DNA of 64,000 nt, taken from assembly GCF_001194135.2 (NCBI RefSeq), contig NC_068983.1:68284900-68348899 (forward strand), written 5' to 3'. Both the position numbers and the translations under genes were made by a program. Position 1 is the first letter of the stretch. Every line of letters begins with the position of its first letter. Positions 1 through 64,000 of the stretch are shown here, piece by piece. The notes below the pieces were generated by a model. That model was not told the origin of the DNA. It ran no database searches and was given only the letters and a program-made list of their open reading frames with translations. The stretch is from Octopus bimaculoides (Eukaryota).

Positions 1-599
1 GGTAGAAATTTCATATAATACACTTAATGTAAACTGTAGGTACACAATAGATGCAGTGGGATCACAGGCAGATTGACAGGGAATTAAGACTTTTCATGTA
101 TAATGGAAGTGCTGAAGTAGTTAGCAGTAAGAACACTCATAAGATGAATTCTCTGAAATACCTGGAAGCCTCTCCACATGTAGTTGACAGTTTCAGCTGT
201 TCTCAAGCACATTTTAGGAAGAAACCCAAACTTCTACTTTATGGACAACTACATTCTGATTTTTAGAAGGTCCTAAATCAAATTATTTCGAGAGAGAATT
301 TATTCATATTAAAGATAGAAAGACATAACATTATTCTGAAAATGGTGAATAGCATTTGTTCTATAAAATAAATATTTGAAAAATTTAATTAACAGATAAC
401 TTATCTTGTGGAACTTCAGAAAATTACTACAAAACTCTTAGGCTCCTGGGAATCCACTTTCAGAAACACTGACCAAAGTGGCCTAATTAGCAGCGGTAGT
501 GAGTGTTATGAAGGCAAAGTAACAACAATAAGGAAAGTTCAGATATCTATTACCTCTGCTGGCAACAAAAGGATTCCTTCTTGGTGTGAAAGGCAGATT

Positions 600-890
600 T
601 TATATTTGCATAGAATGTAATATTGCATGGAAGCAAAATATAGGCATTGAACATGGTGGGTGTGCAAAGGTTGGAAATAAATAAGGTATGTGACCTTAGC
701 ATACATAAATAACCAAGTACAATTCAACTGAGAGGAAAACTGGCTGTAAGAGGAATCAGCTGTAATGTTTGAAAGAAAAAATTGTGGTACAGACATGTGA
801 TGTAAATGACATTTGGGAAAAGATGCGTGAAGAGATCCAAGTGGAAGGAACCTGTGGAAGACAAATGTGAATACTGATTTCAGAAGAGGT
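600..890 (+). mobile_element. Highly decayed RTE LINE C-terminal fragment
   Basis: Translates with stops as LRGKLAVRGISCNV*KKKLWYRHVM, matching the better-preserved RTE C-termini in this window (REKLGTRDIKCSVQERRLHWYGHVM at about 23680). Confidence 0.5.
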
Positions 891-1607
891 TGAACCTCTC
901 CAAAGAGAAGACAAGTGCGAGATGCTGAGCTAGAAAAAACTTGCCCAGCCCATGCAAGTGTAGAACAAGAAATATGAAATGATTATGATGCGTTTATATA
1001 CTGTAACTTAACTGGTTTCTGACAGCAACTTGCACAACCAAATGAAGACATTTCACTGAGTTTGAGGTAAAACAGGATTCTCGTCACATTCTTTGATCAT
1101 CAGGCTATTTGGATACGTACCGCATAATGGCTGATGATAATGTATGAAAAATTGCAAGAAAATGCAGGATCAGCATGTAAACGTAAATACTGTGCAAGCA
1201 GTGGTAATTCAGATTAACAAAAGCAAATTAAGGTATGAGTTTCTAAATTACTTCAATGAAGTAGTTATATTTCAATGTGTCCTTTCCTGTTTTAACATAG
1301 TCACTTGTGGTTTGAGGGAAATATGACCATTACTTCTAGCAGGTCAAACAACCGTGCAAATGCCTTCCCTCATCAGATCAACTTAGCAAGATTGTGGTAC
1401 TTTCACCATCTATCTGCCTTGTTGTCTGCCTTTCTCCCTGCTCTCTTCCCATATTTCTTTCTGTCTTACACTTTTTATTTCATTTGATCTGAGGCAGGTG
1501 ATAGAATGAGTTTGTTCATTATTATAGCAAGATAAATGCTCTTAGATGCATTATGAATTTTAACTGAGGGAAGTTTAGTATTTTGCTTATTGATGCATCA
1601 ACTTAAT

Positions 1608-1785
1608 ATATTCCTTTCTACTATAGGAAGAAGACCAAAAATTTTGGAGGATGGGGCCAGATGATTACATTAACCCCCAATCCTCAACTGGTACTTATTT
1701 TATTGACCACAAATACACACAGAGAGGATGAAAGGCAAAATTGACCTGGTTGGAATTTGAACTCAGAATATAAACAATAAAAAAT
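1608..1785 (-). mobile_element. tRNA-derived SINE (family A), partial
   Basis: Same sequence family as 2217..2423 (cctttctactata...aaattttgg...caactggtac...ggaatttgaactcagaa); the reverse strand carries a B-box-like GAGTTCAAATTCC. Confidence 0.7.
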
Positions 1786-1814
1786 GATGATGATGATAAA
1801 GACTTCTATATGAA

Positions 1815-2217
1815 GCAAGAAGACCAAGTATGAATACAGAGAACAGAATAAACAGTGTATGATCATAGACATTGCAGTTCCTTATGATAACAGAGTTGAT
1901 ACCAAAGAAATTGAAAAAGCTTGACAAGTATCAGGATCTAGCCAGAGAGCTGAAGAGACTGTGAAAGATTAAGACAACAATTATTCCTATAGTAGTTGGT
2001 GTACTTGGCATAACACCCAAAATGCTACCTAAAAGACTGAAAGATATTGGAAGCAAGACTCACGTTGTCACCCTGAAAAAAACTACCATCCTTTATTCTG
2101 CAAGAATCCCAAGAAAAATTCTTGAGATTTGAAGACTTGTTACTACCAAACCTCAAGATAACATTCCTGCTAATTGAATTAGAATGTAGTAGCTTAATAA
2201 CAATAATAATAATAATC
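1815..2217 (+). mobile_element. 3' fragment of an R4/Dong-like non-LTR retrotransposon (restriction-like endonuclease domain) with (TAA)n tail
   Basis: Manual translation NKQCMIIDIAVPYDNRVDTKEIEK / LDKYQDLARELKRL*KIKTTIIPIVVGVLG...TILYSARIPRKILEI* fits the REL endonuclease C-terminus of R4/NeSL-type elements; it has a frameshift and a stop, and is followed by (TAA)n at about 2196-2217. Confidence 0.75.
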
Positions 2218-2423
2218 CTTTCTACTATAAACACAAGGCCTGAAATTTTGGGGAGGGGGTAGTCACATCGATTCCAGTACTCAACTGGTACTTTTTTTAT
2301 TGACCCTGAAAGGATGTGAGGCAAAGTCAACCTTGGTGGAATTTGAACTCAGAACATGAACATAAACAAAATATCGCTAATTATTTTGCCTGGCATGCTA
2401 CTGATTCTGCCACCTCGCTGCCT
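2217..2423 (-). mobile_element. tRNA-derived SINE (family A), near full length
   Basis: Reverse strand reads aggcagcgaggTGGCAGAATCAG (A-box-like)...GAGTTCAAATTCC (B-box-like)...catcctttcagggtcaataaaaaagtacc... ending gaaaggattattattatt. Confidence 0.8.
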
Positions 2424-3149
2424 TTCACCAACAACAACAACAATAATAAGCTTTTCTTTATTGGCCACAAGGGCTGAATTTAATAACAATAACAATAATA
2501 ATAATAATAATGTTTTCTTTATTAATCATAAAGGGTTGACAAAACATTCAGGATAATGCAGCATGGGATTACATAAAAACATGCAAAAAGTAAAATGGCA
2601 GAAAAAAATTAAAACAAGGAATAATTTCTGAAAAGTGGGGAAACCTCTCAGAACTACTCGTGGAAACTCCAGAAAACCACAGTGGTCCTACCCACTAAGG
2701 CAAGTGCCTTCCTCCAATTGTTCTCCTCCAATCTACTGGCACATACTTGGTTCACTCGAACCAAGCTTGCCACTCTTATTCACTTTTCAACAAATTTGTT
2801 GGAAGGCAGCACTTTACCCTTCACCATTACTTTTGTTTTCAAATGAAACTTGAAAAAGTTGATGTGGGCTTGGTCAAAGAGGAAAGTGTCTGTCTTCAGC
2901 GCTTTCAATTTCGTTTCGTTCACTGCACAACCTCTTTTGCCAAGACCACCAGATGGTCTGTATTTCCTTGCAAATGGAAGACAGTGGGATGATCTTCACT
3001 AAGGACTCATTCGATAGCCAGATCTGCCCTTTATGCGACAAGCAGGTGTTTGATATAACATCAGCAACATCTATAAAAATAAGATACACATCTGTTTAAT
3101 CCAACAAGTCTATAGCATTCTTGTCCATTGTGGGGAAGGTCCAAACCAA

Positions 3150-3460
3150 GGTCTTACACTAACACAGGTCTGATCATTATTAGAAAACATTACTCCACAG
3201 TTGCAATGCAGATTTCTCAAGACCAAAGTATAGCTGACTTGATCTTTGCCACAAGGCAGGTTCAAGAGAAATGCAGGAAGCAATACCAGGACTTGTCAAA
3301 TGCTGTTGACACTATGCATGGGTAGCTTCTGCAGAGTATTCTCAGAAAGTTTAGTTGCCAGCCTTAATTTGTCGATCTCCCAGCTGGTACAAGACATGGA
3401 TAGTGGACGGAATTGATGGTAAGCACAAATCTTCAGTGTTAAATGCAAGTTAAACAAAGA
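3150..3460 (+). mobile_element. Decayed RTE (BovB-like) reverse transcriptase fragment
   Basis: DLIFATRQVQEKCRKQYQDL...AVDTM..LLQSILRKFSCQP resembles the RTE-clade RT motif D.IF..RQ.QEKC.EQ..DL and LW..L.KFG.P. Confidence 0.65.
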
Positions 3461-4599
3461 TGTATACTCGTTTCTGTACAATTTAATATTTTCATCTGTA
3501 TGTATAGGCATGCTGATACACACAAAGATAGGGAGGCAGGAGTTACTATTAAATTTCAGTGCGAGGGAGTCTTCTTAACATCAAAAGACTGCCAGATATC
3601 ACTAAACTTAAATCAGAACAGATCTGATGATTGTGCTTCAGTAGCACACACACACCAGAAGTCCTACAAACCTTCATCTCGGCAGTCACTACAGCTCATG
3701 AAAGAATGGTCCTGAACATTTAGAAAATTTTGACCAATGGCACACTGCACACCTCTCTCTTTTCACTTTCTCAGTACAAGAGCAACAACTAGCCATACAT
3801 CCCCAAGTTAATACCTGTGCAACAGCATTTCCAGTGATTCCACATTGGATAAGGAGATACTAAATTATCTTAGACCATTTGCCATATCCTTTAGAAGGCC
3901 CAGAAAGAGTTTTTCTAAACAACCATTTCAATCCTCATGAAATCTTATTTCCATTCGCCTCTATGAGTACGAAACATGGACTACATACACCCAACTCAAT
4001 AAACCCTTTCAGTTGTAGCACAGCTTAGATTTGAAACCACATCAGCTCAGTAACAAAAAATAGACCCCAGCATATTGACTTGCTCCGAATTCTGACCAAT
4101 AGCAGCAATCATTTGATCGTATAATTTTGACTGGAAATTTCCACGAGTTTCCTGCCAAAATATGGTCATAAGTATAGAAGTGTGAGACAATCAGTTCAGA
4201 GGTTGAAAGTGGTTTCAGAGAATACAGTCAAGTATAAGATCCTTAGTCAAATGTTCTACCTTGGGTTAAAAAGAATCATTTTGTCTACAATGAACACAAT
4301 ATTCTCACTTCTCCAAGTATGTACACAGGACATTCTTAATTCTCACCTCTTGCTCCACACAAAGATATAGCTATCTAATTCTTGGCCAACATACATATAT
4401 ACATACATGCACACACATGCATACACATACACACACACACACACATACATACATTCATTCATACATACATACATAAATCACTATTGGTAATCAACAGTAC
4501 AGCCTCAGGCAAGTATGTACTGCAATCATTGTAATGTTTATGTATAAATAAATGATTTCCTCAAGAACTTCAAATGGACTTGGTCTTAACATGAGTAAC

Positions 4600-4960
4600 A
4601 ACATGCAACCTAAGCCCGTCTAACCAGATATCAATAACCCATCTAACTAGTTCTAAACAATCACGTTGATGGAAGTAAAGGATTACTTCAATGGAGTACC
4701 CAGCCCTATGAGCACCTAAAGATAGCCTTATTTGACTTGCATGTCTATCACATAGGTCCTTCTACAGTGAGCTATATAATAGTAAGAACCTGATACAAGG
4801 ATCTATGAAGCAGTTTAAAGACTATATTTAAGGCACTTTCAAGAAGAATAAGATCAACCCTTCATGACTAAGAGACATTGCTACCTGTGACTCACTTTGG
4901 CAATCTTCCTGCTTGAAGAGGATAAAAGATATTGAGGAGAAATGCACTCAGTGTGAAGCT
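4600..4960 (+). mobile_element. Decayed RTE (BovB-like) C-terminal fragment, probably the same insertion as 3150..3460
   Basis: MKQFKDYIK...NKINPS*LRDIATCDSLWQS resembles the RTE C-terminal K.FKD.LK..L....I.P..W...A.DR..W pattern; many stops. Confidence 0.45.
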
Positions 4961-5252
4961 AAAAAAGATGGGAATACATAGATTTGCATTGGTCTCGCTA
5001 ACTAAAAGTATTTATGCTATTTGCAGTTGAAGCAATTCATTAAGATTTGTTATGCACAGTCATAAAATAGTTCAACAAATAAAGATGGTTATCAATAGTT
5101 TTATGAACAACCATCAACAGCAACAGACACTGGATTACTTTCAGGTTGGCCTGAAAAGTCATAAGTAGCGTCTGTTTTCTGATTGTCCTAGGTATAACAA
5201 ATAATAACTGTTGGGTAGATAAACACTGAACAGATTACTAAATACTTAAGAT

Positions 5253-5554
5253 CAGTAGTTCTCAGTCTTTTTGATTTCAGAGTACGCTGGAAATCAAATG
5301 AACATTTATTATCACACATTGCACAGATGGGGTAAAATATGGTTTAAAACATTTTTTGAATTGGGAAAAAAAATCTGGAAAACAATTGATTGCCTTCTTT
5401 TATTAATCATACACATGTTTTACAAAATTATGAATAATGCATTTTCCAAAAAGTTTAAGCATTACTATGGATATTCTAAAAATCTTAAATATTGGCTTTT
5501 AAATTTGCATTATCCCTGAATAGACTTTGCAGTGCACCATTTAGGAAACTACTG
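5253..5554. mobile_element. Old hAT/Charlie-type MITE
   Basis: Imperfect terminal inverted repeats CAGTAGTTCTCA (5253) and the reverse complement of GGAAACTACTG (ending 5554); the 8-bp flanks are only partly alike (cttaagat / actttgat). Confidence 0.45.
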
Positions 5555-5851
5555 ACTTTGATAGCAGAGCATATTTATTTCAAATACAGTAATTCAAAGT
5601 CAAGTATCATCTACTGAAAGTTTTTCACTAGAAGTTGTCTCTTGGTCAAGTGGGAGCGCAATGTCATGTGGATTTTACAACTAGAAGTAAAGGAAGCGAG
5701 AGGTCAAGTGTGGAGTGTCTGCAAACATGACTGAAAATAGTCCAAAGTGTTAGTGAAGTTATGTTTTAGTTATTTTTACATTATAATAAGTCATCTCTTA
5801 ACTTTTAAAAGATACTTGATGAAACCTTTACTACATTTGAATACATATATA

Positions 5852-7057
5852 TTGGGTCATCCGATAAATAATGCAGTTTTTTCAATTGCATGAACTAAAA
5901 GTCGGAGGTGGATGGGATAAACTGCATCAACCTGCATCAACTTGCTATAAAAGCAGGTAGTAATTTTACCTTGTACTTTTCCTAGTGCAAGTTTTGAAAA
6001 GTAAAGTTCGATTTTAACAGTTATTCTTTCAAAGCTATAATGGAAGTGCCAAAAGAGCATATTCGGTACATTTTGTTTTATGAGTTCAATAAAAGCAACA
6101 ACGCAATGGAAAGTGCAAGGAATATTAATGCAGTATATGGGGATCGGACAATAAGTGTAAGGCAGTGTCAACGGCGGTTCCAGAAATTCTGAGCCTTAAA
6201 CTACAGCCTAGAAGACGAACCTCGTCCTGGAAGATCTGTAGAGCTCAGAGGACGTCATGCAAACTCTGGTGGAACAAAATTCCATTGTAACTATTGAGGA
6301 ACTAACAGAGAAGATTGGATTTGGTCATTCAAACTTTCATCGACACATGCGTGCCATCGGAAAAGTCAAGCAAATTGGGTCAAGGAGTTCCTCACAAACT
6401 TTCCGAGGCTAATCACGCGCAGAGTGAATGTGTGTGCTTTTTTACTGTCACATCTCACCAATGAACTTTTTGGGACCGAAAAGTGACTGGTGACGAGAAA
6501 TGGGTTCTTTATAAAAGTGTCAAGCGTCGAAGACAGTGGGTAGGGAAAGGTGAAACACCGGCACCTCAGGCTAAAGAAGGTCTTCACCCACGTAAGGTGT
6601 TATCTGTTTGTGGGGATATCAAAGGTTTAATCCACTTTGAACAACAACAAAGGAGATCTACTGCGAGCAGCTTGAACGGCTTAATGCAGCGCTGGAAGAA
6701 AAATGACCATCTTTGGTTTCAAAACGAAAGGTGTTCTTCCATCAGGATAATGCTCAGCCATATACAGCGAGGATGACAATCCAAAGGCTAGAGCAGTTAT
6801 CGTTTATTCCGAAGTCTTCAAAATCATTTGGACAGAAAAAATATGAATTCTGTAAACGAGGTCAGAACAGTATTGCAGGAGTATTTTTCGTCACGGACAA
6901 GTGAATTTTGGAAAAGGCTCCTTGCAAGTCGAGCAGATAGCAGAGCGTTGTAGAAAATGAAGGAGAGTTTATTTTAGATTAAAAAGGAACTTTGTTTATC
7001 TTAATTTTGAAAATAAAAGAAGTATTAAAAAAACGCATTATTTATGGGATTACCCAA
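5852..7057 (+). mobile_element. Degenerate mariner (Tc1/mariner DD34D, Hsmar1/SETMAR-like) transposon, 1206 bp
   Basis: TIRs TTGGGTCATCCGATAAATAATGCAGTTTTTT and rc TTGGGTAATCCCATAAATAATGCGTTTTTTT, each flanked by TA. Broken transposase runs from ATG 6040 (MEVPKEHIRYILFYEFNK) through VTGDEKWVLY and FHQDNAQP to VENEGEFILD* (TAA 6980-6982), with stops, frameshifts and a deletion of the YSPDL region. Confidence 0.92.
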
Positions 7058-7599
7058 TACAAGTACATTTGTGAAATTAGGTAAAGCGTTTATTGTAGAA
7101 AATAACGAAATATAAACGAGTGGATCACTGACTACGATATATATTGTACATATTAAAAGTAATCGAATATGTATATTTAGAGTGAGATNNNNNNNNNNNN
7201 NNNNNNNNNNNNNNNNNNNNNNNNNNNNNNNNNNNNNNNNNNNNNNNNNNNNNNNNNNNNNNNNNNNNNNNNNNNNNNNNNNNNNNNNNNNNNNNNNNNN
7301 NNNNNNNNNNNNNNNNNNNNNNNNNNNNNNNNNNNNNNNNNNNNNNNNNNNNNNNNNNNNNNNNNNNNNNNNNNNNNNNNNNNNNNNNNNNNNNNNNNNN
7401 NNNNNNNNNNNNNNNNNNNNNNNNNNNNNNNNNNNNNNNNNNNNNNNNNNNNNNNNNNNNNNNNNNNNNNNNNNNNNNNNNNNNNNNNNNNNNNNNNNNN
7501 NNNNNNNNNNNNNNNNNNNNNNNNNNNNNNNNNNNNNNNNNNNNNNNNNNNNNNNNNNNNNNNNNNNNNNNNNNNNNNNNNNNNNNNNNNNNNNNNNNN

Positions 7600-7656
<57 letters not shown>

Positions 7657-8003
7657 GGTGTGTGTGTGTGTGTGTGTATTAATTTCCGTTTTCAATTTAT
7701 CACATAAAATAGGATTCATGAATATCATACTTGCACTGAACATCAATCTTGGAAAAAATAATATCTATATCTGCTATTCGCTTGGCATTTTTTAAGTATA
7801 CATGTTATTACACAATTCAAAAACATCAGTTTTTCGTTTTCAACCTCCACTTCATTGATGACTGATTTTCTGAGTACTAATAAATAGTCCGGCACCTCTT
7901 TTAGTCCGGACAAATTACGACATGGTACCTGAAATTCCTCCGACCGCCAAACAAGGGTGTCACTGTTTACTTTATCACTGATACTGATCGTTCTCGATTT
8001 TGT

Positions 8004-9677
8004 GTGATATTTTTAAGGATTATTTTACACACATTTAATCTGAACATGGCTTCTAAGAAAGATGCAAGTGTCGGTTGTGGTGTAAAGCGTAAACACCAGT
8101 CGATATCGATAAAAGATAAGGTAGAACTATTGCAAAAACTGGAAAGTGGCGTTTCAATACGAAAACTATGCAATATGTATGGCATCGGTTCATCAACTGT
8201 TTACGATATAAAGAAGCAGAGAGAGAAACTATTTAAATTCTATATAGACAGTGGTTGCAAGAAGCAGATGGGTGTAAGAAAAACTATGAAAGGTGTTAAA
8301 AGTATTGAACATGATCGAGCAATGAAGGATTGGATTCAAAAACGTCGGCTTCATGGAGAGGAATTAACAAGTAATATGTTAATGGAACAGGCTAAGATTT
8401 TCCATCGTCAACTTAATTTAGATTATGAATGTGATTATAGTGAAGGATGGCTTCAAAGGTTTAAGAGACGTCAGGGGATTTCCTTACAGAAATTGTCTAC
8501 GGATAAACGGTTTGCGAAGGAAGGAACTGTCGAGTATATTCAGGAATTTTCTAAATTTATAACTCGCGAGTATCTTACCCCCGAACAAGTGTATAATGCC
8601 GATGAAACGGTATTATATTGGAGATGTATACCAAAAGGTGTTTTGACCAGAGAGGACAAAGAAGGATTTGAACGATCTAGGGAAATAATTACTATTTTAG
8701 GATGCTCAAACGCAGCAGGAACCCACAGATGTAAACCACTAGTTGTAGGGAAAAGTAAATGTTCAAAGGCGTTGAAAGACACAAAAGAATACCCAATAAT
8801 ATACCGTACAAATAAAAACGGCAACATTACCACTGCCATTACTTTAGAATGGTTAGAAAAATATTTTGTGCCAGAAGCCAGAGCCCACTGCACATCCGTA
8901 GGGCTACCAGAAGACTGCAAAATTCTTCTCATTTTGGATAACTGCTCGACTCACCCTAAGGCTGAACTAAGTCAAAAGAATGTTTTTACTTTGTATTTAC
9001 CACCAAACTGTGCATCGCATATCCAGCCACAAGAGCAAGGAATACTTGACTGTCTGAAAACAGAGTACCGCTTACTTTTCATGAGACATATATTAGATGT
9101 AGTAAATACTGGTATGCCTTTAGAGAAATTTATGGCAGAATTTAAAATAGATGACCTGCTTTATTATATTGCTAACGCTTGGCAGAACCTAACAACATCA
9201 ATACTAAAGGCTGGCTGGCATAAGTTATGGCCTAAGTTGATGCATGATAATCCAATTGAAGAAAAGTTTGGATATAACTGGACAGGATTTCATTTACAAA
9301 AGGAAAAAGAAGTTGTCGATGAGTTGCTGGATTATGCTGAGAATATTACTGGAGATGATGCGAAATGCCTAGCAGATAAACTTAATAACGAAAACCTGTC
9401 TGAATGGTTAAGTATCGACGAAATATCACCTATTGTCTATCACAATGCTGGTCCCGATGTTGTAGGTGTTTCTCTGATTTCTGGCAGCAACAGCGGTGTT
9501 GAAGAATGCAAAGATAAAAATGAAATTGATGAAAGATTTAGTATTGAGAAGATAATTGACTTGTTGGCTGAAGTAATTACAGGGTTAGAACAACGTAACT
9601 TTATGAGTAAACAAGAGCTAATGAGTCTATATTTGATATATGAAAAGCTACATGTGGAAAAATCAAAGCAATTGTAA
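8004..9677 (+). CDS. Tigger/pogo transposase-derived protein (CENP-B-type HTH domains plus DDE_1 domain), JRK/JRKL/TIGD-like; first ATG at 8046 gives 543 aa
   Basis: Uninterrupted 557-codon frame. N-terminal KRKHQSISIKDKVELLQKLE...YGIGSSTVYDIKK (psq-type HTH), second HTH ending YSEGWLQRFKRRQGI, catalytic-domain motifs VYNADET, ITILGCSNAAGTH, LLILDNCSTHP, LPPNCASHIQPQEQG. ATG 8046 has A at -3 and G at +4. Confidence 0.9.
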   Translation: MIFLRIILHTFNLNMASKKDASVGCGVKRKHQSISIKDKVELLQKLESGVSIRKLCNMYGIGSSTVYDIKKQREKLFKFYIDSGCKKQMGVRKTMKGVKSIEHDRAMKDWIQKRRLHGEELTSNMLMEQAKIFHRQLNLDYECDYSEGWLQRFKRRQGISLQKLSTDKRFAKEGTVEYIQEFSKFITREYLTPEQVYNADETVLYWRCIPKGVLTREDKEGFERSREIITILGCSNAAGTHRCKPLVVGKSKCSKALKDTKEYPIIYRTNKNGNITTAITLEWLEKYFVPEARAHCTSVGLPEDCKILLILDNCSTHPKAELSQKNVFTLYLPPNCASHIQPQEQGILDCLKTEYRLLFMRHILDVVNTGMPLEKFMAEFKIDDLLYYIANAWQNLTTSILKAGWHKLWPKLMHDNPIEEKFGYNWTGFHLQKEKEVVDELLDYAENITGDDAKCLADKLNNENLSEWLSIDEISPIVYHNAGPDVVGVSLISGSNSGVEECKDKNEIDERFSIEKIIDLLAEVITGLEQRNFMSKQELMSLYLIYEKLHVEKSKQL

Positions 9678-12600
9678 CGAATTTTCTGAAATGAAAAGCC
9701 TAGCCTCAAGCATTATATCGTGTAAGAGACCAACGTACATCACCTTTTACTGAATTGACTCTTATTGAGACAGACCATCACTAGTCGTTTAACGTTCTGC
9801 ACTTATCATTGTATACAAAACAGTAAGACGAAAAGATAAGGCATAATGGCTGTGAATGTTGAACTACTGATGGCGATATGGATAAAGCTTAAATCTTACC
9901 ATTGTGCCGTGCCCCTAAGCAAGGTACATAACTCTGCTTACTTCAGTGCACCTGATTGACATATAAGTTTCACTCCCTACTTCATAGTTGAATGGTAAGT
10001 GCTACAAGTAAAACTATCCCACCCGTGCTCGCACAAGAAAATGGAAGTTGAAATTGTGTAATGTATTTGCATCCAAAAACGTTGTATTGTTTTCTCCTTC
10101 CTCACACCATAAAAGCATGTTGAAACTGTTATCTATAAAAATGCATATTAATAACATAACCCAACTTCTATGAATTTGAGGCTGCATTGAACATTTTTAA
10201 CTTTACGACTTTGGTGTTGGTAGTACTACAAAATACTTTGTAAGTACAGATATTGATAAAACTTTTATTTTTATTCAACTTATTAAATTGTATCATGACT
10301 GTTTAATTATTTGATTAAAGTGTGTAATTTATATACCACTAATGCATTTTGGAAAGAGTTACATATGATTGACTTGATAGTATCAACCTTCCAGATGACT
10401 GTTAATTGCTCTCTAACATACTTAATGCAATAAGCCAAGAAATTTTAAGTAATTAAAATTGCACTCATAGTATTGAGAAAAATATGTACTATTGTTTATT
10501 TCTGGTCAAAAAAGGAGGGGAGGCAACCTAGAATTTAAAATTAATTAAAAATATAATATAATGGAAAGTAAGTTTGTTTTCATAGTACAGTGACAACAGT
10601 TTACTGCACAATGTCCATAACCAAGACAATTCTCTCTGGTTCAGATCATTTATCTGTGAATATGTAACATGAAGTGCAGCTCACCATTATAGCACTGAAC
10701 CACTGTAAGTAGTGTCTTGTTGGTTTGCTTTGCTGAGTTGAAGTTATATTTTCCTGGGATAAGCAATGAGAAACTATTTCAGTGTTTTGTTTCTTGAAAA
10801 TAGTGCAGATTAAAGTTTTAAAAATAGCTTTCTGAAAGGCATATGAGTCTCACAATTCAATATCATTTCCTTTAAAGATCCATGCATTTGGACATATGTT
10901 TAGATAAGTAACAGAAAAAAAGGTAAATCTTTTGTAGTCATTTCTAAGATCTGATTTTGATTCTCAGTTGAAGATAATTCACTTATCCACATAATTTTCT
11001 TCTTGGTCAAGACATGGTTATTGCATAACCTGATTTCTATTCTTTTACACATTTTTGCTATTATACTTTTGTAAAAAAAAAGTAATAAATACCTTTAGTA
11101 TTATATTTATGCTTTAGTATTTGATTAATTAATCTAAATAGCATAAAATATGTGAACTTAATAGTTAACATATTTTTCCTCACAATGGATCACTTCAATG
11201 AGAAAAAGCAACTAGAAGAGCTTTAAAATATTCATGGACATTAGTTATTTTATTGTTCCTAACAAAATATAATGGAAATATATAATTCATTAATAGATAA
11301 GAGAGGAACATAATTTTTAATAACACACACATACACATGCACACACATATGCATATACTTGGGTCTAGTTCATATTGGAAAGTGGTTGGCAAATAGGAAG
11401 GGCATCCAACCAGAAAATCCATGAAATACAGTACACAACAACAAAGATTGGTAGTTTTCTTAGCTGTTTTGTATGTTAGACTACAAAGAACCATGCCAGG
11501 TGGCTAAACACTGTTATCCAAGCCATGCCATCATGGAAAAGCAAACTATATGCAGTAAATAATATTATACAAATTTCAATGTAAATATATATAAGATTTA
11601 AACTTCATGACTCAAAACTTATATTGGATAAATAAATATTACATTTTCTTGTCAACTGACACATTATCCAACAAGCTGTTTTATTCAAGTTGGTAGGGTA
11701 TAATTTGAATGAGATATGGTTGTTATTTCTAGCTGATCTAGCAACCAGTGTGAGGCTCTCTCATTGAGTCAAAAATTGTTGTTATTCAAAATTGGTGGGT
11801 GAGTTATATACTTTTGCAATTTTGAAATTGATGCTGGTGAATGCCTAGATGTACTTGTCCTCAACCTTCTGGAAATTTGCTTTATTGAAGTAGAAGCTGC
11901 TTATTTTGTTGTTCTGTAATTTTCTTGCAAATTACATCATGTGGTTCTGAGTTGCCTGCACACTGGAATTAACAGTTAACATTTTAAATCCCACTATAGT
12001 GATTTGTATTAGCAGTAGCATGCTCCCCGTGATCCCTTGTTGCAATAAACACTGTACCACATACAATTGCTATTTTGTAACACGAGAGACTCATGAGCCA
12101 ATAATGAAGCCTCTATATGGTCATTCACTCTGCCTGAACCAGTTCTCATATAAACATTCTGTACATCTAATTTCTGCAGACATACTCAGAATTCAACCAC
12201 TCAAATGCACTCAAACGCACTCAAACTCCAGTGTTATTAAGTTAATTACCATAATGATAAGCAAATGCATCAGCAACTTTTTCTCTAATGAGGTAACTTT
12301 CCACATGGTTGAGAACAAATATAATCAGATACCCACTGGCAGTAATTTAGAAAAGAACAGAAAAGTATATAATTCACCACTACAAATAGCAAAAAAATCT
12401 TTGAGTCAATGTGAGAGCCTCTACATGGTTGTTAGGCTAGCTAGAAATAGCTGGTGTGTCACTCACAAATTACCCTATCATTTAATAAAAAATGACACAT
12501 TAAATAATGTGGTTCAGGGTCCTCTGCACATAGGAAAAAGGTAGTGTGGACACGAACAGAATACCTTTGATTATAGGGCTGACCTGGAGCTAGGCAGCAA

Positions 12601-13446
12601 CAACCAAATCCTTGGATTAGGGAGAGAAATACTATCTGGTTCAACCCACCTTTCTACAAAACTGTCTTAATCTGCATAGTGAATCAATTCTTCTCCCTAA
12701 TCAATAAATGCTTCTACAAAGTAAAAATGAACTCCACAAATTATTTAACAACAAGAATACTATGAAAGCCATGCGTATAGAACATCAGTAAGGTACATTG
12801 CACAAATTTTTCCATTTAACATACCACAGGGAAAATCAAAAACAAATTACTGCAACTACCAAAATCCTGACTAGTTGTGCTCTATGGACTTCCCAATGCA
12901 GGAATGACTGCTTTTTGCATCAGGCTAAATCCCCCCCCGCAAAAAAAAGAAACCGTAATTGTATTGTACAACAGAGCCTCACTTTTAAAAACAGACTATT
13001 CAAGCACATCTCTTTCAGCCACCACCACAAGGAAATTAATGCATCTGTCTCAAAGTAAATCTGGCAGAAAAAAGATATGTGTAAGACTACTGATATCACA
13101 AAGTCTACATTGCTTAGAGCCAACCGATGCCATAATAAAATATACTATAAACCTCCCATGCTGGTAAAAGAAAAGACAGATGTTGACTTGTAGACACAAT
13201 CTGAAGTTCTTGTTCCTTAAGAAGTGAGAAGAACAGCAGGCTGATGAACAAGGCACAGCTTGTCTTTTGCTTACTCAATTCTTATGGAATCTCCCTGGAG
13301 AAGAATGTGTCTAAATTCATTCTTTTATTTTTTTACTTGTTTCAGTCATCTGACTGCAGGCATGCTCAAGCATATACTAATCTAATATATATTATACACA
13401 CACGCACACACACATATATATATACATACATTTATATATGTATATT

Positions 13447-13699
13447 TGGTGGCACGTAAAAAACACCATTTTGAGTGTGGCTGTTGCCAGTACCGTGTGA
13501 CTGGCCCTCGTGCTGATGGCACGTAAAAGCACCCACTACACTCTCGGAGTGGTTGGCGTTAGGAAGGGCATCTAGCTGTAGAAACCCTGCCAAATCAGAT
13601 TGGAGCCTGGTGCAGCCTTCTGGCTTGCCAGTCCTCAGTCAAATCATCCGCTTTCCATGCTAGCATGGAAAGCGAACGTTAAATGATGATGATGATGAT
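13447..13699 (+). mobile_element. RTE LINE 3' UTR copy ending in (GAT)n
   Basis: ggtggcacgtaaaa...gcacccactacactc...ggaagggcatc...catgctagcatggaaagc..gttaaatgatgatgat, shared with 18959..19310 and 20824..21047. Confidence 0.85.
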
Positions 13700-13743
13700 A
13701 AAGTCACATTTGTTTTTATTAGAAGCGTCGAATGTGTATTGTA

Positions 13744-13857
13744 CGATACAACAAAGAAGGTGATATTTTTTCGAATGCTTGTTAGGATAATTTATCCATT
13801 ATTTCTGCTGTTCTAATGGCAATGCTGCATTAAAAAAATATCACCTTGTTTGTATCA
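13744..13857. mobile_element. Short TA-flanked MITE (Tc1/mariner-type)
   Basis: Imperfect inverted repeats CGATACAACAAAGAAGGTGATATTTTTT and rc TGATACAAACAAGGTGATATTTTTT, with TA on both sides (13742-43, 13858-59). Confidence 0.6.
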
Positions 13858-14261
13858 TAAAATATATGTATATGTGTGTGTGTGTATAACCTTATCCATC
13901 TATTGTTTTCATAATTGGTCATAATGTCTTACGTTTAAGATGATTCCCATGCTTTCCCTGATGAGAAGGTTACAATTTTAATATCAAAGAGCCCTATGGA
14001 TCACACAGGTTGTAATCCTTTGAAACATATGTAGGAATATGCAATTATAACATGCGCTTTCTCTATTCCTTAAATTCTTAAATATACTCAAATACCCAAA
14101 ATTTCAAGGAGTTCCTGCCTTAAAAACAAGAACTAAACCACAATTATTTTGTGTTCTTTGCTACATTGGTTTCTATTAACCCATTTATTCTATCAGAAGA
14201 ATTTTTATTCATTAAGATAGAAGAAATACACATAAATATATATATATGTGTGTGTGTGTGG

Positions 14262-14295
<34 letters not shown>

Positions 14296-14329
14296 GTTGT
14301 TGTACTTGGGGATGGTCATATTGCCAGTT

Positions 14330-14862
14330 TAGCCAATAAAAACACACGCACTGTATATTTGGTGTTAATTTGCTTCAGCTTTATATTACATTAATCTTAA
14401 TCTTATTTCGGCCAGAGTTCTTTCGTCACACTTCTGTGACCTCATCAGTGGTCCTTTGTTTCNNNNNNNNNNNNNNNNNNNNNNNNNNNNNNNNNNNNNN
14501 NNNNNNNNNNNNNNNNNNNNNNNNNNNNNNNNNNNNNNNNNNNNNNNNNNNNNNNNNNNNNNNTTATTGGTTTATGGGTAACATGTTGTCACATGCTGTG
14601 GTTTGTTAGTGGTGTGTGTTAGTTCTAGTTTCCTATTCAGGCTAGGTTTCTCTTCTATTATGTGTGTAGCTTCAGTAATTTGTCTAAGTGCTGCATCACT
14701 GCTATGTGTAGATAAGATTTTAATTTCTATGTTGTTGATTGAGCCTCTATGTTCTTGCTCAGCGTGCTGGTACAGAACTGATGAGTTCTTCCCTTCCTTA
14801 AGTTCCCTCCAATGTTCGTTTGCCCGCTCCCCTATGCTCCTTGCTGTTTCACCTACATATGT

Positions 14863-14865
<3 letters not shown>
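14330..14865 (-). mobile_element. Penelope-like element 3' portion: GIY-YIG endonuclease fragment plus pLTR-like tail
   Basis: ORF 14572..14865: YVGETARSIGERANEH...SVLYQHAEQEH...IKILSTHSSDAALRQITEATHIIEEKPSLNRKLE, typical of the PLE GIY-YIG domain. Downstream on the same strand, across a 101-N gap, lies a hammerhead motif. Confidence 0.8.
14410..14454 (-). ncRNA. Minimal type I hammerhead ribozyme motif
   Basis: Minus strand GGACCA-CTGATGA-G-GTCACA-GAAG-TGTGAC-GAA-AGAACT-C-TGGCC: intact CUGAUGA and GAAA core, 6-bp stem II with a GAAG loop, 2-bp stem III, CUC cleavage triplet, stem I GG(A)CCA/TGGCC. Confidence 0.7.
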
Positions 14866-14893
<28 letters not shown>

Positions 14894-14899
<6 letters not shown>

Positions 14900-17800
14900 C
14901 ATCGTTTAACGTCCATTTTCCATGCTAGCATGGGATGGATGGTTCGACTGGCGTCTCCGAAGCCAGGAGGCTGCACCAGGCTCCAGTCTGATCTGGCAGT
15001 GTTTCTACAGCTGGATGTCCTTCCTCACACTAACCACTCCGTGAGTGTAGTGGGTGCTTTTTGCATGCCACTGGCACAGGAGCCAGAGGAGGCTGGCAAC
15101 GGCCATGATTAGTAGGTGCTTTTTATGTGCCACTGGCACAGAAGCTGATCAAGGTGACGCTAGCATCGGCCATGTTCAGATGGCATGTTCGGATGATACC
15201 AGTGGGTATCACAACTACAATTTCCATTTGATCTTCATTTTGATGTTAATGTTGATGTACTTGACTCAATAGGTCTCCTCAAGCACAGCAGGTCACCCAT
15301 GATCCAAGGTACTTTTGAATGGGCTGGGGCTGGTTATGTGAAACTGGTGTAGGATACAGTCGTGAACTCACTTTATTTGTTGGGTCTTCTCAATCACAGC
15401 ATATCTCCAGAGGTCTCGGTCTTTCGTCATTGCCACTGTGAAACCCAACATTCAAAGTTGCTTTACCACCTCATTCCATGTCTTCCTGGATCTACCTCTA
15501 CCCTGGATTCCTTCAACTGTTTGGGAGTGGCACTTCTTCACACAGCTCTCCTCATCCATCCGTAGTACATGACCATACCAGCGCAAACATCTCCCTTGCA
15601 TGCCACATCTGACACTTCTTCTGTCCAACATTTCTCTCAAGGCGCTTACACTCTGTCATGTGTGCACACTGACATTACACATCCAGCAGATCATGCTAGC
15701 TTCCTTTCTTTCAAGCCTACGCATGTCTTCCACAGTCATGGCCCATGTTTCACTGCTGTGAAGCATGGCAGTTCGCACACATGCATCGTACAATCTACCT
15801 TTCACTTTGAGCGAGAGGCCCTTTGTCACCAGTAGGGGTAGAAGCTTTCTAAACTTTGCCCAGGCTATTCTTATTCTAGTGGTAACACTCTCTGAGCATC
15901 CACCCCTACCACAGACTTGGTCACATAGGNNNNNNNNNNTTCTAAACTTTGCCCAGGCTATTCTTATTCTAGTGGTAACACTCTCTGAGCATCCACCCCT
16001 ACCACAGACTTGGTCACATAGGTAGCGGAAGCTATCAACTACTTCTAGTTTTTCCCCCTGGGGTGTGATGGAATCTGTTTTCTGAGCATCTGTGGTGTTT
16101 ATTACCCCTGTGCATCTGCCGCACACGAAAGCTATCGTCCCGGTTAATCTTCCTTTGATGTTGCTGCACCTTACACTGGGTACATCTTATGGAGTTTCTA
16201 CCTACACCTTTTCTACAGATCTAACAGGGCCTCCTACCTGAGGGTGTGTGTGATGTGTTTGCCTTCCTACTTACTAGAACATTGGTCTTTGCTACATTGA
16301 CTCTAAGGCCTTTTGATTCTAAACCTTGCTTTCACACCTGAAATTTCTTCTCTAGTTCTGGTGGGGATTCTTCTATGAGGGCCAGGTCATCAGCATAGAG
16401 GAATTCCCAGGGGCAACCTCTGTTATTGCCTGGTGGATTATGATGAATAAAAGGGGACTGAGGGCTGATCCTTGGTGGACCCCTACTTCTACCCGGAATT
16501 CTTCACTATACTCATTGCCAATCCTAACCTTACTAATGGCCTCTCTGTATAGGGCCTGTACAGCCCTTATTAACCAGTCGTCAATCCCCAGTTTCCACAT
16601 CGCCCACCAGATAAGCAATCGGGAGACCCTGTCAAAGGCTTTCTCCAAGTCCACAAAAGCTAAGTATAGGGGGTTATCTTTAGCTAGATATTTCTCCTGC
16701 AGTTGTTGAACCAGGAATATAGCGTCAGTAGTGCTTCTACCTGGCACAAAGCCCAACTGCATCTCATCTAAGCAGACACTCTCCCTAATGAGATGGGCTA
16801 TGACCCTCTCCGTAACCTTCATCATCTGATCCAGCAGTTTGATACCCCTGTAGTTATCTCTATCTAGAGCATCACCTTTACCCTTGTAGCAGTTGACCAT
16901 GGTGCTGCTATGCCAGTCATTGGGTATGACTCCATCATGAACTACCTGGTGACTACACCACCATAGCCCACACCACCAGATGTTTTAAGCATCTCAGCAG
17001 TGATTCCTGATGGGCTGGGGTCTTTTCCTGGCTTCATACCCTTAATTGCTTTATCTACCAGGGAGCTGTCTATTTGGATAGCTGGTCCCACTACTGGGTC
17101 AACATTTGGCAGGCTCTCCTCCTCCCATTCATTCTCCACGTTCAGCAGTCTTTCATAATGGCTCCTCCAAGCCTCTTTCTTTCCTGAATCATTAAAAGTA
17201 AGTGCACCATCATCCATGCAGACACATTTCTCTCCTGTGACATCACAATTTTCTCTCACACACTGTCTTGCAATCCGGAATACTTCAGTTCTTTGGTCCT
17301 CATGTCGCTGGACATGGGCAAATTTCTTCTTTTCTGCTTTGCCCTTGGCTATGTATACCTGCTGCCCAGCCACCCTTTTGGCTACCTGGTACAGTTCCCT
17401 GCTTGTGGAGGCGCAATGGCCCAGTGGTTAGGGCAGCGGACTCACGGTCATAGGATCGCGGTTTCGATTCCCAGACTGGGCGTTGTGAGTGTTTATTGAG
17501 CAAAAACATCTAAAGCTCCACGAGGCTCCAGCAGGGGATGGTGGCGAACCCTGTTGTACTCTTTCACCACAACTTTCTCTCACTCTTACTTCCTGTTTCT
17601 GTTGTGCATGTAATTCAAAGGGTCAACCTTGTCACACTGTGTCACGCTTAATATCACCAAGAACTACGTTAAGGGTACACGTGTCTGTGGAGTGTTCAGC
17701 CACTTGCATGTTAATTTCACGAGCAGGCTGTTCTGTTGATCGAATCAACTGGAACTCTCGACGTCGTAAGCGACGGAGTGCCAACAACAGTTCCCTGCTA

Positions 17801-18478
17801 CCCCCCACCCTTCCAGGCTTTCCAGCCCTGTTTCTTTGCTCTAATGGCTTTGTCTACCGTATTATTCCACCACCACATAACTCTAGGTCTGGAAGGGCCT
17901 TTGCACCATCCGCAGACTTGGTCTGTGGCACTCAGTAAGCTGTCCCATAGGAATTTCCAGCTGCCTTCTATGTCCGATGCCTGTAGCTCCTCCTCCCTCT
18001 CATCAAATTTCTTCATGAGGATGTCTCTAAATCTCTGACCATGTGAAGGGTTCTTTAGCTTCCAAACCCTTCTCTTCTGGATTCGTCTGTTTCTTGGCAT
18101 CCTTCTGGCCTCGAGTCTTAAGTCACTAATGACTAGTGTATGCTGAGAGGTGCATTCACCTGGGAGGGTCTTTGTATTTAAGAGCAACCCTGTGTCCCGC
18201 GGTCTGGTGAGAATGAAATCAATCTGGCTAGCAGAGTCACCTGATTGATAGGTTATCAGGTGGTTGTCTGGCTTCCTGAAGTTAGTGTTGCAGATTAAAA
18301 GGTTACATGCATCACAGAACTCCAGTAGCCTATTTCCTTCATCATTTCGGGAGCTTATACTATGGCTTCCGTGTACACCAGTAAAGATACTGGATTGCCA
18401 CCCAACATACCCATTAAAACCTCCAGCCACAAAGATGAGGTCATTGTCACTCATCTTTGAGGTAGCCTGTAGATGGGT
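14894..18478 (-). mobile_element. RTE-clade LINE, 5'-truncated and disrupted (APE endonuclease C-half, RT, C-terminal domain, 3' UTR with (GAT)n tail)
   Basis: EN motifs AGGFNGYVG, RNDEGNRLLEFC, SQIDFIL (18460-18200); RT motifs NYRGIKLL, GFVPGRSTTDAIF, FVDLEKAFDRV, GVHQGSALSP and a frameshifted LYADDL (16900-16380); CLRWYGHVLRM (15600); tail catcatcatcgtttaacgtcc at 14894. Interrupted by a SINE at 17404..17786. Confidence 0.93.
17404..17786 (+). mobile_element. tRNA-derived SINE with 13-bp target-site duplication, inserted in the RTE
   Basis: Head tgtggaggcgcaaTGGCCCAGTGGTTAGG (A box)...GGTTTCGATTCCCA (B box). Direct repeat ACAGTTCCCTGCT at 17391-17403 and 17787-17799; removing the SINE restores the RTE frame AWKGGGSRELYQVAKR. 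Confidence 0.9.
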
Positions 18479-18538
18479 ATCATAAAAATGGTTATGTTTA
18501 TATATATATATGTATATATGTTTGTGCATATATTTGTA

Positions 18539-18593
<55 letters not shown>

Positions 18594-18958
18594 NNNNNNN
18601 NNNNNNNNNNNNNNNNNNNNNNNNNNNNNNNNNNNNNNNNNNNNNNNNNNNNNNNNNNNNNNNNNNNNNNNNNNNNNNNNNNNNNNNNNNNNNNNNNNNN
18701 NNNNNNNNNNNNNNNNNNNNNNNNNNNNNNNNNNNNNNNNNNNNNNNNNNNNNNNNNNNNNNNNNNNNNNNNNNNNNNNNNNNNNNNNNNNNNNNNNNNN
18801 NNNNNNNNNNNNNNNNNNNNNNNNNNNNNNNNNNNNNNNNNNNNNNNNNNNNNNNNNNNNNNNNNNNNNNNNNNNNNNNNNNNNNNNNNNNNNNNNNNNN
18901 NNNNNNNNNNNNNNNNNNNNNNNNNNNNNNNNNNNNNNNNNNNNNNNNNNNNNNNNNN

Positions 18959-19366
18959 ACATTGGGCCTCACCGAGGCAATGACTACTGACCGAGACCTT
19001 TGGAAATGTGCTGTGCGTGAGAAGACCCGGCAAGCCAAGTAAGATCGTTGCCAGTGCTCCTGGACTGGCTCTTGTGCGGGTGGCACATAAAAGACACCAT
19101 TTCGAGCGTGGCCGTTTTTGTGCGGGTAACACGTAAAAGCACCCACTACACTCTCTGAGTGGTTGGCGTTAGGAAGGGCATCCAGCTGTAGAAACTCTGC
19201 CAAATTAGATTGGAGCCTGGTGTTGCCATCTGGTCTGCCAGTCCTCAGTCAAATCGTCCAACCCATGCTAGCATGGAAAGCGGACGTTAAACGATGATGA
19301 TGATGATGATATATATATATCATGCTAGCATGGAAAGCGGACGTTAAATGATGATAATGATGATGG
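18959..19366 (+). mobile_element. RTE LINE 3' end (last codons plus 3' UTR) with duplicated terminal tail
   Basis: TLGLTEAMTTDRDLWKCAVREKTRQAK* then the 3' UTR to (GAT)n at 19310; the terminal catgctagcatggaaagcggacgttaa..gatgat is repeated at 19321-19366. The 5' part is lost in a gap. Confidence 0.88.
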
Positions 19367-19428
19367 TATATATATGTGTGTGTGTGTGTGTGTATATGAA
19401 TAAATATATATAGGTATATATATGTATG

Positions 19429-19459
<31 letters not shown>

Positions 19460-19565
19460 ATATATATATGTGTATGTATATATAGATAGATAGATCTATA
19501 TGTATATATATGTGTGTATATAGATGCATATGTATATATGTGTGTGTATATATATATAGATGCAT

Positions 19566-21043
19566 ATGTTGGTCAATGAGGAAACTTGGGATAGAAGAAT
19601 GGTTAGTGAGAGCTGTGCGAGCCATGTACAGAGATGCTGCCAGTAAGGTGAGGGTTGGAAATGAGTACAGCAATGAATTCCGGGTAGAGGTAGGGGTCCA
19701 CCAAGGTTCCGTCCTCAGCCCCCTATTATTTACCATAGTCCTCCAGGCAATCACAGAGGAGTTCAAGACAGGTTGCCCCTGGGAGCTCCTCTATGCTGAT
19801 GACCTTGCCCTAATTGCGGAGTCACTATCAGAACTAGAGGAGAAGTTTCAGGTGTGGAAGCAAGGTCTAGAATTGAAGGGCCTTAGAGTCAACCTAGCTA
19901 AAACCAAAATCCTAATAAGTAGGAAGGTAGATAAAACACAANNNNNNNNNNNNNNNNNNNNNNNNNNNNNNNNNNNNNNNNNNNNNNNNNNNNNNNNNNN
20001 NNNNNNNNNNNNNNNNNNNNNNNNNNNNNNNNNNNNNNNNNNNNNNNNNNNNNNNNNNNNNNNNNNNNNNNNNNNNNNNNNNNNNNNNNNNNNNNNNNNN
20101 NNNNNNNNNNNNNNNNNNNNNNNNNNNNNNNNNNNNNNNNNNNNNNNNNNNNNNNNNNNNNNNNNNNNNNNNNNNNNNNNNNNNNNNNNNNNNNNNNNNN
20201 NNNNNNNNNNNNNNNNNNNNNNNNNNNNNNNNNNNNNNNNNNNNNNNNNNNNNNNNNNNNNNNNNNNNNNNNNNNNNNNNNNNNNNNNNNNNNNNNNNNN
20301 NNNNNNNNNNNNNNNNNNNNNNNNNNNNNNNNNNNNNNNNNNNNNNNNNNNNNNNNNNNNNNNNNNNNNNNNNNNNNNNNNNNNNNNNNNNNNNNNNNNN
20401 NNNNNNNNNNNNNNNNNNNNNNNNNNNNNNNNNNNNNNNNNNNNNNNNNNNNNNNNNNNNNNNNNNNNNNNNNNNNNNNNNNNNNNNNNNNNNNNNNNNN
20501 NNNNNNNNNNNNNNNNNNNNNNNNNNNNNNNNNNNNNNNNNNNNNNNNNNNNNNNNNNNNNNNNNNNNNNNNNNNNNNNNNNNNNNNNNNNNNNNNNNNN
20601 NNNNNNNNNNNNNNNNNNNNNNNNNNNNNNNNNNNNNNNNNNNNNNNNNNNNNNNNNNNNNNNNNNNNNNNNNNNNNNNNNNNNNNNNNNNNNNNNNNNN
20701 NNNNNNNNNNNNNNNNNNNNNNNNNNNNNNNNNNNNNNNNNNNNNNNNNNNNNNNNNNNNNNNNNNNNNNNNNNNNNNNNNNNNNNNNNNNNNNNNNNNN
20801 NNNNNNNNNNNNNNNNNNNNNNNGGCACATAAAAGACACCATTTCGAGCGTGGCCGTTTTCGTGCGGGTGACACGTAAAAGCACCCACTACACTCTCTGA
20901 GTGGTTGGCGTTAGGAAGGGCATCCAGCTGTAGAAACTCTGCCAAATCGGACTGGAGCCTGGTGTTGCCATCCGGTTTCACCAGTCCTCAGTCAAATCGT
21001 CCAACCCATGCTAGCATGGAAAGCGGACGTTAAACGATGATGA

Positions 21044-21047
<4 letters not shown>
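19566..21047 (+). mobile_element. 5'-truncated RTE LINE, apparently young (RT core intact; middle hidden in gap 19942..20823)
   Basis: Open frame WSMRKLGIEEWLVRAV...GVHQGSVLSPLLF...ELLYADDL...KGLRVNLAKTK up to the gap; 3' UTR and (GAT)n tail at 20824-21047. Confidence 0.88.
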
Positions 21048-21077
<30 letters not shown>

Positions 21078-22090
21078 GCATATGCATATATATATATATA
21101 TACTTATATATATATATGTGCGTGTGTGTGTATATACATAAATGTATACATGCATATATATATATATATATACAAGTATATATAGAGGAGGGATATAATA
21201 TCCAAACAGATACTGAATTTTCCTGAGTAAAATGCCAAGGCTGGTTCCTTCTGATGGTGCATTTTTTGGTAATCTTCATTTAACTCCCATTCAATGTTTC
21301 AGTTTATTTCTTAGCAACTTAGGGTATAAAGTATAATATTCATAATAAGGAGAATGAAGAATACGAACATTCAAACTTTGTTTATTTCCAGTTAGTTTAT
21401 TCATAATAATAGTCTGACATGTTTAGATCGCACCAACTGCATGTTGTTGCATATTCACATGCAGCAATTTATGCACTATTAGTATGATCTCCTCAGGGCA
21501 GATAAGTATGACATTACTCAAAAGAAGAATTTTCCTTCGCTATTAGTTAGAATTATGCTTGGTAGTGGTAGTAAACCATGACATTCTTCTATGTGATGTT
21601 TTTCTCAACTGTTTGTATGGGTAAAATTCAGTAGCAGCAACAATGTTTGTTAAAGTTAGCAAATGTTCTTGGCTAGGCAAGGAGTAGTTACTTATAGACT
21701 ACTTATTTTTTATTGATTCTACATACTTTAGTCAGAAGGCATTTTGATGGATTTCAGAATTGATTATGTTATTCGAATTTTGTGAAGGTTATTAATAGTA
21801 GTAGTGGATAATTACTAAGCAGTAAGAACCATGTGGTTATTAAAAAGAAATAGTCAGCTGTATTATAAATTTTTCTTATTATTGTTTTAAGATGTTTTTA
21901 GGTTATATTATCTATAAGCTTATAAATTGAATTCTATTCCTATATCCTTTATATGAATCTTTATTATTATAGTTATACTCAGAGCAAAAAGTTTATTGAA
22001 ATTATATAAATTAATGCATTCTATTATTTTTTTTTTTTAAAGAAAATGTTTATATAAGCAGTTAAAACGTCTTTCTTATGACTATTATGC

Positions 22091-22128
<38 letters not shown>

Positions 22129-22236
22129 GTAACAACAAAAGAATGAGACCTCAATATTAGATAAATAGGGGATTATTTATATATGTTATAATTTAGAACA
22201 AACAGTAAAAGGTTGTCTAGTACTCAGTATATATCT

Positions 22237-22339
22237 CATCATCATCATCATCATCATCGTTTAACGTCCGCTTTCCATGCTAGCATGGGTTGGACGATTT
22301 GACTGAGGACTGGTGAAACCGGATGGCAACACCAGGCTG
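22237..22339 (-). mobile_element. RTE 3' terminal fragment
   Basis: (CAT)n-cgtttaacgtccgctttccatgctagcatggg..., the reverse complement of the RTE tail. Confidence 0.85.
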
Positions 22340-22407
22340 AACACACGAGTAGATATATATGGAAAAAAGACAAAGTAGAAAATGCTAAAATACTTTTATA
22401 AAGAACA

Positions 22408-22449
22408 TTACAGAACCGGTTTCGATCCTTGAGATCTTTTCAACAGTAA
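22408..22449 (-). ncRNA. Minimal type I hammerhead ribozyme motif (U3-A8 core variant), probable Penelope pLTR remnant
   Basis: Minus strand TTACTG-TTGAAAA-GATC-TCAAG-GATC-GAA-ACCGGT-T-CTGTAA: stem I with one mismatch, 4-bp stem II, palindromic stem III/loop ACCGGT, GUU triplet. Confidence 0.6.
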
Positions 22450-23439
22450 ATATGAATAATAGATTTTTGAAAAATTATTGAAAAATTAGATTTTGGTAAA
22501 TTTAAAAGAAAAGTCTTTTTAAAGACATATTTGTATANNNNNNNNNNNNNNNNNNNNNNNNNNNNNNNNNNNNNNNNNNNNNNNNNNNNNNNNNNNNNNN
22601 NNNNNNNNNNNNNNNNNNNNNNNNNNNNNNNNNNNNNNNNNNNNNNNNNNNNNNNNNNNNNNNNNNNNNNNNNNNNNNNNNNNNNNNNNNNNNNNNNNNN
22701 NNNNNNNNNNNNNNNNNNNNNNNNNNNNNNNNNNNNNNNNNNNNNNNNNNNNNNNNNNNNNNNNNNNNNNNNNNNNNNNNNNNNNNNNNNNNNNNNNNNN
22801 NNNNNNNNNNNNNNNNNNNNNNNNNNNNNNNNNNNNNNNNNNNNNNNNNNNNNNNNNNNNNNNNNNNNNNNNNNNNNNNNNNNNNNNNNNNNNNNNNNNN
22901 NNNNNNNNNNNNNNNNNNNNNNNNNNNNNNNNNNNTACCAGACATACACATAAATATCTCTATAGAGATATACACACACATCCATATTTGAAGGAGCTGG
23001 ATGTAATAAACAAGACATTTATATTAATTTCTGAAATATATGAATCCACTTTTAATGTATGGTAAAACAAAACTGAAACAAGCTTTATGAAAAGAAAAAC
23101 CATGCACAAAGCAAAAGAAAATAGAAAAAAAAAAGAATAAAAAGCAGTGTTCCAGCATGGCCATGGCTTGCAGGGTTGGAACCAGTAAAAAAGAATAAGC
23201 CAAGGAGGCAGTGAAAGGCATTTTTTGAGACCAACATGTGAAAATGAGCAAATGCTGTATGTGTAATGAAAGTAACTAGGGATTACATCTTTAAACACTC
23301 TATAGGAATCAAACCTGGCTAGCTAAATTGTTGAGTTGAGACCAATTAACTCTCATGTATTGTTATTAGATGTAATAGATAGTTTCCATTATCTAGGTGA
23401 CCAAATAAGAGGTTGTTCTGAAAGTAGTTGCTAGAATAA

Positions 23440-24530
23440 CTGGCTGGGCAAACTTCAGAGATCTATTACCTTTATTGATAACAAAGGGCCTCTTCTTCAG
23501 AGTGAAAGGCAGTTTGTATGATACCTGTATATGGACAGCTATGCTACATGACAGTGAAACATGGACTGTGAGTGCAGACAACATGCAAAGGCTTGAAAGA
23601 AATATAAGCCAGCATGTTCCCTTGTATGTGGCATATCCGTAAACATTTACAACAAAGTGTAAATGTTTTGAGAGAAAATTGGGTACAAGGGACATCAAAT
23701 GTAGTGTGCAAGAGAGAAGACTGCACTGGTATGGCCATGTGATGTGTATGGATGAAGACAGCAGCAAAAATAAGTGTCAATCTCTAAATGTGGAGAGAAC
23801 CCGTGAAAAGAAAAACATCAGGAAGATGTGGGATGAAGTGGTGAAAGCTTATCTTCAGATGCTGAGTCTCACAGAGATGACAAAGGACTGACACAATTAG
23901 CAACTTACTGTGCTTGAGAAGACCAATATAGCAAAGTAAAATTGAGGTCACAAAGGCATGTTCTTAATGTCCACCTCCACCTCTGCACACAATTTTCCTT
24001 GGTGAACCTCACACCCGCAACCTATCTTCAGTCTTTCAACTCTTCCTTCTTCCCTCCATTCTGACTCATCACCCATTGTATTTCCCTCTACCTTCCACTC
24101 TCCCTCAAGAACTTACCTTCATACAATTTGTTCCCCATCTAAGCTCTTCCTCCTAATACCCTTTCCTTCTGCGATCCTTCACAGTATCCCCCCCCATCTC
24201 TTTTTACAATCTTGTGAACTTACCCACCCACTCACCCTCTCCAATTCCCTGTAACTTGGCGGTATGACCCCACCCCCACTGCCTCATCTTTATCAATTTC
24301 TCTCCACCTAAAATAGCCATATTTTTTCCATACTGCGACATACCTTATTCTCTCCCTCAATACTCCTCCTTCACTCAGTCGAAGGGTCATGTCATGCAAG
24401 TTACCTGGTGACTTCAATGCTGCTTGTGCCACATAAAAAGCACCTGGTATACTCTATAAAGTGATTGGCAATAGGAAGGGCATCCAGCAGGAGAAACCAT
24501 GCCAGCATGGAAAATGGATGTTAAATGTTT
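23440..24530 (+). mobile_element. Decayed RTE LINE C-terminus and 3' UTR
   Basis: IKCSVQERRLHWYGHVMCMDED...WDEVVKAYLQMLSLTEMTKD, then a pyrimidine-rich UTR and a decayed tail (aaaagcacc...ggaagggcatccagc...gcatggaaaatggatgttaa). Confidence 0.75.
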
Positions 24531-25354
24531 CTTGTCAAGGTAGAATTTAATTTAATCCATAATGTTATTAAGTAGCTTCTTCACAGATTAAATTACAATT
24601 CTATCTTGACAAAACCCATACAACTGCTAAATGCCATTTTACTAAGATCTGATAAGCAGATCTCTCCATCTCATTGACACAAATACTGGTCAATAAGGTA
24701 GTTGTAAATCAGCTTAAGTTTACTACTATAAACACCCAACTTTATTATGTGTACTACTTTTTGCAGAGGCATTCTAGCTTTGATGACAATAAAATGGCAC
24801 TTGCAAGTTTTTTACTACAGCACTAAAACCTTGTGCGAGCATCTGGCAGATGGAAACTGAAAGAAGTCCATTCTATCTATGTATCTATCTACTTCTGTGT
24901 GTGTGTGTGTGTGTATATGCTCGTGTGCACCCTTGTCTAAACATCATGTGATGATTGTAAATGGGCAGCAGCATCATACAAAGTTGTTCAATTTCCATTT
25001 TCCATAAAAAACATGTCAAGTCATCCATCTGCCTCTGGGAAGTGGACATTAAATGATGATGAAGATGATGAGTAACTACTTATGATGCAAATAGTTAAAT
25101 GCCTTCAGACTCTGATTTTAGGTGTATTCTTGTGATTTTATTAACTGTGAGGTCTTTTTAGTTTTGGTGTCTTGGTATTTTTGTTTCAGTCTTTTGTACG
25201 ATTTTTGGAGGCTCATTTCAGAAATGTTTCTAAAGGAGTTTACTGTGTGTACATATTAAATAAAGTTGAGATTGTGATATGATGTGACTATTGATGAAGC
25301 TATTAATTACTTTGTATAAAGTCTGAATTTTCTGCTTTCCACCTGCTTTTTATA

Positions 25355-25600
25355 ATTTGTTTCTTGAAGCTGGCTGGTCTTACACCTCCTTCATTCAGAC
25401 ACCATGATCCACTTGTCTCTCCACCTCTTATCACCAGTGTTGTTTCTATTTCCACTAGTCCAACACCAGCCACTAGGCTAAATTCTACCTCCCCAATACA
25501 ATGGTTCTCTGGAATCTTCTCCCAACTGCCATTCCTGCAGGTGTTGAACTGAAACAATTTAAATGGAACTTTGTGGACATCAAGCTGACTGGTGTTGAAG
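25355..25600 (+). mobile_element. Decayed CR1/Jockey-type LINE 3' fragment
   Basis: gagctggctggtctt... and VLWNLLPTAIPAGVELKQFK resemble a LINE RT C-terminus (LWN.LP...F); homologous copies at 41545 and 51180. Confidence 0.55.
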
Positions 25601-28600
25601 TATCTCCTAAGTCATGGGCAGGTAAAAAAAAATGTCTAATTCAACATAAATATATAAAATAATTGTATAATTTTTACAGCTATTTGTCTGAGTTTGGTTC
25701 ATAAATCATTGCAGAGGCTGAACTGGAAATAAGAAAATCATTTTCAAAAACTGAACTCCAAGAAAAAGAAAACATAACTCACTAGAATGTAGAATTTGAT
25801 ATAATGTTTTATTTGTAAAGACATGCAACGTTTTTTTTTTATATTTACTGTTTTCAATCCTGGGTATTTGTTAGTATAAGGGATGGGGAAAATAAAGTAA
25901 AGAATTTTAACATATTTTACAGAAATATATAGCAACACTGCTGCTTTTATTATTGGCTTGTACAGGGGTTATATTACAGGGCTTAATATATTTGGCAGCA
26001 ACAAATGGTGTGTATACACAATTTATGTACAATTGCCAATTTACATACATGCACATGGTGTCTGTTGATGAAACAGCTATACATATATATATAGAGAGAG
26101 CGAGTGAGAGGGAGAGAAAGATAGGAATATAAAGTTTTGCACTCTTACAGTAATGGAGATGGCACTCAGAAATAAAACGAATTTCAAATATAAATGAATA
26201 ACAGGAGACAAGAAAGAAAATAGAAACAAAAAAAAAAAAAAAGAAAATAGAAAAGCAAACATCAAAAAGAAAAAAAAACTTGCCCAAAAGTGAAGGAATA
26301 TGACAGATGAAAAAGCCAAGAAAAACATAAAAATTATAAAGATGAAGTCTGTAATGATTAATTAGAGAATGAAGTGTAGATGAAGATACGTGAATATCCA
26401 AGAATGAGAGGTGATCAATTTGTATCAGGTGCTGGCTGCTTATGTGGAAATAAATACAGGCAAATCTTAAATATAACACAAACAGAAAATCAAAATATGT
26501 ATGAAGGCAGTTAGTTAAGAAACAGATTACATTAAACAAGTTGAGCTGAACACAAACTCAGTAATGAACTTGACAAACAATGAAAAACTCTAGCTCAAAT
26601 TTCCATGACCCTTTTCCTGTGAGATTAGTGAACTAACAACATGTCATTGTATCAGTGAAGGAAAATAATACTCTTTTCCTCATATATACACCAAACCCTT
26701 AACAACATCAGCTAACTGACCATGGAGTAAAAACAGTATTATATTATACATAGTTTAAAACTGGGTGTGTTTACACATAATGACTTATATCAGTATATTA
26801 AACTACCAATAGGTAACTCTTAATATAATGGTAGCTAAGATTAAATCAACAAATGGTAACTGGCAGTTGATAATATGATGTTTGCAAAAGTGAAATGTAG
26901 CATAGCAGATGCTATTTCATTGAAAACTAACATAGATAAATCTTGAAGAGAATTATTACAAAAGCTTGTGAACTTTGTAAACAATGAAGAGAGTTGTACT
27001 AAAAAAAAAGAAAAGAAAATTGTAACAGCAATATTGCCTATTATTTATATTGTTGTTATATTTTGCCATTACTTTTTATATCTAATAACATGTAGACTAA
27101 ATTTAGAACAAATACATGCACTAAAACCTAAGGTTTGTGTGATAAAAAAGTGTGCCTTAAAAAGATCTTTTGTACAGATAAACAAAAACTGTAGGAAGCT
27201 ATCAACCGAGGTAAAACTGTTGGAACAGTGTGATATACACACATAATAATAGTCCATCTATACTTACTCTACCTTACATGTTCAAATGATTATGAAGCTT
27301 TACAATCATTTACATTACTATCCAGTAAATATATCCGCAAAAGTTTTAGTTTTCTCTACATACACTTCTTTACACATATATGTATATCACTTTGTTAGTG
27401 TATTTTTTTCAACCCAAGTTTTTACTATTTAACTATACTAGAGTGGCACAGTGCAGTTTTTAATCAAGATAGCTGGGTATTTTTTACGATTATCATTGTT
27501 CCAGCATTCAGTATTGGAGAGTTGTGAAACAGTATCTTTCTATCGGTGAAGCTCAATATTTTCATATCTCTCACATTTGATTAATTTACCTCCTCTATAA
27601 TCCCTTCCCATCCAAAACTCATTGTACTTATTCATAATTGTCACTCTTAGATATATCATCAATATCTTTCAGGCCCACTTACTTTCTTAACTCATTTGCA
27701 CAATTTTAAAGACAGAAAAAAAGCATTCCAGTTCAATATTCTTCAAAGAGATATACAACTGTCAGGAAATTGTAGGAGTAGAAAGTTTAGAAAACAACTC
27801 ATTAGCACAAGAATATAGTGTAGAAACAAACCAACCAACCTTTAGACAAAACACTTTTGTACTCAATAATTATGCATCAATTTAATGACACACCAGCTAA
27901 TTCTAACAATGAAAAAGACAAGATTTTAAAAAAATTATTCCAAACTGATACTGTTTAAATATAAACTTAATCAAGTCTAATTTGTGGAAAATACTAATAA
28001 AATCCCTATGAAGTGGTATAGGACTAACTATAGCTTAGAACAACTATTGGTTGATATGTTGTCAATAAAATGACTAACTTTCCTTTCTTGATGGAATTAG
28101 TTAAAGGATTTAACTTCTGATTAAGCAAGATTTTTAGTAGCATATTTACTACAATAATTAAAACCACTAAAATAGTAGAACATTTTTGTGGATATCAATA
28201 ACATATCTGCAGAAAATATGTAATGAATTATTTTCATTGTTATGAAGAAGCCATTGAATTGCAATTATTATGCAGACTAGTAGTTATGTGATACCAACTA
28301 TACAGGTATTTAGTAAAAAGAGTTGTGAGTGTTTGCATGCTAACCATGTCATCATACATTTCTAAAATTGATAGAAATATCAAAAGCTTTTTTTCTGCAT
28401 TAAACTGTTGTTCAAGCAAATTCTTGAGTTGGTTTAGTTATAGGATATTTTAACAGTGACTGTTGTAATATTTATTAGATTCTTTCATATCATTGTTACT
28501 AACAAAGGTAGAAAGAATTCAATACATTCAATGTAACTACAAACCAAAATGTAAGTAGCTGAAGAAAGAATTATGTCTACATTTTACCATAAACTGTTAG

Positions 28601-31600
28601 CAAAAGAGAAAGTTAGTAAGATAATATCAATGTATAAACTGTGATCTAAATAAGTTACTGGAAAGCCAGTATTAAGGAAAAAAAAAATACTGCCAATGGA
28701 TAATACAGCAGTAATAGCAAGGGACAACAGCAGCAATCAAATCAATAACATTTGATTAAAAAAAACAAAGAAGATATTTGGAATATCTCAAGAATTCAGT
28801 CAGATTTTTTAACTTTTAAATGGAAGACACATTTATATAATGGCAGCAGAGAAATGTTGCAAATAAAGAAACGAACAACCAAATATTTAAGGGAAAATAA
28901 AATCTCTTTAACAAAAAGTTGGGGCTTTGTCATTTTGTCTCAAAATAAACTTTGAAGTATACCAGCATGTTAATATTTTAACAAAACCTACACAACCTGA
29001 TCGTTGTTAACGATAACAAATTGAGAAACGCTATCACATGTTAAACTACAAACAACACATCCATAAATATATGGGTGTAAACAGTGATCTCACAATAGGG
29101 AACCTTCTTAGATGAAATGGAAACTAAACCTATGCAACAGTAATGACTACAACATAACTGCAAGGGTATGTGTGTGTGTGTGTATATTCAGGAATGGTTA
29201 CTGGTATCTGGTAGCAGTGCAGAGGAGCAACAACAACAGACAAGTGGTATTTGTGTGAAGGGGGTTAAGAGGGAACAAACTTGCAACAAGGGAAGTAAGC
29301 AGAAATACAAGTAGCCAACGAAAATTGAAATGTTGCATAGGTAAAGTGAAGGTGATGCTGTTGACAGCTGAACAATAGGTTAGTAAATATATTAGTTGCA
29401 ATCTCAATGGGTATTGATATTATTACTACTAACAATACTAAATAAGCAGCTTCTATACATAAGGTAAATTCCATGCACAAATGTTAAAAGGCTATTCTGG
29501 CATGTTAAGTGCATCAACAAAGGAATTTAGAGGAGTAGCAATTTATAATAATTGCCAGTTGTGATGGTAATAATGTTTAATTGTAAGTTATCTACAAACT
29601 TGGGATTGAAGTAAAAACTAGTCAACAGCAATCACTAACAAGTGAGATGATTTATTTTGTATGTTAATGTATTTAAATTCTGGAATGACTTTTGGGAAGA
29701 CGATTTCAATAAAGATGTTGAAAAATATGAAGTGATTTGTTCGAAAATCACAGAAAAATGTAAGAAAAACAGCTGGAACATAAAACCATATTTTGAGACA
29801 CTAACAAAGCCCTTACAGATTATTATCACACAAATAGTGTATTTTCTTGAGGTTTAACAGGAAACTTACCAGTGGAGTAAAGGTCCACAGAGGTGGCAGT
29901 TTACATTGATACAAATCAGAAAAACTGAATTTCAATCATAACATAAAATAACAAGAATAAATTCAGCTACGAGATGCTTCATAGTTTTCAGTCAGAAGTA
30001 AAACATTGTGATAAAGTGCTGGGAAGACAAAATAAAGTTCAGAATAAAAAATAATAAAAAGAAAATTGTTTAAATGACATTTTAAGGAAGACATTTACCC
30101 TCAAGTTTAAAAACTCAATATATGATAAATTATGACAAAATGTTGACTTGTTATTTTTAACTTAATCACAGAAACTACAACTGAACAATTGTCTCTGTAT
30201 GGATTCCTTTCTATAATTGAACTAGTTCACAGAATGGTCAGGATCTAATCTATACATCAATGTGAATGGAATTGTCCTAAAACAGTATCATGGCTAGGTT
30301 TTGCGGGCCAGTTATGTGTTGGGTTCTTCATACTATCACACAGAAGATTCACTCACTACACACATCGTCTTTGATAAGCAACCTTTTTCACTTTTTCACT
30401 GAAACAGGTTGGAGACACTGCTGAAACATAGCCACAATTTTCCCACCATAGATGTCACCTAATGTTTAAATAAAAATTCCAAAGATTTATCATCAGAACA
30501 TATTCTTGAATTTTAAATCCACAGTTAAGACAAAACATGTAATAATGGTTGAGGTTTTACTTGATAGCCATGTATAATAATAAAAGTAAGCGGATATAAA
30601 AAATTCAGGCATTATTACTACATATGAGCATGGCAGGGAGAGTGTGGTGTAGGCTTAATTATATGGAAAAGCTACTCAGCTAAAAACAAGCTGCAGTCAT
30701 GACAGGTGACATTTCTAACTAAGAGAGAAATCCTTAGCTGTAAGTGAAAATTCATTTACAAACTAAGAAATTTATGTATACATACAGGGTTTGCTAATCG
30801 AGACATTACACACAACCAAAAAAAAAAAAAAAATTCAACACAGGTACTTGACAAAAGAAGGTGTCTGTGCTGAAATGATTTAACAATCAGCAAACCCTAT
30901 ATTAACCAAATTTCAGTAATTTCAATGAAAATACTGAAATCTGTCTCACACTGTTAGCTAACCATCAATCTTTAGAGTCATATATTTTTTATCCAATGAA
31001 TTAGAACTTAGTGTTGACAAAGTCATTAATGAATGGAAAAACTGATGGTAGTTGTTATCTCTAAACAGAAGCTAGTGTGATCTAATTAGTTAAATATTGA
31101 TATTATATTAATTCACATTGATTCACATTTTGGTCATCAATGTGGCTAAACATAATACTTAGTTGAAAAATAAGAAAATTCCAAAAATTTCAACAAGTAC
31201 AACCATAGTATTCAAATGTCACAATTTGATGGGAAGAACAAAGTTTAACAATGAAAACTAAATATGGAAGCACAGCAGCTACATTTATATATTGGGGAAT
31301 GACAGATCAAGTGAAGCTACATGTAATAATTGAGAATAGAAAAGTGCCATTTCAAAAATGTTCAGCAATAAAAATATATTTGAATGGGAGATAAATTTCA
31401 TCAAAACTATAAGTGCCTTCTTTTAAAAATGTTCTTACTTTTCCTACTTGCAATTATTGGTTTGATTAATATCTCTAGTGCAACAGAAAGTTGTGTAATT
31501 CAATGATGAGCTGGCAACAAAAGGAAAGCAAACTGCTAGAATGAAGCAGTTAAGCTATCTCTACCAAGTGGGACCCGATGATGTGCTCTAATTGGCATAT

Positions 31601-33022
31601 GTACCTCATACTCATGGTGAAATCTTATGGAAGACAGAATAACTTATCAAGTATTTTGGAGTGAAAATAAGAATTCAAAGAAATTACTTCATCTGAGAAT
31701 TTCATTGTATAAATCATGCTAAAAAAGCAATTATTTACAATTAACAAATCACAAGGTTAATGACACTAAATTTGTAAAACAAAATGGATTGTTTAAAAAC
31801 AAACATACAATAAGAGAAGTGTACTAACTAGATTTTCTGGAACACAAATTTAACATTGTACCAAAGCTATTATTTACTGATGTATGACATATTACATACA
31901 TATATAACAGCCAGAATGATACTAGTGTGGGAAAAGCAGGAGTTAGAAAGTATCAGAAATCTTCTATGAAAATTCTAGAACAGACCTAAATTCAGTAAAC
32001 TACAACATAGACAATCAAAAGTTAATTTTTAAATACAATCTTTAGAAGAAATGTCTTCCAAGCTGAGACTATGATGACACCATTGTAATCTTTCTTATAA
32101 TCTATGTAAATAAGGAGTGAAGGTTAAACCAAAATCTAATTCTACTATTGATGACCATTCTAATATAGAATGGTAAGTCCAAAGCAAGGTTAATCATTTT
32201 AAATGTCAGCTTAGAAACAACAAATGATAATATACCAAAGGCAGCATTAAAGTGGTACACATATGTACACATGTGTAATACTTAATGAGGTTAACAACCT
32301 CAAATCTTTTCCTTTAGTAATACTAAACATTGTTAACATGGCATCAAGCAAAACTATCAAATAACAGATGATTAAAGAAAAGTATAATGAAATATATATG
32401 TGTGTGTGTATGTGAATGCATATAATGATTAAGGGAAACTTGAAGAAACATTTGAATATATGTGTATATGTGTATAATGGAATAGCTTTGCTGCTTTGTG
32501 AGTGTTAGCAATATGAAGCGACACATATACATGTATTCATGTGCACACAAGCATATACAAGCACACACACATGCATATTTACCAACAAAAACACACAGAT
32601 GAATGTCCATTATCAGTGTTTTTTTGAATTAGCATATGATTTAAATAGAATAATAATATTACATTAACGATCTAACAAATACTCATGAAATTAAAAATCT
32701 GACAAACATCACTGCCTCACTTACAGCAAATGAAAAACATTTCTGAGACTAGTATGATAAAAATATATAATCTTAATGGACTACAGTTTTAACTGATTCA
32801 GTATCTAAATACTGAGGAACCAAAGCTAACCAACAACAAAGAAATTACTGAGTATGAGGATTAATGAACAAGCTACTACAATAGAACTCATCCCACCCTC
32901 CCTCCAAAAGCTCCCACATGAAATAGTTGGTTTCAGTGTCTGCATGTGTAAAACACATGTATACACTTATGCAGAGAGTATTCATTTGTGTGGGTGCATA
33001 TAATATATATTACACACACATA

Positions 33023-33027
<5 letters not shown>

Positions 33028-33110
<83 letters not shown>
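33028..33110. repeat. (TA)n microsatellite; one of many (also about 7600-7680, 14866-14893, 18500-18593, 21047-21100)
   Basis: Directly visible long TA dinucleotide run. Confidence 0.95.
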
Positions 33111-33112
<2 letters not shown>

Positions 33113-33725
33113 CACATGTGTGTTTGTATCCATATATATATACATATATATAAAATAAACACAAAACTTGTAAACATTGAAAAAAAATCAAAAAAGTAAA
33201 ATATATGTAATAAAAGCAATAACAATTATTAGAATATCATCATTATTATTATTATCATCAGTATTATGATTTTTCCCTCAATGCTGACATTAACACTGCA
33301 CCTCTTTTTTCATGGGCATTTATTTTCCAACTACATCAGCATCACTGTAATAAGAACACAGTAAATGGCCAACTACAGAAATGATGTCTTTTGTTAACAA
33401 GAGTGAGACACAAAAGATTTTTTCATTTCATATCCACTGGCTTGTGTATTTTCAAATGTGTTGGCAACAGTAGAGATGGTGGCAATTATTGGTCATCTCT
33501 GACTCACACAACCAATCATATTATGATATAGAAGTCTTTAGTGGATGGTAAGGAAGGTGGGATGGTGTGGGTTGATTGGGGTTGGGACAACAAGACACTG
33601 CATTGGAATGTTGTTCATGTTAACATTCACACTACCTTCACATTCGTTCAAGCAGTTCAAGTCTCATTCATTTCACTCAGTTTCCATTCATCTAACTCTC
33701 CAATTGTAGTAATGAAAATAATAAT

Positions 33726-33760
<35 letters not shown>

Positions 33761-33792
33761 TAATAGTTATAACAACAGTTCAGATATCAATC

Positions 33793-33872
33793 CTAAGACA
33801 GCTGCGATGTTGTGGGCATCTGCTCAATTCTTGTTTCTGTATTGGTCTTGAAGATATTCTCTGTCTCTTTAA
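33793..33872 (-). CDS. Terminal coding exon of the myomegalin/CDK5RAP2-like gene
   Basis: Acceptor cttccaccctcttag|TT; (I)KETENIFKTNTETRIEQMPTTSQLS*; stop TAG at 33795-33793. Confidence 0.7.
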
Positions 33873-36800
33873 CTAAGAGGGTGGAAGAAAGAAAGGAAAC
33901 AATTGTTAGGTAACAATATAAAAAAAGCCAAGACAAAAACATATAAATGATAAGTAAATGAAAGAAATAAGGTTGAAAGTGAGGTAGTCTCCTCAAGCAG
34001 TTACAGAAACAGTAGAGTGATGAACTAAATTACATATTTAAATTTTGGGCACTGTACATTCTGAATTCAAACCCAACTGAATCTATCCTCTGACACCAAA
34101 CATTGCATTAACAAATCCCTTAACTCCTTAGGGGTCATTGGGGCGCTGCAGCCATGCAGCGTATTTAGAGTGTGAAAGTCTGGTGGAGCCCATCCCTCCT
34201 CAGGCTAAACTTATTTCTACAGTTGAATGAACTGGAGTAATGTGAAATGAAGTGTTTTGCTCAAGAATACAATGGATCACCTGGTCCAGGGATTGAAATC
34301 ACAATCTTACGGTCGCGAATCCAACACCCTAACCATTAAGTGATGCGCCTCCACTAACACTGAATCACTCCTCTACAAATACGCAGTTTATTACCAATCT
34401 AAGAAATTACTACTTAGTGATAATGTAGTGTATTTAACAGAGTATCAAATAAGGTTCTAGTGAAGTGAGTCTCTAATCACATCTTGATCTCTAGTTGAGG
34501 TCAGTTCACTTCAATTATTATTACTGCTAATCTTCTTGAGCATCAGATATCTATTTGACCTGCCTTAGAAATTTGTGGCTTCATATCTGTGTAAGAAATC
34601 CTCATTTAGAAATCACTACAACTGGTGACCCCTAACAAAGCCTATATTAATGAGAGTTTGAAAGGTAGAAAACATACTATGCCACAGTAGATCATCTTCA
34701 ACATGTGTTGGACCATTCTCCGCCGCAGTTCGTACTTTCTCTGGAAAATTAAGATATCTGTTCTGGATTTCACTTATTTCTGTCATTAAGACTTCATTCT
34801 GCAGAAAAATGAAATAAACCAATAAAGTGGAAATACAGAAATCTCAATACAAGATGCCAAAAGGTTTTATTTATTTATTTTTAATAGAAAACAATAGCCA
34901 CTGAATTCAGTGAAATTATTCTTTTTTAATATTCAATAACAGTGCAGTGGATTGGTATTGGTTTCAGCACTTTATGTTCTGAGTTCAAATCTCACTCAGG
35001 TCCATTTTATCTTTATTCTTCTGAGGTCAATAAAATAAAGTACCAATCAAATACCAGCATTGATATTACTGACTGTTTCCTTTCCAAAATTTGAGGTCTC
35101 ATGCCTATGTAAGAAATCAATATTGAGTAAAAGCTTGATGAGGAAATAAACAATAGACAGTTGGCTGCAACTCAATTATGCCTTGCATAAGTCAGTTGCA
35201 TTTCTTTCTATATTCTGTTCAAATACATGCCTTTCATCTCATTGGAATTGATAAATGTAATGTAAAGTGGACTTGTGTCTAAGTAGGAAATCAATATTCT
35301 TCAGTAGTAGGAGAGAAAAAGAAATGACAAGCGGACAAAGTCATTACTAAACACATATGCATACACACACACATTGAAGCTATATGATGCAACCACTTAG
35401 ATTACAGAAAAGAAAAAGTAAACCAAAAACATAACATCATACTGCCACTATCACCAGTCATAAATTTACACTGTCACCTCTCCCTTGTAATTTTATGATT
35501 CCCTTAACTTTGGGATTTGTTCTGGTGCTGTTCTTAGTGTATTGTAAATAAATAAAATGACAGATAGCATCTAGTTTTCTTTTCCAGCAGCACATAGAAC
35601 AGTCTGAATTCAGTATTCCTTAATTATCAAGAGTACATGTATATAGAGCTAAGCTACATCTCAGTATGAGACCTACTCACATATAGATAAGCTAGATCAT
35701 TGAGAGTCAGGGATTTTAATAAGACACGTGATGCAATATCACATATAAAAAATACTCCTTTGACTTGCAGTCTGATATTCTAAAAAAAACTTGGCCAGTT
35801 GTAAATCGGTCCAGCAAAAAAAAATAAAAGGTAATTCTACAATTGTTAGCCCTCAAAAGATTACAGATTATAAACTGGTGAAGAATTAAAGCTATTATTT
35901 CATGAATTATTTAATGATAAAAAAAAAAATCTATAATTATATTTATAGGATCTAGGAATGTTTTAAACCTTATAATAAATGTTGCACAAATCATTTTTGT
36001 CTCTTTATTTTTTCATCAAAATCTGAGAGATCTTACCTTCTTGTTTTGCAATAATTTGGACATCTGCCCTTTCTTGTAACGAGCTGGAAGTTGTGATAAC
36101 CAGAAATTGCCAATAAGACGACTTTCTTCATTCAAGCAGACATTCAAATTATTAACCAGAAGTGATAATTCACGTAAAATACTGTACTCTGCATTCTGCA
36201 ACAAAGTGGACAGTGAAAGACAAATAAATAACAGCTTTTATATTCATATAAATATGTTCAGATAAGTTTATCATTAATATGTAGTTAATGCTAAGCTAGA
36301 AATACAACATTGACATTTTGTTGGCATTTTCATTGATATTAGTATAAAATCTTTTGGAGCACTGCTATGTATCTAAAGGTAAGCTAACTTAGTTGAGCCC
36401 ATCTTTCTTCATGATATACTGGGGAGGATGTTGAATACAGTATTGTAACCCAACAAAACACTTGCAGTTATTACACATAACTAGGTAGATTGGGCTGTTG
36501 AGAATCAGTTATGTTGGCTAAAGACACAGCAGGATCTGAGGAAACTGTGTCAGCAGATAGTAAATACAATCAGTTAGTGGTTTAGGGGAAGAGAAGTTTG
36601 ATGTTTTATGCAGGATGCTGCATTGAAGAGATAACAAAGGGGTCTGTCCAAAACATCAAACTTTTCCTCAGGGCAAATTAAGTTATTGGTGAAATGTATC
36701 CATTTATTATATCAGTTTGATTAAAATTTTTGATAAAATATACTGATGACGTACTAACTCTTTAACAATCTATTTCTACTCATCTTTAATTATTAGTAAG

Positions 36801-39800
36801 GAAAAGGAAGAGAGAAACAAATTGAAGTACTAATTACCTTGTATAGCTGTGGTGGTAATGAAGGAATGGAAAAGAAATGGAAAGAAAACAAGGTTAATGT
36901 TGGTTTGTTTACATTTAAAAGAGAAATTCAAAGAAAATACATTTAAAAATACAGTAGTATCTCATATATGACATAATGAGATGAAAAATTAAGAAAGGTC
37001 AAGAGGAAAATTAACAGGACATATTCACCAGGAATGCAACAGAAACGAGTCCAAAGCCCTAGTCTTGGGCGATGTGATAGTACAAATAAAAGGATAATAG
37101 CTACGAACTACAAATGTCCATAGAGCTGGTGCTTGTCTCTGGCTTCTATTGTGTCAGACACAAGTCTCTTATAAGTAACACTTTCAGTAACATTAGGTAC
37201 CAATTCCTATATAGGTAACCAAACTGAGACAATGCAAAATTAAATGTTCCATTCAGTCATAACACGATACCTAATGACTTGATAGTTTGAGACAATTTCC
37301 ATCCCTTTCTTGAGACAAGGAACCTAGAAAAATTTTAAAACAATTTCTATCCCCTACACATTGACAATGGAGTCCCACAGTGAATTATGAAAGATCTGAG
37401 AAAATGTACATACCTCAGTAGTTGCATGAGATTTGTGAACCTTGATACGGTCATGCAATCGGGCTTGTAAGTTACGAACTACACATGACATCTCACCATT
37501 TTCTTTACGCAATAGCTCATAGTCATCCAGTTTACCAATAGCAAATAAGGAACGAAGATCTGAGCTAATACGCACTGGTGAATTTGCTATAGAAATAGAA
37601 ATAAAAAATATAGTCAAAAAGAATTTCACTCACTGCAGAAAGCTGCTGCAGTAATAGTTATTATTGATTGATTAAATTTAAAAACAGTGGGTTCTAAAGC
37701 TTAAGCCCCCAACAAAATTGTTCGTTCCATCCAGAGAAGTTTGGTTGCAAAGTGAACTTTGATATTATGGAAAGGCAGAAACAGTAGGATGCCAGAAGGA
37801 ATTGTGATATCATGTGATATCTAAATACATTCTTTTATGTTCTGGCTCCAAAACCTGATGAGGCTGTCTTTTCTGCCATTTTTTCTGAGTTAATAAAATT
37901 AAGTATTGAGGTGAATTTAATTAATTGCCCCCAACCTATAAATGTGTGCCTTTCTGCCAAAGTTGGAAATCTGTTTTACAGTAGGTAATAGTCGAATACT
38001 GGAGTTGATATAATCAACATTTCCTTTCACAAACTTTCTATCTTTGAAAACCAATATTATAGTAAACTGTCAGTGGAAGTGTATTTTTAGGACCACATTA
38101 TGCAGTGCGTCCTACTTTTCTAAGTCAGTGGGGTGTGATTTGATGGAAATTTGGCAGCTATTTCTATGTAGCTGCACAACCACACAGGATCGCTCATCGA
38201 CATGTTTGGAGACAATATAATTGATGGAGAGTCAGACAAAGTACTTTCCGACATTCCAATTTCCTGTTTGAAAACTCCACTTAAGCTAACTCTAAATCTT
38301 TTATCCAACCCTTTCTGAATCAATAAACACCAGCAATTAAACTAATCAGCTGAATTCTGTCCCCCAAAAGGCCTTGGAATCTACAACCCAGTTCAATTCC
38401 TGGTTGAAAGAGCCTCTTGCTTTCTGTTTTAGACTCGTAACCATAACTTGTAACTATTAAGAATGGAACCATATAAAAAGCACCCAGTCCTGGCAATGGG
38501 AAGGGCATCTAGCTATAAAAACCATGACAAAGCTTTTGCCAAGCTGTCCAACTAATGCCAGTATGGAATTGAGACATTAAATGATGATGATGATGATGCT
38601 GTGTTTGGAATTTTTCCATTTGTACATTATCTTCAAATTGATAAAGAAAAGATATGTTGTGATTTTTACGCTTTTCCAAGGCATAAATAAAATGAAATGA
38701 AGCAATAATAAAAATCAAGTTGAGGACTGAGACCAGCAGAGGTTTATATCACCTATACTTGTCAAATTAAACTACAATGTTGAAGTAATGTTTTACATTG
38801 AAGATGTTGCACAATGACATACCAGCATGTTACAATGATTCTGTATTACAATGTCACAGTAGTATTAAAGTGTGCAATGTAAAACTAATCCATCAAATAA
38901 ATTCCACATTTTATAGGGAATGTGTATAGCCAGTTTAGTCTACTACAAAGTATTACTAATAATTGCTTTAGATCAAAATTGACATTGATGGGAACAACCA
39001 AACTGGGTTGCACACTTAGATCATTAGGAACCTATCTCTTAATTTAGATAATCAGAATGAAGTTTGTGACAGAGAAACAACACACTGTCTGTAGTGACAT
39101 GACCTCTCAGTTACATGACGCAGGGGCATAATATATTTCTGATGTGAAATGTAATCCTACCCCAAATCTAGTGACACAACACACTGCTCACAAGAGGATA
39201 TGACCTACTTACATGTCAGCCATATTGACCTACTTACATATCAGACAAGAATTGAAGTAAATTGTGGAGAATTGATGTAAAAAAAACAAACAAATTACCA
39301 GGACTGCCAGGTGGGTCAAATGACCAGTATGTGATATGATCCTTAGCTAAGGAGAGAGATGCTGGCCAAGTATAGGCCAAACTACTTTTATGCAACACAT
39401 CTTCTGTCCACTTGACATCCTTGCTGTCATTGTTTGATGGGTCATTTTCTAACTCTGATAATAAAAAAGCAAAATACAGACATTACACACATAAATCTGA
39501 AGATTATTAAAAATCAATATAGTAAAAAAAAAAAATTACATTGGACAAAGAAAAATAGAGACTTTTACCATTATCAAATTTTCATTTTAGCAGAGACACT
39601 GTTACTCTTATATTGTCACACCTTCACTTTAACATAGGACCAAACAGCTATGTGGATATGAAGTTCACTTTGTAACCACATGGTTTTGAGTTCAATCACA
39701 CTGTGTGGTACCTTGGTCAAGTATCTACCACTACAGCTCCAAACTGACCAATGTCTTCTGAGTAGAACTGATAGATGGAAACTGTATTGTGTGTTCATTT

Positions 39801-42800
39801 CTTCTTTTTGCATGTTATTTAATTATTGACCTTCTATAAAAACGAAGCTATATCCTTTAATTTGCTGATTTTCTTTACATGAAGTGAGAAGATACACTGT
39901 GGAACTGTTATTTTAACAAGTTATATCTATTTATCACCCAGAAAGACACATCTGCACCGTCGGATGCTCCTGAATCAGTTGTTAAGTATCCAACCCCTGT
40001 GAAGGAACGATGCTAGATGTGTTGAAACAATTGTAGTGATTAATAAACATTCTTGTATTTTCTATCTCCTGTCTCTCATTTACCACACACACACACACAC
40101 ACATTTGAGTGCATATATTTGTGTCTATGAATATTTACATTTTACGTATTTGCATGAAACTGAGTGAAAAGGAAACAGTAATGCTACGTTGACATTCCCT
40201 GTTCGCAAATTGTCCTATAGCTCTTCATTTTTGAAGACAAGTGGAATAAAACTAAGGGTTAACAATAAGAAGGGCAGCTGGTTGAAAAATAAAATCTCAA
40301 TAATAGGTCTTCATTCAACCTATGCTAGCATGGAAAAAGAGATGTAAAATGAACTAACATACAAACAGAAACTTTCCCTTTCATATTGACACATGGCGTT
40401 AGGAAGGGCATCCAGCTGTAAAAACTCAACCAAATCAGATTGGAGCCTGGTGTAGCCATCTGGTTTCACTAGTCCTCAGTCAAACCATCCAACCCATGCT
40501 AGCATGGAAAGCGGATGTTAAACGACGATGATGATGATGATATTGACTTTTAATAAACACCTTTATTGTAACACAGTCATAACTTCATAGTAATACCATC
40601 ATATTCTTTCAAACAAATCAATAATGTATGCTTAATTTTAAAAGTCTGTTGTTATATCAGATCCTTAAAATTATAAGGTATTTTAACCAACCATATTTTA
40701 CATGTTTTATGTTCAAACTGGTCAGATCTGGCCTCTCACACCTACCCTAAAATGTAATTCTAAAAATATAGTCACATAATTGAAATTGCAAAGCTACAAG
40801 ATAATGCATGACTAATTCAAAACAATGTGAATAAACAAGCATTACATTTGACAAAGCAATCTGAACTCTAAAGGGTTAAATTTTAGTGTCATTAAGTGGA
40901 AAGTTTTAGAAACTACAAGGTATTGAACAGAAGCAATGATTATCTATCCACTCAGTGGTATGTTCCAATTATTTTCAAAACTATACACATTGCAAATGGG
41001 TGGTTATTTTAACAGAATACTGAACAGAAAGCTTATAAGTCTCACCTTTCTGCAAGTTATCAGAACCATTTGATTGTCCATTGGGTAGACTAGAGTTTGT
41101 ACTACCAGCCTCATCACAACTGTCCATTTGTAAGGGTTTTAAACTATTGGCAACGTCATCATTCATAGCATTAGTTAACTGGGAGCCAAACAGATTACGA
41201 GATAATGATTGGTTAGAGTGCTGGGCTACTGGAGGGGATGATGAAGAGTCAATAATATCAATTGTCTGCTTCAACAATTCAGAAGTATTGTTGCCATAGC
41301 TGGATGCCAACTCACTGTCTCCACTCCCATGGGCTGCAAAGAAAAGGATGCATATGTCAATGTCACATTTATAAAAGAATTTAGATTTAAGAATACATGT
41401 TTACTATTTCTACATGAATACACCTATTACAACATTGAGCATTTATCTGACAATTTTAGTTGAATAAGAGAATAGTAAAGTCTAGAAAATAACCACTCGA
41501 CTGATAGGCATTAAATTACAAACTATTGCTACTGTAAAAGCATCTATTCCTCGAAGCTGGTTACTCTCATATCTTCTCCATTCAGGCATCCCTTGCTCGT
41601 TCATTTATCAAGCTCTCATCATCATTACATCCAACCTACACTAGCTACTATGCCAAGTCCTTTCACCCCGGAACATTAGCCTTCTGGAATGTTCTCCTCA
41701 TTCATGTCTTTCCTACCAGTGTTGACCTGCAACAGCTTAAACTTTAGTGACAACAAGCCTTGAAGGGTCTGCTAAGATCAAGGACATGCCCATTCCTCCT
41801 GCCTCAGCAAGTTTTATCCACTAAAACAACTGCTAAGCCAACAAGGGAGTTTCTATGTTATTGCTTGACCTACAACAAGTGGCAGCTAAATCTCCCTCAA
41901 ATCACATTCTACTGCATCAGAACTAACCAAGAGTTAAACAACAACAACACTCCATTAGATATATTTATATACTCTCTGAAACAATTCAAACAGATCTATA
42001 TAAACCAGCAAATAAAATGCTAGCCTCAAAAGAAAATCAGTTACGTACGACAAGTGACAAATTTTTTTTTTTTTTTTTTTGACTTGACTGATTTGACACT
42101 CTCAACATTTGTAAACAACATTAGTGTAATATATGTACTTTGTAGACTGCACAGGGACTACAGAGTCAGTCTCTGTGAAAGCTGAACGCAGAGCAATGTA
42201 ATGCTAAACTATTTTCAATAAAAAATTAGACCAATTTTCTGTCTCTTTTACAATATTAATCTATTTCATTTGGAGTATACAAATAAAGAGGCAATGATTA
42301 TGCAGTTAAGGTGCTTGGCTATGGATCACAGGGTCATTGGTTTAAAAGTTACAATAGCCAATGTATTGTTTATTGCAACAATGTATCGAATCACTTATGT
42401 TCAAACTTTGCTTCTATCACATCAGTACAACTAAGTTTAGCAGTAGAAAGAGGCTTGTTGGACAGTCGGTGAAGGAAATGTCTACTTCAACAATTCAAAT
42501 ACAAACGTTCCAAATTACAATAACCATGCTACATGTGTCTGATGTGGAAAAGATACATGAAATACACAGAGGAAAATATGGCAAAAAGGTGAGAGAGTAG
42601 GGTGAAACGTGGAAAAAAATGATGCCTCACCTGAATCCACTTGCTGTTCATCATCTGATGGCTGTAATCTTCCTAGTTCTAACTGGGTTTGAACACCAGA
42701 TGACAGATTACTTGTCTTCTTTGGCTCACTGATGGTGAAATTGCTCTTGTTACTCTTGCTCTCAAGCTGACAAGAGTTGACCATACTGAGATTCAGGGAA

Positions 42801-45800
42801 GTATTGGTGGTCGACAAGCAGGAGATATTGTTTGATACAAGCAATTCTTCCAGCTTTCGACGTAGGATATTGTTGGTGTTGATACAGCGTTCCATTGATT
42901 TACGGAGATTTCGTAACTCAGCAAGGAACTCGCGAATGTCAAACTTCTTGGATTTGCCTGGTGTTGGAAAGAGATAAATCCAATTCAATCAAACATAACA
43001 CTTTCAATCAATGCAATTTATAATATTAACAATGTCAGTAACAGTATACTGTTTTTTTTTTTAAATTACTTTTTCAGATGACCTCAAAGACAAAGAGTTT
43101 TAGGGAAGGAAAAACTGAATGCATAATATACCTTTTGCAAGGGCATTAACCATGTACAGAAAATGAAATAGCTACAAAAAATTAAATCTAAACTAAGATT
43201 CAGCACTTTTGTATATGCTTATGTGTTTAAGCACACACATAGGATAAAGTATATTTCATACAAAACCCAAAAGTATTAGTAAAAATATTGTAGTTGGTTT
43301 GTGAAAATTCTCCACTTAATAAGAAATAAAATTTGATATTAAGAAAATAGATCATACCTTTAGTTTTCACTTCTAGTTGCTCATACATATCCAGTTCTAA
43401 CTTGAGTGTAGAATTTAAATTTTTATTCTCAGACAGTTGTTCCCTAAGGTCTTGCAGTTCTAATTCCAATCTATAATTAAAGAATATTTAAAAGCTGTTA
43501 GTTATGAACATATAGACAATCTCTTCAAAAGTAATAACTGGAAATTTCAGAAATAGGTAAGACAGTAATGGAACAAAAATATTAGGCAAACTAATTTTTA
43601 AAATATTTTTAACTATGGGGCATATTTGACATGAATGATTTTGGTGTCAATTTTCAGTAAGAAGAAAGGTCAATATCAGTCAAAGAATTTTAAAAATTTA
43701 TAATGAATCATTAAGTGATTAGTAACAATAAAAATGATTAAGTTTCTTTGTCTTTAAAAAAAAAAAAAATGATTGTTCATGGTCATAAATGACATAATTA
43801 CATTGCAATAACCATTGCTAACTCTACTGTATACAACATCAGAGTAAGTTAATATTTACAAGTAAAATATCTTTCCTTAGTCTTTTGAACATGAACAGTA
43901 CAGTGGTCAGACATGCTTTCAGGGGAAACTGAAAACATAGGTACTGTTTATATGAAGGTGATGTTTGTTTACAATTAGCACATGATGTCAAGAAAAAGAC
44001 ACACACATACATGCACAAACAAAACAAGCTTCTTTCAGTTTCTATCAACCAAATCCACCCACAAGGCTTTGGTTGTTTTGGGGCTATAGTAAAAGACACT
44101 TGGCTAAAGGGCTGCATAATGGAACTGAACTCAAAATGACATGGTTGTGAAGCAAATTTCTTAACCATACAGTCATACTCCCTAGAATTAATCCATGTAA
44201 AACGTCTATACAAGCTTACAAAATCCAAACCAACTAAGTGGTGATATTTCTTTTTAGTTTAATCATTTTAACATTTTTATATGGATATAAAAATAAGCCA
44301 ATAATCATAAGCATTCCAATGAAAACAATTTTTTTAAGGCAATGTATCTAGGACTACATCATCCTGTATTTTCTTTTAAAATGCTATATGGTGTAATGTG
44401 AGAGAGATTTAGTTGCTATTTCTAGCAAATCAAGCAACCCTGTACAAACTTCCTCAGCTTATCTATCAATTTTTTGTAGATATTTAGTAATAAGTTTATT
44501 AAGACAAATAAAAAACAAAAAGGGATCAAAATNNNNNNNNNNCATACAACCAGGAACACAGATCATGGAGCACATTTTGAGATTTTGAGCAACTGAAAGC
44601 ATTTCTTAAGTCTCCTCTCTCATACACTTCTATTCATAAACTATTCAAACAAAGATAACGTGTAATAGAATCCACAGAAAATAACTTCAATGCTTAAAGT
44701 GTATCTCACGTTTGTATCTGCGATCGAGCCTCTTTTAATTGCTCTTTTAGTTGGTCAATCTGAGTATCCTTTTGTTGAAGAAGATTATTTTTTTCCTCCA
44801 ACTGTGTTGTCTTGTCTTCTAAGTCCTGAGACAGCTGTTCAATTCGATTGTGCCTTTGGTCCAGTTCAGTCTGCTGATCACTGAGGACATCTTGTAAATA
44901 AGTTAGTTGGCGTTTTTGTTCCTCTAATTGGGCAATATCTTTAGCTACACTTGTTGGAGATCCTTGGAACAGAACAAATAAAAGTGAAAAATATTAAATT
45001 ACACAATGGTTGTTACAAAAAATAAATAAATAAATTCAAGAGAGTAAGCCATATCTATATGTCATCATGACGTATTTTCAATAATATTTGTAAATTGTGT
45101 TACCTATATAGTTACAATAAATACAATAGCAAAAGCTTTAAAGCAAAAGACAGATTCCAAGTAGACCAAATTAATGTCAGTTTTGATAATCAGGTGAAGC
45201 CAAATCACTTCATTAACATCATTAAGGCAGACACATCACACAATCTCAAATCCCTCTTCATAGAATTTTGTAAGATTTTGTATAAATTAAACAATCTTAT
45301 GATATAAAGAACAAAGTTAGGGAAAGAATAGTTTTTATAAGGCATATTATCAAGAGAAGAGTAAATTAATAGACAGACAATTCAATAAAGCAAAGAGAGA
45401 TTGCTTGAGAATTATAAAATGTCACAAACTGCTCATTATTTCATTGTAAAATTTAATCAGAAAATACAATTTAAAAATTAAATGTTTTATTCTTTTTTCT
45501 TTCCATTTACTGTTTTAAATGTATTGGAGTGAATTTTGTAAATTGTTTCTACAATTGTTCTGATAACTGCTAGCAACTCATCTGTAAAGCAAGATGGGTA
45601 ACTGACAAATTTCAAATCTTTTATCTCATTTACACAATATTTAACAACTTTTTTTTTTTATCTCTGATCACTTCCAGAGACCAATATTTTCAATATCTAT
45701 AATTGATTTAAAAAAAAAATAAAACCTTCACCAGCTAATGAAGAGTTTCTACATATTCCTAGCATAATTAATATCACAACTAAATCTCCCATGTTCAACT

Positions 45801-48800
45801 ATCTACTATCTTGAAACAGGGGACTAAATGTTTTAAGAATCTGTTCAATGGACACCAATAAACTATTTGACAATTACTCATACAACTTCAGAGGTACTAA
45901 ATGCAAGTGGTCTCAAGTAAGAGGTGAATTCAGAACAGGGAAGTAGTGAATAAGGTAAAACTCAATAAAGACAGGATTATCCTGATTAAAAACACCAATT
46001 ATTTATCTAATGACTGCAAAGCTTAGATTTGCCTTGTCATTGTGAGCGAAACTATTTAGATACCACAAGACTGTCCAGTCATAACCGGCTGGTGATAGAT
46101 ACTTGATGTTATAGCTCTGTTTGTCATAGCTGACCGAACCTGCTTTAATTCATATCTATCTAGTCTTAGCTGAATGGGATTAATTTTTGTGATTCCCAAG
46201 TGTGTTCAGGAGACTGTTAACTGTGGTTATCAAAAACTTGTAAATATCTCATTTAAATTGTACAAACTCTCTCTCCAGTAATACATATATCTAAAAAATA
46301 AAAATAAAATTAAAAGAATTGAAAGAAAATGTGCAACTAAAACAGCAAAAATGTATGTGGCATGAGAAAACAGTACCGGGGTAAAGCTATCAAAATTACT
46401 TGCTTCAAATCAAACATGCAATATAAATGAGAGTAGGGTTAAAAACCGTGAAATAAGCAAGGGAAATAACTGAATAGTGAATACAGTGTGTGCAATAATA
46501 AGTGTAGCTGGCGATCTTTCGTTTTGATTACATTTTACGTCATTTCTAATCCACGTGCGTTTGTTTGTTTCTGATCAAGATCGTCGCTTTTCGTAAAAGG
46601 GTTTTGGGGTTAGAGTTAAGGAATTCCGTCCCCAACCGTAACCCTAACCCCCTTTTACGGAAACATAAACAAATGCACGTGGATTAGAAATGACGTAAAA
46701 TGTAATCAAAACGAAAGATAGCCAGTGTAGCTTAACAAGGAATTATTTTTGTATTATCTTAGCAGCAACATTGTAACATAAATACAACAGGGCGAGGAAC
46801 AATATTTTCTGGATTTTATTTGGACTTAGTGAATCAGTGTATATATATATATATAAAAATTCAAAACAAAAACGGAATAAAATGGAATAAATCCAGAAAA
46901 GAAAGCAACAAACAAGTTTTAAAATGTGACCAATTTTAGAAATCTGGGTCTCATATTCCTTTGTTAAAATAAACATCCTGCCTGTTGTCCTAACTACCTA
47001 ACTGTAGGTTATTCAAGAGAAGGCAATAGTGACAATAATTCCATCTCAACAGGAAAGTTTACATAAACTATATAGACATCCCTAGAATCTTAATGGGGAA
47101 TATTGATTTAAAAAAAAACAAACAATTCCTGAATTATATAAGGTTGATCAACTATATAGAGGGAGCTTGTATATGGTTGAATGACCTGCAAGATATAAAA
47201 TCTCCTTTAAACGACACTACTGTCTCTAAAAAAAAAAACTCCTTAAACAGGTGTCGGAATGGCTGTGTGGTAAGTAGCTTGCTTACAAACCACATGGTTC
47301 CGGGTTCAGTCCCACTGCATGGCACCTTGGGCAAGTGTTTTCTACTATAGCCTCGGGCCCACCAAAGCCTTGTGAGTGGATTTGGTAGATGGAAACTGAA
47401 AGAAGCCCGTCGTATATATATATATGTTTGTGTGTCTGTGTTTGTCCCACTACATCGCTTGACAACCGATGGTGGTGTGTTTACGTTCCCGTAACTTAGC
47501 GGTTCAGCAAAAGAGACCGATAGAATAAGTACTAGGGTTACAAAGAATAAGTCCTGGAGTCGATTTGCTCGACTAAAGGCAGTGCTCCAGCATGGCCACA
47601 GTCAAATGACTGAAGCAAGTAAAAGAGTAAAGAGTGAATAATGCAGCTCTCAATGCTTAAAATCAAGATGGGATGGTCTTAGCAGCAGCATCTTTGATTT
47701 TAGGCCTGCTCAATTCATGGCTGGCGTTGGTTAAACTGGCTATATCAGGCCCAAATATTTCTCCTGTTTTATGTTCAAACCAACCAGATCTGGCCTCTCA
47801 CACCTACCCTGCAGCACTATTCTAAAAACAAAGAATCATACCATCAAATCTCAAAGCTACAAGATAATGTATTATTAACTCAAAACAGTGAAAATACACA
47901 AGTATTACATTTGACAGAGCAATCTGAATGCTAAAGAGTCTGTCTCTGTAACTATAACAGAACTAGTAATTATTAAATAGTTCTAAAATCTGACATTTAC
48001 AGGGAAAGGAAATTAGATTGTATGCTGATCATGTCTTTTCTAAGAGCATTAGTGATGCAAGAAAAGTGGAATCACAGCCAGATTAAAAAATTCTTCACAC
48101 TACATGTTTATCTCTCAGCATTAGATGAAATTTAAGGTAACAGTTTAATTAGAGACTTTTATTAAGTGTAACAAGATTTTATTTCACAAACACACACCAA
48201 GTGAAAATATAATTACGATGATGATGAAGTCTGAGTAAAGCAAGGAGGAAAATAAGCTTAAAAGTAATTTGGAAATTTGCCAAGCATTTAGAGAAATGTT
48301 GGGGAACAGCTAAACAAGATCAATAAATTACATAGTTTGTAGTATTTAGGAGGTGGTAAAAGGTAAGTCTTGACACAGTGTCAAATATTGATTGTCCTTA
48401 CTCCATTAATACCTTTTGAGAGAAAGAATAAAGATTTCAATATCAGATCAACTCTATAGAGATTTGTGTCTACTCAAAGCTATTCTAAATAGTCCCATTG
48501 TTTTATACTTTGTGACAGTTATGAAGAGTGGCACAGAGTTAATTGGATGAGTGGAAGGAGAAGACAATGGCAGAATCACTTTGGTACCAAGGAAATAGTA
48601 AATGTTAAATATATTGAAAACACACATGAACAAAATGGAGTTTTTGTAAGTTTTGATTGATTAAGCCTTTAATGTTATTTATATCTAATCAAGGACACCA
48701 ATTTCTTCAAAATACGAATATAGTACTTTATAAATGAAAATGATTACAAAACAAAATTGAAGTCTTTTAAGTTAGATTGAAATCTGCATTATAACATTTG

Positions 48801-51013
48801 TACTTTTTCTAAAGGAAGTGGGATAACTAGAACTGGTCGACAGAGATGCATGTCACCAGGAACTTTCTTTCCCAAACCCTTAATGGGTAGGTGAATCCCC
48901 ATTAAAGGCTCTCTCTTTATGTGCCAAGTCATGGGTAAGTCAACCTGGAAGAACTATCCTTTCAGATTAGTGACTGCAACCATAAATAGCATAAATAACA
49001 GTATAGGGAGGAAGAGGTATGGCTCAACAAGGAATTGAACATACATTGCAGACTTAGTACAAGTGCATATCACAACTCCAAAGCTATTTGTATGTCTTCT
49101 TACTCTATATTAATAAACTATCCAATGAAAACTGAAATACTAAGAGTTGTTTTACTGCTAGAAATAGCAGTCAAATTTCACATCACACCTTACTGTCTAA
49201 AAAGAAAAGGACATTGGACAATATAGTCCAAGAAATAAGACACATAAAATAGTATGAAAAGAAGAATGGAACATCTTGATCATAGATCTGCTAGTCTGGC
49301 TCATCTGGGACTCAACAACACTATAATAGCTATATTAACCTGTTTATGATAGTGCTCTGGCAACAACACTTAAGCTGTTCTCTTTAAATACTATCAGTGA
49401 AAGGCATATAAAACAACTTTACAATTTGTTGGAGTGAAATATAAACAAGTATTTGACTTTCAGATTTCAGAGATGAAATACTATAAAATCAGCACAGGAA
49501 TGTTATGCAAATCAAAATAGATAAAAGCAATGAAAATGTCAGGAAGAGAGGGATAATTAAATGCAACGATGAAAACAGGCTAGACATATTTTTCAACATG
49601 TTAAAAAAAAAAAGTTTAAAATACAAACATCCTCGAAAATACAATTCTAAATTAGTACTCTAAATGGTTCTTAACAAACAAGCACAAAATTCAACTGAAA
49701 CCTAAAATATGGCTTTATAAAAGAGAGCAGAGGGATTTGGAAATCATTATTACAAACTAAGTAGAAGTAAAATGATTGAGTGGACAAAGTATTGGGTTAA
49801 TAGCTATAAAAAAAAAATAGTTTGTGAGTTCAAATCCTCTGTAATTGTTTCATATAGTCATTGTTCACATAACTCTACATGTCTCAGTCGACCTAGCTGC
49901 AACAAACATGACACACACTTCTAGGAAAATCTACATGTGACATACTAACATCCTATCCACATAGTGCTACAGAAACTGAAGTGAAGTATCTCTTTTATGA
50001 AATGGATCTTTATAGTTATTTGGAAAAGATTAACCTTTGACTATAAAGTATAGCATGCGGGTGAATTAACCCTATTTCTGACAAGTTTCACATTAAAACA
50101 CTGTTTTAACTGTTTCAAGTCAGAAATGGAGTTGTTGAGAAAGGTTTAATGGGGAGAGAGAAGAACGAAAAACAGTTAAGAAAGGAAGCTAAATACATCC
50201 ACACGAACACACACACGCACACACACACTTACACAGCACACAAAAATACTAACCACATGAAAATTGTTTACACTGTCATAACGTCTGGAATACAGAATCC
50301 CAAACATGAGGGGCTACAAAACACAAAAACAGTTTAATGTTTCTTCTAGTATTCTGGAGCAACAGTTTGATCTGAGATGATTGTACAGTTAAATTATTCA
50401 AAGAATTCACAAACAACAGAAAAGATGAGAGTCTTGCAATAGTATACATATTTTAAAAAACTAATTCTTCTTCCTTGAAATTGTTGTTGGTGCAATCACC
50501 ATCATCTTGCAACAACAATTTACACTTTTAAAAGATTTCTATTACTGCCACCACATCATCATCTCATTTCCTCACTACTATATCATCATTATCATAATAA
50601 ACTTTTCACCACTACTGCTTCTATCACCTCTTCATCCTCCTCCCCCTCACTGCTGTTGCTGCTATCATCCTCTGAAAACTTTGTTGATTATATAAGTTTC
50701 AATCTCACCACTTAGGACAAACTTGTACAGTTAATGTATGACGATGTAGGTTAGATTAGGTAAGAGATCTGTAAGCCCAGTTAACAACTGTTGGTATATG
50801 AATTTGCTGATGTTCAAACCTAATCAATCTTTTTGCACAATTTGTCCCCAACTTCATTGCTGATCATTCAACATTAAGTGGGAAGTTGTGACATTCAAGC
50901 CTATTTCAAAATCATTGGTAGCGAAAACAGTAATGAAAACAGCTTCAACCAAACATTAAAACTAAACAAGAGATTGTTTCTCTTAGACAATTTAACTAAT
51001 CATAATCTATTAT

Positions 51014-51052
<39 letters not shown>

Positions 51053-54000
51053 TATATTATTGCTTCTAGAAAGATGAAAGGTACTGTACTGTTCTACAAA
51101 TTCATCTGCTTCTTTTACGTAATATAACTATGAATTTTAAAACATTAAAGACATTCAACAATTTGGGATGTAGTTGCTTCCAACCACAGTCCAACATCTG
51201 GCTCACAGGCATAGCCTTCTCTTGCTCTCTTTGCCTTTTCTACAGCAGCTATATATACTATGTAGACCTCTGCTCATTAGAGCTGGCTGGTTTTGTGCCA
51301 TCTCCACACAGGCACTCCCCACTAATTTACTTGTCTCCCTTGTTGTCATCTATGATGTGTCCATCCCACTCTAACTACCTCCAGTATTTTCTCCTCAGAA
51401 CATTGAACTCTCCTAAAGTTCCCTCCTTGCCCATGTGTAACCCTCAACCATTGGTTTGTTCAAAAGAACATGAACTGTGCCATTTTCACCAATCTTGGTG
51501 GGCGTACAAAGGTCATGGACATACTTCCTTTTTGCAGACCAATGAAATAACAAAACATTGATTTCTAAGTATTTAATTTGAAGTGGAAAGCATAATTGAC
51601 TGAATCAACTTAAAGCATTTATTATTTTAGCAATCTAGTAGGAATGAATGGAAGGTGAAGTCTGCTCCCAACTCCATGCAAGAGTAGAATTGAGAAACAA
51701 GAAAGTGAGTAAGATTCTGCAAAACATTCTGGTTTAGCTCTTTATATTGTCTGATCCAAGCTAAAAATATATTAGGCATTGTAGTTTTTCAAGCTACTGG
51801 CAAACAAAACTATTTCCAAAAGTAAGGAAAAAAATGAAGCTTCTGTCCAGACAAACCAATGAATGGATTACTGAAGCACAAAAGAAAGATGGAAGAGATT
51901 AGCTAGTAGGTTACTATATTGTTACCAATAATTGTTTAAAATGATTTACCACCATCACCACCACCACCACCACCTCCATGGAGTGAAAGATCAAGAATGG
52001 GGTTCACAACTCATGGAAAAAAACAAAAACAAAAACAACTTAAACACTTGAAATGGACAAACTGGAACAAGCTGTAAATTTGAAGGCATAAACTGTCATC
52101 ATACGAAGCAGGAAAATGTTTGAACCAATTGAAGCATTACATCACAATATTACCATCACTACCATATCTTAAATATGCTACCACATCACTTTACTGGTGT
52201 CACTACATCAATCTACATTATACTTCTTTACTTCTACTGGATTTGTAGTCACATGCCATCACATTTCTTTACACAACAATATTATCTCAACATTATTATA
52301 TCCTATAAGACACTTTACAAAAACACATTAAAATCATAATATATGTATGTATATGTATATATTATAACTGAAAGGCTTATTTCCAGTGCTCAGAGTTGCT
52401 TGTTTCTGTTATAATGTATTAAAGAATACTCTGAGTCCTGTAATTTATCGCTTTTGGTGAATCAACAGATTTTACACATACAGATACACACAAACATAAC
52501 AAAACAAATCAGCAAAGTAGAATGAATGACTAATGAAAACTTGCTTAAGAAATAAGACACTCAAGTTCCCCAACAAAATTAGCTAAATTAACCACCACTA
52601 CCAATGTCACTTACCAACCCATAACCTTTTGAGCATGTAACATGCTGAACAGTGAAAGGCTAGCAGTGCACAGTGAATATTAACTCAAAAAAATGGAGAC
52701 AAACTAGACTAGAAACATCAATTTTGCTGTCTGAGATTTATGGATTAGGTCACTGCTATATCTCTCTCAAGTACAGCAAGAATTGTTTGATAAAACCACT
52801 ACTATCACTGCATTTGAATAGACAAAAACCCATTTCTGTAAGGGTGTCATTTATTAAATGGATCTACTAGTGAATTATCTTACCAATTCTGGAATGACAA
52901 AAAGAATGGATTCCAGAAAATTCTGAACTGCTTAGTGCACTAGGTAGGATAGCATAAAGCATCTAAAATGGTTCACTGTCACTCATCACTGCAACAATAA
53001 CAACAAAATCAAAATAATTTACTCAAAAGTAAACTTGTGAATTTTTATCTTACTTTATGTCAGTGACCCAATTCAAAGATATTCAACAAAAGCTGAAAGA
53101 TAGAACCAGAAAGTGGTTCTAGAACTGTAATTATAGATAACTACAATGTTTTTTTGCATCAAATAATGAATAAGGCGATGCAAGTATTAAATGTGAAACT
53201 TTATATGAAGAGTTTAAGATAAAGACTGTGAAGACCATTATAGCCAATAATGAAGGCAGTTTCCTGAACCTTATTCACCTACTTCAAACCCGAGCAAACC
53301 CTCAATTACTCCAATGAGTTATCTAAGTTGGCCATTAGTTTTCAATTAATGACTGAGATGTAGTTATCTAGGTACTTAAAATTCTGATTCCTATCAGAAT
53401 AAAAAGACTGTTTTGTGCACCTAATTTTGACAAAATATAGCAAAGTCCCTGCAATGTTAAACAACTGTGAAATCAATGGTGTTATATTGAGTCTTTTACA
53501 TAGAGTGCGAATAGGTTTTCAAAGAATGACCTCATTTGACAATTTACTAATATCATGATCAAATATATAAGCAATTAATGATTAAAGAGGTAATTTTCAT
53601 TAAATGTTTGAAACCAGAACTTTCAAATTATCATAAGCCACATGACTTTCATTGATTTGAACTTGGTGTTTATAACTCAGTCTATATTCATAGACTTTCT
53701 CTCCATCTTTGCAATGGTTGACTAATAAATGTTATTGTAAGATATTGTATTTATATTAGAATCTTTATGGCTGACCCTAAATATACCCCCTGATAGTTGT
53801 TTAACATTACTTCAAGGAAATTACCATATTTTATTTATATATATAAATCATGATTCTTCAACAGCTGCAAAATATAAGAAGCCAGTGTTTAATAAACAAA
53901 TGTTATATACTTAGAATGTTGAGTAATAACTGAGGTGTACATACCTTTTATTCTGTCGTGGTTAAGTAAACTAACCAATTTTTCTTGCAGTCGTTCATTC

Positions 54001-54852
54001 CGATCAACAGTTCCTTCAAGTTTGATTCTCTGGGCTCGCAGCTCCATGAGATACTTGTGGAAAGATTCCAACTGGCTGACATTGAGGCTTTGGTTTGAAG
54101 ACATGTTCAAGGAGTTTGCTGTAGATGTTTCCAAAAAGTTGTAAACACTTATTTCATGCTGTAAGGTGTTACTTAAATCCTGTGACACCATCAAATGAGA
54201 ACGGATAACATCTTTGGAAGAGATTGCATTGGAAGGAGATGAAGGAAGACTTTTTGTGTAAAAAGGACTTTCGTTGCTAACAGACAACCGACTCTGGGGA
54301 TATTTTGGAAGACTGCCATTATATGACTGATTGGCCTCCAAATGATTAGTCTTTGATGGAGAATTATTAGTCTGTTTGGAGAAGTGCTGACTATCCAAGC
54401 TTTCAACTTGGCCTGGCTCAGAACTTTTGGAGTGGTAATGGGAGGAGAGATAAGAATCAGTCTTATCTTGAGACCATTTCAATTGACCAGAGTTCCGGTA
54501 AAATTCATTTAGAGAGCCAGGGTTATCAGCTCCTACTATTCCTGAAAGACTGTGTTTATTTGGAATGCAAGCATCTACTGTTGAGTGTTCATTCTGATAT
54601 TGCTCTAAACCATTACTGTACATATCAGTCAAAGGTTTAGAACTGACACAGTTCTGCTCTGGCAGCTGCATCTTGGTATTATCAGTAGAGTTCATAGACA
54701 TAAGTTTAGATACAGGTTTATCCAAATCGGGGTTGTCATGACCAAGCAGTGTTCCATCTGTTGCCATGGTTGCAGCCTCTGTTAGTATGCGCATGGACTT
54801 CAAGGCATTTTCACTCAAAGTATCCAACGTATTTTGGTCCATACTTAATGTA
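33793..54852 (-). CDS. Myomegalin/CDK5RAP2/centrosomin-family coiled-coil protein, C-terminal about 806 aa, nine exons: 54852-53945, 44962-44710, 43470-43358, 42957-42631, 41333-41046, 37586-37414, 36195-36037, 34798-34678, 33872-33793
   Basis: All introns GT-AG with matching phases (1,2,1,1,1,0,0,1). Motifs LMELRAQRIKLEGTVDRNERLQEKL and LAELRNLRKSMERCINTNNILRRKLE recall myomegalin HL.EIR.LR..LE..I..ND.LR.QL; FAIGKLDDYELL and LNEESRLIGNFWLSQLP recall GHIDDY..L and LEESASLLTMFWRAALP. Family call from recalled sequence, not a search; 5' exons not found. Confidence 0.8.
34120..34354 (-). mobile_element. tRNA-derived SINE with CORE-like central segment
   Basis: Minus strand agtggaggcgcatcacttaatggttaggg...gatttcaatccctgg...cttgagcaaaacacttcatttcac; head similar to the SINE at 17404. 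Confidence 0.7.
34678..34798 (-). CDS. Coding exon, myomegalin/CDK5RAP2-like gene
   Basis: ttttctgcag|AATGAA...CATA|gtatgt; NEVLMTEISEIQNRYLNFPEKVRTAAENGPTHVEDDLLWH; 121 nt, phase 0 to 1. Confidence 0.75.
34970..35120 (+). mobile_element. Decayed SINE family A copy
   Basis: gttctgagttcaaatc...ttctgaggtcaataaaataaagtacc...aaaatttgaggtctcatgccta, matching the 2217..2423 family. Confidence 0.6.
36037..36195 (-). CDS. Coding exon, myomegalin/CDK5RAP2-like gene
   Basis: ctttgttgcag|AAT...AAGAAG|gtaaga; NAEYSILRELSLLVNNLNVCLNEESRLIGNFWLSQLPARYKKGQMSKLLQNKK; 159 nt. Confidence 0.85.
37414..37586 (-). CDS. Coding exon, myomegalin/CDK5RAP2-like gene
   Basis: tttctatag|CA...GAG|gtatgt; NSPVRISSDLRSLFAIGKLDDYELLRKENGEMSCVVRNLQARLHDRIKVHKSHATTE; 173 nt. 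Confidence 0.88.
38455..38598 (+). mobile_element. Decayed RTE 3' tail
   Basis: aaaagcacccagtcctggcaatgggaagggcatctagc...gcc agtatggaa..gacattaaatgatgatgat. Confidence 0.65.
39645..39800 (+). mobile_element. Decayed SINE of the 47249 family (5' part)
   Basis: gctatgtgg...aaccacatggttttgagttcaatc..ctgtgtggtaccttggtcaag...gatagatggaaactg. Confidence 0.6.
40391..40542 (+). mobile_element. RTE 3' terminal fragment
   Basis: tggcgttaggaagggcatccagctg...aacccatgctagcatggaaagcggatgttaaacgacgatgatgat. Confidence 0.85.
40683..40879. mobile_element. piggyBac-type (TTAA-CCC) non-autonomous element remnant; second copy at about 47731..47938
   Basis: Ends ...aatctgaactctaaagggTTAA; the internal sequence ccagatctggcctctcacacctaccct...gctacaagataatg...attacatttgac is shared with 47731..47938. 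Left end decayed. Confidence 0.45.
41046..41333 (-). CDS. Coding exon, myomegalin/CDK5RAP2-like gene
   Basis: ttttctttgcag|CC...AAAG|gtgaga; HGSGDSELASSYGNNTSELL...NGSDNLQK; 288 nt, Ser/Asn-rich. Confidence 0.85.
41545..41790 (+). mobile_element. Decayed CR1/Jockey-type LINE 3' fragment
   Basis: gaagctggtt...actagctactatgccaagtcctttcaccccggaacattagccttctggaatgttctcc (TSYYAKSFHPGTLAFWNVL). Confidence 0.55.
42631..42957 (-). CDS. Coding exon, myomegalin/CDK5RAP2-like gene
   Basis: ctctttccaacaccag|GC...TCAG|gtgagg; KSKKFDIREFLAELRNLRKSMERCINTNNILRRKLEELL...DDEQQVDS; 327 nt. Confidence 0.88.
43358..43470 (-). CDS. Coding exon, myomegalin/CDK5RAP2-like gene
   Basis: ttctttaattatag|A...AAAG|gtatga; LELELQDLREQLSENKNLNSTLKLELDMYEQLEVKTK; 113 nt, coiled coil. 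Confidence 0.88.
43935..44170 (-). mobile_element. SINE of the 47249 family, partial
   Basis: ttctttcagtttctatcaaccaaatccacccacaaggctttgg...ctatagtaaaagacacttg..., the reverse complement of the 47249 body. Confidence 0.7.
44710..44962 (-). CDS. Coding exon, myomegalin/CDK5RAP2-like gene (missed by the ORF track)
   Basis: tttgttctgttccaag|GA...AAAC|gtgaga; SPTSVAKDIAQLEEQKRQLTYLQDVLSDQQTELDQRHNRIEQLSQDLEDKTTQLEEKNNLLQQKDTQIDQLKEQLKEARSQIQ; 253 nt, heptad-rich. Confidence 0.9.
46510..46723. mobile_element. Fold-back MITE with about 60-bp TIRs and 9-bp TSD (Mutator-like)
   Basis: TIR GGCGATCTTTCGTTTTGATTACATTTTACGTCATTTCTAATCCACGTGCGTTTGTTT against rc GGCTATCTTTCGTTTTGATTACATTTTACGTCATTTCTAATCCACGTGCATTTGTTT; direct repeat AGTGTAGCT at 46501-46509 and 46724-46732. 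Confidence 0.85.
47249..47636 (+). mobile_element. Full-length tRNA-derived SINE (octopus OK/OR-like)
   Basis: Head TGGCTGTGTGGTAAG (A-box-like)...GGGTTCAGTCCC (B-box-like), internal (TA)n/(TG)n, end gtaaaagagtaaagagt; partial copies at 39645, 43935, 55845 and 58805. Confidence 0.85.
51180..51480 (+). mobile_element. Decayed CR1/Jockey-type LINE 3' fragment
   Basis: SLCLFY...DLCSLELAGFVPSP resembles LINE C-terminal SL.LFY.YY.G.CS.EL...VP; homologous to 25355 and 41545. Confidence 0.6.
53945..54852 (-). CDS. Large (908 nt) coding exon, myomegalin/CDK5RAP2-like gene
   Basis: caatttgcag|TACATTAAGTATGGAC...AAAAG|gtatgt; open 300-codon Ser/Asn-rich frame ending in coiled coil FHKYLMELRAQRIKLEGTVDRNERLQEKLVSLL. 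Confidence 0.88.
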
Positions 54853-55844
54853 CTGCAAATTGAAAATAGAAATTGATAAAAGTCAGGAAATAATAGAAAG
54901 GAGTCATCGGAATATTCAATCAGAAATTAAATCAAATTTCAAATTATGAAATATTTTAACCATCACTGTGCTGGTTTATAAATCAAATTATATAAACAAT
55001 TATCTATGCAGAAACTGTCATATTTTAATATCATTGTTGAAAAATACAAGTCATACTAGTGGGTAAAAGTTTAAATTGCATTCTGTAAGTAAACTACATC
55101 ACCTGCAACAGTATTACATTATGTAGATATTGTAACCAAGTAATTTGCAGTAAACTAACTAAATATGACAAAATTCTTTATGAAATAAAGTCATTTTACA
55201 ATAAAACTGAGATTAGTAAGTATTATGAACAGAAGTAATCCCAGAAAAGAGATAGTACATGCTAGTGAATGAATATAGAAAAGTGAGACAATTAGGATAC
55301 CATATTACAAGATTTTTCTCAATATCCACAATTTCCTTTCCCTATTATGTACTTCTCTAAACTTTAGGCTAATTTCAGTGTGATTATCATTGGATCAAAC
55401 TTAGTAAGCATACTAATTTCACCCATTCTTTTCCACCATTGTATGTTCTTTCTCTTCAGTGTGGAAAATAAGAATTTATTTTGGTCAAGATATGAAAGAA
55501 ATCACGACAGATTGTGAACAGCTGTCAACACAATAGATAACCCATACAATTAGGCAAAATAATAGATTACAGCTTAAGAAACCAAGGACTATTATATCAT
55601 CACGATTAAACATCCACTTCTCAATGCTTGCATGGGTTGGATGGAATTTACTGAGGCAGATTTTCTATGTCTGGATGCCCCTCCTGCTACCAACCCACTC
55701 TGTTTTCAAGACCTTGTTTCCCCATGGCCAGACATGTTCTCACAGAATATTGGAAATATATGGCACTGCTTGTATGTCAGTGACAATCATTTTACAACTA
55801 TCACACAATGTCAAAACAAAGAGAAACACACATACACATATATG

Positions 55845-56005
55845 CATGACAGGTTTCTTTCAATTTTCGCCTACCTAATCTATTCATAGAGCTTTGGTTG
55901 GCCTGAGGCTATAGTACAAGACACTTGCCTAAGGTGCCAGCAGAGGGACTGAACCCAGAAACATGTAGTTAGGAAGCAAACTTCTTAAGACACAGCTATG
56001 CCTGT
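55845..56005 (-). mobile_element. SINE of the 47249 family, 5' part
   Basis: gctttggttggcctgaggctatagtacaagacacttgcctaaggtgcc..gggactgaaccc...cacagc. Confidence 0.7.
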
Positions 56006-56739
56006 GCCTAAATAAATCTAAATAAATTTTACCAACTTAGTTTAGCAACATGTGTCACTGCAAAAACATACATGCACACGCGCACAAGTTTTAGAAACTC
56101 ACAATTATGATTATGTGAGAAGTTGAAATTCTTAAACTAAGCCTCAATCTAATACTATCCTCAGAAATATAAACTTAATGCTAACTCTTCTTATAAAACA
56201 GCTAAAATGACTATATTAACTCCAACGACACATAACAATAATTTCTGTTCCGCTAACATGTGCATTTCATATGCAGTATATTGCTATATTTTACAAACGC
56301 ACCTCTGGAAAAGAAAAGATCATGACATGATACACAAATTTTATGAAAAGATTTGAAATGAGCACTTATGCAAGAAAATCTTTTGAAATAAAATGCAGTG
56401 TAATGAATAATATAAAGTACTACATACAGAGTATAACTAGCTATAACTCTCTACATCCCCTATTAGCACTTAATTTGTCTTTAGAATTAGATGTGTTTGT
56501 TCTAGTTTCATGAAAGTTGTCAACATTTCAATTGGCTATCTGGTATGACACTTCTTCAACAATAATTATCCAGTGCAATTCCTCATTATTCAGGCAACAT
56601 GATGGGAGGGAAACAAAAGCAGAGAGAAATGGAATGGTGGTGGTAGGGATCAAGTAAAGACAAATCTAATGTTTTCCTTATTTACATGAGTGTCATGATA
56701 GAAGAAGCAAGCAGGGACTTAGCAGGTACAAAATGGATG

Positions 56740-58200
56740 ATAGGCCAATCATCATCAACATCTTTGTTTAACATCCACCTTCCATGCTGGCATAGGTGGA
56801 ACAATTTGACAGGAGCTGGTCAGGCAGAATATATATTATATGTGCCAGTTCCCATTGCTACCCCAATTTTAACAATGCTAGCACAGATGATCAGATTTTC
56901 TCCAGTGTCATTATCATCATCGTTTAACGTCCGCTTTCCATGCTAGCATGGGTTGGACGATTTGACTGAGGACTGGTGAAACCGGATGGCAACACCAGGC
57001 TCCAATCTGATTTGGCAGAGTTTCTACAGCTGGATGCCCTTCCTAACGCCAACCACTCAGAGAGTGTAGTGGGTGCTTTTACGTGTCACCCGCACGAAGG
57101 CCAGTCAGGCGGTACTGGCAATGGCCACGCTCAAAATGGTGTATTTTACGTGCCACCTGCACAGGAGCCAGTCCAGCGGCACTAGCAACGATCTCGCTCA
57201 AAAATCCTTACACATGTCATGGGCACAAGTGCCAGAAAGGCGACGCTGGGCACAGGTGCTATCCCGATTTCGCTTTCGCTTGCCCCAATAAGTCTTCGCA
57301 AGCTGATGCCCATCTTAATTTCCCTCCATATCACCATCCGACCCGGTCCAGTCAACCATCAAGAGATATGTTCTCCTGCTGGTAATGTGTCACATCCACT
57401 ATGTCTAACAAATTGCCGTGGTCCTTTGTCATCATCTTCATGTGATGCAATACTTTGAGATCACTCTTCATCCCAATTCTTCCTTTGTCTCACTCTTCTA
57501 CAGGTTCCATACTTGACTCTTCTTTGTACAGCTGTCATCTTTCATACACATCACATGCTCATATCAATACAGTCTCCTCTCTTGAGAGCTACATCTGATT
57601 TCTTCTTTATCCAGGTTTTCTCTCAGCTCATTTATACTCCATCATCCATGTATACTAACATTATACCTCCAGCAGAGCACTTTCACACCATTTCTTTTTG
57701 GTATTTTCAAATCCTCTGTATTCAATGTCCATGTCTTGCTACACTGCATCATCACATTTTGTACCCAAGTTTCATAAAATCTACTCTTCTCTCTAAAGGA
57801 GAAGTCCTTTGTTGTCATCATCGTTCATCGTTTAACGTCCGCTTTCCATGCTGGCATGGGTTGGACGATTTGACTGAGGACTGGTGAAACCGGATGGCAA
57901 CACCAGGCTCCAATCTAATTTGGCAGAGTTTCTACAGCTGGATGCCCTTCCTAACGCCAACCACTCCGAGAGTGTAGTGGGTGCTTTTACGTGTCACCTG
58001 CACGAGGGCCAGTCAGGCGGTACTGGTAACGGCCACGCTCAAAATGGTGTCTTTTATGTGCCACCCGCACAAGAGCCAGTCCAGCGGCACTGGCAACGAT
58101 CTCACTCATAATAATTCCCTGAACTTCCAATCTGTTTTTACTCTAGCTACTACATTTTCAGAAAACTTACCCTTACTGCTACTGAGCTTATTTACCTGAC
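56740..58200 (-). mobile_element. Old RTE LINE copy carrying two younger RTE 3'-UTR insertions (56913..57205 and 57815..58106)
   Basis: Decayed tail at 56740-56900 and decayed ORF C-terminus at 57470-57810 continuing after 58107; two well-preserved 3'-UTR units beginning (CAT)n-cgtttaacgtccgctttccatgc lie inside it. Confidence 0.75.
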
Positions 58201-58804
58201 ACAAGCTACTTGGCAGCTGCTTGGGCAGTTAAGCCAAATTTATTTCTCCATGTACTCTAAGTACTTACTGCTAGCTGGCCTGTAACACCACTACATCTCT
58301 CCTCATGCATCTATTGTTTACACTGGGTGCATCACATGGAATCTCCTCTTAATCTTTTTATGCATGTCAAGCGCAATCATTTCCTTGACTGTAGTAGGGC
58401 ACTGTCTTCTTTCATACTTTCCTACGTAAAATATATTTTACTCAGGTAAATGAAGCTATTATTCTCCACAGTGACTGCGTAGTTTCACCTCAACAGAAAA
58501 TCTTATTGAGATGAAACATGCCAATCACTGTGAAGAATTGTACTATCAAATCCCTCGATAATACATATACTGTATCATCTTCATTATTTAATGTCCTCTT
58601 TTCCATGCTTGCATTGGTCAAACAGAATTTGTTACAGCACGTTTTCTACAGCCAGATGTCTTTCATGTCACCAATCCTCACCTGTTTTCAAGGTAATATT
58701 TTCCTTCTGGAAAGACTGGACACAAACAACAATATTTGTATGATGAAGCACATTTACAACCATGATGTGATGTCAAGATAAGGGCACACACAAACAAATA
58801 TATG

Positions 58805-58958
58805 TATGTGTATAGGCCTTTTCTAGTTTCTCTCTACCAAATCCACAAAGTTTTGGTTGACCTGTGGCTATAGTAGAAGACACTTGCCAAAGTCTCACAC
58901 TGTGGGATTGAACCTAGGACCACATGATTAGAATGCAAGCTTCTTATCCACACAGCTT
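58805..58958 (-). mobile_element. SINE of the 47249 family, decayed 5' part
   Basis: ctaccaaatccac...ggctatagtagaagacacttgcc...gggattgaacc...ccacacagc. Confidence 0.65.
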
Positions 58959-59402
58959 AATAAAAGTGACATGCGTTTTTTTTTTTCCTTTTGCAAATAT
59001 GTATTGTATTTTACCAAGAACACACCTAAATAGATTTGTAACTATTTCCACGCCTTTTTACATGCTACCCTTACAACACAGTAAATTTTAGGAATAGAAG
59101 CCTCACTATTATTTCATTCCTCAAACATTTCTGTAAGGCTCTATTTTCATTAAAAAAAAAGACTTAATTTAAACAAAAAACAAAACAAATGAAAAGGAGC
59201 AAAAGTCTTTTTATCAGTTAGTCTTCAACCTACACAAATGGGTCTTTATTTAAACACACTAACATTATACTGAACTATTTAATACTCAATGAATTCTATG
59301 GTTTACATAAAAATAAATACATATATTCATATATATGACCTATAATTATTATAAAGATTCCACAATATTTCTAAACATTCTCTCTCCATACATACACCCA
59401 CA

Positions 59403-59433
<31 letters not shown>

Positions 59434-61586
59434 CTTATCTAAACACACACACACACACTCATTCATGAGTATGTGTCCGTAAGAATATATACACTGAATT
59501 TTACTTTAGCATAATGAGAGTTCTCTAGATACAGTTTTTATTCTTTTCAATTTCACAGAACTTAACAACTGTTTTCAGTACGTACATGTATATATGTAAA
59601 TTTTCACACACACACACACACACACACACAAAGAAATAGTTAAGTTTTTCAGTAAACAGTTCTAAAGAAAGTCAAAAAGTTTTTTTTTTTAAATCTATTA
59701 TTAAAATGAACAGGACAAGAGATAACTTCTAGTGACTTTTTGATGTTTTTTTTTTGGTTNNNNNNNNNNNNNNNNNNNNNNNNNNNNNNNNNNNNGGGGG
59801 GGGGGGGTTACTTCTTTAGAGTAATGGCAGCAGAGAAATTATAAATGGGCGGGAGTTTGGTAAGCAGGTTAAAGAAACAATTAGAATAGAGTTTTATAAA
59901 TGAGTGGTGAAGTGTCAATAAGCAAAGAAAGAAATCAGAAATACCCTGAAAAGAAGTACATAATATAAATGATTATATAGAACTGAAATCAACTGTGTTT
60001 ACCTCGATATTTGAGGGAAGTGAAATAAAGTTTAGATACTTTAATGCTGCTTATACTGGTTAGCCATTGTGAATTCCACTTGATACAGCAGCAGCAGGAA
60101 GTAAAATAGTCTGGCGAGATGGATGTAGACACAGAAGAGAGGAGAAAGATGTGCGTGTGTGTTTGTTGAAGGGAGACAGTAGAGGGAAAGTGGAATATTA
60201 AAACAAACTATCCTTTAATTCTTATGTCTTCCTCCTTCTCCTCAACCTCCTCTTACTACAACTACCACATCCTCTGTTAGAAAGGATGCTGGTATTGGTT
60301 AAACTCTAAAGCAGTGGAACACTACTATGATGACTACTGCACCTTCTCTCACATGTGACACATTCACTGGTGGCCTACATATATAAGTGTCCCAAATAAG
60401 ACCATTTTATTTTATCTGAGTCACATATTAACAGCAAAGGAGGAAAGCAAACACATACATACAAAGAAAATTTTAGTGAACGAAAATGATGAAGTTGAAA
60501 TGTTCTTTTCAGACTTTCAGTAAACTGCCAAACTTCTTAGGGGAGTGGACAATAGAATGGAATATTACTACAATATTTGACAATATGTCATCCTAACCAA
60601 AAAATATAATTCACTCTTACTATTATTACTTCAACTAACACCATTCTGTTACTGTGCTAAAGACCAAAATAACATCTTTGAGATGAAGAGAAAAAGAACG
60701 CACTGGTTCCACATGTAAACATTGCAATTGCCAACAACAGTAAAAATGTAAATAAACACCAATATAGCTAGTAAAACTGTTTTAATTGGACAATGACTAA
60801 CCAAACAAAAAAAAAAAAAAAAACTGCACAAAAACAGAGAGACAAAGGGAGAAGAGCAATAAACAGTAAAAATTAAAAATTGTATGTAATCATAAAGTTT
60901 TTGTCTGGAAGGTGGAAGTTTGTAAGAATGGATGTAGGTTCTATCAAAAAGTATGGGTTCTAGATAATCTGTCTTAAAATTATTCATAAATTAATATTTA
61001 TATTATTTCACACATATACACATTCAAATTAATTAACATGCACATATTCAGACTAATTTGTACACTAATTTACAGAATAATAATAATACTACAATGAGAA
61101 ATAGAGAAATTATTTGTATGTATGCATATGCATACACATAAATACTTGGTTTAATTGTTTTGATTTTTTTTGTCAGCAGACTTTGAATAGAATATTTTTC
61201 AATGCTTAAACATTAAAAAAAATTGTATATTATTTTTGTTTGAACTAATGACTTAATAATCCAAAATATCAATTATGCAGTCATCTCTAATTATGTTCCC
61301 AATAAAACAATTGCTCCAAATTTGCCTAAACCATCCCACATGGAAAAACTATTAGAAATAGTTTATTAGAAACTAAAACCAATTAACCACATTTCTCATA
61401 TATCTTTCTACTAGTTTTAAAGCTTGGTAAAACACTTTTTTAATGAAATACAAGCTTCCCTTAGCAATGAACAAGATAATTTTAAAAAATTAATGAAGTT
61501 AAATCAGATATGGCAATTTTCAAAAACAAAAAAGTTGTTCCTATTTTTCAATGCTTTTTAGTCAGTTTTAGTGTATGGATATAAGC

Positions 61587-61772
61587 CAGCGTTCTGCAAC
61601 CTTTTTTCACTTGCGGTACATTTATACTCTTTTCAAAATTCAGCGGCACACCTGAACTCAAAATATAACTAAAAGTATAGGGTAAAACATTATATCCAGG
61701 TTACACTGCAGCACACCTAGCATCATTTTGTGGCACACCAGTGTGTCACAACATACCAGTTGCAGAGCACTG
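61587..61772. mobile_element. hAT-type MITE, 186 bp, with perfect 8-bp TSD
   Basis: TIR CAGCGTTCTGCAAC / rc CAGTGCTCTGCAAC; ATATAAGC at 61579-61586 and 61773-61780. Confidence 0.88.
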
Positions 61773-62149
61773 ATATAAGCTATAATCATTTTGTATCTAA
61801 GTATATTTCAGTACAGTAGTTACAGCCTCACATTCATAAGTTACTAATTCTTGATATATGTGGATAAATAATATATAAATGTTCCAAGTCTATGTTGTTG
61901 TACTACTTAGAGCTATGCTACAAGTTATGGCCAGCTTTATCTACTAATTACTGATATAAACTCACAGCAGCCAACTTGACTCTTTGGTCAATGTTTTACA
62001 TCCAATCAACAACACTGTGTATGTTCTGCACTCTGATAGTTGATTCTAAATGGCACTTTTCTCCTCTCTATAAATACGAAGAGGTACAACTCAACACTGT
62101 AAATATGTGATAAACTATTTATTATTATTATTGGTGAATGTAATCAACT

Positions 62150-62215
62150 AAGCCCATCTCACAAAATTTCAGGCCTTGTGCCTATAGCAGAAAGGATTAT
62201 TATTATTATTATTGC
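62150..62215 (+). mobile_element. 3' end of SINE family A with (ATT)n tail
   Basis: aaaatttcaggccttgtgcctatagcagaaaggattattattatt, the reverse complement of 2200-2250. Confidence 0.7.
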
Positions 62216-64000
62216 TGTTGTTATTTTGTTTTGTTTTTACAGCTTGCACAGCTGTTCTGAAATCCACACATGTAGGTTGGAAGAGAATTATAGGCTTATC
62301 AAGTTGATTTGCTCTAAATATGCTTGGAAATTTCAGTTGGGGGGTGGGGTGGCTAATCAAAAATGGATTATGGGACTTCCATACTATATTGGCATAATAT
62401 AAGACTTTTTGAAAGGAATACATGCATTTCTTTAGAATTTTATTTCTTTCTTTTCTTTTCTTTTTCAATTTCCTAAATTATTAGAAATATTTATAAAGTA
62501 GATTGACAAAAAAAAAAAACACTAAATGAAAGAAAAAATTCCATTTGTTATTGTCCTATATTATAGGATAATATATTTTACATATATTCCATACAATAAT
62601 ATAACAGTACAATTAGTACTAATAAATGTCATGTTCAGAAATAGGAATAAAGAAAACTTTAAGAAGTAACTGAGTTAAAAATGACGTGGCCATGAGCTGA
62701 ATGAGTGCACAATGATAGGTTTTTTGCTAAAACAGAAAGGTATAGTGCTGACTGATGAATCTTACCATAAATATAACCCATCATAGATACCATCCTTAAA
62801 AAAACCTAAAATTCTGCTTCCAATTTCACATGTTTAGATAAGCTGAGAAATGCTTGGATACACATTAAAGCACCCCAAATAGATCTGAACTCAAGTTCTG
62901 CAAGCTGGTTAAGCAAGTGTCTTAAGCATTTAATCATTTCACTCTTAAATGATGGCATTAACAGTTTTATGACCCTATTTTTAATGAAATATATAGCCTA
63001 AGTATTTCGATCCATTATGAAAATAATCATTTGTAGAGATTTAATAAAACAACTAATTTTTATCATCTATTGGTATTTTAAACTGGCATTTGGAAAGTTT
63101 AATATAAATACGAACACATTAAAATAAAGGTTTTGTACTACAGAACCAGATGTAGTCTTAGGTAAGTCAGTACGAAAAGTGTCACAGGAATGAGGAAAAT
63201 AACTGAAGGTATAAAATGGTTACTCAATACTATAAGGAATACCACAGAAAAGACTTACCTTTGCAAGGAGCTTATTTGATAAGTTCATATACATAATATA
63301 TTTATATTTTATAATTTCAGATGCAGATTGGAAATGAATAAACTTGTAATGATTTGTAAAGTTTACAAATTTCCAATAAATGTAACTGCTCTTTGCATTG
63401 AGTGGTTTTCCACACTACATTTATAACTATATATATATGTGTGTGTAATTAACTTTTGTACCTCAGATAAAAAACAGCTTAGCTAGTTTATTCTTTAATA
63501 TTATAAATACACATATTCTTAGAATTTACCACACACGTTGAATTAAAAGACTATGACACTGATAAAAGCAATTCCAGCAGTGATAATATTAATTTCTGAC
63601 CAAACCAATGTCACTTACCATCAAAGAAAGTATGAGTCAATACATGTTAGTCAGAGATCATTTACCAGTCAAACAAATATAAAAGAAAATAGTATCAGTA
63701 TTATGAAATAAATATAGGACTGACAAGATTTCTCATTTTAATCATTAGGTTTCAAATATTTTATCAAGTAGGAAGGAGGAAGGAAAAAAGAGTATGTAAA
63801 GAAACAAAAAAAAAAGCATAAAAATACGGAAATTATAACTACCTCATACTTAACATGGAAACTGGATTTAAAATGACAAGTAAAATATATAAACTAGCAG
63901 AGATACCCTTGCTCGGGTTTAAAATGGCATAGTTTTCCCATTGTTTTACTTGTTTCAGTCATGTGACTGCAGCCATGTTAAAGCACCGATGCGTATATAT

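What the first reader, a model, noticed from the sequence alone, without database searches (positions are those of the whole stretch)
8004..9677. Candidate domesticated Tigger/pogo transposase gene with D,D,E instead of D,D,D and no TIRs
Seen: a 1.67-kb stop-free frame in a window where nearly every other element is broken. Both HTH domains are intact; catalytic D1 (GAT 8601) and D2 (GAT 8937) are kept but the third position reads QPQEQG (GAG 9033, 31 residues after D2) where pogo/Tigger enzymes have QP.DQG. There is a strong Kozak context at 8046, a plausible splice acceptor (tttttaag, 8017) just upstream, and no TIR/TA-TSD pair was found. Known: CENP-B, JRK, JRKL and TIGD genes arose by repeated domestication of pogo transposases as single-coding-exon DNA-binding proteins. 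Inference: an independent cephalopod domestication, possibly a lineage-specific chromatin or transcription regulator.
Basis: partly seen in the sequence, partly recalled or inferred. Interest (0 to 1): 0.75.

Follow-up and report, generated by a model that had tools for sequence, protein, structure and literature searches.

The report
Immobilised Tigger transposase gene in Octopus
This is an intact, single-copy gene descended from a Tigger "jumping gene" that has sat at the same chromosomal spot in three Octopus species for about 34 million years and is being kept open by selection, but it is already annotated and listed in the literature, so it is a solid but ordinary example of a known phenomenon.

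Summary
Window 8046-9677 (+) encodes a 543-aa protein with CENP-B_N, HTH_Tnp_Tc5 and DDE_1 domains.

The window is Octopus bimaculoides chromosome CM046603.1. The gene is already RefSeq LOC106872090 / XP_014774435, and is listed as a transposon-derived transcription factor ("Ob_72090") in Mukherjee & Moroz 2023.

O. vulgaris and O. sinensis carry a 95%-identical orthologue at the colinear site. These lineages split about 34 Mya.

Selection is moderate. dN/dS is 0.36-0.54. The CDS has one in-frame indel where about 12 are expected from the flanks (p=6e-5).

No TIR/TA pair exists. A 29-nt relic of the Tigger left subterminal region survives at 7888-7916. It matches, 26/29, a TIR-bearing frog element whose transposase is the closest relative (55% identity).

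The octopus protein branches with these elements, not with mammalian JRK. E at the third catalytic site is unique among 44 relatives, but Gao et al. 2020 already report "DD32D/E" for JRK.

Not supported: the splice acceptor at 8017, and "cephalopod-wide" distribution (shown only for the genus Octopus).

Verdict: a probable genus-level domestication, and a new member of a known kind.

The parts
7738..8045 (+). 5' UTR as given by the RefSeq cDNA model for LOC106872090. It is colinear with the genome (no intron) and contains uATGs at 7802, 7858 and 7922.
   Evidence: The cDNA printed in PMC10027918 Suppl. Table1.xlsx starts TGAACATCAATCTTGG..., which is window ~7738, and runs uninterrupted into ATGGCTTC (genome sequence).
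7861..7916 (+). Relic of the Tigger left-end subterminal region. The core at 7888-7916, TCCGGCACCTCTTTTAGTCCGGACAAATT, holds two TCCGG(A/C)-type sites 17 nt apart. Weaker similarity (ACTGATTTTC) lies at 7861-7870. The outermost ~10 nt of a TIR and a TA duplication are not recognisable.
   Evidence: The core matches, 26/29, positions 34-62 of the TIR-bearing frog element L004:2551-5669. blastn-short gives E=1e-4, and 0 of 3000 shuffles reach the score (observed 43, maximum 32). The stretch is 100% identical in the three Octopus species. There is no second copy anywhere in the window.
8046..9677 (+). Single-exon CDS of 543 aa plus the stop codon: a Tigger-type transposase-derived protein (XP_014774435).
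   Evidence: The AlphaFold model has mean pLDDT 78 and matches Mos1, SETMAR and Sleeping Beauty catalytic domains and the CENP-B DNA-binding domain.
8085..8240 (+). CENP-B_N helix-turn-helix domain (aa 14-65).
   Evidence: Pfam PF04218, E=1.9e-7. PDB 1HLV (CENP-B) aligns to aa 16-143. Foldseek gives a TM-score of 0.71, normalised to the target.
8313..8489 (+). HTH_Tnp_Tc5 second DNA-binding domain (aa 90-148).
   Evidence: Pfam PF03221, E=5.8e-11.
8688..9218 (+). DDE_1 catalytic (RNase H-like) domain as matched by Pfam (aa 215-391). The predicted fold starts earlier, at strand 182-191, which carries D186.
   Evidence: Pfam PF03184, E=7.9e-38, full profile length.
8601..8603 (+). Catalytic D1 (D186, GAT) in the motif YNADET.
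8937..8939 (+). Catalytic D2 (D298, GAT) in the motif LILDNC.
9033..9035 (+). Third catalytic position, E330 (GAG), in IQPQEQGIL. It has 31 residues between it and D2, which would presumably be written 'DD32E' in the style Gao et al. use (e.g. 'DD32D/E' for JRK). O. vulgaris and O. sinensis share it.
9678..10400 (+). Downstream stretch with low between-species divergence (2.5%, against a 5.5% noncoding mean). It may be the 3' UTR; ATTAAA signals lie at 10282 and 10314. It shows no similarity to the right end of the frog element.
   Evidence: Its extent as a UTR was not verified.

Best explanation
A Tigger-family (pogo superfamily) DNA transposon inserted here before O. bimaculoides split from the O. 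vulgaris/O. sinensis lineage, about 34 Mya. It then lost usable ends: the tip of the left TIR is unrecognisable and no right end is detectable. Its transposase gene has since been retained as a single-copy, single-exon host gene, LOC106872090, annotated 'jerky protein homolog-like'.

Shown: the domain architecture, orthology and synteny within the genus Octopus, constraint on the ORF, absence of a TIR pair, the 5' subterminal relic, and independence from vertebrate JRK.

Inferred: the protein works mainly through its two intact helix-turn-helix domains as a sequence-specific DNA-binding protein. This is the usual fate of CENP-B, JRK and TIGD-type domestications. It may recognise TCCGG(A/C)-type sites such as the two preserved in its own 5' UTR, which would allow autoregulation.

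Transposition of its own locus is no longer possible for lack of ends. The D330E change, together with changes at 13 other family-conserved positions (for example P240S and T323A), suggests that the transposase-specific chemistry is altered or weakened. That has not been tested.

Constraint is moderate and looks weaker in the C-terminal quarter and in the O. bimaculoides lineage. This is best described as a young, genus-level domestication candidate rather than an old, strongly conserved gene.
For: Architecture and fold.

Identity of locus and annotation.

Orthologue: P0079 is 95% identical, with flanks colinear over window 7601-11186 and beyond.

Selection, substitutions: 21 synonymous against 31 nonsynonymous changes, NG86 dN/dS 0.36, binomial p=7e-4. 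Allowing for transition/transversion bias, P(syn>=21)=0.022, P(no stop)=0.10 and the joint probability is 0.0036.

Selection, indels and divergence: CDS divergence is 3.2% against 5.5% in 3956 nt of noncoding DNA. The CDS has 1 in-frame indel where 12.4 are expected, p=5.6e-5. dN/dS is 0.22 in the DNA-binding domains and 0.32 in the DDE region.

Copy number: there is no other protein above 55% identity in a 5.8-billion-protein collection that includes three annotated Octopus proteomes. The gene is single-copy in the window.

Transposon origin: the closest relative lies in a frog element with 28-nt TIRs flanked by TA. The 26/29 subterminal match is described.

Phylogeny.

Divergence date of ~34 Mya: PMC10700109.

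Precedents: JRK 'DD32D/E' with Ka/Ks 0.21 (PMC7386202).
Against: Only two effectively independent lineages were compared, because O. vulgaris and O. sinensis differ by just 2 synonymous changes. This leaves the dN/dS estimate noisy.

dN/dS of 0.36-0.54 is higher than for vertebrate pogo domestications (0.05-0.21). It is about 0.87 for aa 401-544.

The octopus protein departs from the family consensus at 14 of 85 highly conserved columns. The frog element and most mammalian JRK proteins depart at 0-3.

Of 16 polarisable differences, 12 are derived in O. bimaculoides, including changes at five positions invariant in all ten relatives compared. This could mean relaxed constraint in the species the window comes from.

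The downstream flank 9678-10400 is as conserved as the CDS, so part of the low CDS divergence could reflect a locally low mutation rate.

I examined no expression data directly. No orthologue was seen outside the genus Octopus. DNA binding and any biological role are untested.
Confidence: 0.62

Rival explanations
1. The locus is a neutral relic: an immobilised Tigger copy of no use to the host, whose ORF has simply not yet been broken. The apparent constraint would reflect a locally low mutation rate and small-sample noise.
For: The divergence is shallow, with only 52 substitutions. P(no stop | 52 random substitutions) is about 0.10, which is not extreme. The adjacent noncoding 9678-10400 is as conserved as the CDS (2.5% against 3.2%). 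dN/dS is about 0.87 in the C-terminal quarter. The protein deviates at 14 of 85 conserved family positions, and there is an excess of derived changes in O. bimaculoides. No orthologue was found beyond one genus.
Against: The CDS has one in-frame indel where about 12 are expected, and even the well-conserved downstream 723 nt has 5 indels (p=5.6e-5). There is an excess of synonymous changes, p=0.022 after correcting for transition/transversion bias. dN/dS is 0.22-0.32 in the DNA-binding and DDE parts. The ORF is intact in both lineages after about 68 My of summed branch length.
Confidence: 0.2
2. The locus is a still-autonomous, very low-copy Tigger transposon whose ends were simply not recognised. 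Selection would then act on transposition ability rather than on a host function.
For: All three transposase domains are full-length and D1 and D2 are intact. A glutamate at the third site is used by Tc1-type DD34E enzymes (my own knowledge). Two subterminal TCCGG sites are preserved and 100% conserved between species. The closest relative is an element with perfect TIRs.
Against: The same copy sits at the colinear site in species separated by about 34 My. There is no right-end counterpart and no TIR tip within the window. No second copy appears among the annotated proteins of three Octopus genomes. In the mariner Mos1 transposase the equivalent D-to-E change abolishes activity (my recollection of Lohe et al. 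1997, not checked here).
Confidence: 0.04
3. The gene is domesticated, and its retained D,D,E centre is still catalytic. The host would then use it as a nuclease or recombinase acting in trans on relic Tigger ends or MITEs, as SETMAR and PGBD5 retain DNA-cleavage activity, rather than only as a DNA-binding factor.
For: The full DDE_1 domain has a confidently predicted RNase H-like fold. dN/dS in the DDE region (0.32) is nearly as low as in the DNA-binding domains. D-to-E conserves the carboxylate. The E is fixed in both lineages.
Against: There are several substitutions at conserved catalytic-domain positions: P240S, T323A, K209E and others. Many vertebrate pogo-derived genes keep the DDE fold without a working triad (PMC7386202). 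There is no biochemical evidence.
Confidence: 0.12

Closest known systems
Tigger-family transposons of the pogo superfamily. The nearest is the element in Pseudophryne corroboree chromosome CM051808.1 (L004:2551-5669), which encodes P0002.
   Same: The two proteins are 55% identical over the full length and share the CENP-B_N + HTH_Tnp_Tc5 + DDE_1 order, the MASK... start and the YNADET / LDNC / IQPQxQGIL motifs. They share the left subterminal sequence TCCGG(A/C)ACCTCTTTTA(A/G)TCCGGACAA. The octopus protein falls in the same NJ clade.
   Different: The frog element has 28-nt TIRs (CAGGTACACC...) abutting TA and a D at the third catalytic site. Its transposase belongs to a 90%-identity cluster with 9 member sequences. 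The octopus locus has no TIR pair, has E330, appears as one copy, is fixed at an orthologous site, and lacks the C-terminal tail of roughly 70 aa that the frog protein has.
Mammalian JRK (jerky), a Tigger-derived domesticated gene.
   Same: It has the same three-domain, single-coding-exon architecture, a similar length (about 530-570 aa) and is 41-42% identical. Its triad is recorded as 'DD32D/E', so E occurs at the same position in some JRK proteins, and it has a moderate Ka/Ks of 0.21 (PMC7386202).
   Different: The two are not orthologous. Mammalian JRK forms a separate clade, while the octopus protein branches with frog and coelacanth elements. JRK is conserved across Mammalia, whereas the octopus gene is so far seen in one genus. 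JRK deviates at 0-3 of about 82 family-conserved columns against 14 of 85 for the octopus protein.
CENP-B, the TIGD genes and the CENP-B-like proteins of fission yeast, which are recurrent pogo domestications.
   Same: These are pogo transposases retained as DNA-binding host proteins without TIRs. The octopus N-terminus aligns to the CENP-B DNA-binding domain structure 1HLV.
   Different: They derive from different pogo lineages (pogoR for CENP-B, TIGD3, TIGD4 and TIGD6). CENP-B has lost a recognisable triad, whereas the octopus protein keeps D, D and an acidic third residue.
The 'Ob_72090' entry in Mukherjee & Moroz 2023 (PMC10027918), which lists octopus TE-derived HTH-Psq/CENPB transcription factors.
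   Same: It is the same protein: XP_014774435 / LOC106872090, with an identical sequence. It is already interpreted there as a lineage-specific co-option of a pogo-type transposase.
   Different: As far as I read the paper, it lists the gene in bulk and gives no locus-level synteny, no orthologue dN/dS, no note of the D-to-E change and no mention of transposon-end remnants. Another octopus entry in the same list, Ob_67769, is only 26% identical, so it belongs to a different pogo lineage.

Membership tests
pogo superfamily / Tigger-family transposase (protein) | [quoted passage not shown] | tested here: met
   All three Pfam domains score above their gathering thresholds and DDE_1 is matched over its full length. 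The predicted fold matches Mos1, SETMAR, Sleeping Beauty and CENP-B.
pogo superfamily / Tigger-family transposase (protein) | DDxD catalytic triad, with the third residue an aspartate about 30-36 residues after D2 | tested here: not met
   D186 and D298 are present, but the third position is E330, with 31 residues in between. Of the 43 relatives, 37 have D there.
Autonomous Tigger transposon (element) | Terminal inverted repeats flanked by a TA target-site duplication | tested here: not met
   There is no credible inverted-repeat pair around the ORF. Only a left subterminal relic survives. No inverted or second copy of it occurs in the 64-kb window. By comparison, the frog relative has 28-nt TIRs next to TA.
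Autonomous Tigger transposon (element) | Multiple dispersed, closely similar copies in the genome | tested here: inconclusive
   There is one copy in the window and one 90%-identity protein cluster across the three annotated Octopus proteomes. No octopus genome could be searched at the DNA level, so decayed copies and MITEs are not excluded.
Domesticated transposase gene | Orthologues at the same (syntenic) locus in different species | tested here: met
   The O. vulgaris and O. sinensis loci are colinear with the window on both sides of the ORF. This is shown only within the genus Octopus.
Domesticated transposase gene | Purifying selection on the coding sequence between orthologues | tested here: met
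   dN/dS is 0.36 (p=7e-4, or 0.022 after correcting for transition/transversion bias). There is 1 in-frame indel against 12.4 expected (p=5.6e-5), and no stop codons. The strength is moderate and the C-terminal quarter is close to neutral.
Domesticated transposase gene | Transcription and a host function | not testable with these tools
   The only evidence is gene models: a RefSeq cDNA with a 5' UTR and independent annotations in O. vulgaris and O. sinensis. No RNA-seq or functional data were available.
Domesticated transposase gene | Phyletic persistence over a deep clade (the 'cephalopod domestication' claim) | tested here: inconclusive
   No hit between 55% and 95% identity was found. The collection's coverage of other cephalopod genomes is unknown. 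Even the Octopus genes have no Logan-derived cluster members, so absence of hits is weak evidence.
Vertebrate JRK/JRKL orthologue group | Branches inside the JRK/JRKL clade | tested here: not met
   In an NJ tree of 44 proteins, the octopus protein branches with frog, coelacanth and unnamed elements, and mammalian JRK forms a separate clade. The database name 'jerky protein homolog' reflects similarity only.

The most novel reading that the evidence does not exclude
The gene would be a young (at least 34 My), Octopus-restricted domestication caught at an intermediate stage. In this reading the transposase still recognises its own ancestral subterminal sites: two TCCGG(A/C) boxes kept 100% identical in the 5' UTR of its own gene. 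It would use them for autoregulation, or it would act through a still-functional D,D,E centre on dispersed relic Tigger ends in the octopus genome, making it a trans-acting nuclease or recombinase rather than a passive DNA-binding factor.
Probability: 0.1. Interest if true: 0.6.

Novelty: new member of a known kind. Interest (0 to 1): 0.3.

Why it matters
Pogo/Tigger transposases have been co-opted repeatedly: CENP-B, JRK, JRKL, TIGD2-7, POGZ and POGK. Most well-analysed cases are in vertebrates, fission yeast and some insects (PMC7386202, PMC4231638).

A molluscan case with locus-level evidence would extend that pattern to cephalopods. The evidence here is synteny, constraint on the ORF, loss of the element's ends, and a still-recognisable binding-site relic next to the gene. 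Cephalopod genomes are rich in transposons and in lineage-specific transcription-factor expansions.

Because the case is young, it keeps features that older domestications have lost, namely subterminal sites and a nearly intact catalytic triad. That makes it a workable system for asking what changes first when a transposase becomes a host gene.

The gene is already annotated and catalogued, and the kind of event is well known. The gain is incremental.

Tried and rejected
1. TIR search around the ORF. Only 70-82% chance-level inverted pairs turned up. The pair 7754-7773 / 10247-10266 has the CTG/CAG ends facing inwards, which is the wrong orientation. Rejected.

2. The heptamer GGTACCTG at 7925-7932. 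It is the reverse complement of the frog TIR tip CAGGTAC. I considered it as an inverted terminus. A 7-mer is about chance level, and the non-palindromic spacer ACCTCTTTTA fixes the relic in left-end, direct orientation. Rejected.

3. A right-end relic. Local alignment of both frog ends against 9678-12000, plus motif scans of the whole window, found nothing above chance.

4. TIRs in two further relatives, L006 and L007. None was found, so no family TIR consensus could be built. The Logan contig L005 is too short to hold the ends.

5. The 106-nt block of perfect three-species identity at 7879-7984 as evidence of constraint. Given about 250 differences in about 4 kb, a run of this length is not significant after allowing for multiple starts (my estimate, p about 0.25). 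I report it but do not use it as evidence.

6. Literature search by accession (LOC106872090, XP_014774435, XP_029633793). No main-text hits. The gene was found only by peptide search in a supplement.

7. An O. vulgaris transcript of this gene in the same supplement. Not found, though the stored files are truncated.

8. P0004 (coelacanth) could not be located on a contig.

9. I did not use the large representative-protein search or the remaining homology searches. Near-orthologues would already have appeared, and unnamed hits could not answer the question about other cephalopods.
Full report
**What is there.** The ORF listing finds a 557-codon open frame at 8004..9677 (+). It is much the longest real ORF in the window; the other long "ORFs" run through N gaps. 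The first ATG is at 8046, in the context aacATGg, and gives 543 aa.

Pfam finds CENP-B_N (aa 14-65), HTH_Tnp_Tc5 (aa 90-148) and a full-length DDE_1 (aa 215-391, E=7.9e-38). The N-terminus aligns to the CENP-B DNA-binding domain structure 1HLV.

An AlphaFold model built on 44 homologues has mean pLDDT 78. Its best PDB fold matches are Mos1 mariner transposase, the CENP-B DNA-binding domain, the SETMAR transposase domain and the Sleeping Beauty catalytic domain.

**Whose genome, and is the gene known?** The exact protein lies on Octopus bimaculoides chromosome CM046603.1 (assembly GCA_001194135.2). Its 90%-identity cluster has one other member, P0079, annotated "jerky protein homolog(-like)" in O. 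vulgaris (CAI9719723.1) and O. sinensis (XP_029633793.1).

A peptide search of the supplements of Mukherjee & Moroz 2023 (PMC10027918) finds the identical protein as "Ob_72090". There it is XP_014774435, LOC106872090, class HTH-PSQ, within a catalogue of transposon-derived transcription factors. The gene is therefore annotated and already flagged as TE-derived, although only in a bulk list.

The RefSeq cDNA printed in that supplement begins at about window 7738 and is colinear with the genome through the ATG. The putative acceptor at 8017 is therefore not used in that model.

**Orthology and synteny.** The O. vulgaris (L002) and O. sinensis (L003) loci align colinearly with the window on both sides of the ORF. 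Window 1-666, 6237-7176, 7601-11186 and further blocks all align. The proteins are 95% identical and share E330. According to Destanović et al. 2023, citing Jiang et al. [quoted passage not shown] The insertion is at least that old.

**Selection: substitutions.** O. bimaculoides and O. vulgaris differ in the CDS by 52 substitutions (3.2%) and one 3-nt in-frame indel. NG86 counts 21 synonymous and 31 nonsynonymous changes, giving dS 0.067, dN 0.024 and dN/dS 0.36, with binomial p=7e-4.

I also simulated substitutions using the transition:transversion ratio seen in the flanks (143:74). The chance of at least 21 synonymous changes among 52 is 0.022. The chance of no stop codon is 0.10, and the joint chance is 0.0036. 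The equivalent omega is about 0.54.

**Selection: indels.** The strongest signal comes from indels. In 3956 aligned noncoding bases there are 30 indel events (7.6 per kb) and 5.5% substitutions. That predicts 12.4 indels in the CDS, where one in-frame indel is seen (p=5.6e-5).

**Selection: by region and lineage.** dN/dS is 0.22 for aa 1-150, 0.32 for aa 151-400 and 0.87 for aa 401-544.

Several caveats apply. Only two effectively independent lineages exist. The downstream 9678-10400 is as conserved as the CDS (2.5%). The octopus protein departs from the family consensus at 14 of 85 highly conserved columns, whereas the frog element and most JRK proteins depart at 0-3. Of 16 polarisable differences, 12 are derived in O. 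bimaculoides. This may indicate weaker constraint in that lineage.

**Transposon origin and what is left of the ends.** Among 5.8 billion proteins, nothing lies between 95% and 55% identity. The best outside hit is P0002 from the frog Pseudophryne corroboree, at 55%. Next come unnamed Logan and ENA proteins and coelacanth and Pyxicephalus proteins at 50-54%. Mammalian JRK is at 41-42%.

The frog gene sits in a clean Tigger element, L004:2551-5669. It has 28-nt TIRs, CAGGTACACCACCGATTTTCCGGCAACC, abutting TA repeats, and several TCCGG(A/C) boxes near both ends.

Around the octopus ORF there is no such inverted-repeat pair. However, 7888-7916 (TCCGGCACCTCTTTTAGTCCGGACAAATT) matches positions 34-62 of the frog left end at 26 of 29 positions, in the same orientation and with the same 17-nt box spacing. 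The local score is 43, and 0 of 3000 shuffles reach it (maximum 32). blastn-short gives E=1e-4.

Weaker similarity continues to about 7861. The outermost 10 nt and a TA are not recognisable. No second or inverted copy of the motif occurs in the window, and nothing downstream resembles the frog right end.

The locus is therefore a one-ended relic: the left subterminal DNA is retained, and the termini needed for mobility are gone. The relic is identical in all three Octopus species. A 106-nt identity run is not in itself significant, by my estimate.

**Phylogeny and the D,D,E.** In an NJ tree of 44 relatives, the octopus protein sits on a long branch. It falls inside the clade holding the frog element, P0003, and the coelacanth, Pyxicephalus and ENA proteins. 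Mammalian JRK is a separate clade. The event is therefore independent of JRK, and the database name reflects similarity only.

E at the third catalytic position is unique among the close relatives. One distant, clearly degenerate protein, P0047, also has E.

It is not unprecedented, however. Gao et al. 2020 tabulate the JRK triad as "DD32D/E", and report N or S at that site in other TIGD genes (PMC7386202). From my own knowledge (not checked here), Tc1-type enzymes use DD34E. The D-to-E swap inactivates mariner Mos1. So the functional effect in a pogo enzyme cannot be predicted from sequence.

**Mechanism proposed.**

Shown: an immobilised, single-copy Tigger transposase gene has been kept open by selection in the genus Octopus.

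Inferred: it acts as a sequence-specific DNA-binding protein through its two helix-turn-helix domains, which are its best-constrained part. It may recognise TCCGG(A/C)-type boxes like those preserved in its own 5' UTR. Catalysis is altered or dispensable.

The rivals are a not-yet-broken neutral relic (about 0.2), a cryptically active low-copy transposon (about 0.04) and a domesticate that is still catalytic (about 0.12).

**What could not be done.** No cephalopod genome could be searched at the DNA level. Three things therefore remain untested: copy number including decayed copies and MITEs, presence or absence in other octopods and decapodiforms, and the empty-site boundaries. Absence of other cephalopod hits is weak evidence. 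Even the Octopus genes have no read-assembly (Logan) members in their cluster. No expression data were examined.

**Verdict.** The locus is a probable domestication, but it is demonstrated only at genus level, it is under moderate rather than strong constraint, the proposed splice site is not supported, and the gene is already annotated and catalogued. It is a new, better-documented member of a well-known kind. Interest: 0.3.

Noticed in passing
window 7851-8600 compared with 8851-10600: CpG observed/expected is about 1.0-1.3 over the 5' UTR relic and the first ~550 nt of the CDS. It falls to 0-0.5 further 3' and downstream. This could mark a germline-unmethylated, promoter-like 5' region. The windows are small and no statistics were done.
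   Followed up: no
window 7189-7677; L002 ~9315-9600: An assembly gap (411 N) followed by (AT)n and (GT)n microsatellites lies about 180 nt upstream of the expected left end of the element. [quoted passage not shown] The RefSeq 5' UTR model starts just after it.
   Followed up: partly
window 13448-13699, 14877-15172, 19046-19320, 20824-21061, 56908-57190, 57815-58098: A dispersed repeat of roughly 250-300 nt occurs at least six times in the window, on both strands. It is 78-86% identical to several sites in the O. vulgaris and O. sinensis loci. It is probably one of the abundant octopus SINE-like families.
   Followed up: no
window 16373-16900 (-): A 175-aa ORF matches reverse transcriptase RVT_1 (E=1.5e-17). 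The neighbouring ORFs at 15656-17373 have no Pfam hit, so this looks like a fragmented retroelement. The 14.9-17.4 kb region appears duplicated in O. vulgaris and O. sinensis, where it matches two blocks at 72-78% and 89-90% identity.
   Followed up: no
window 53889-54842 (-): A 317-aa ATG-initiated ORF with no Pfam match. It is the second-longest gap-free ORF in the window. Its identity is unknown.
   Followed up: no
L004:2640-3000 and 4860-5390 (frog element): The frog Tigger element carries about three tandem ~120-nt repeats between its left end and the ATG. It also has a long array of short GGGCTGTGGAAGGTTTAGAGTT-like repeats after the stop codon. These explain its 3.1-kb size.
   Followed up: no
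one search hits P0057, P0059, P0066, P0067, P0069 (decapod crustaceans): Lobster and shrimp proteins fuse a BTB/POZ domain (PF00651) to CENP-B_N/HTH_Tnp_Tc5 domains. Those domains are 53-57% identical to the octopus DNA-binding region, and the proteins lack the DDE domain. They look like separate domestications of the same Tigger lineage, as BTB fusion proteins, in crustaceans.
   Followed up: no
L002/L003 1-5343: In O. vulgaris and O. sinensis the nearest called upstream gene is on the same strand and ends about 4.6 kb before the ORF. Its 332-aa product carries a prenyltransferase repeat (PF00432). No gene is called within 10 kb downstream.
   Followed up: no
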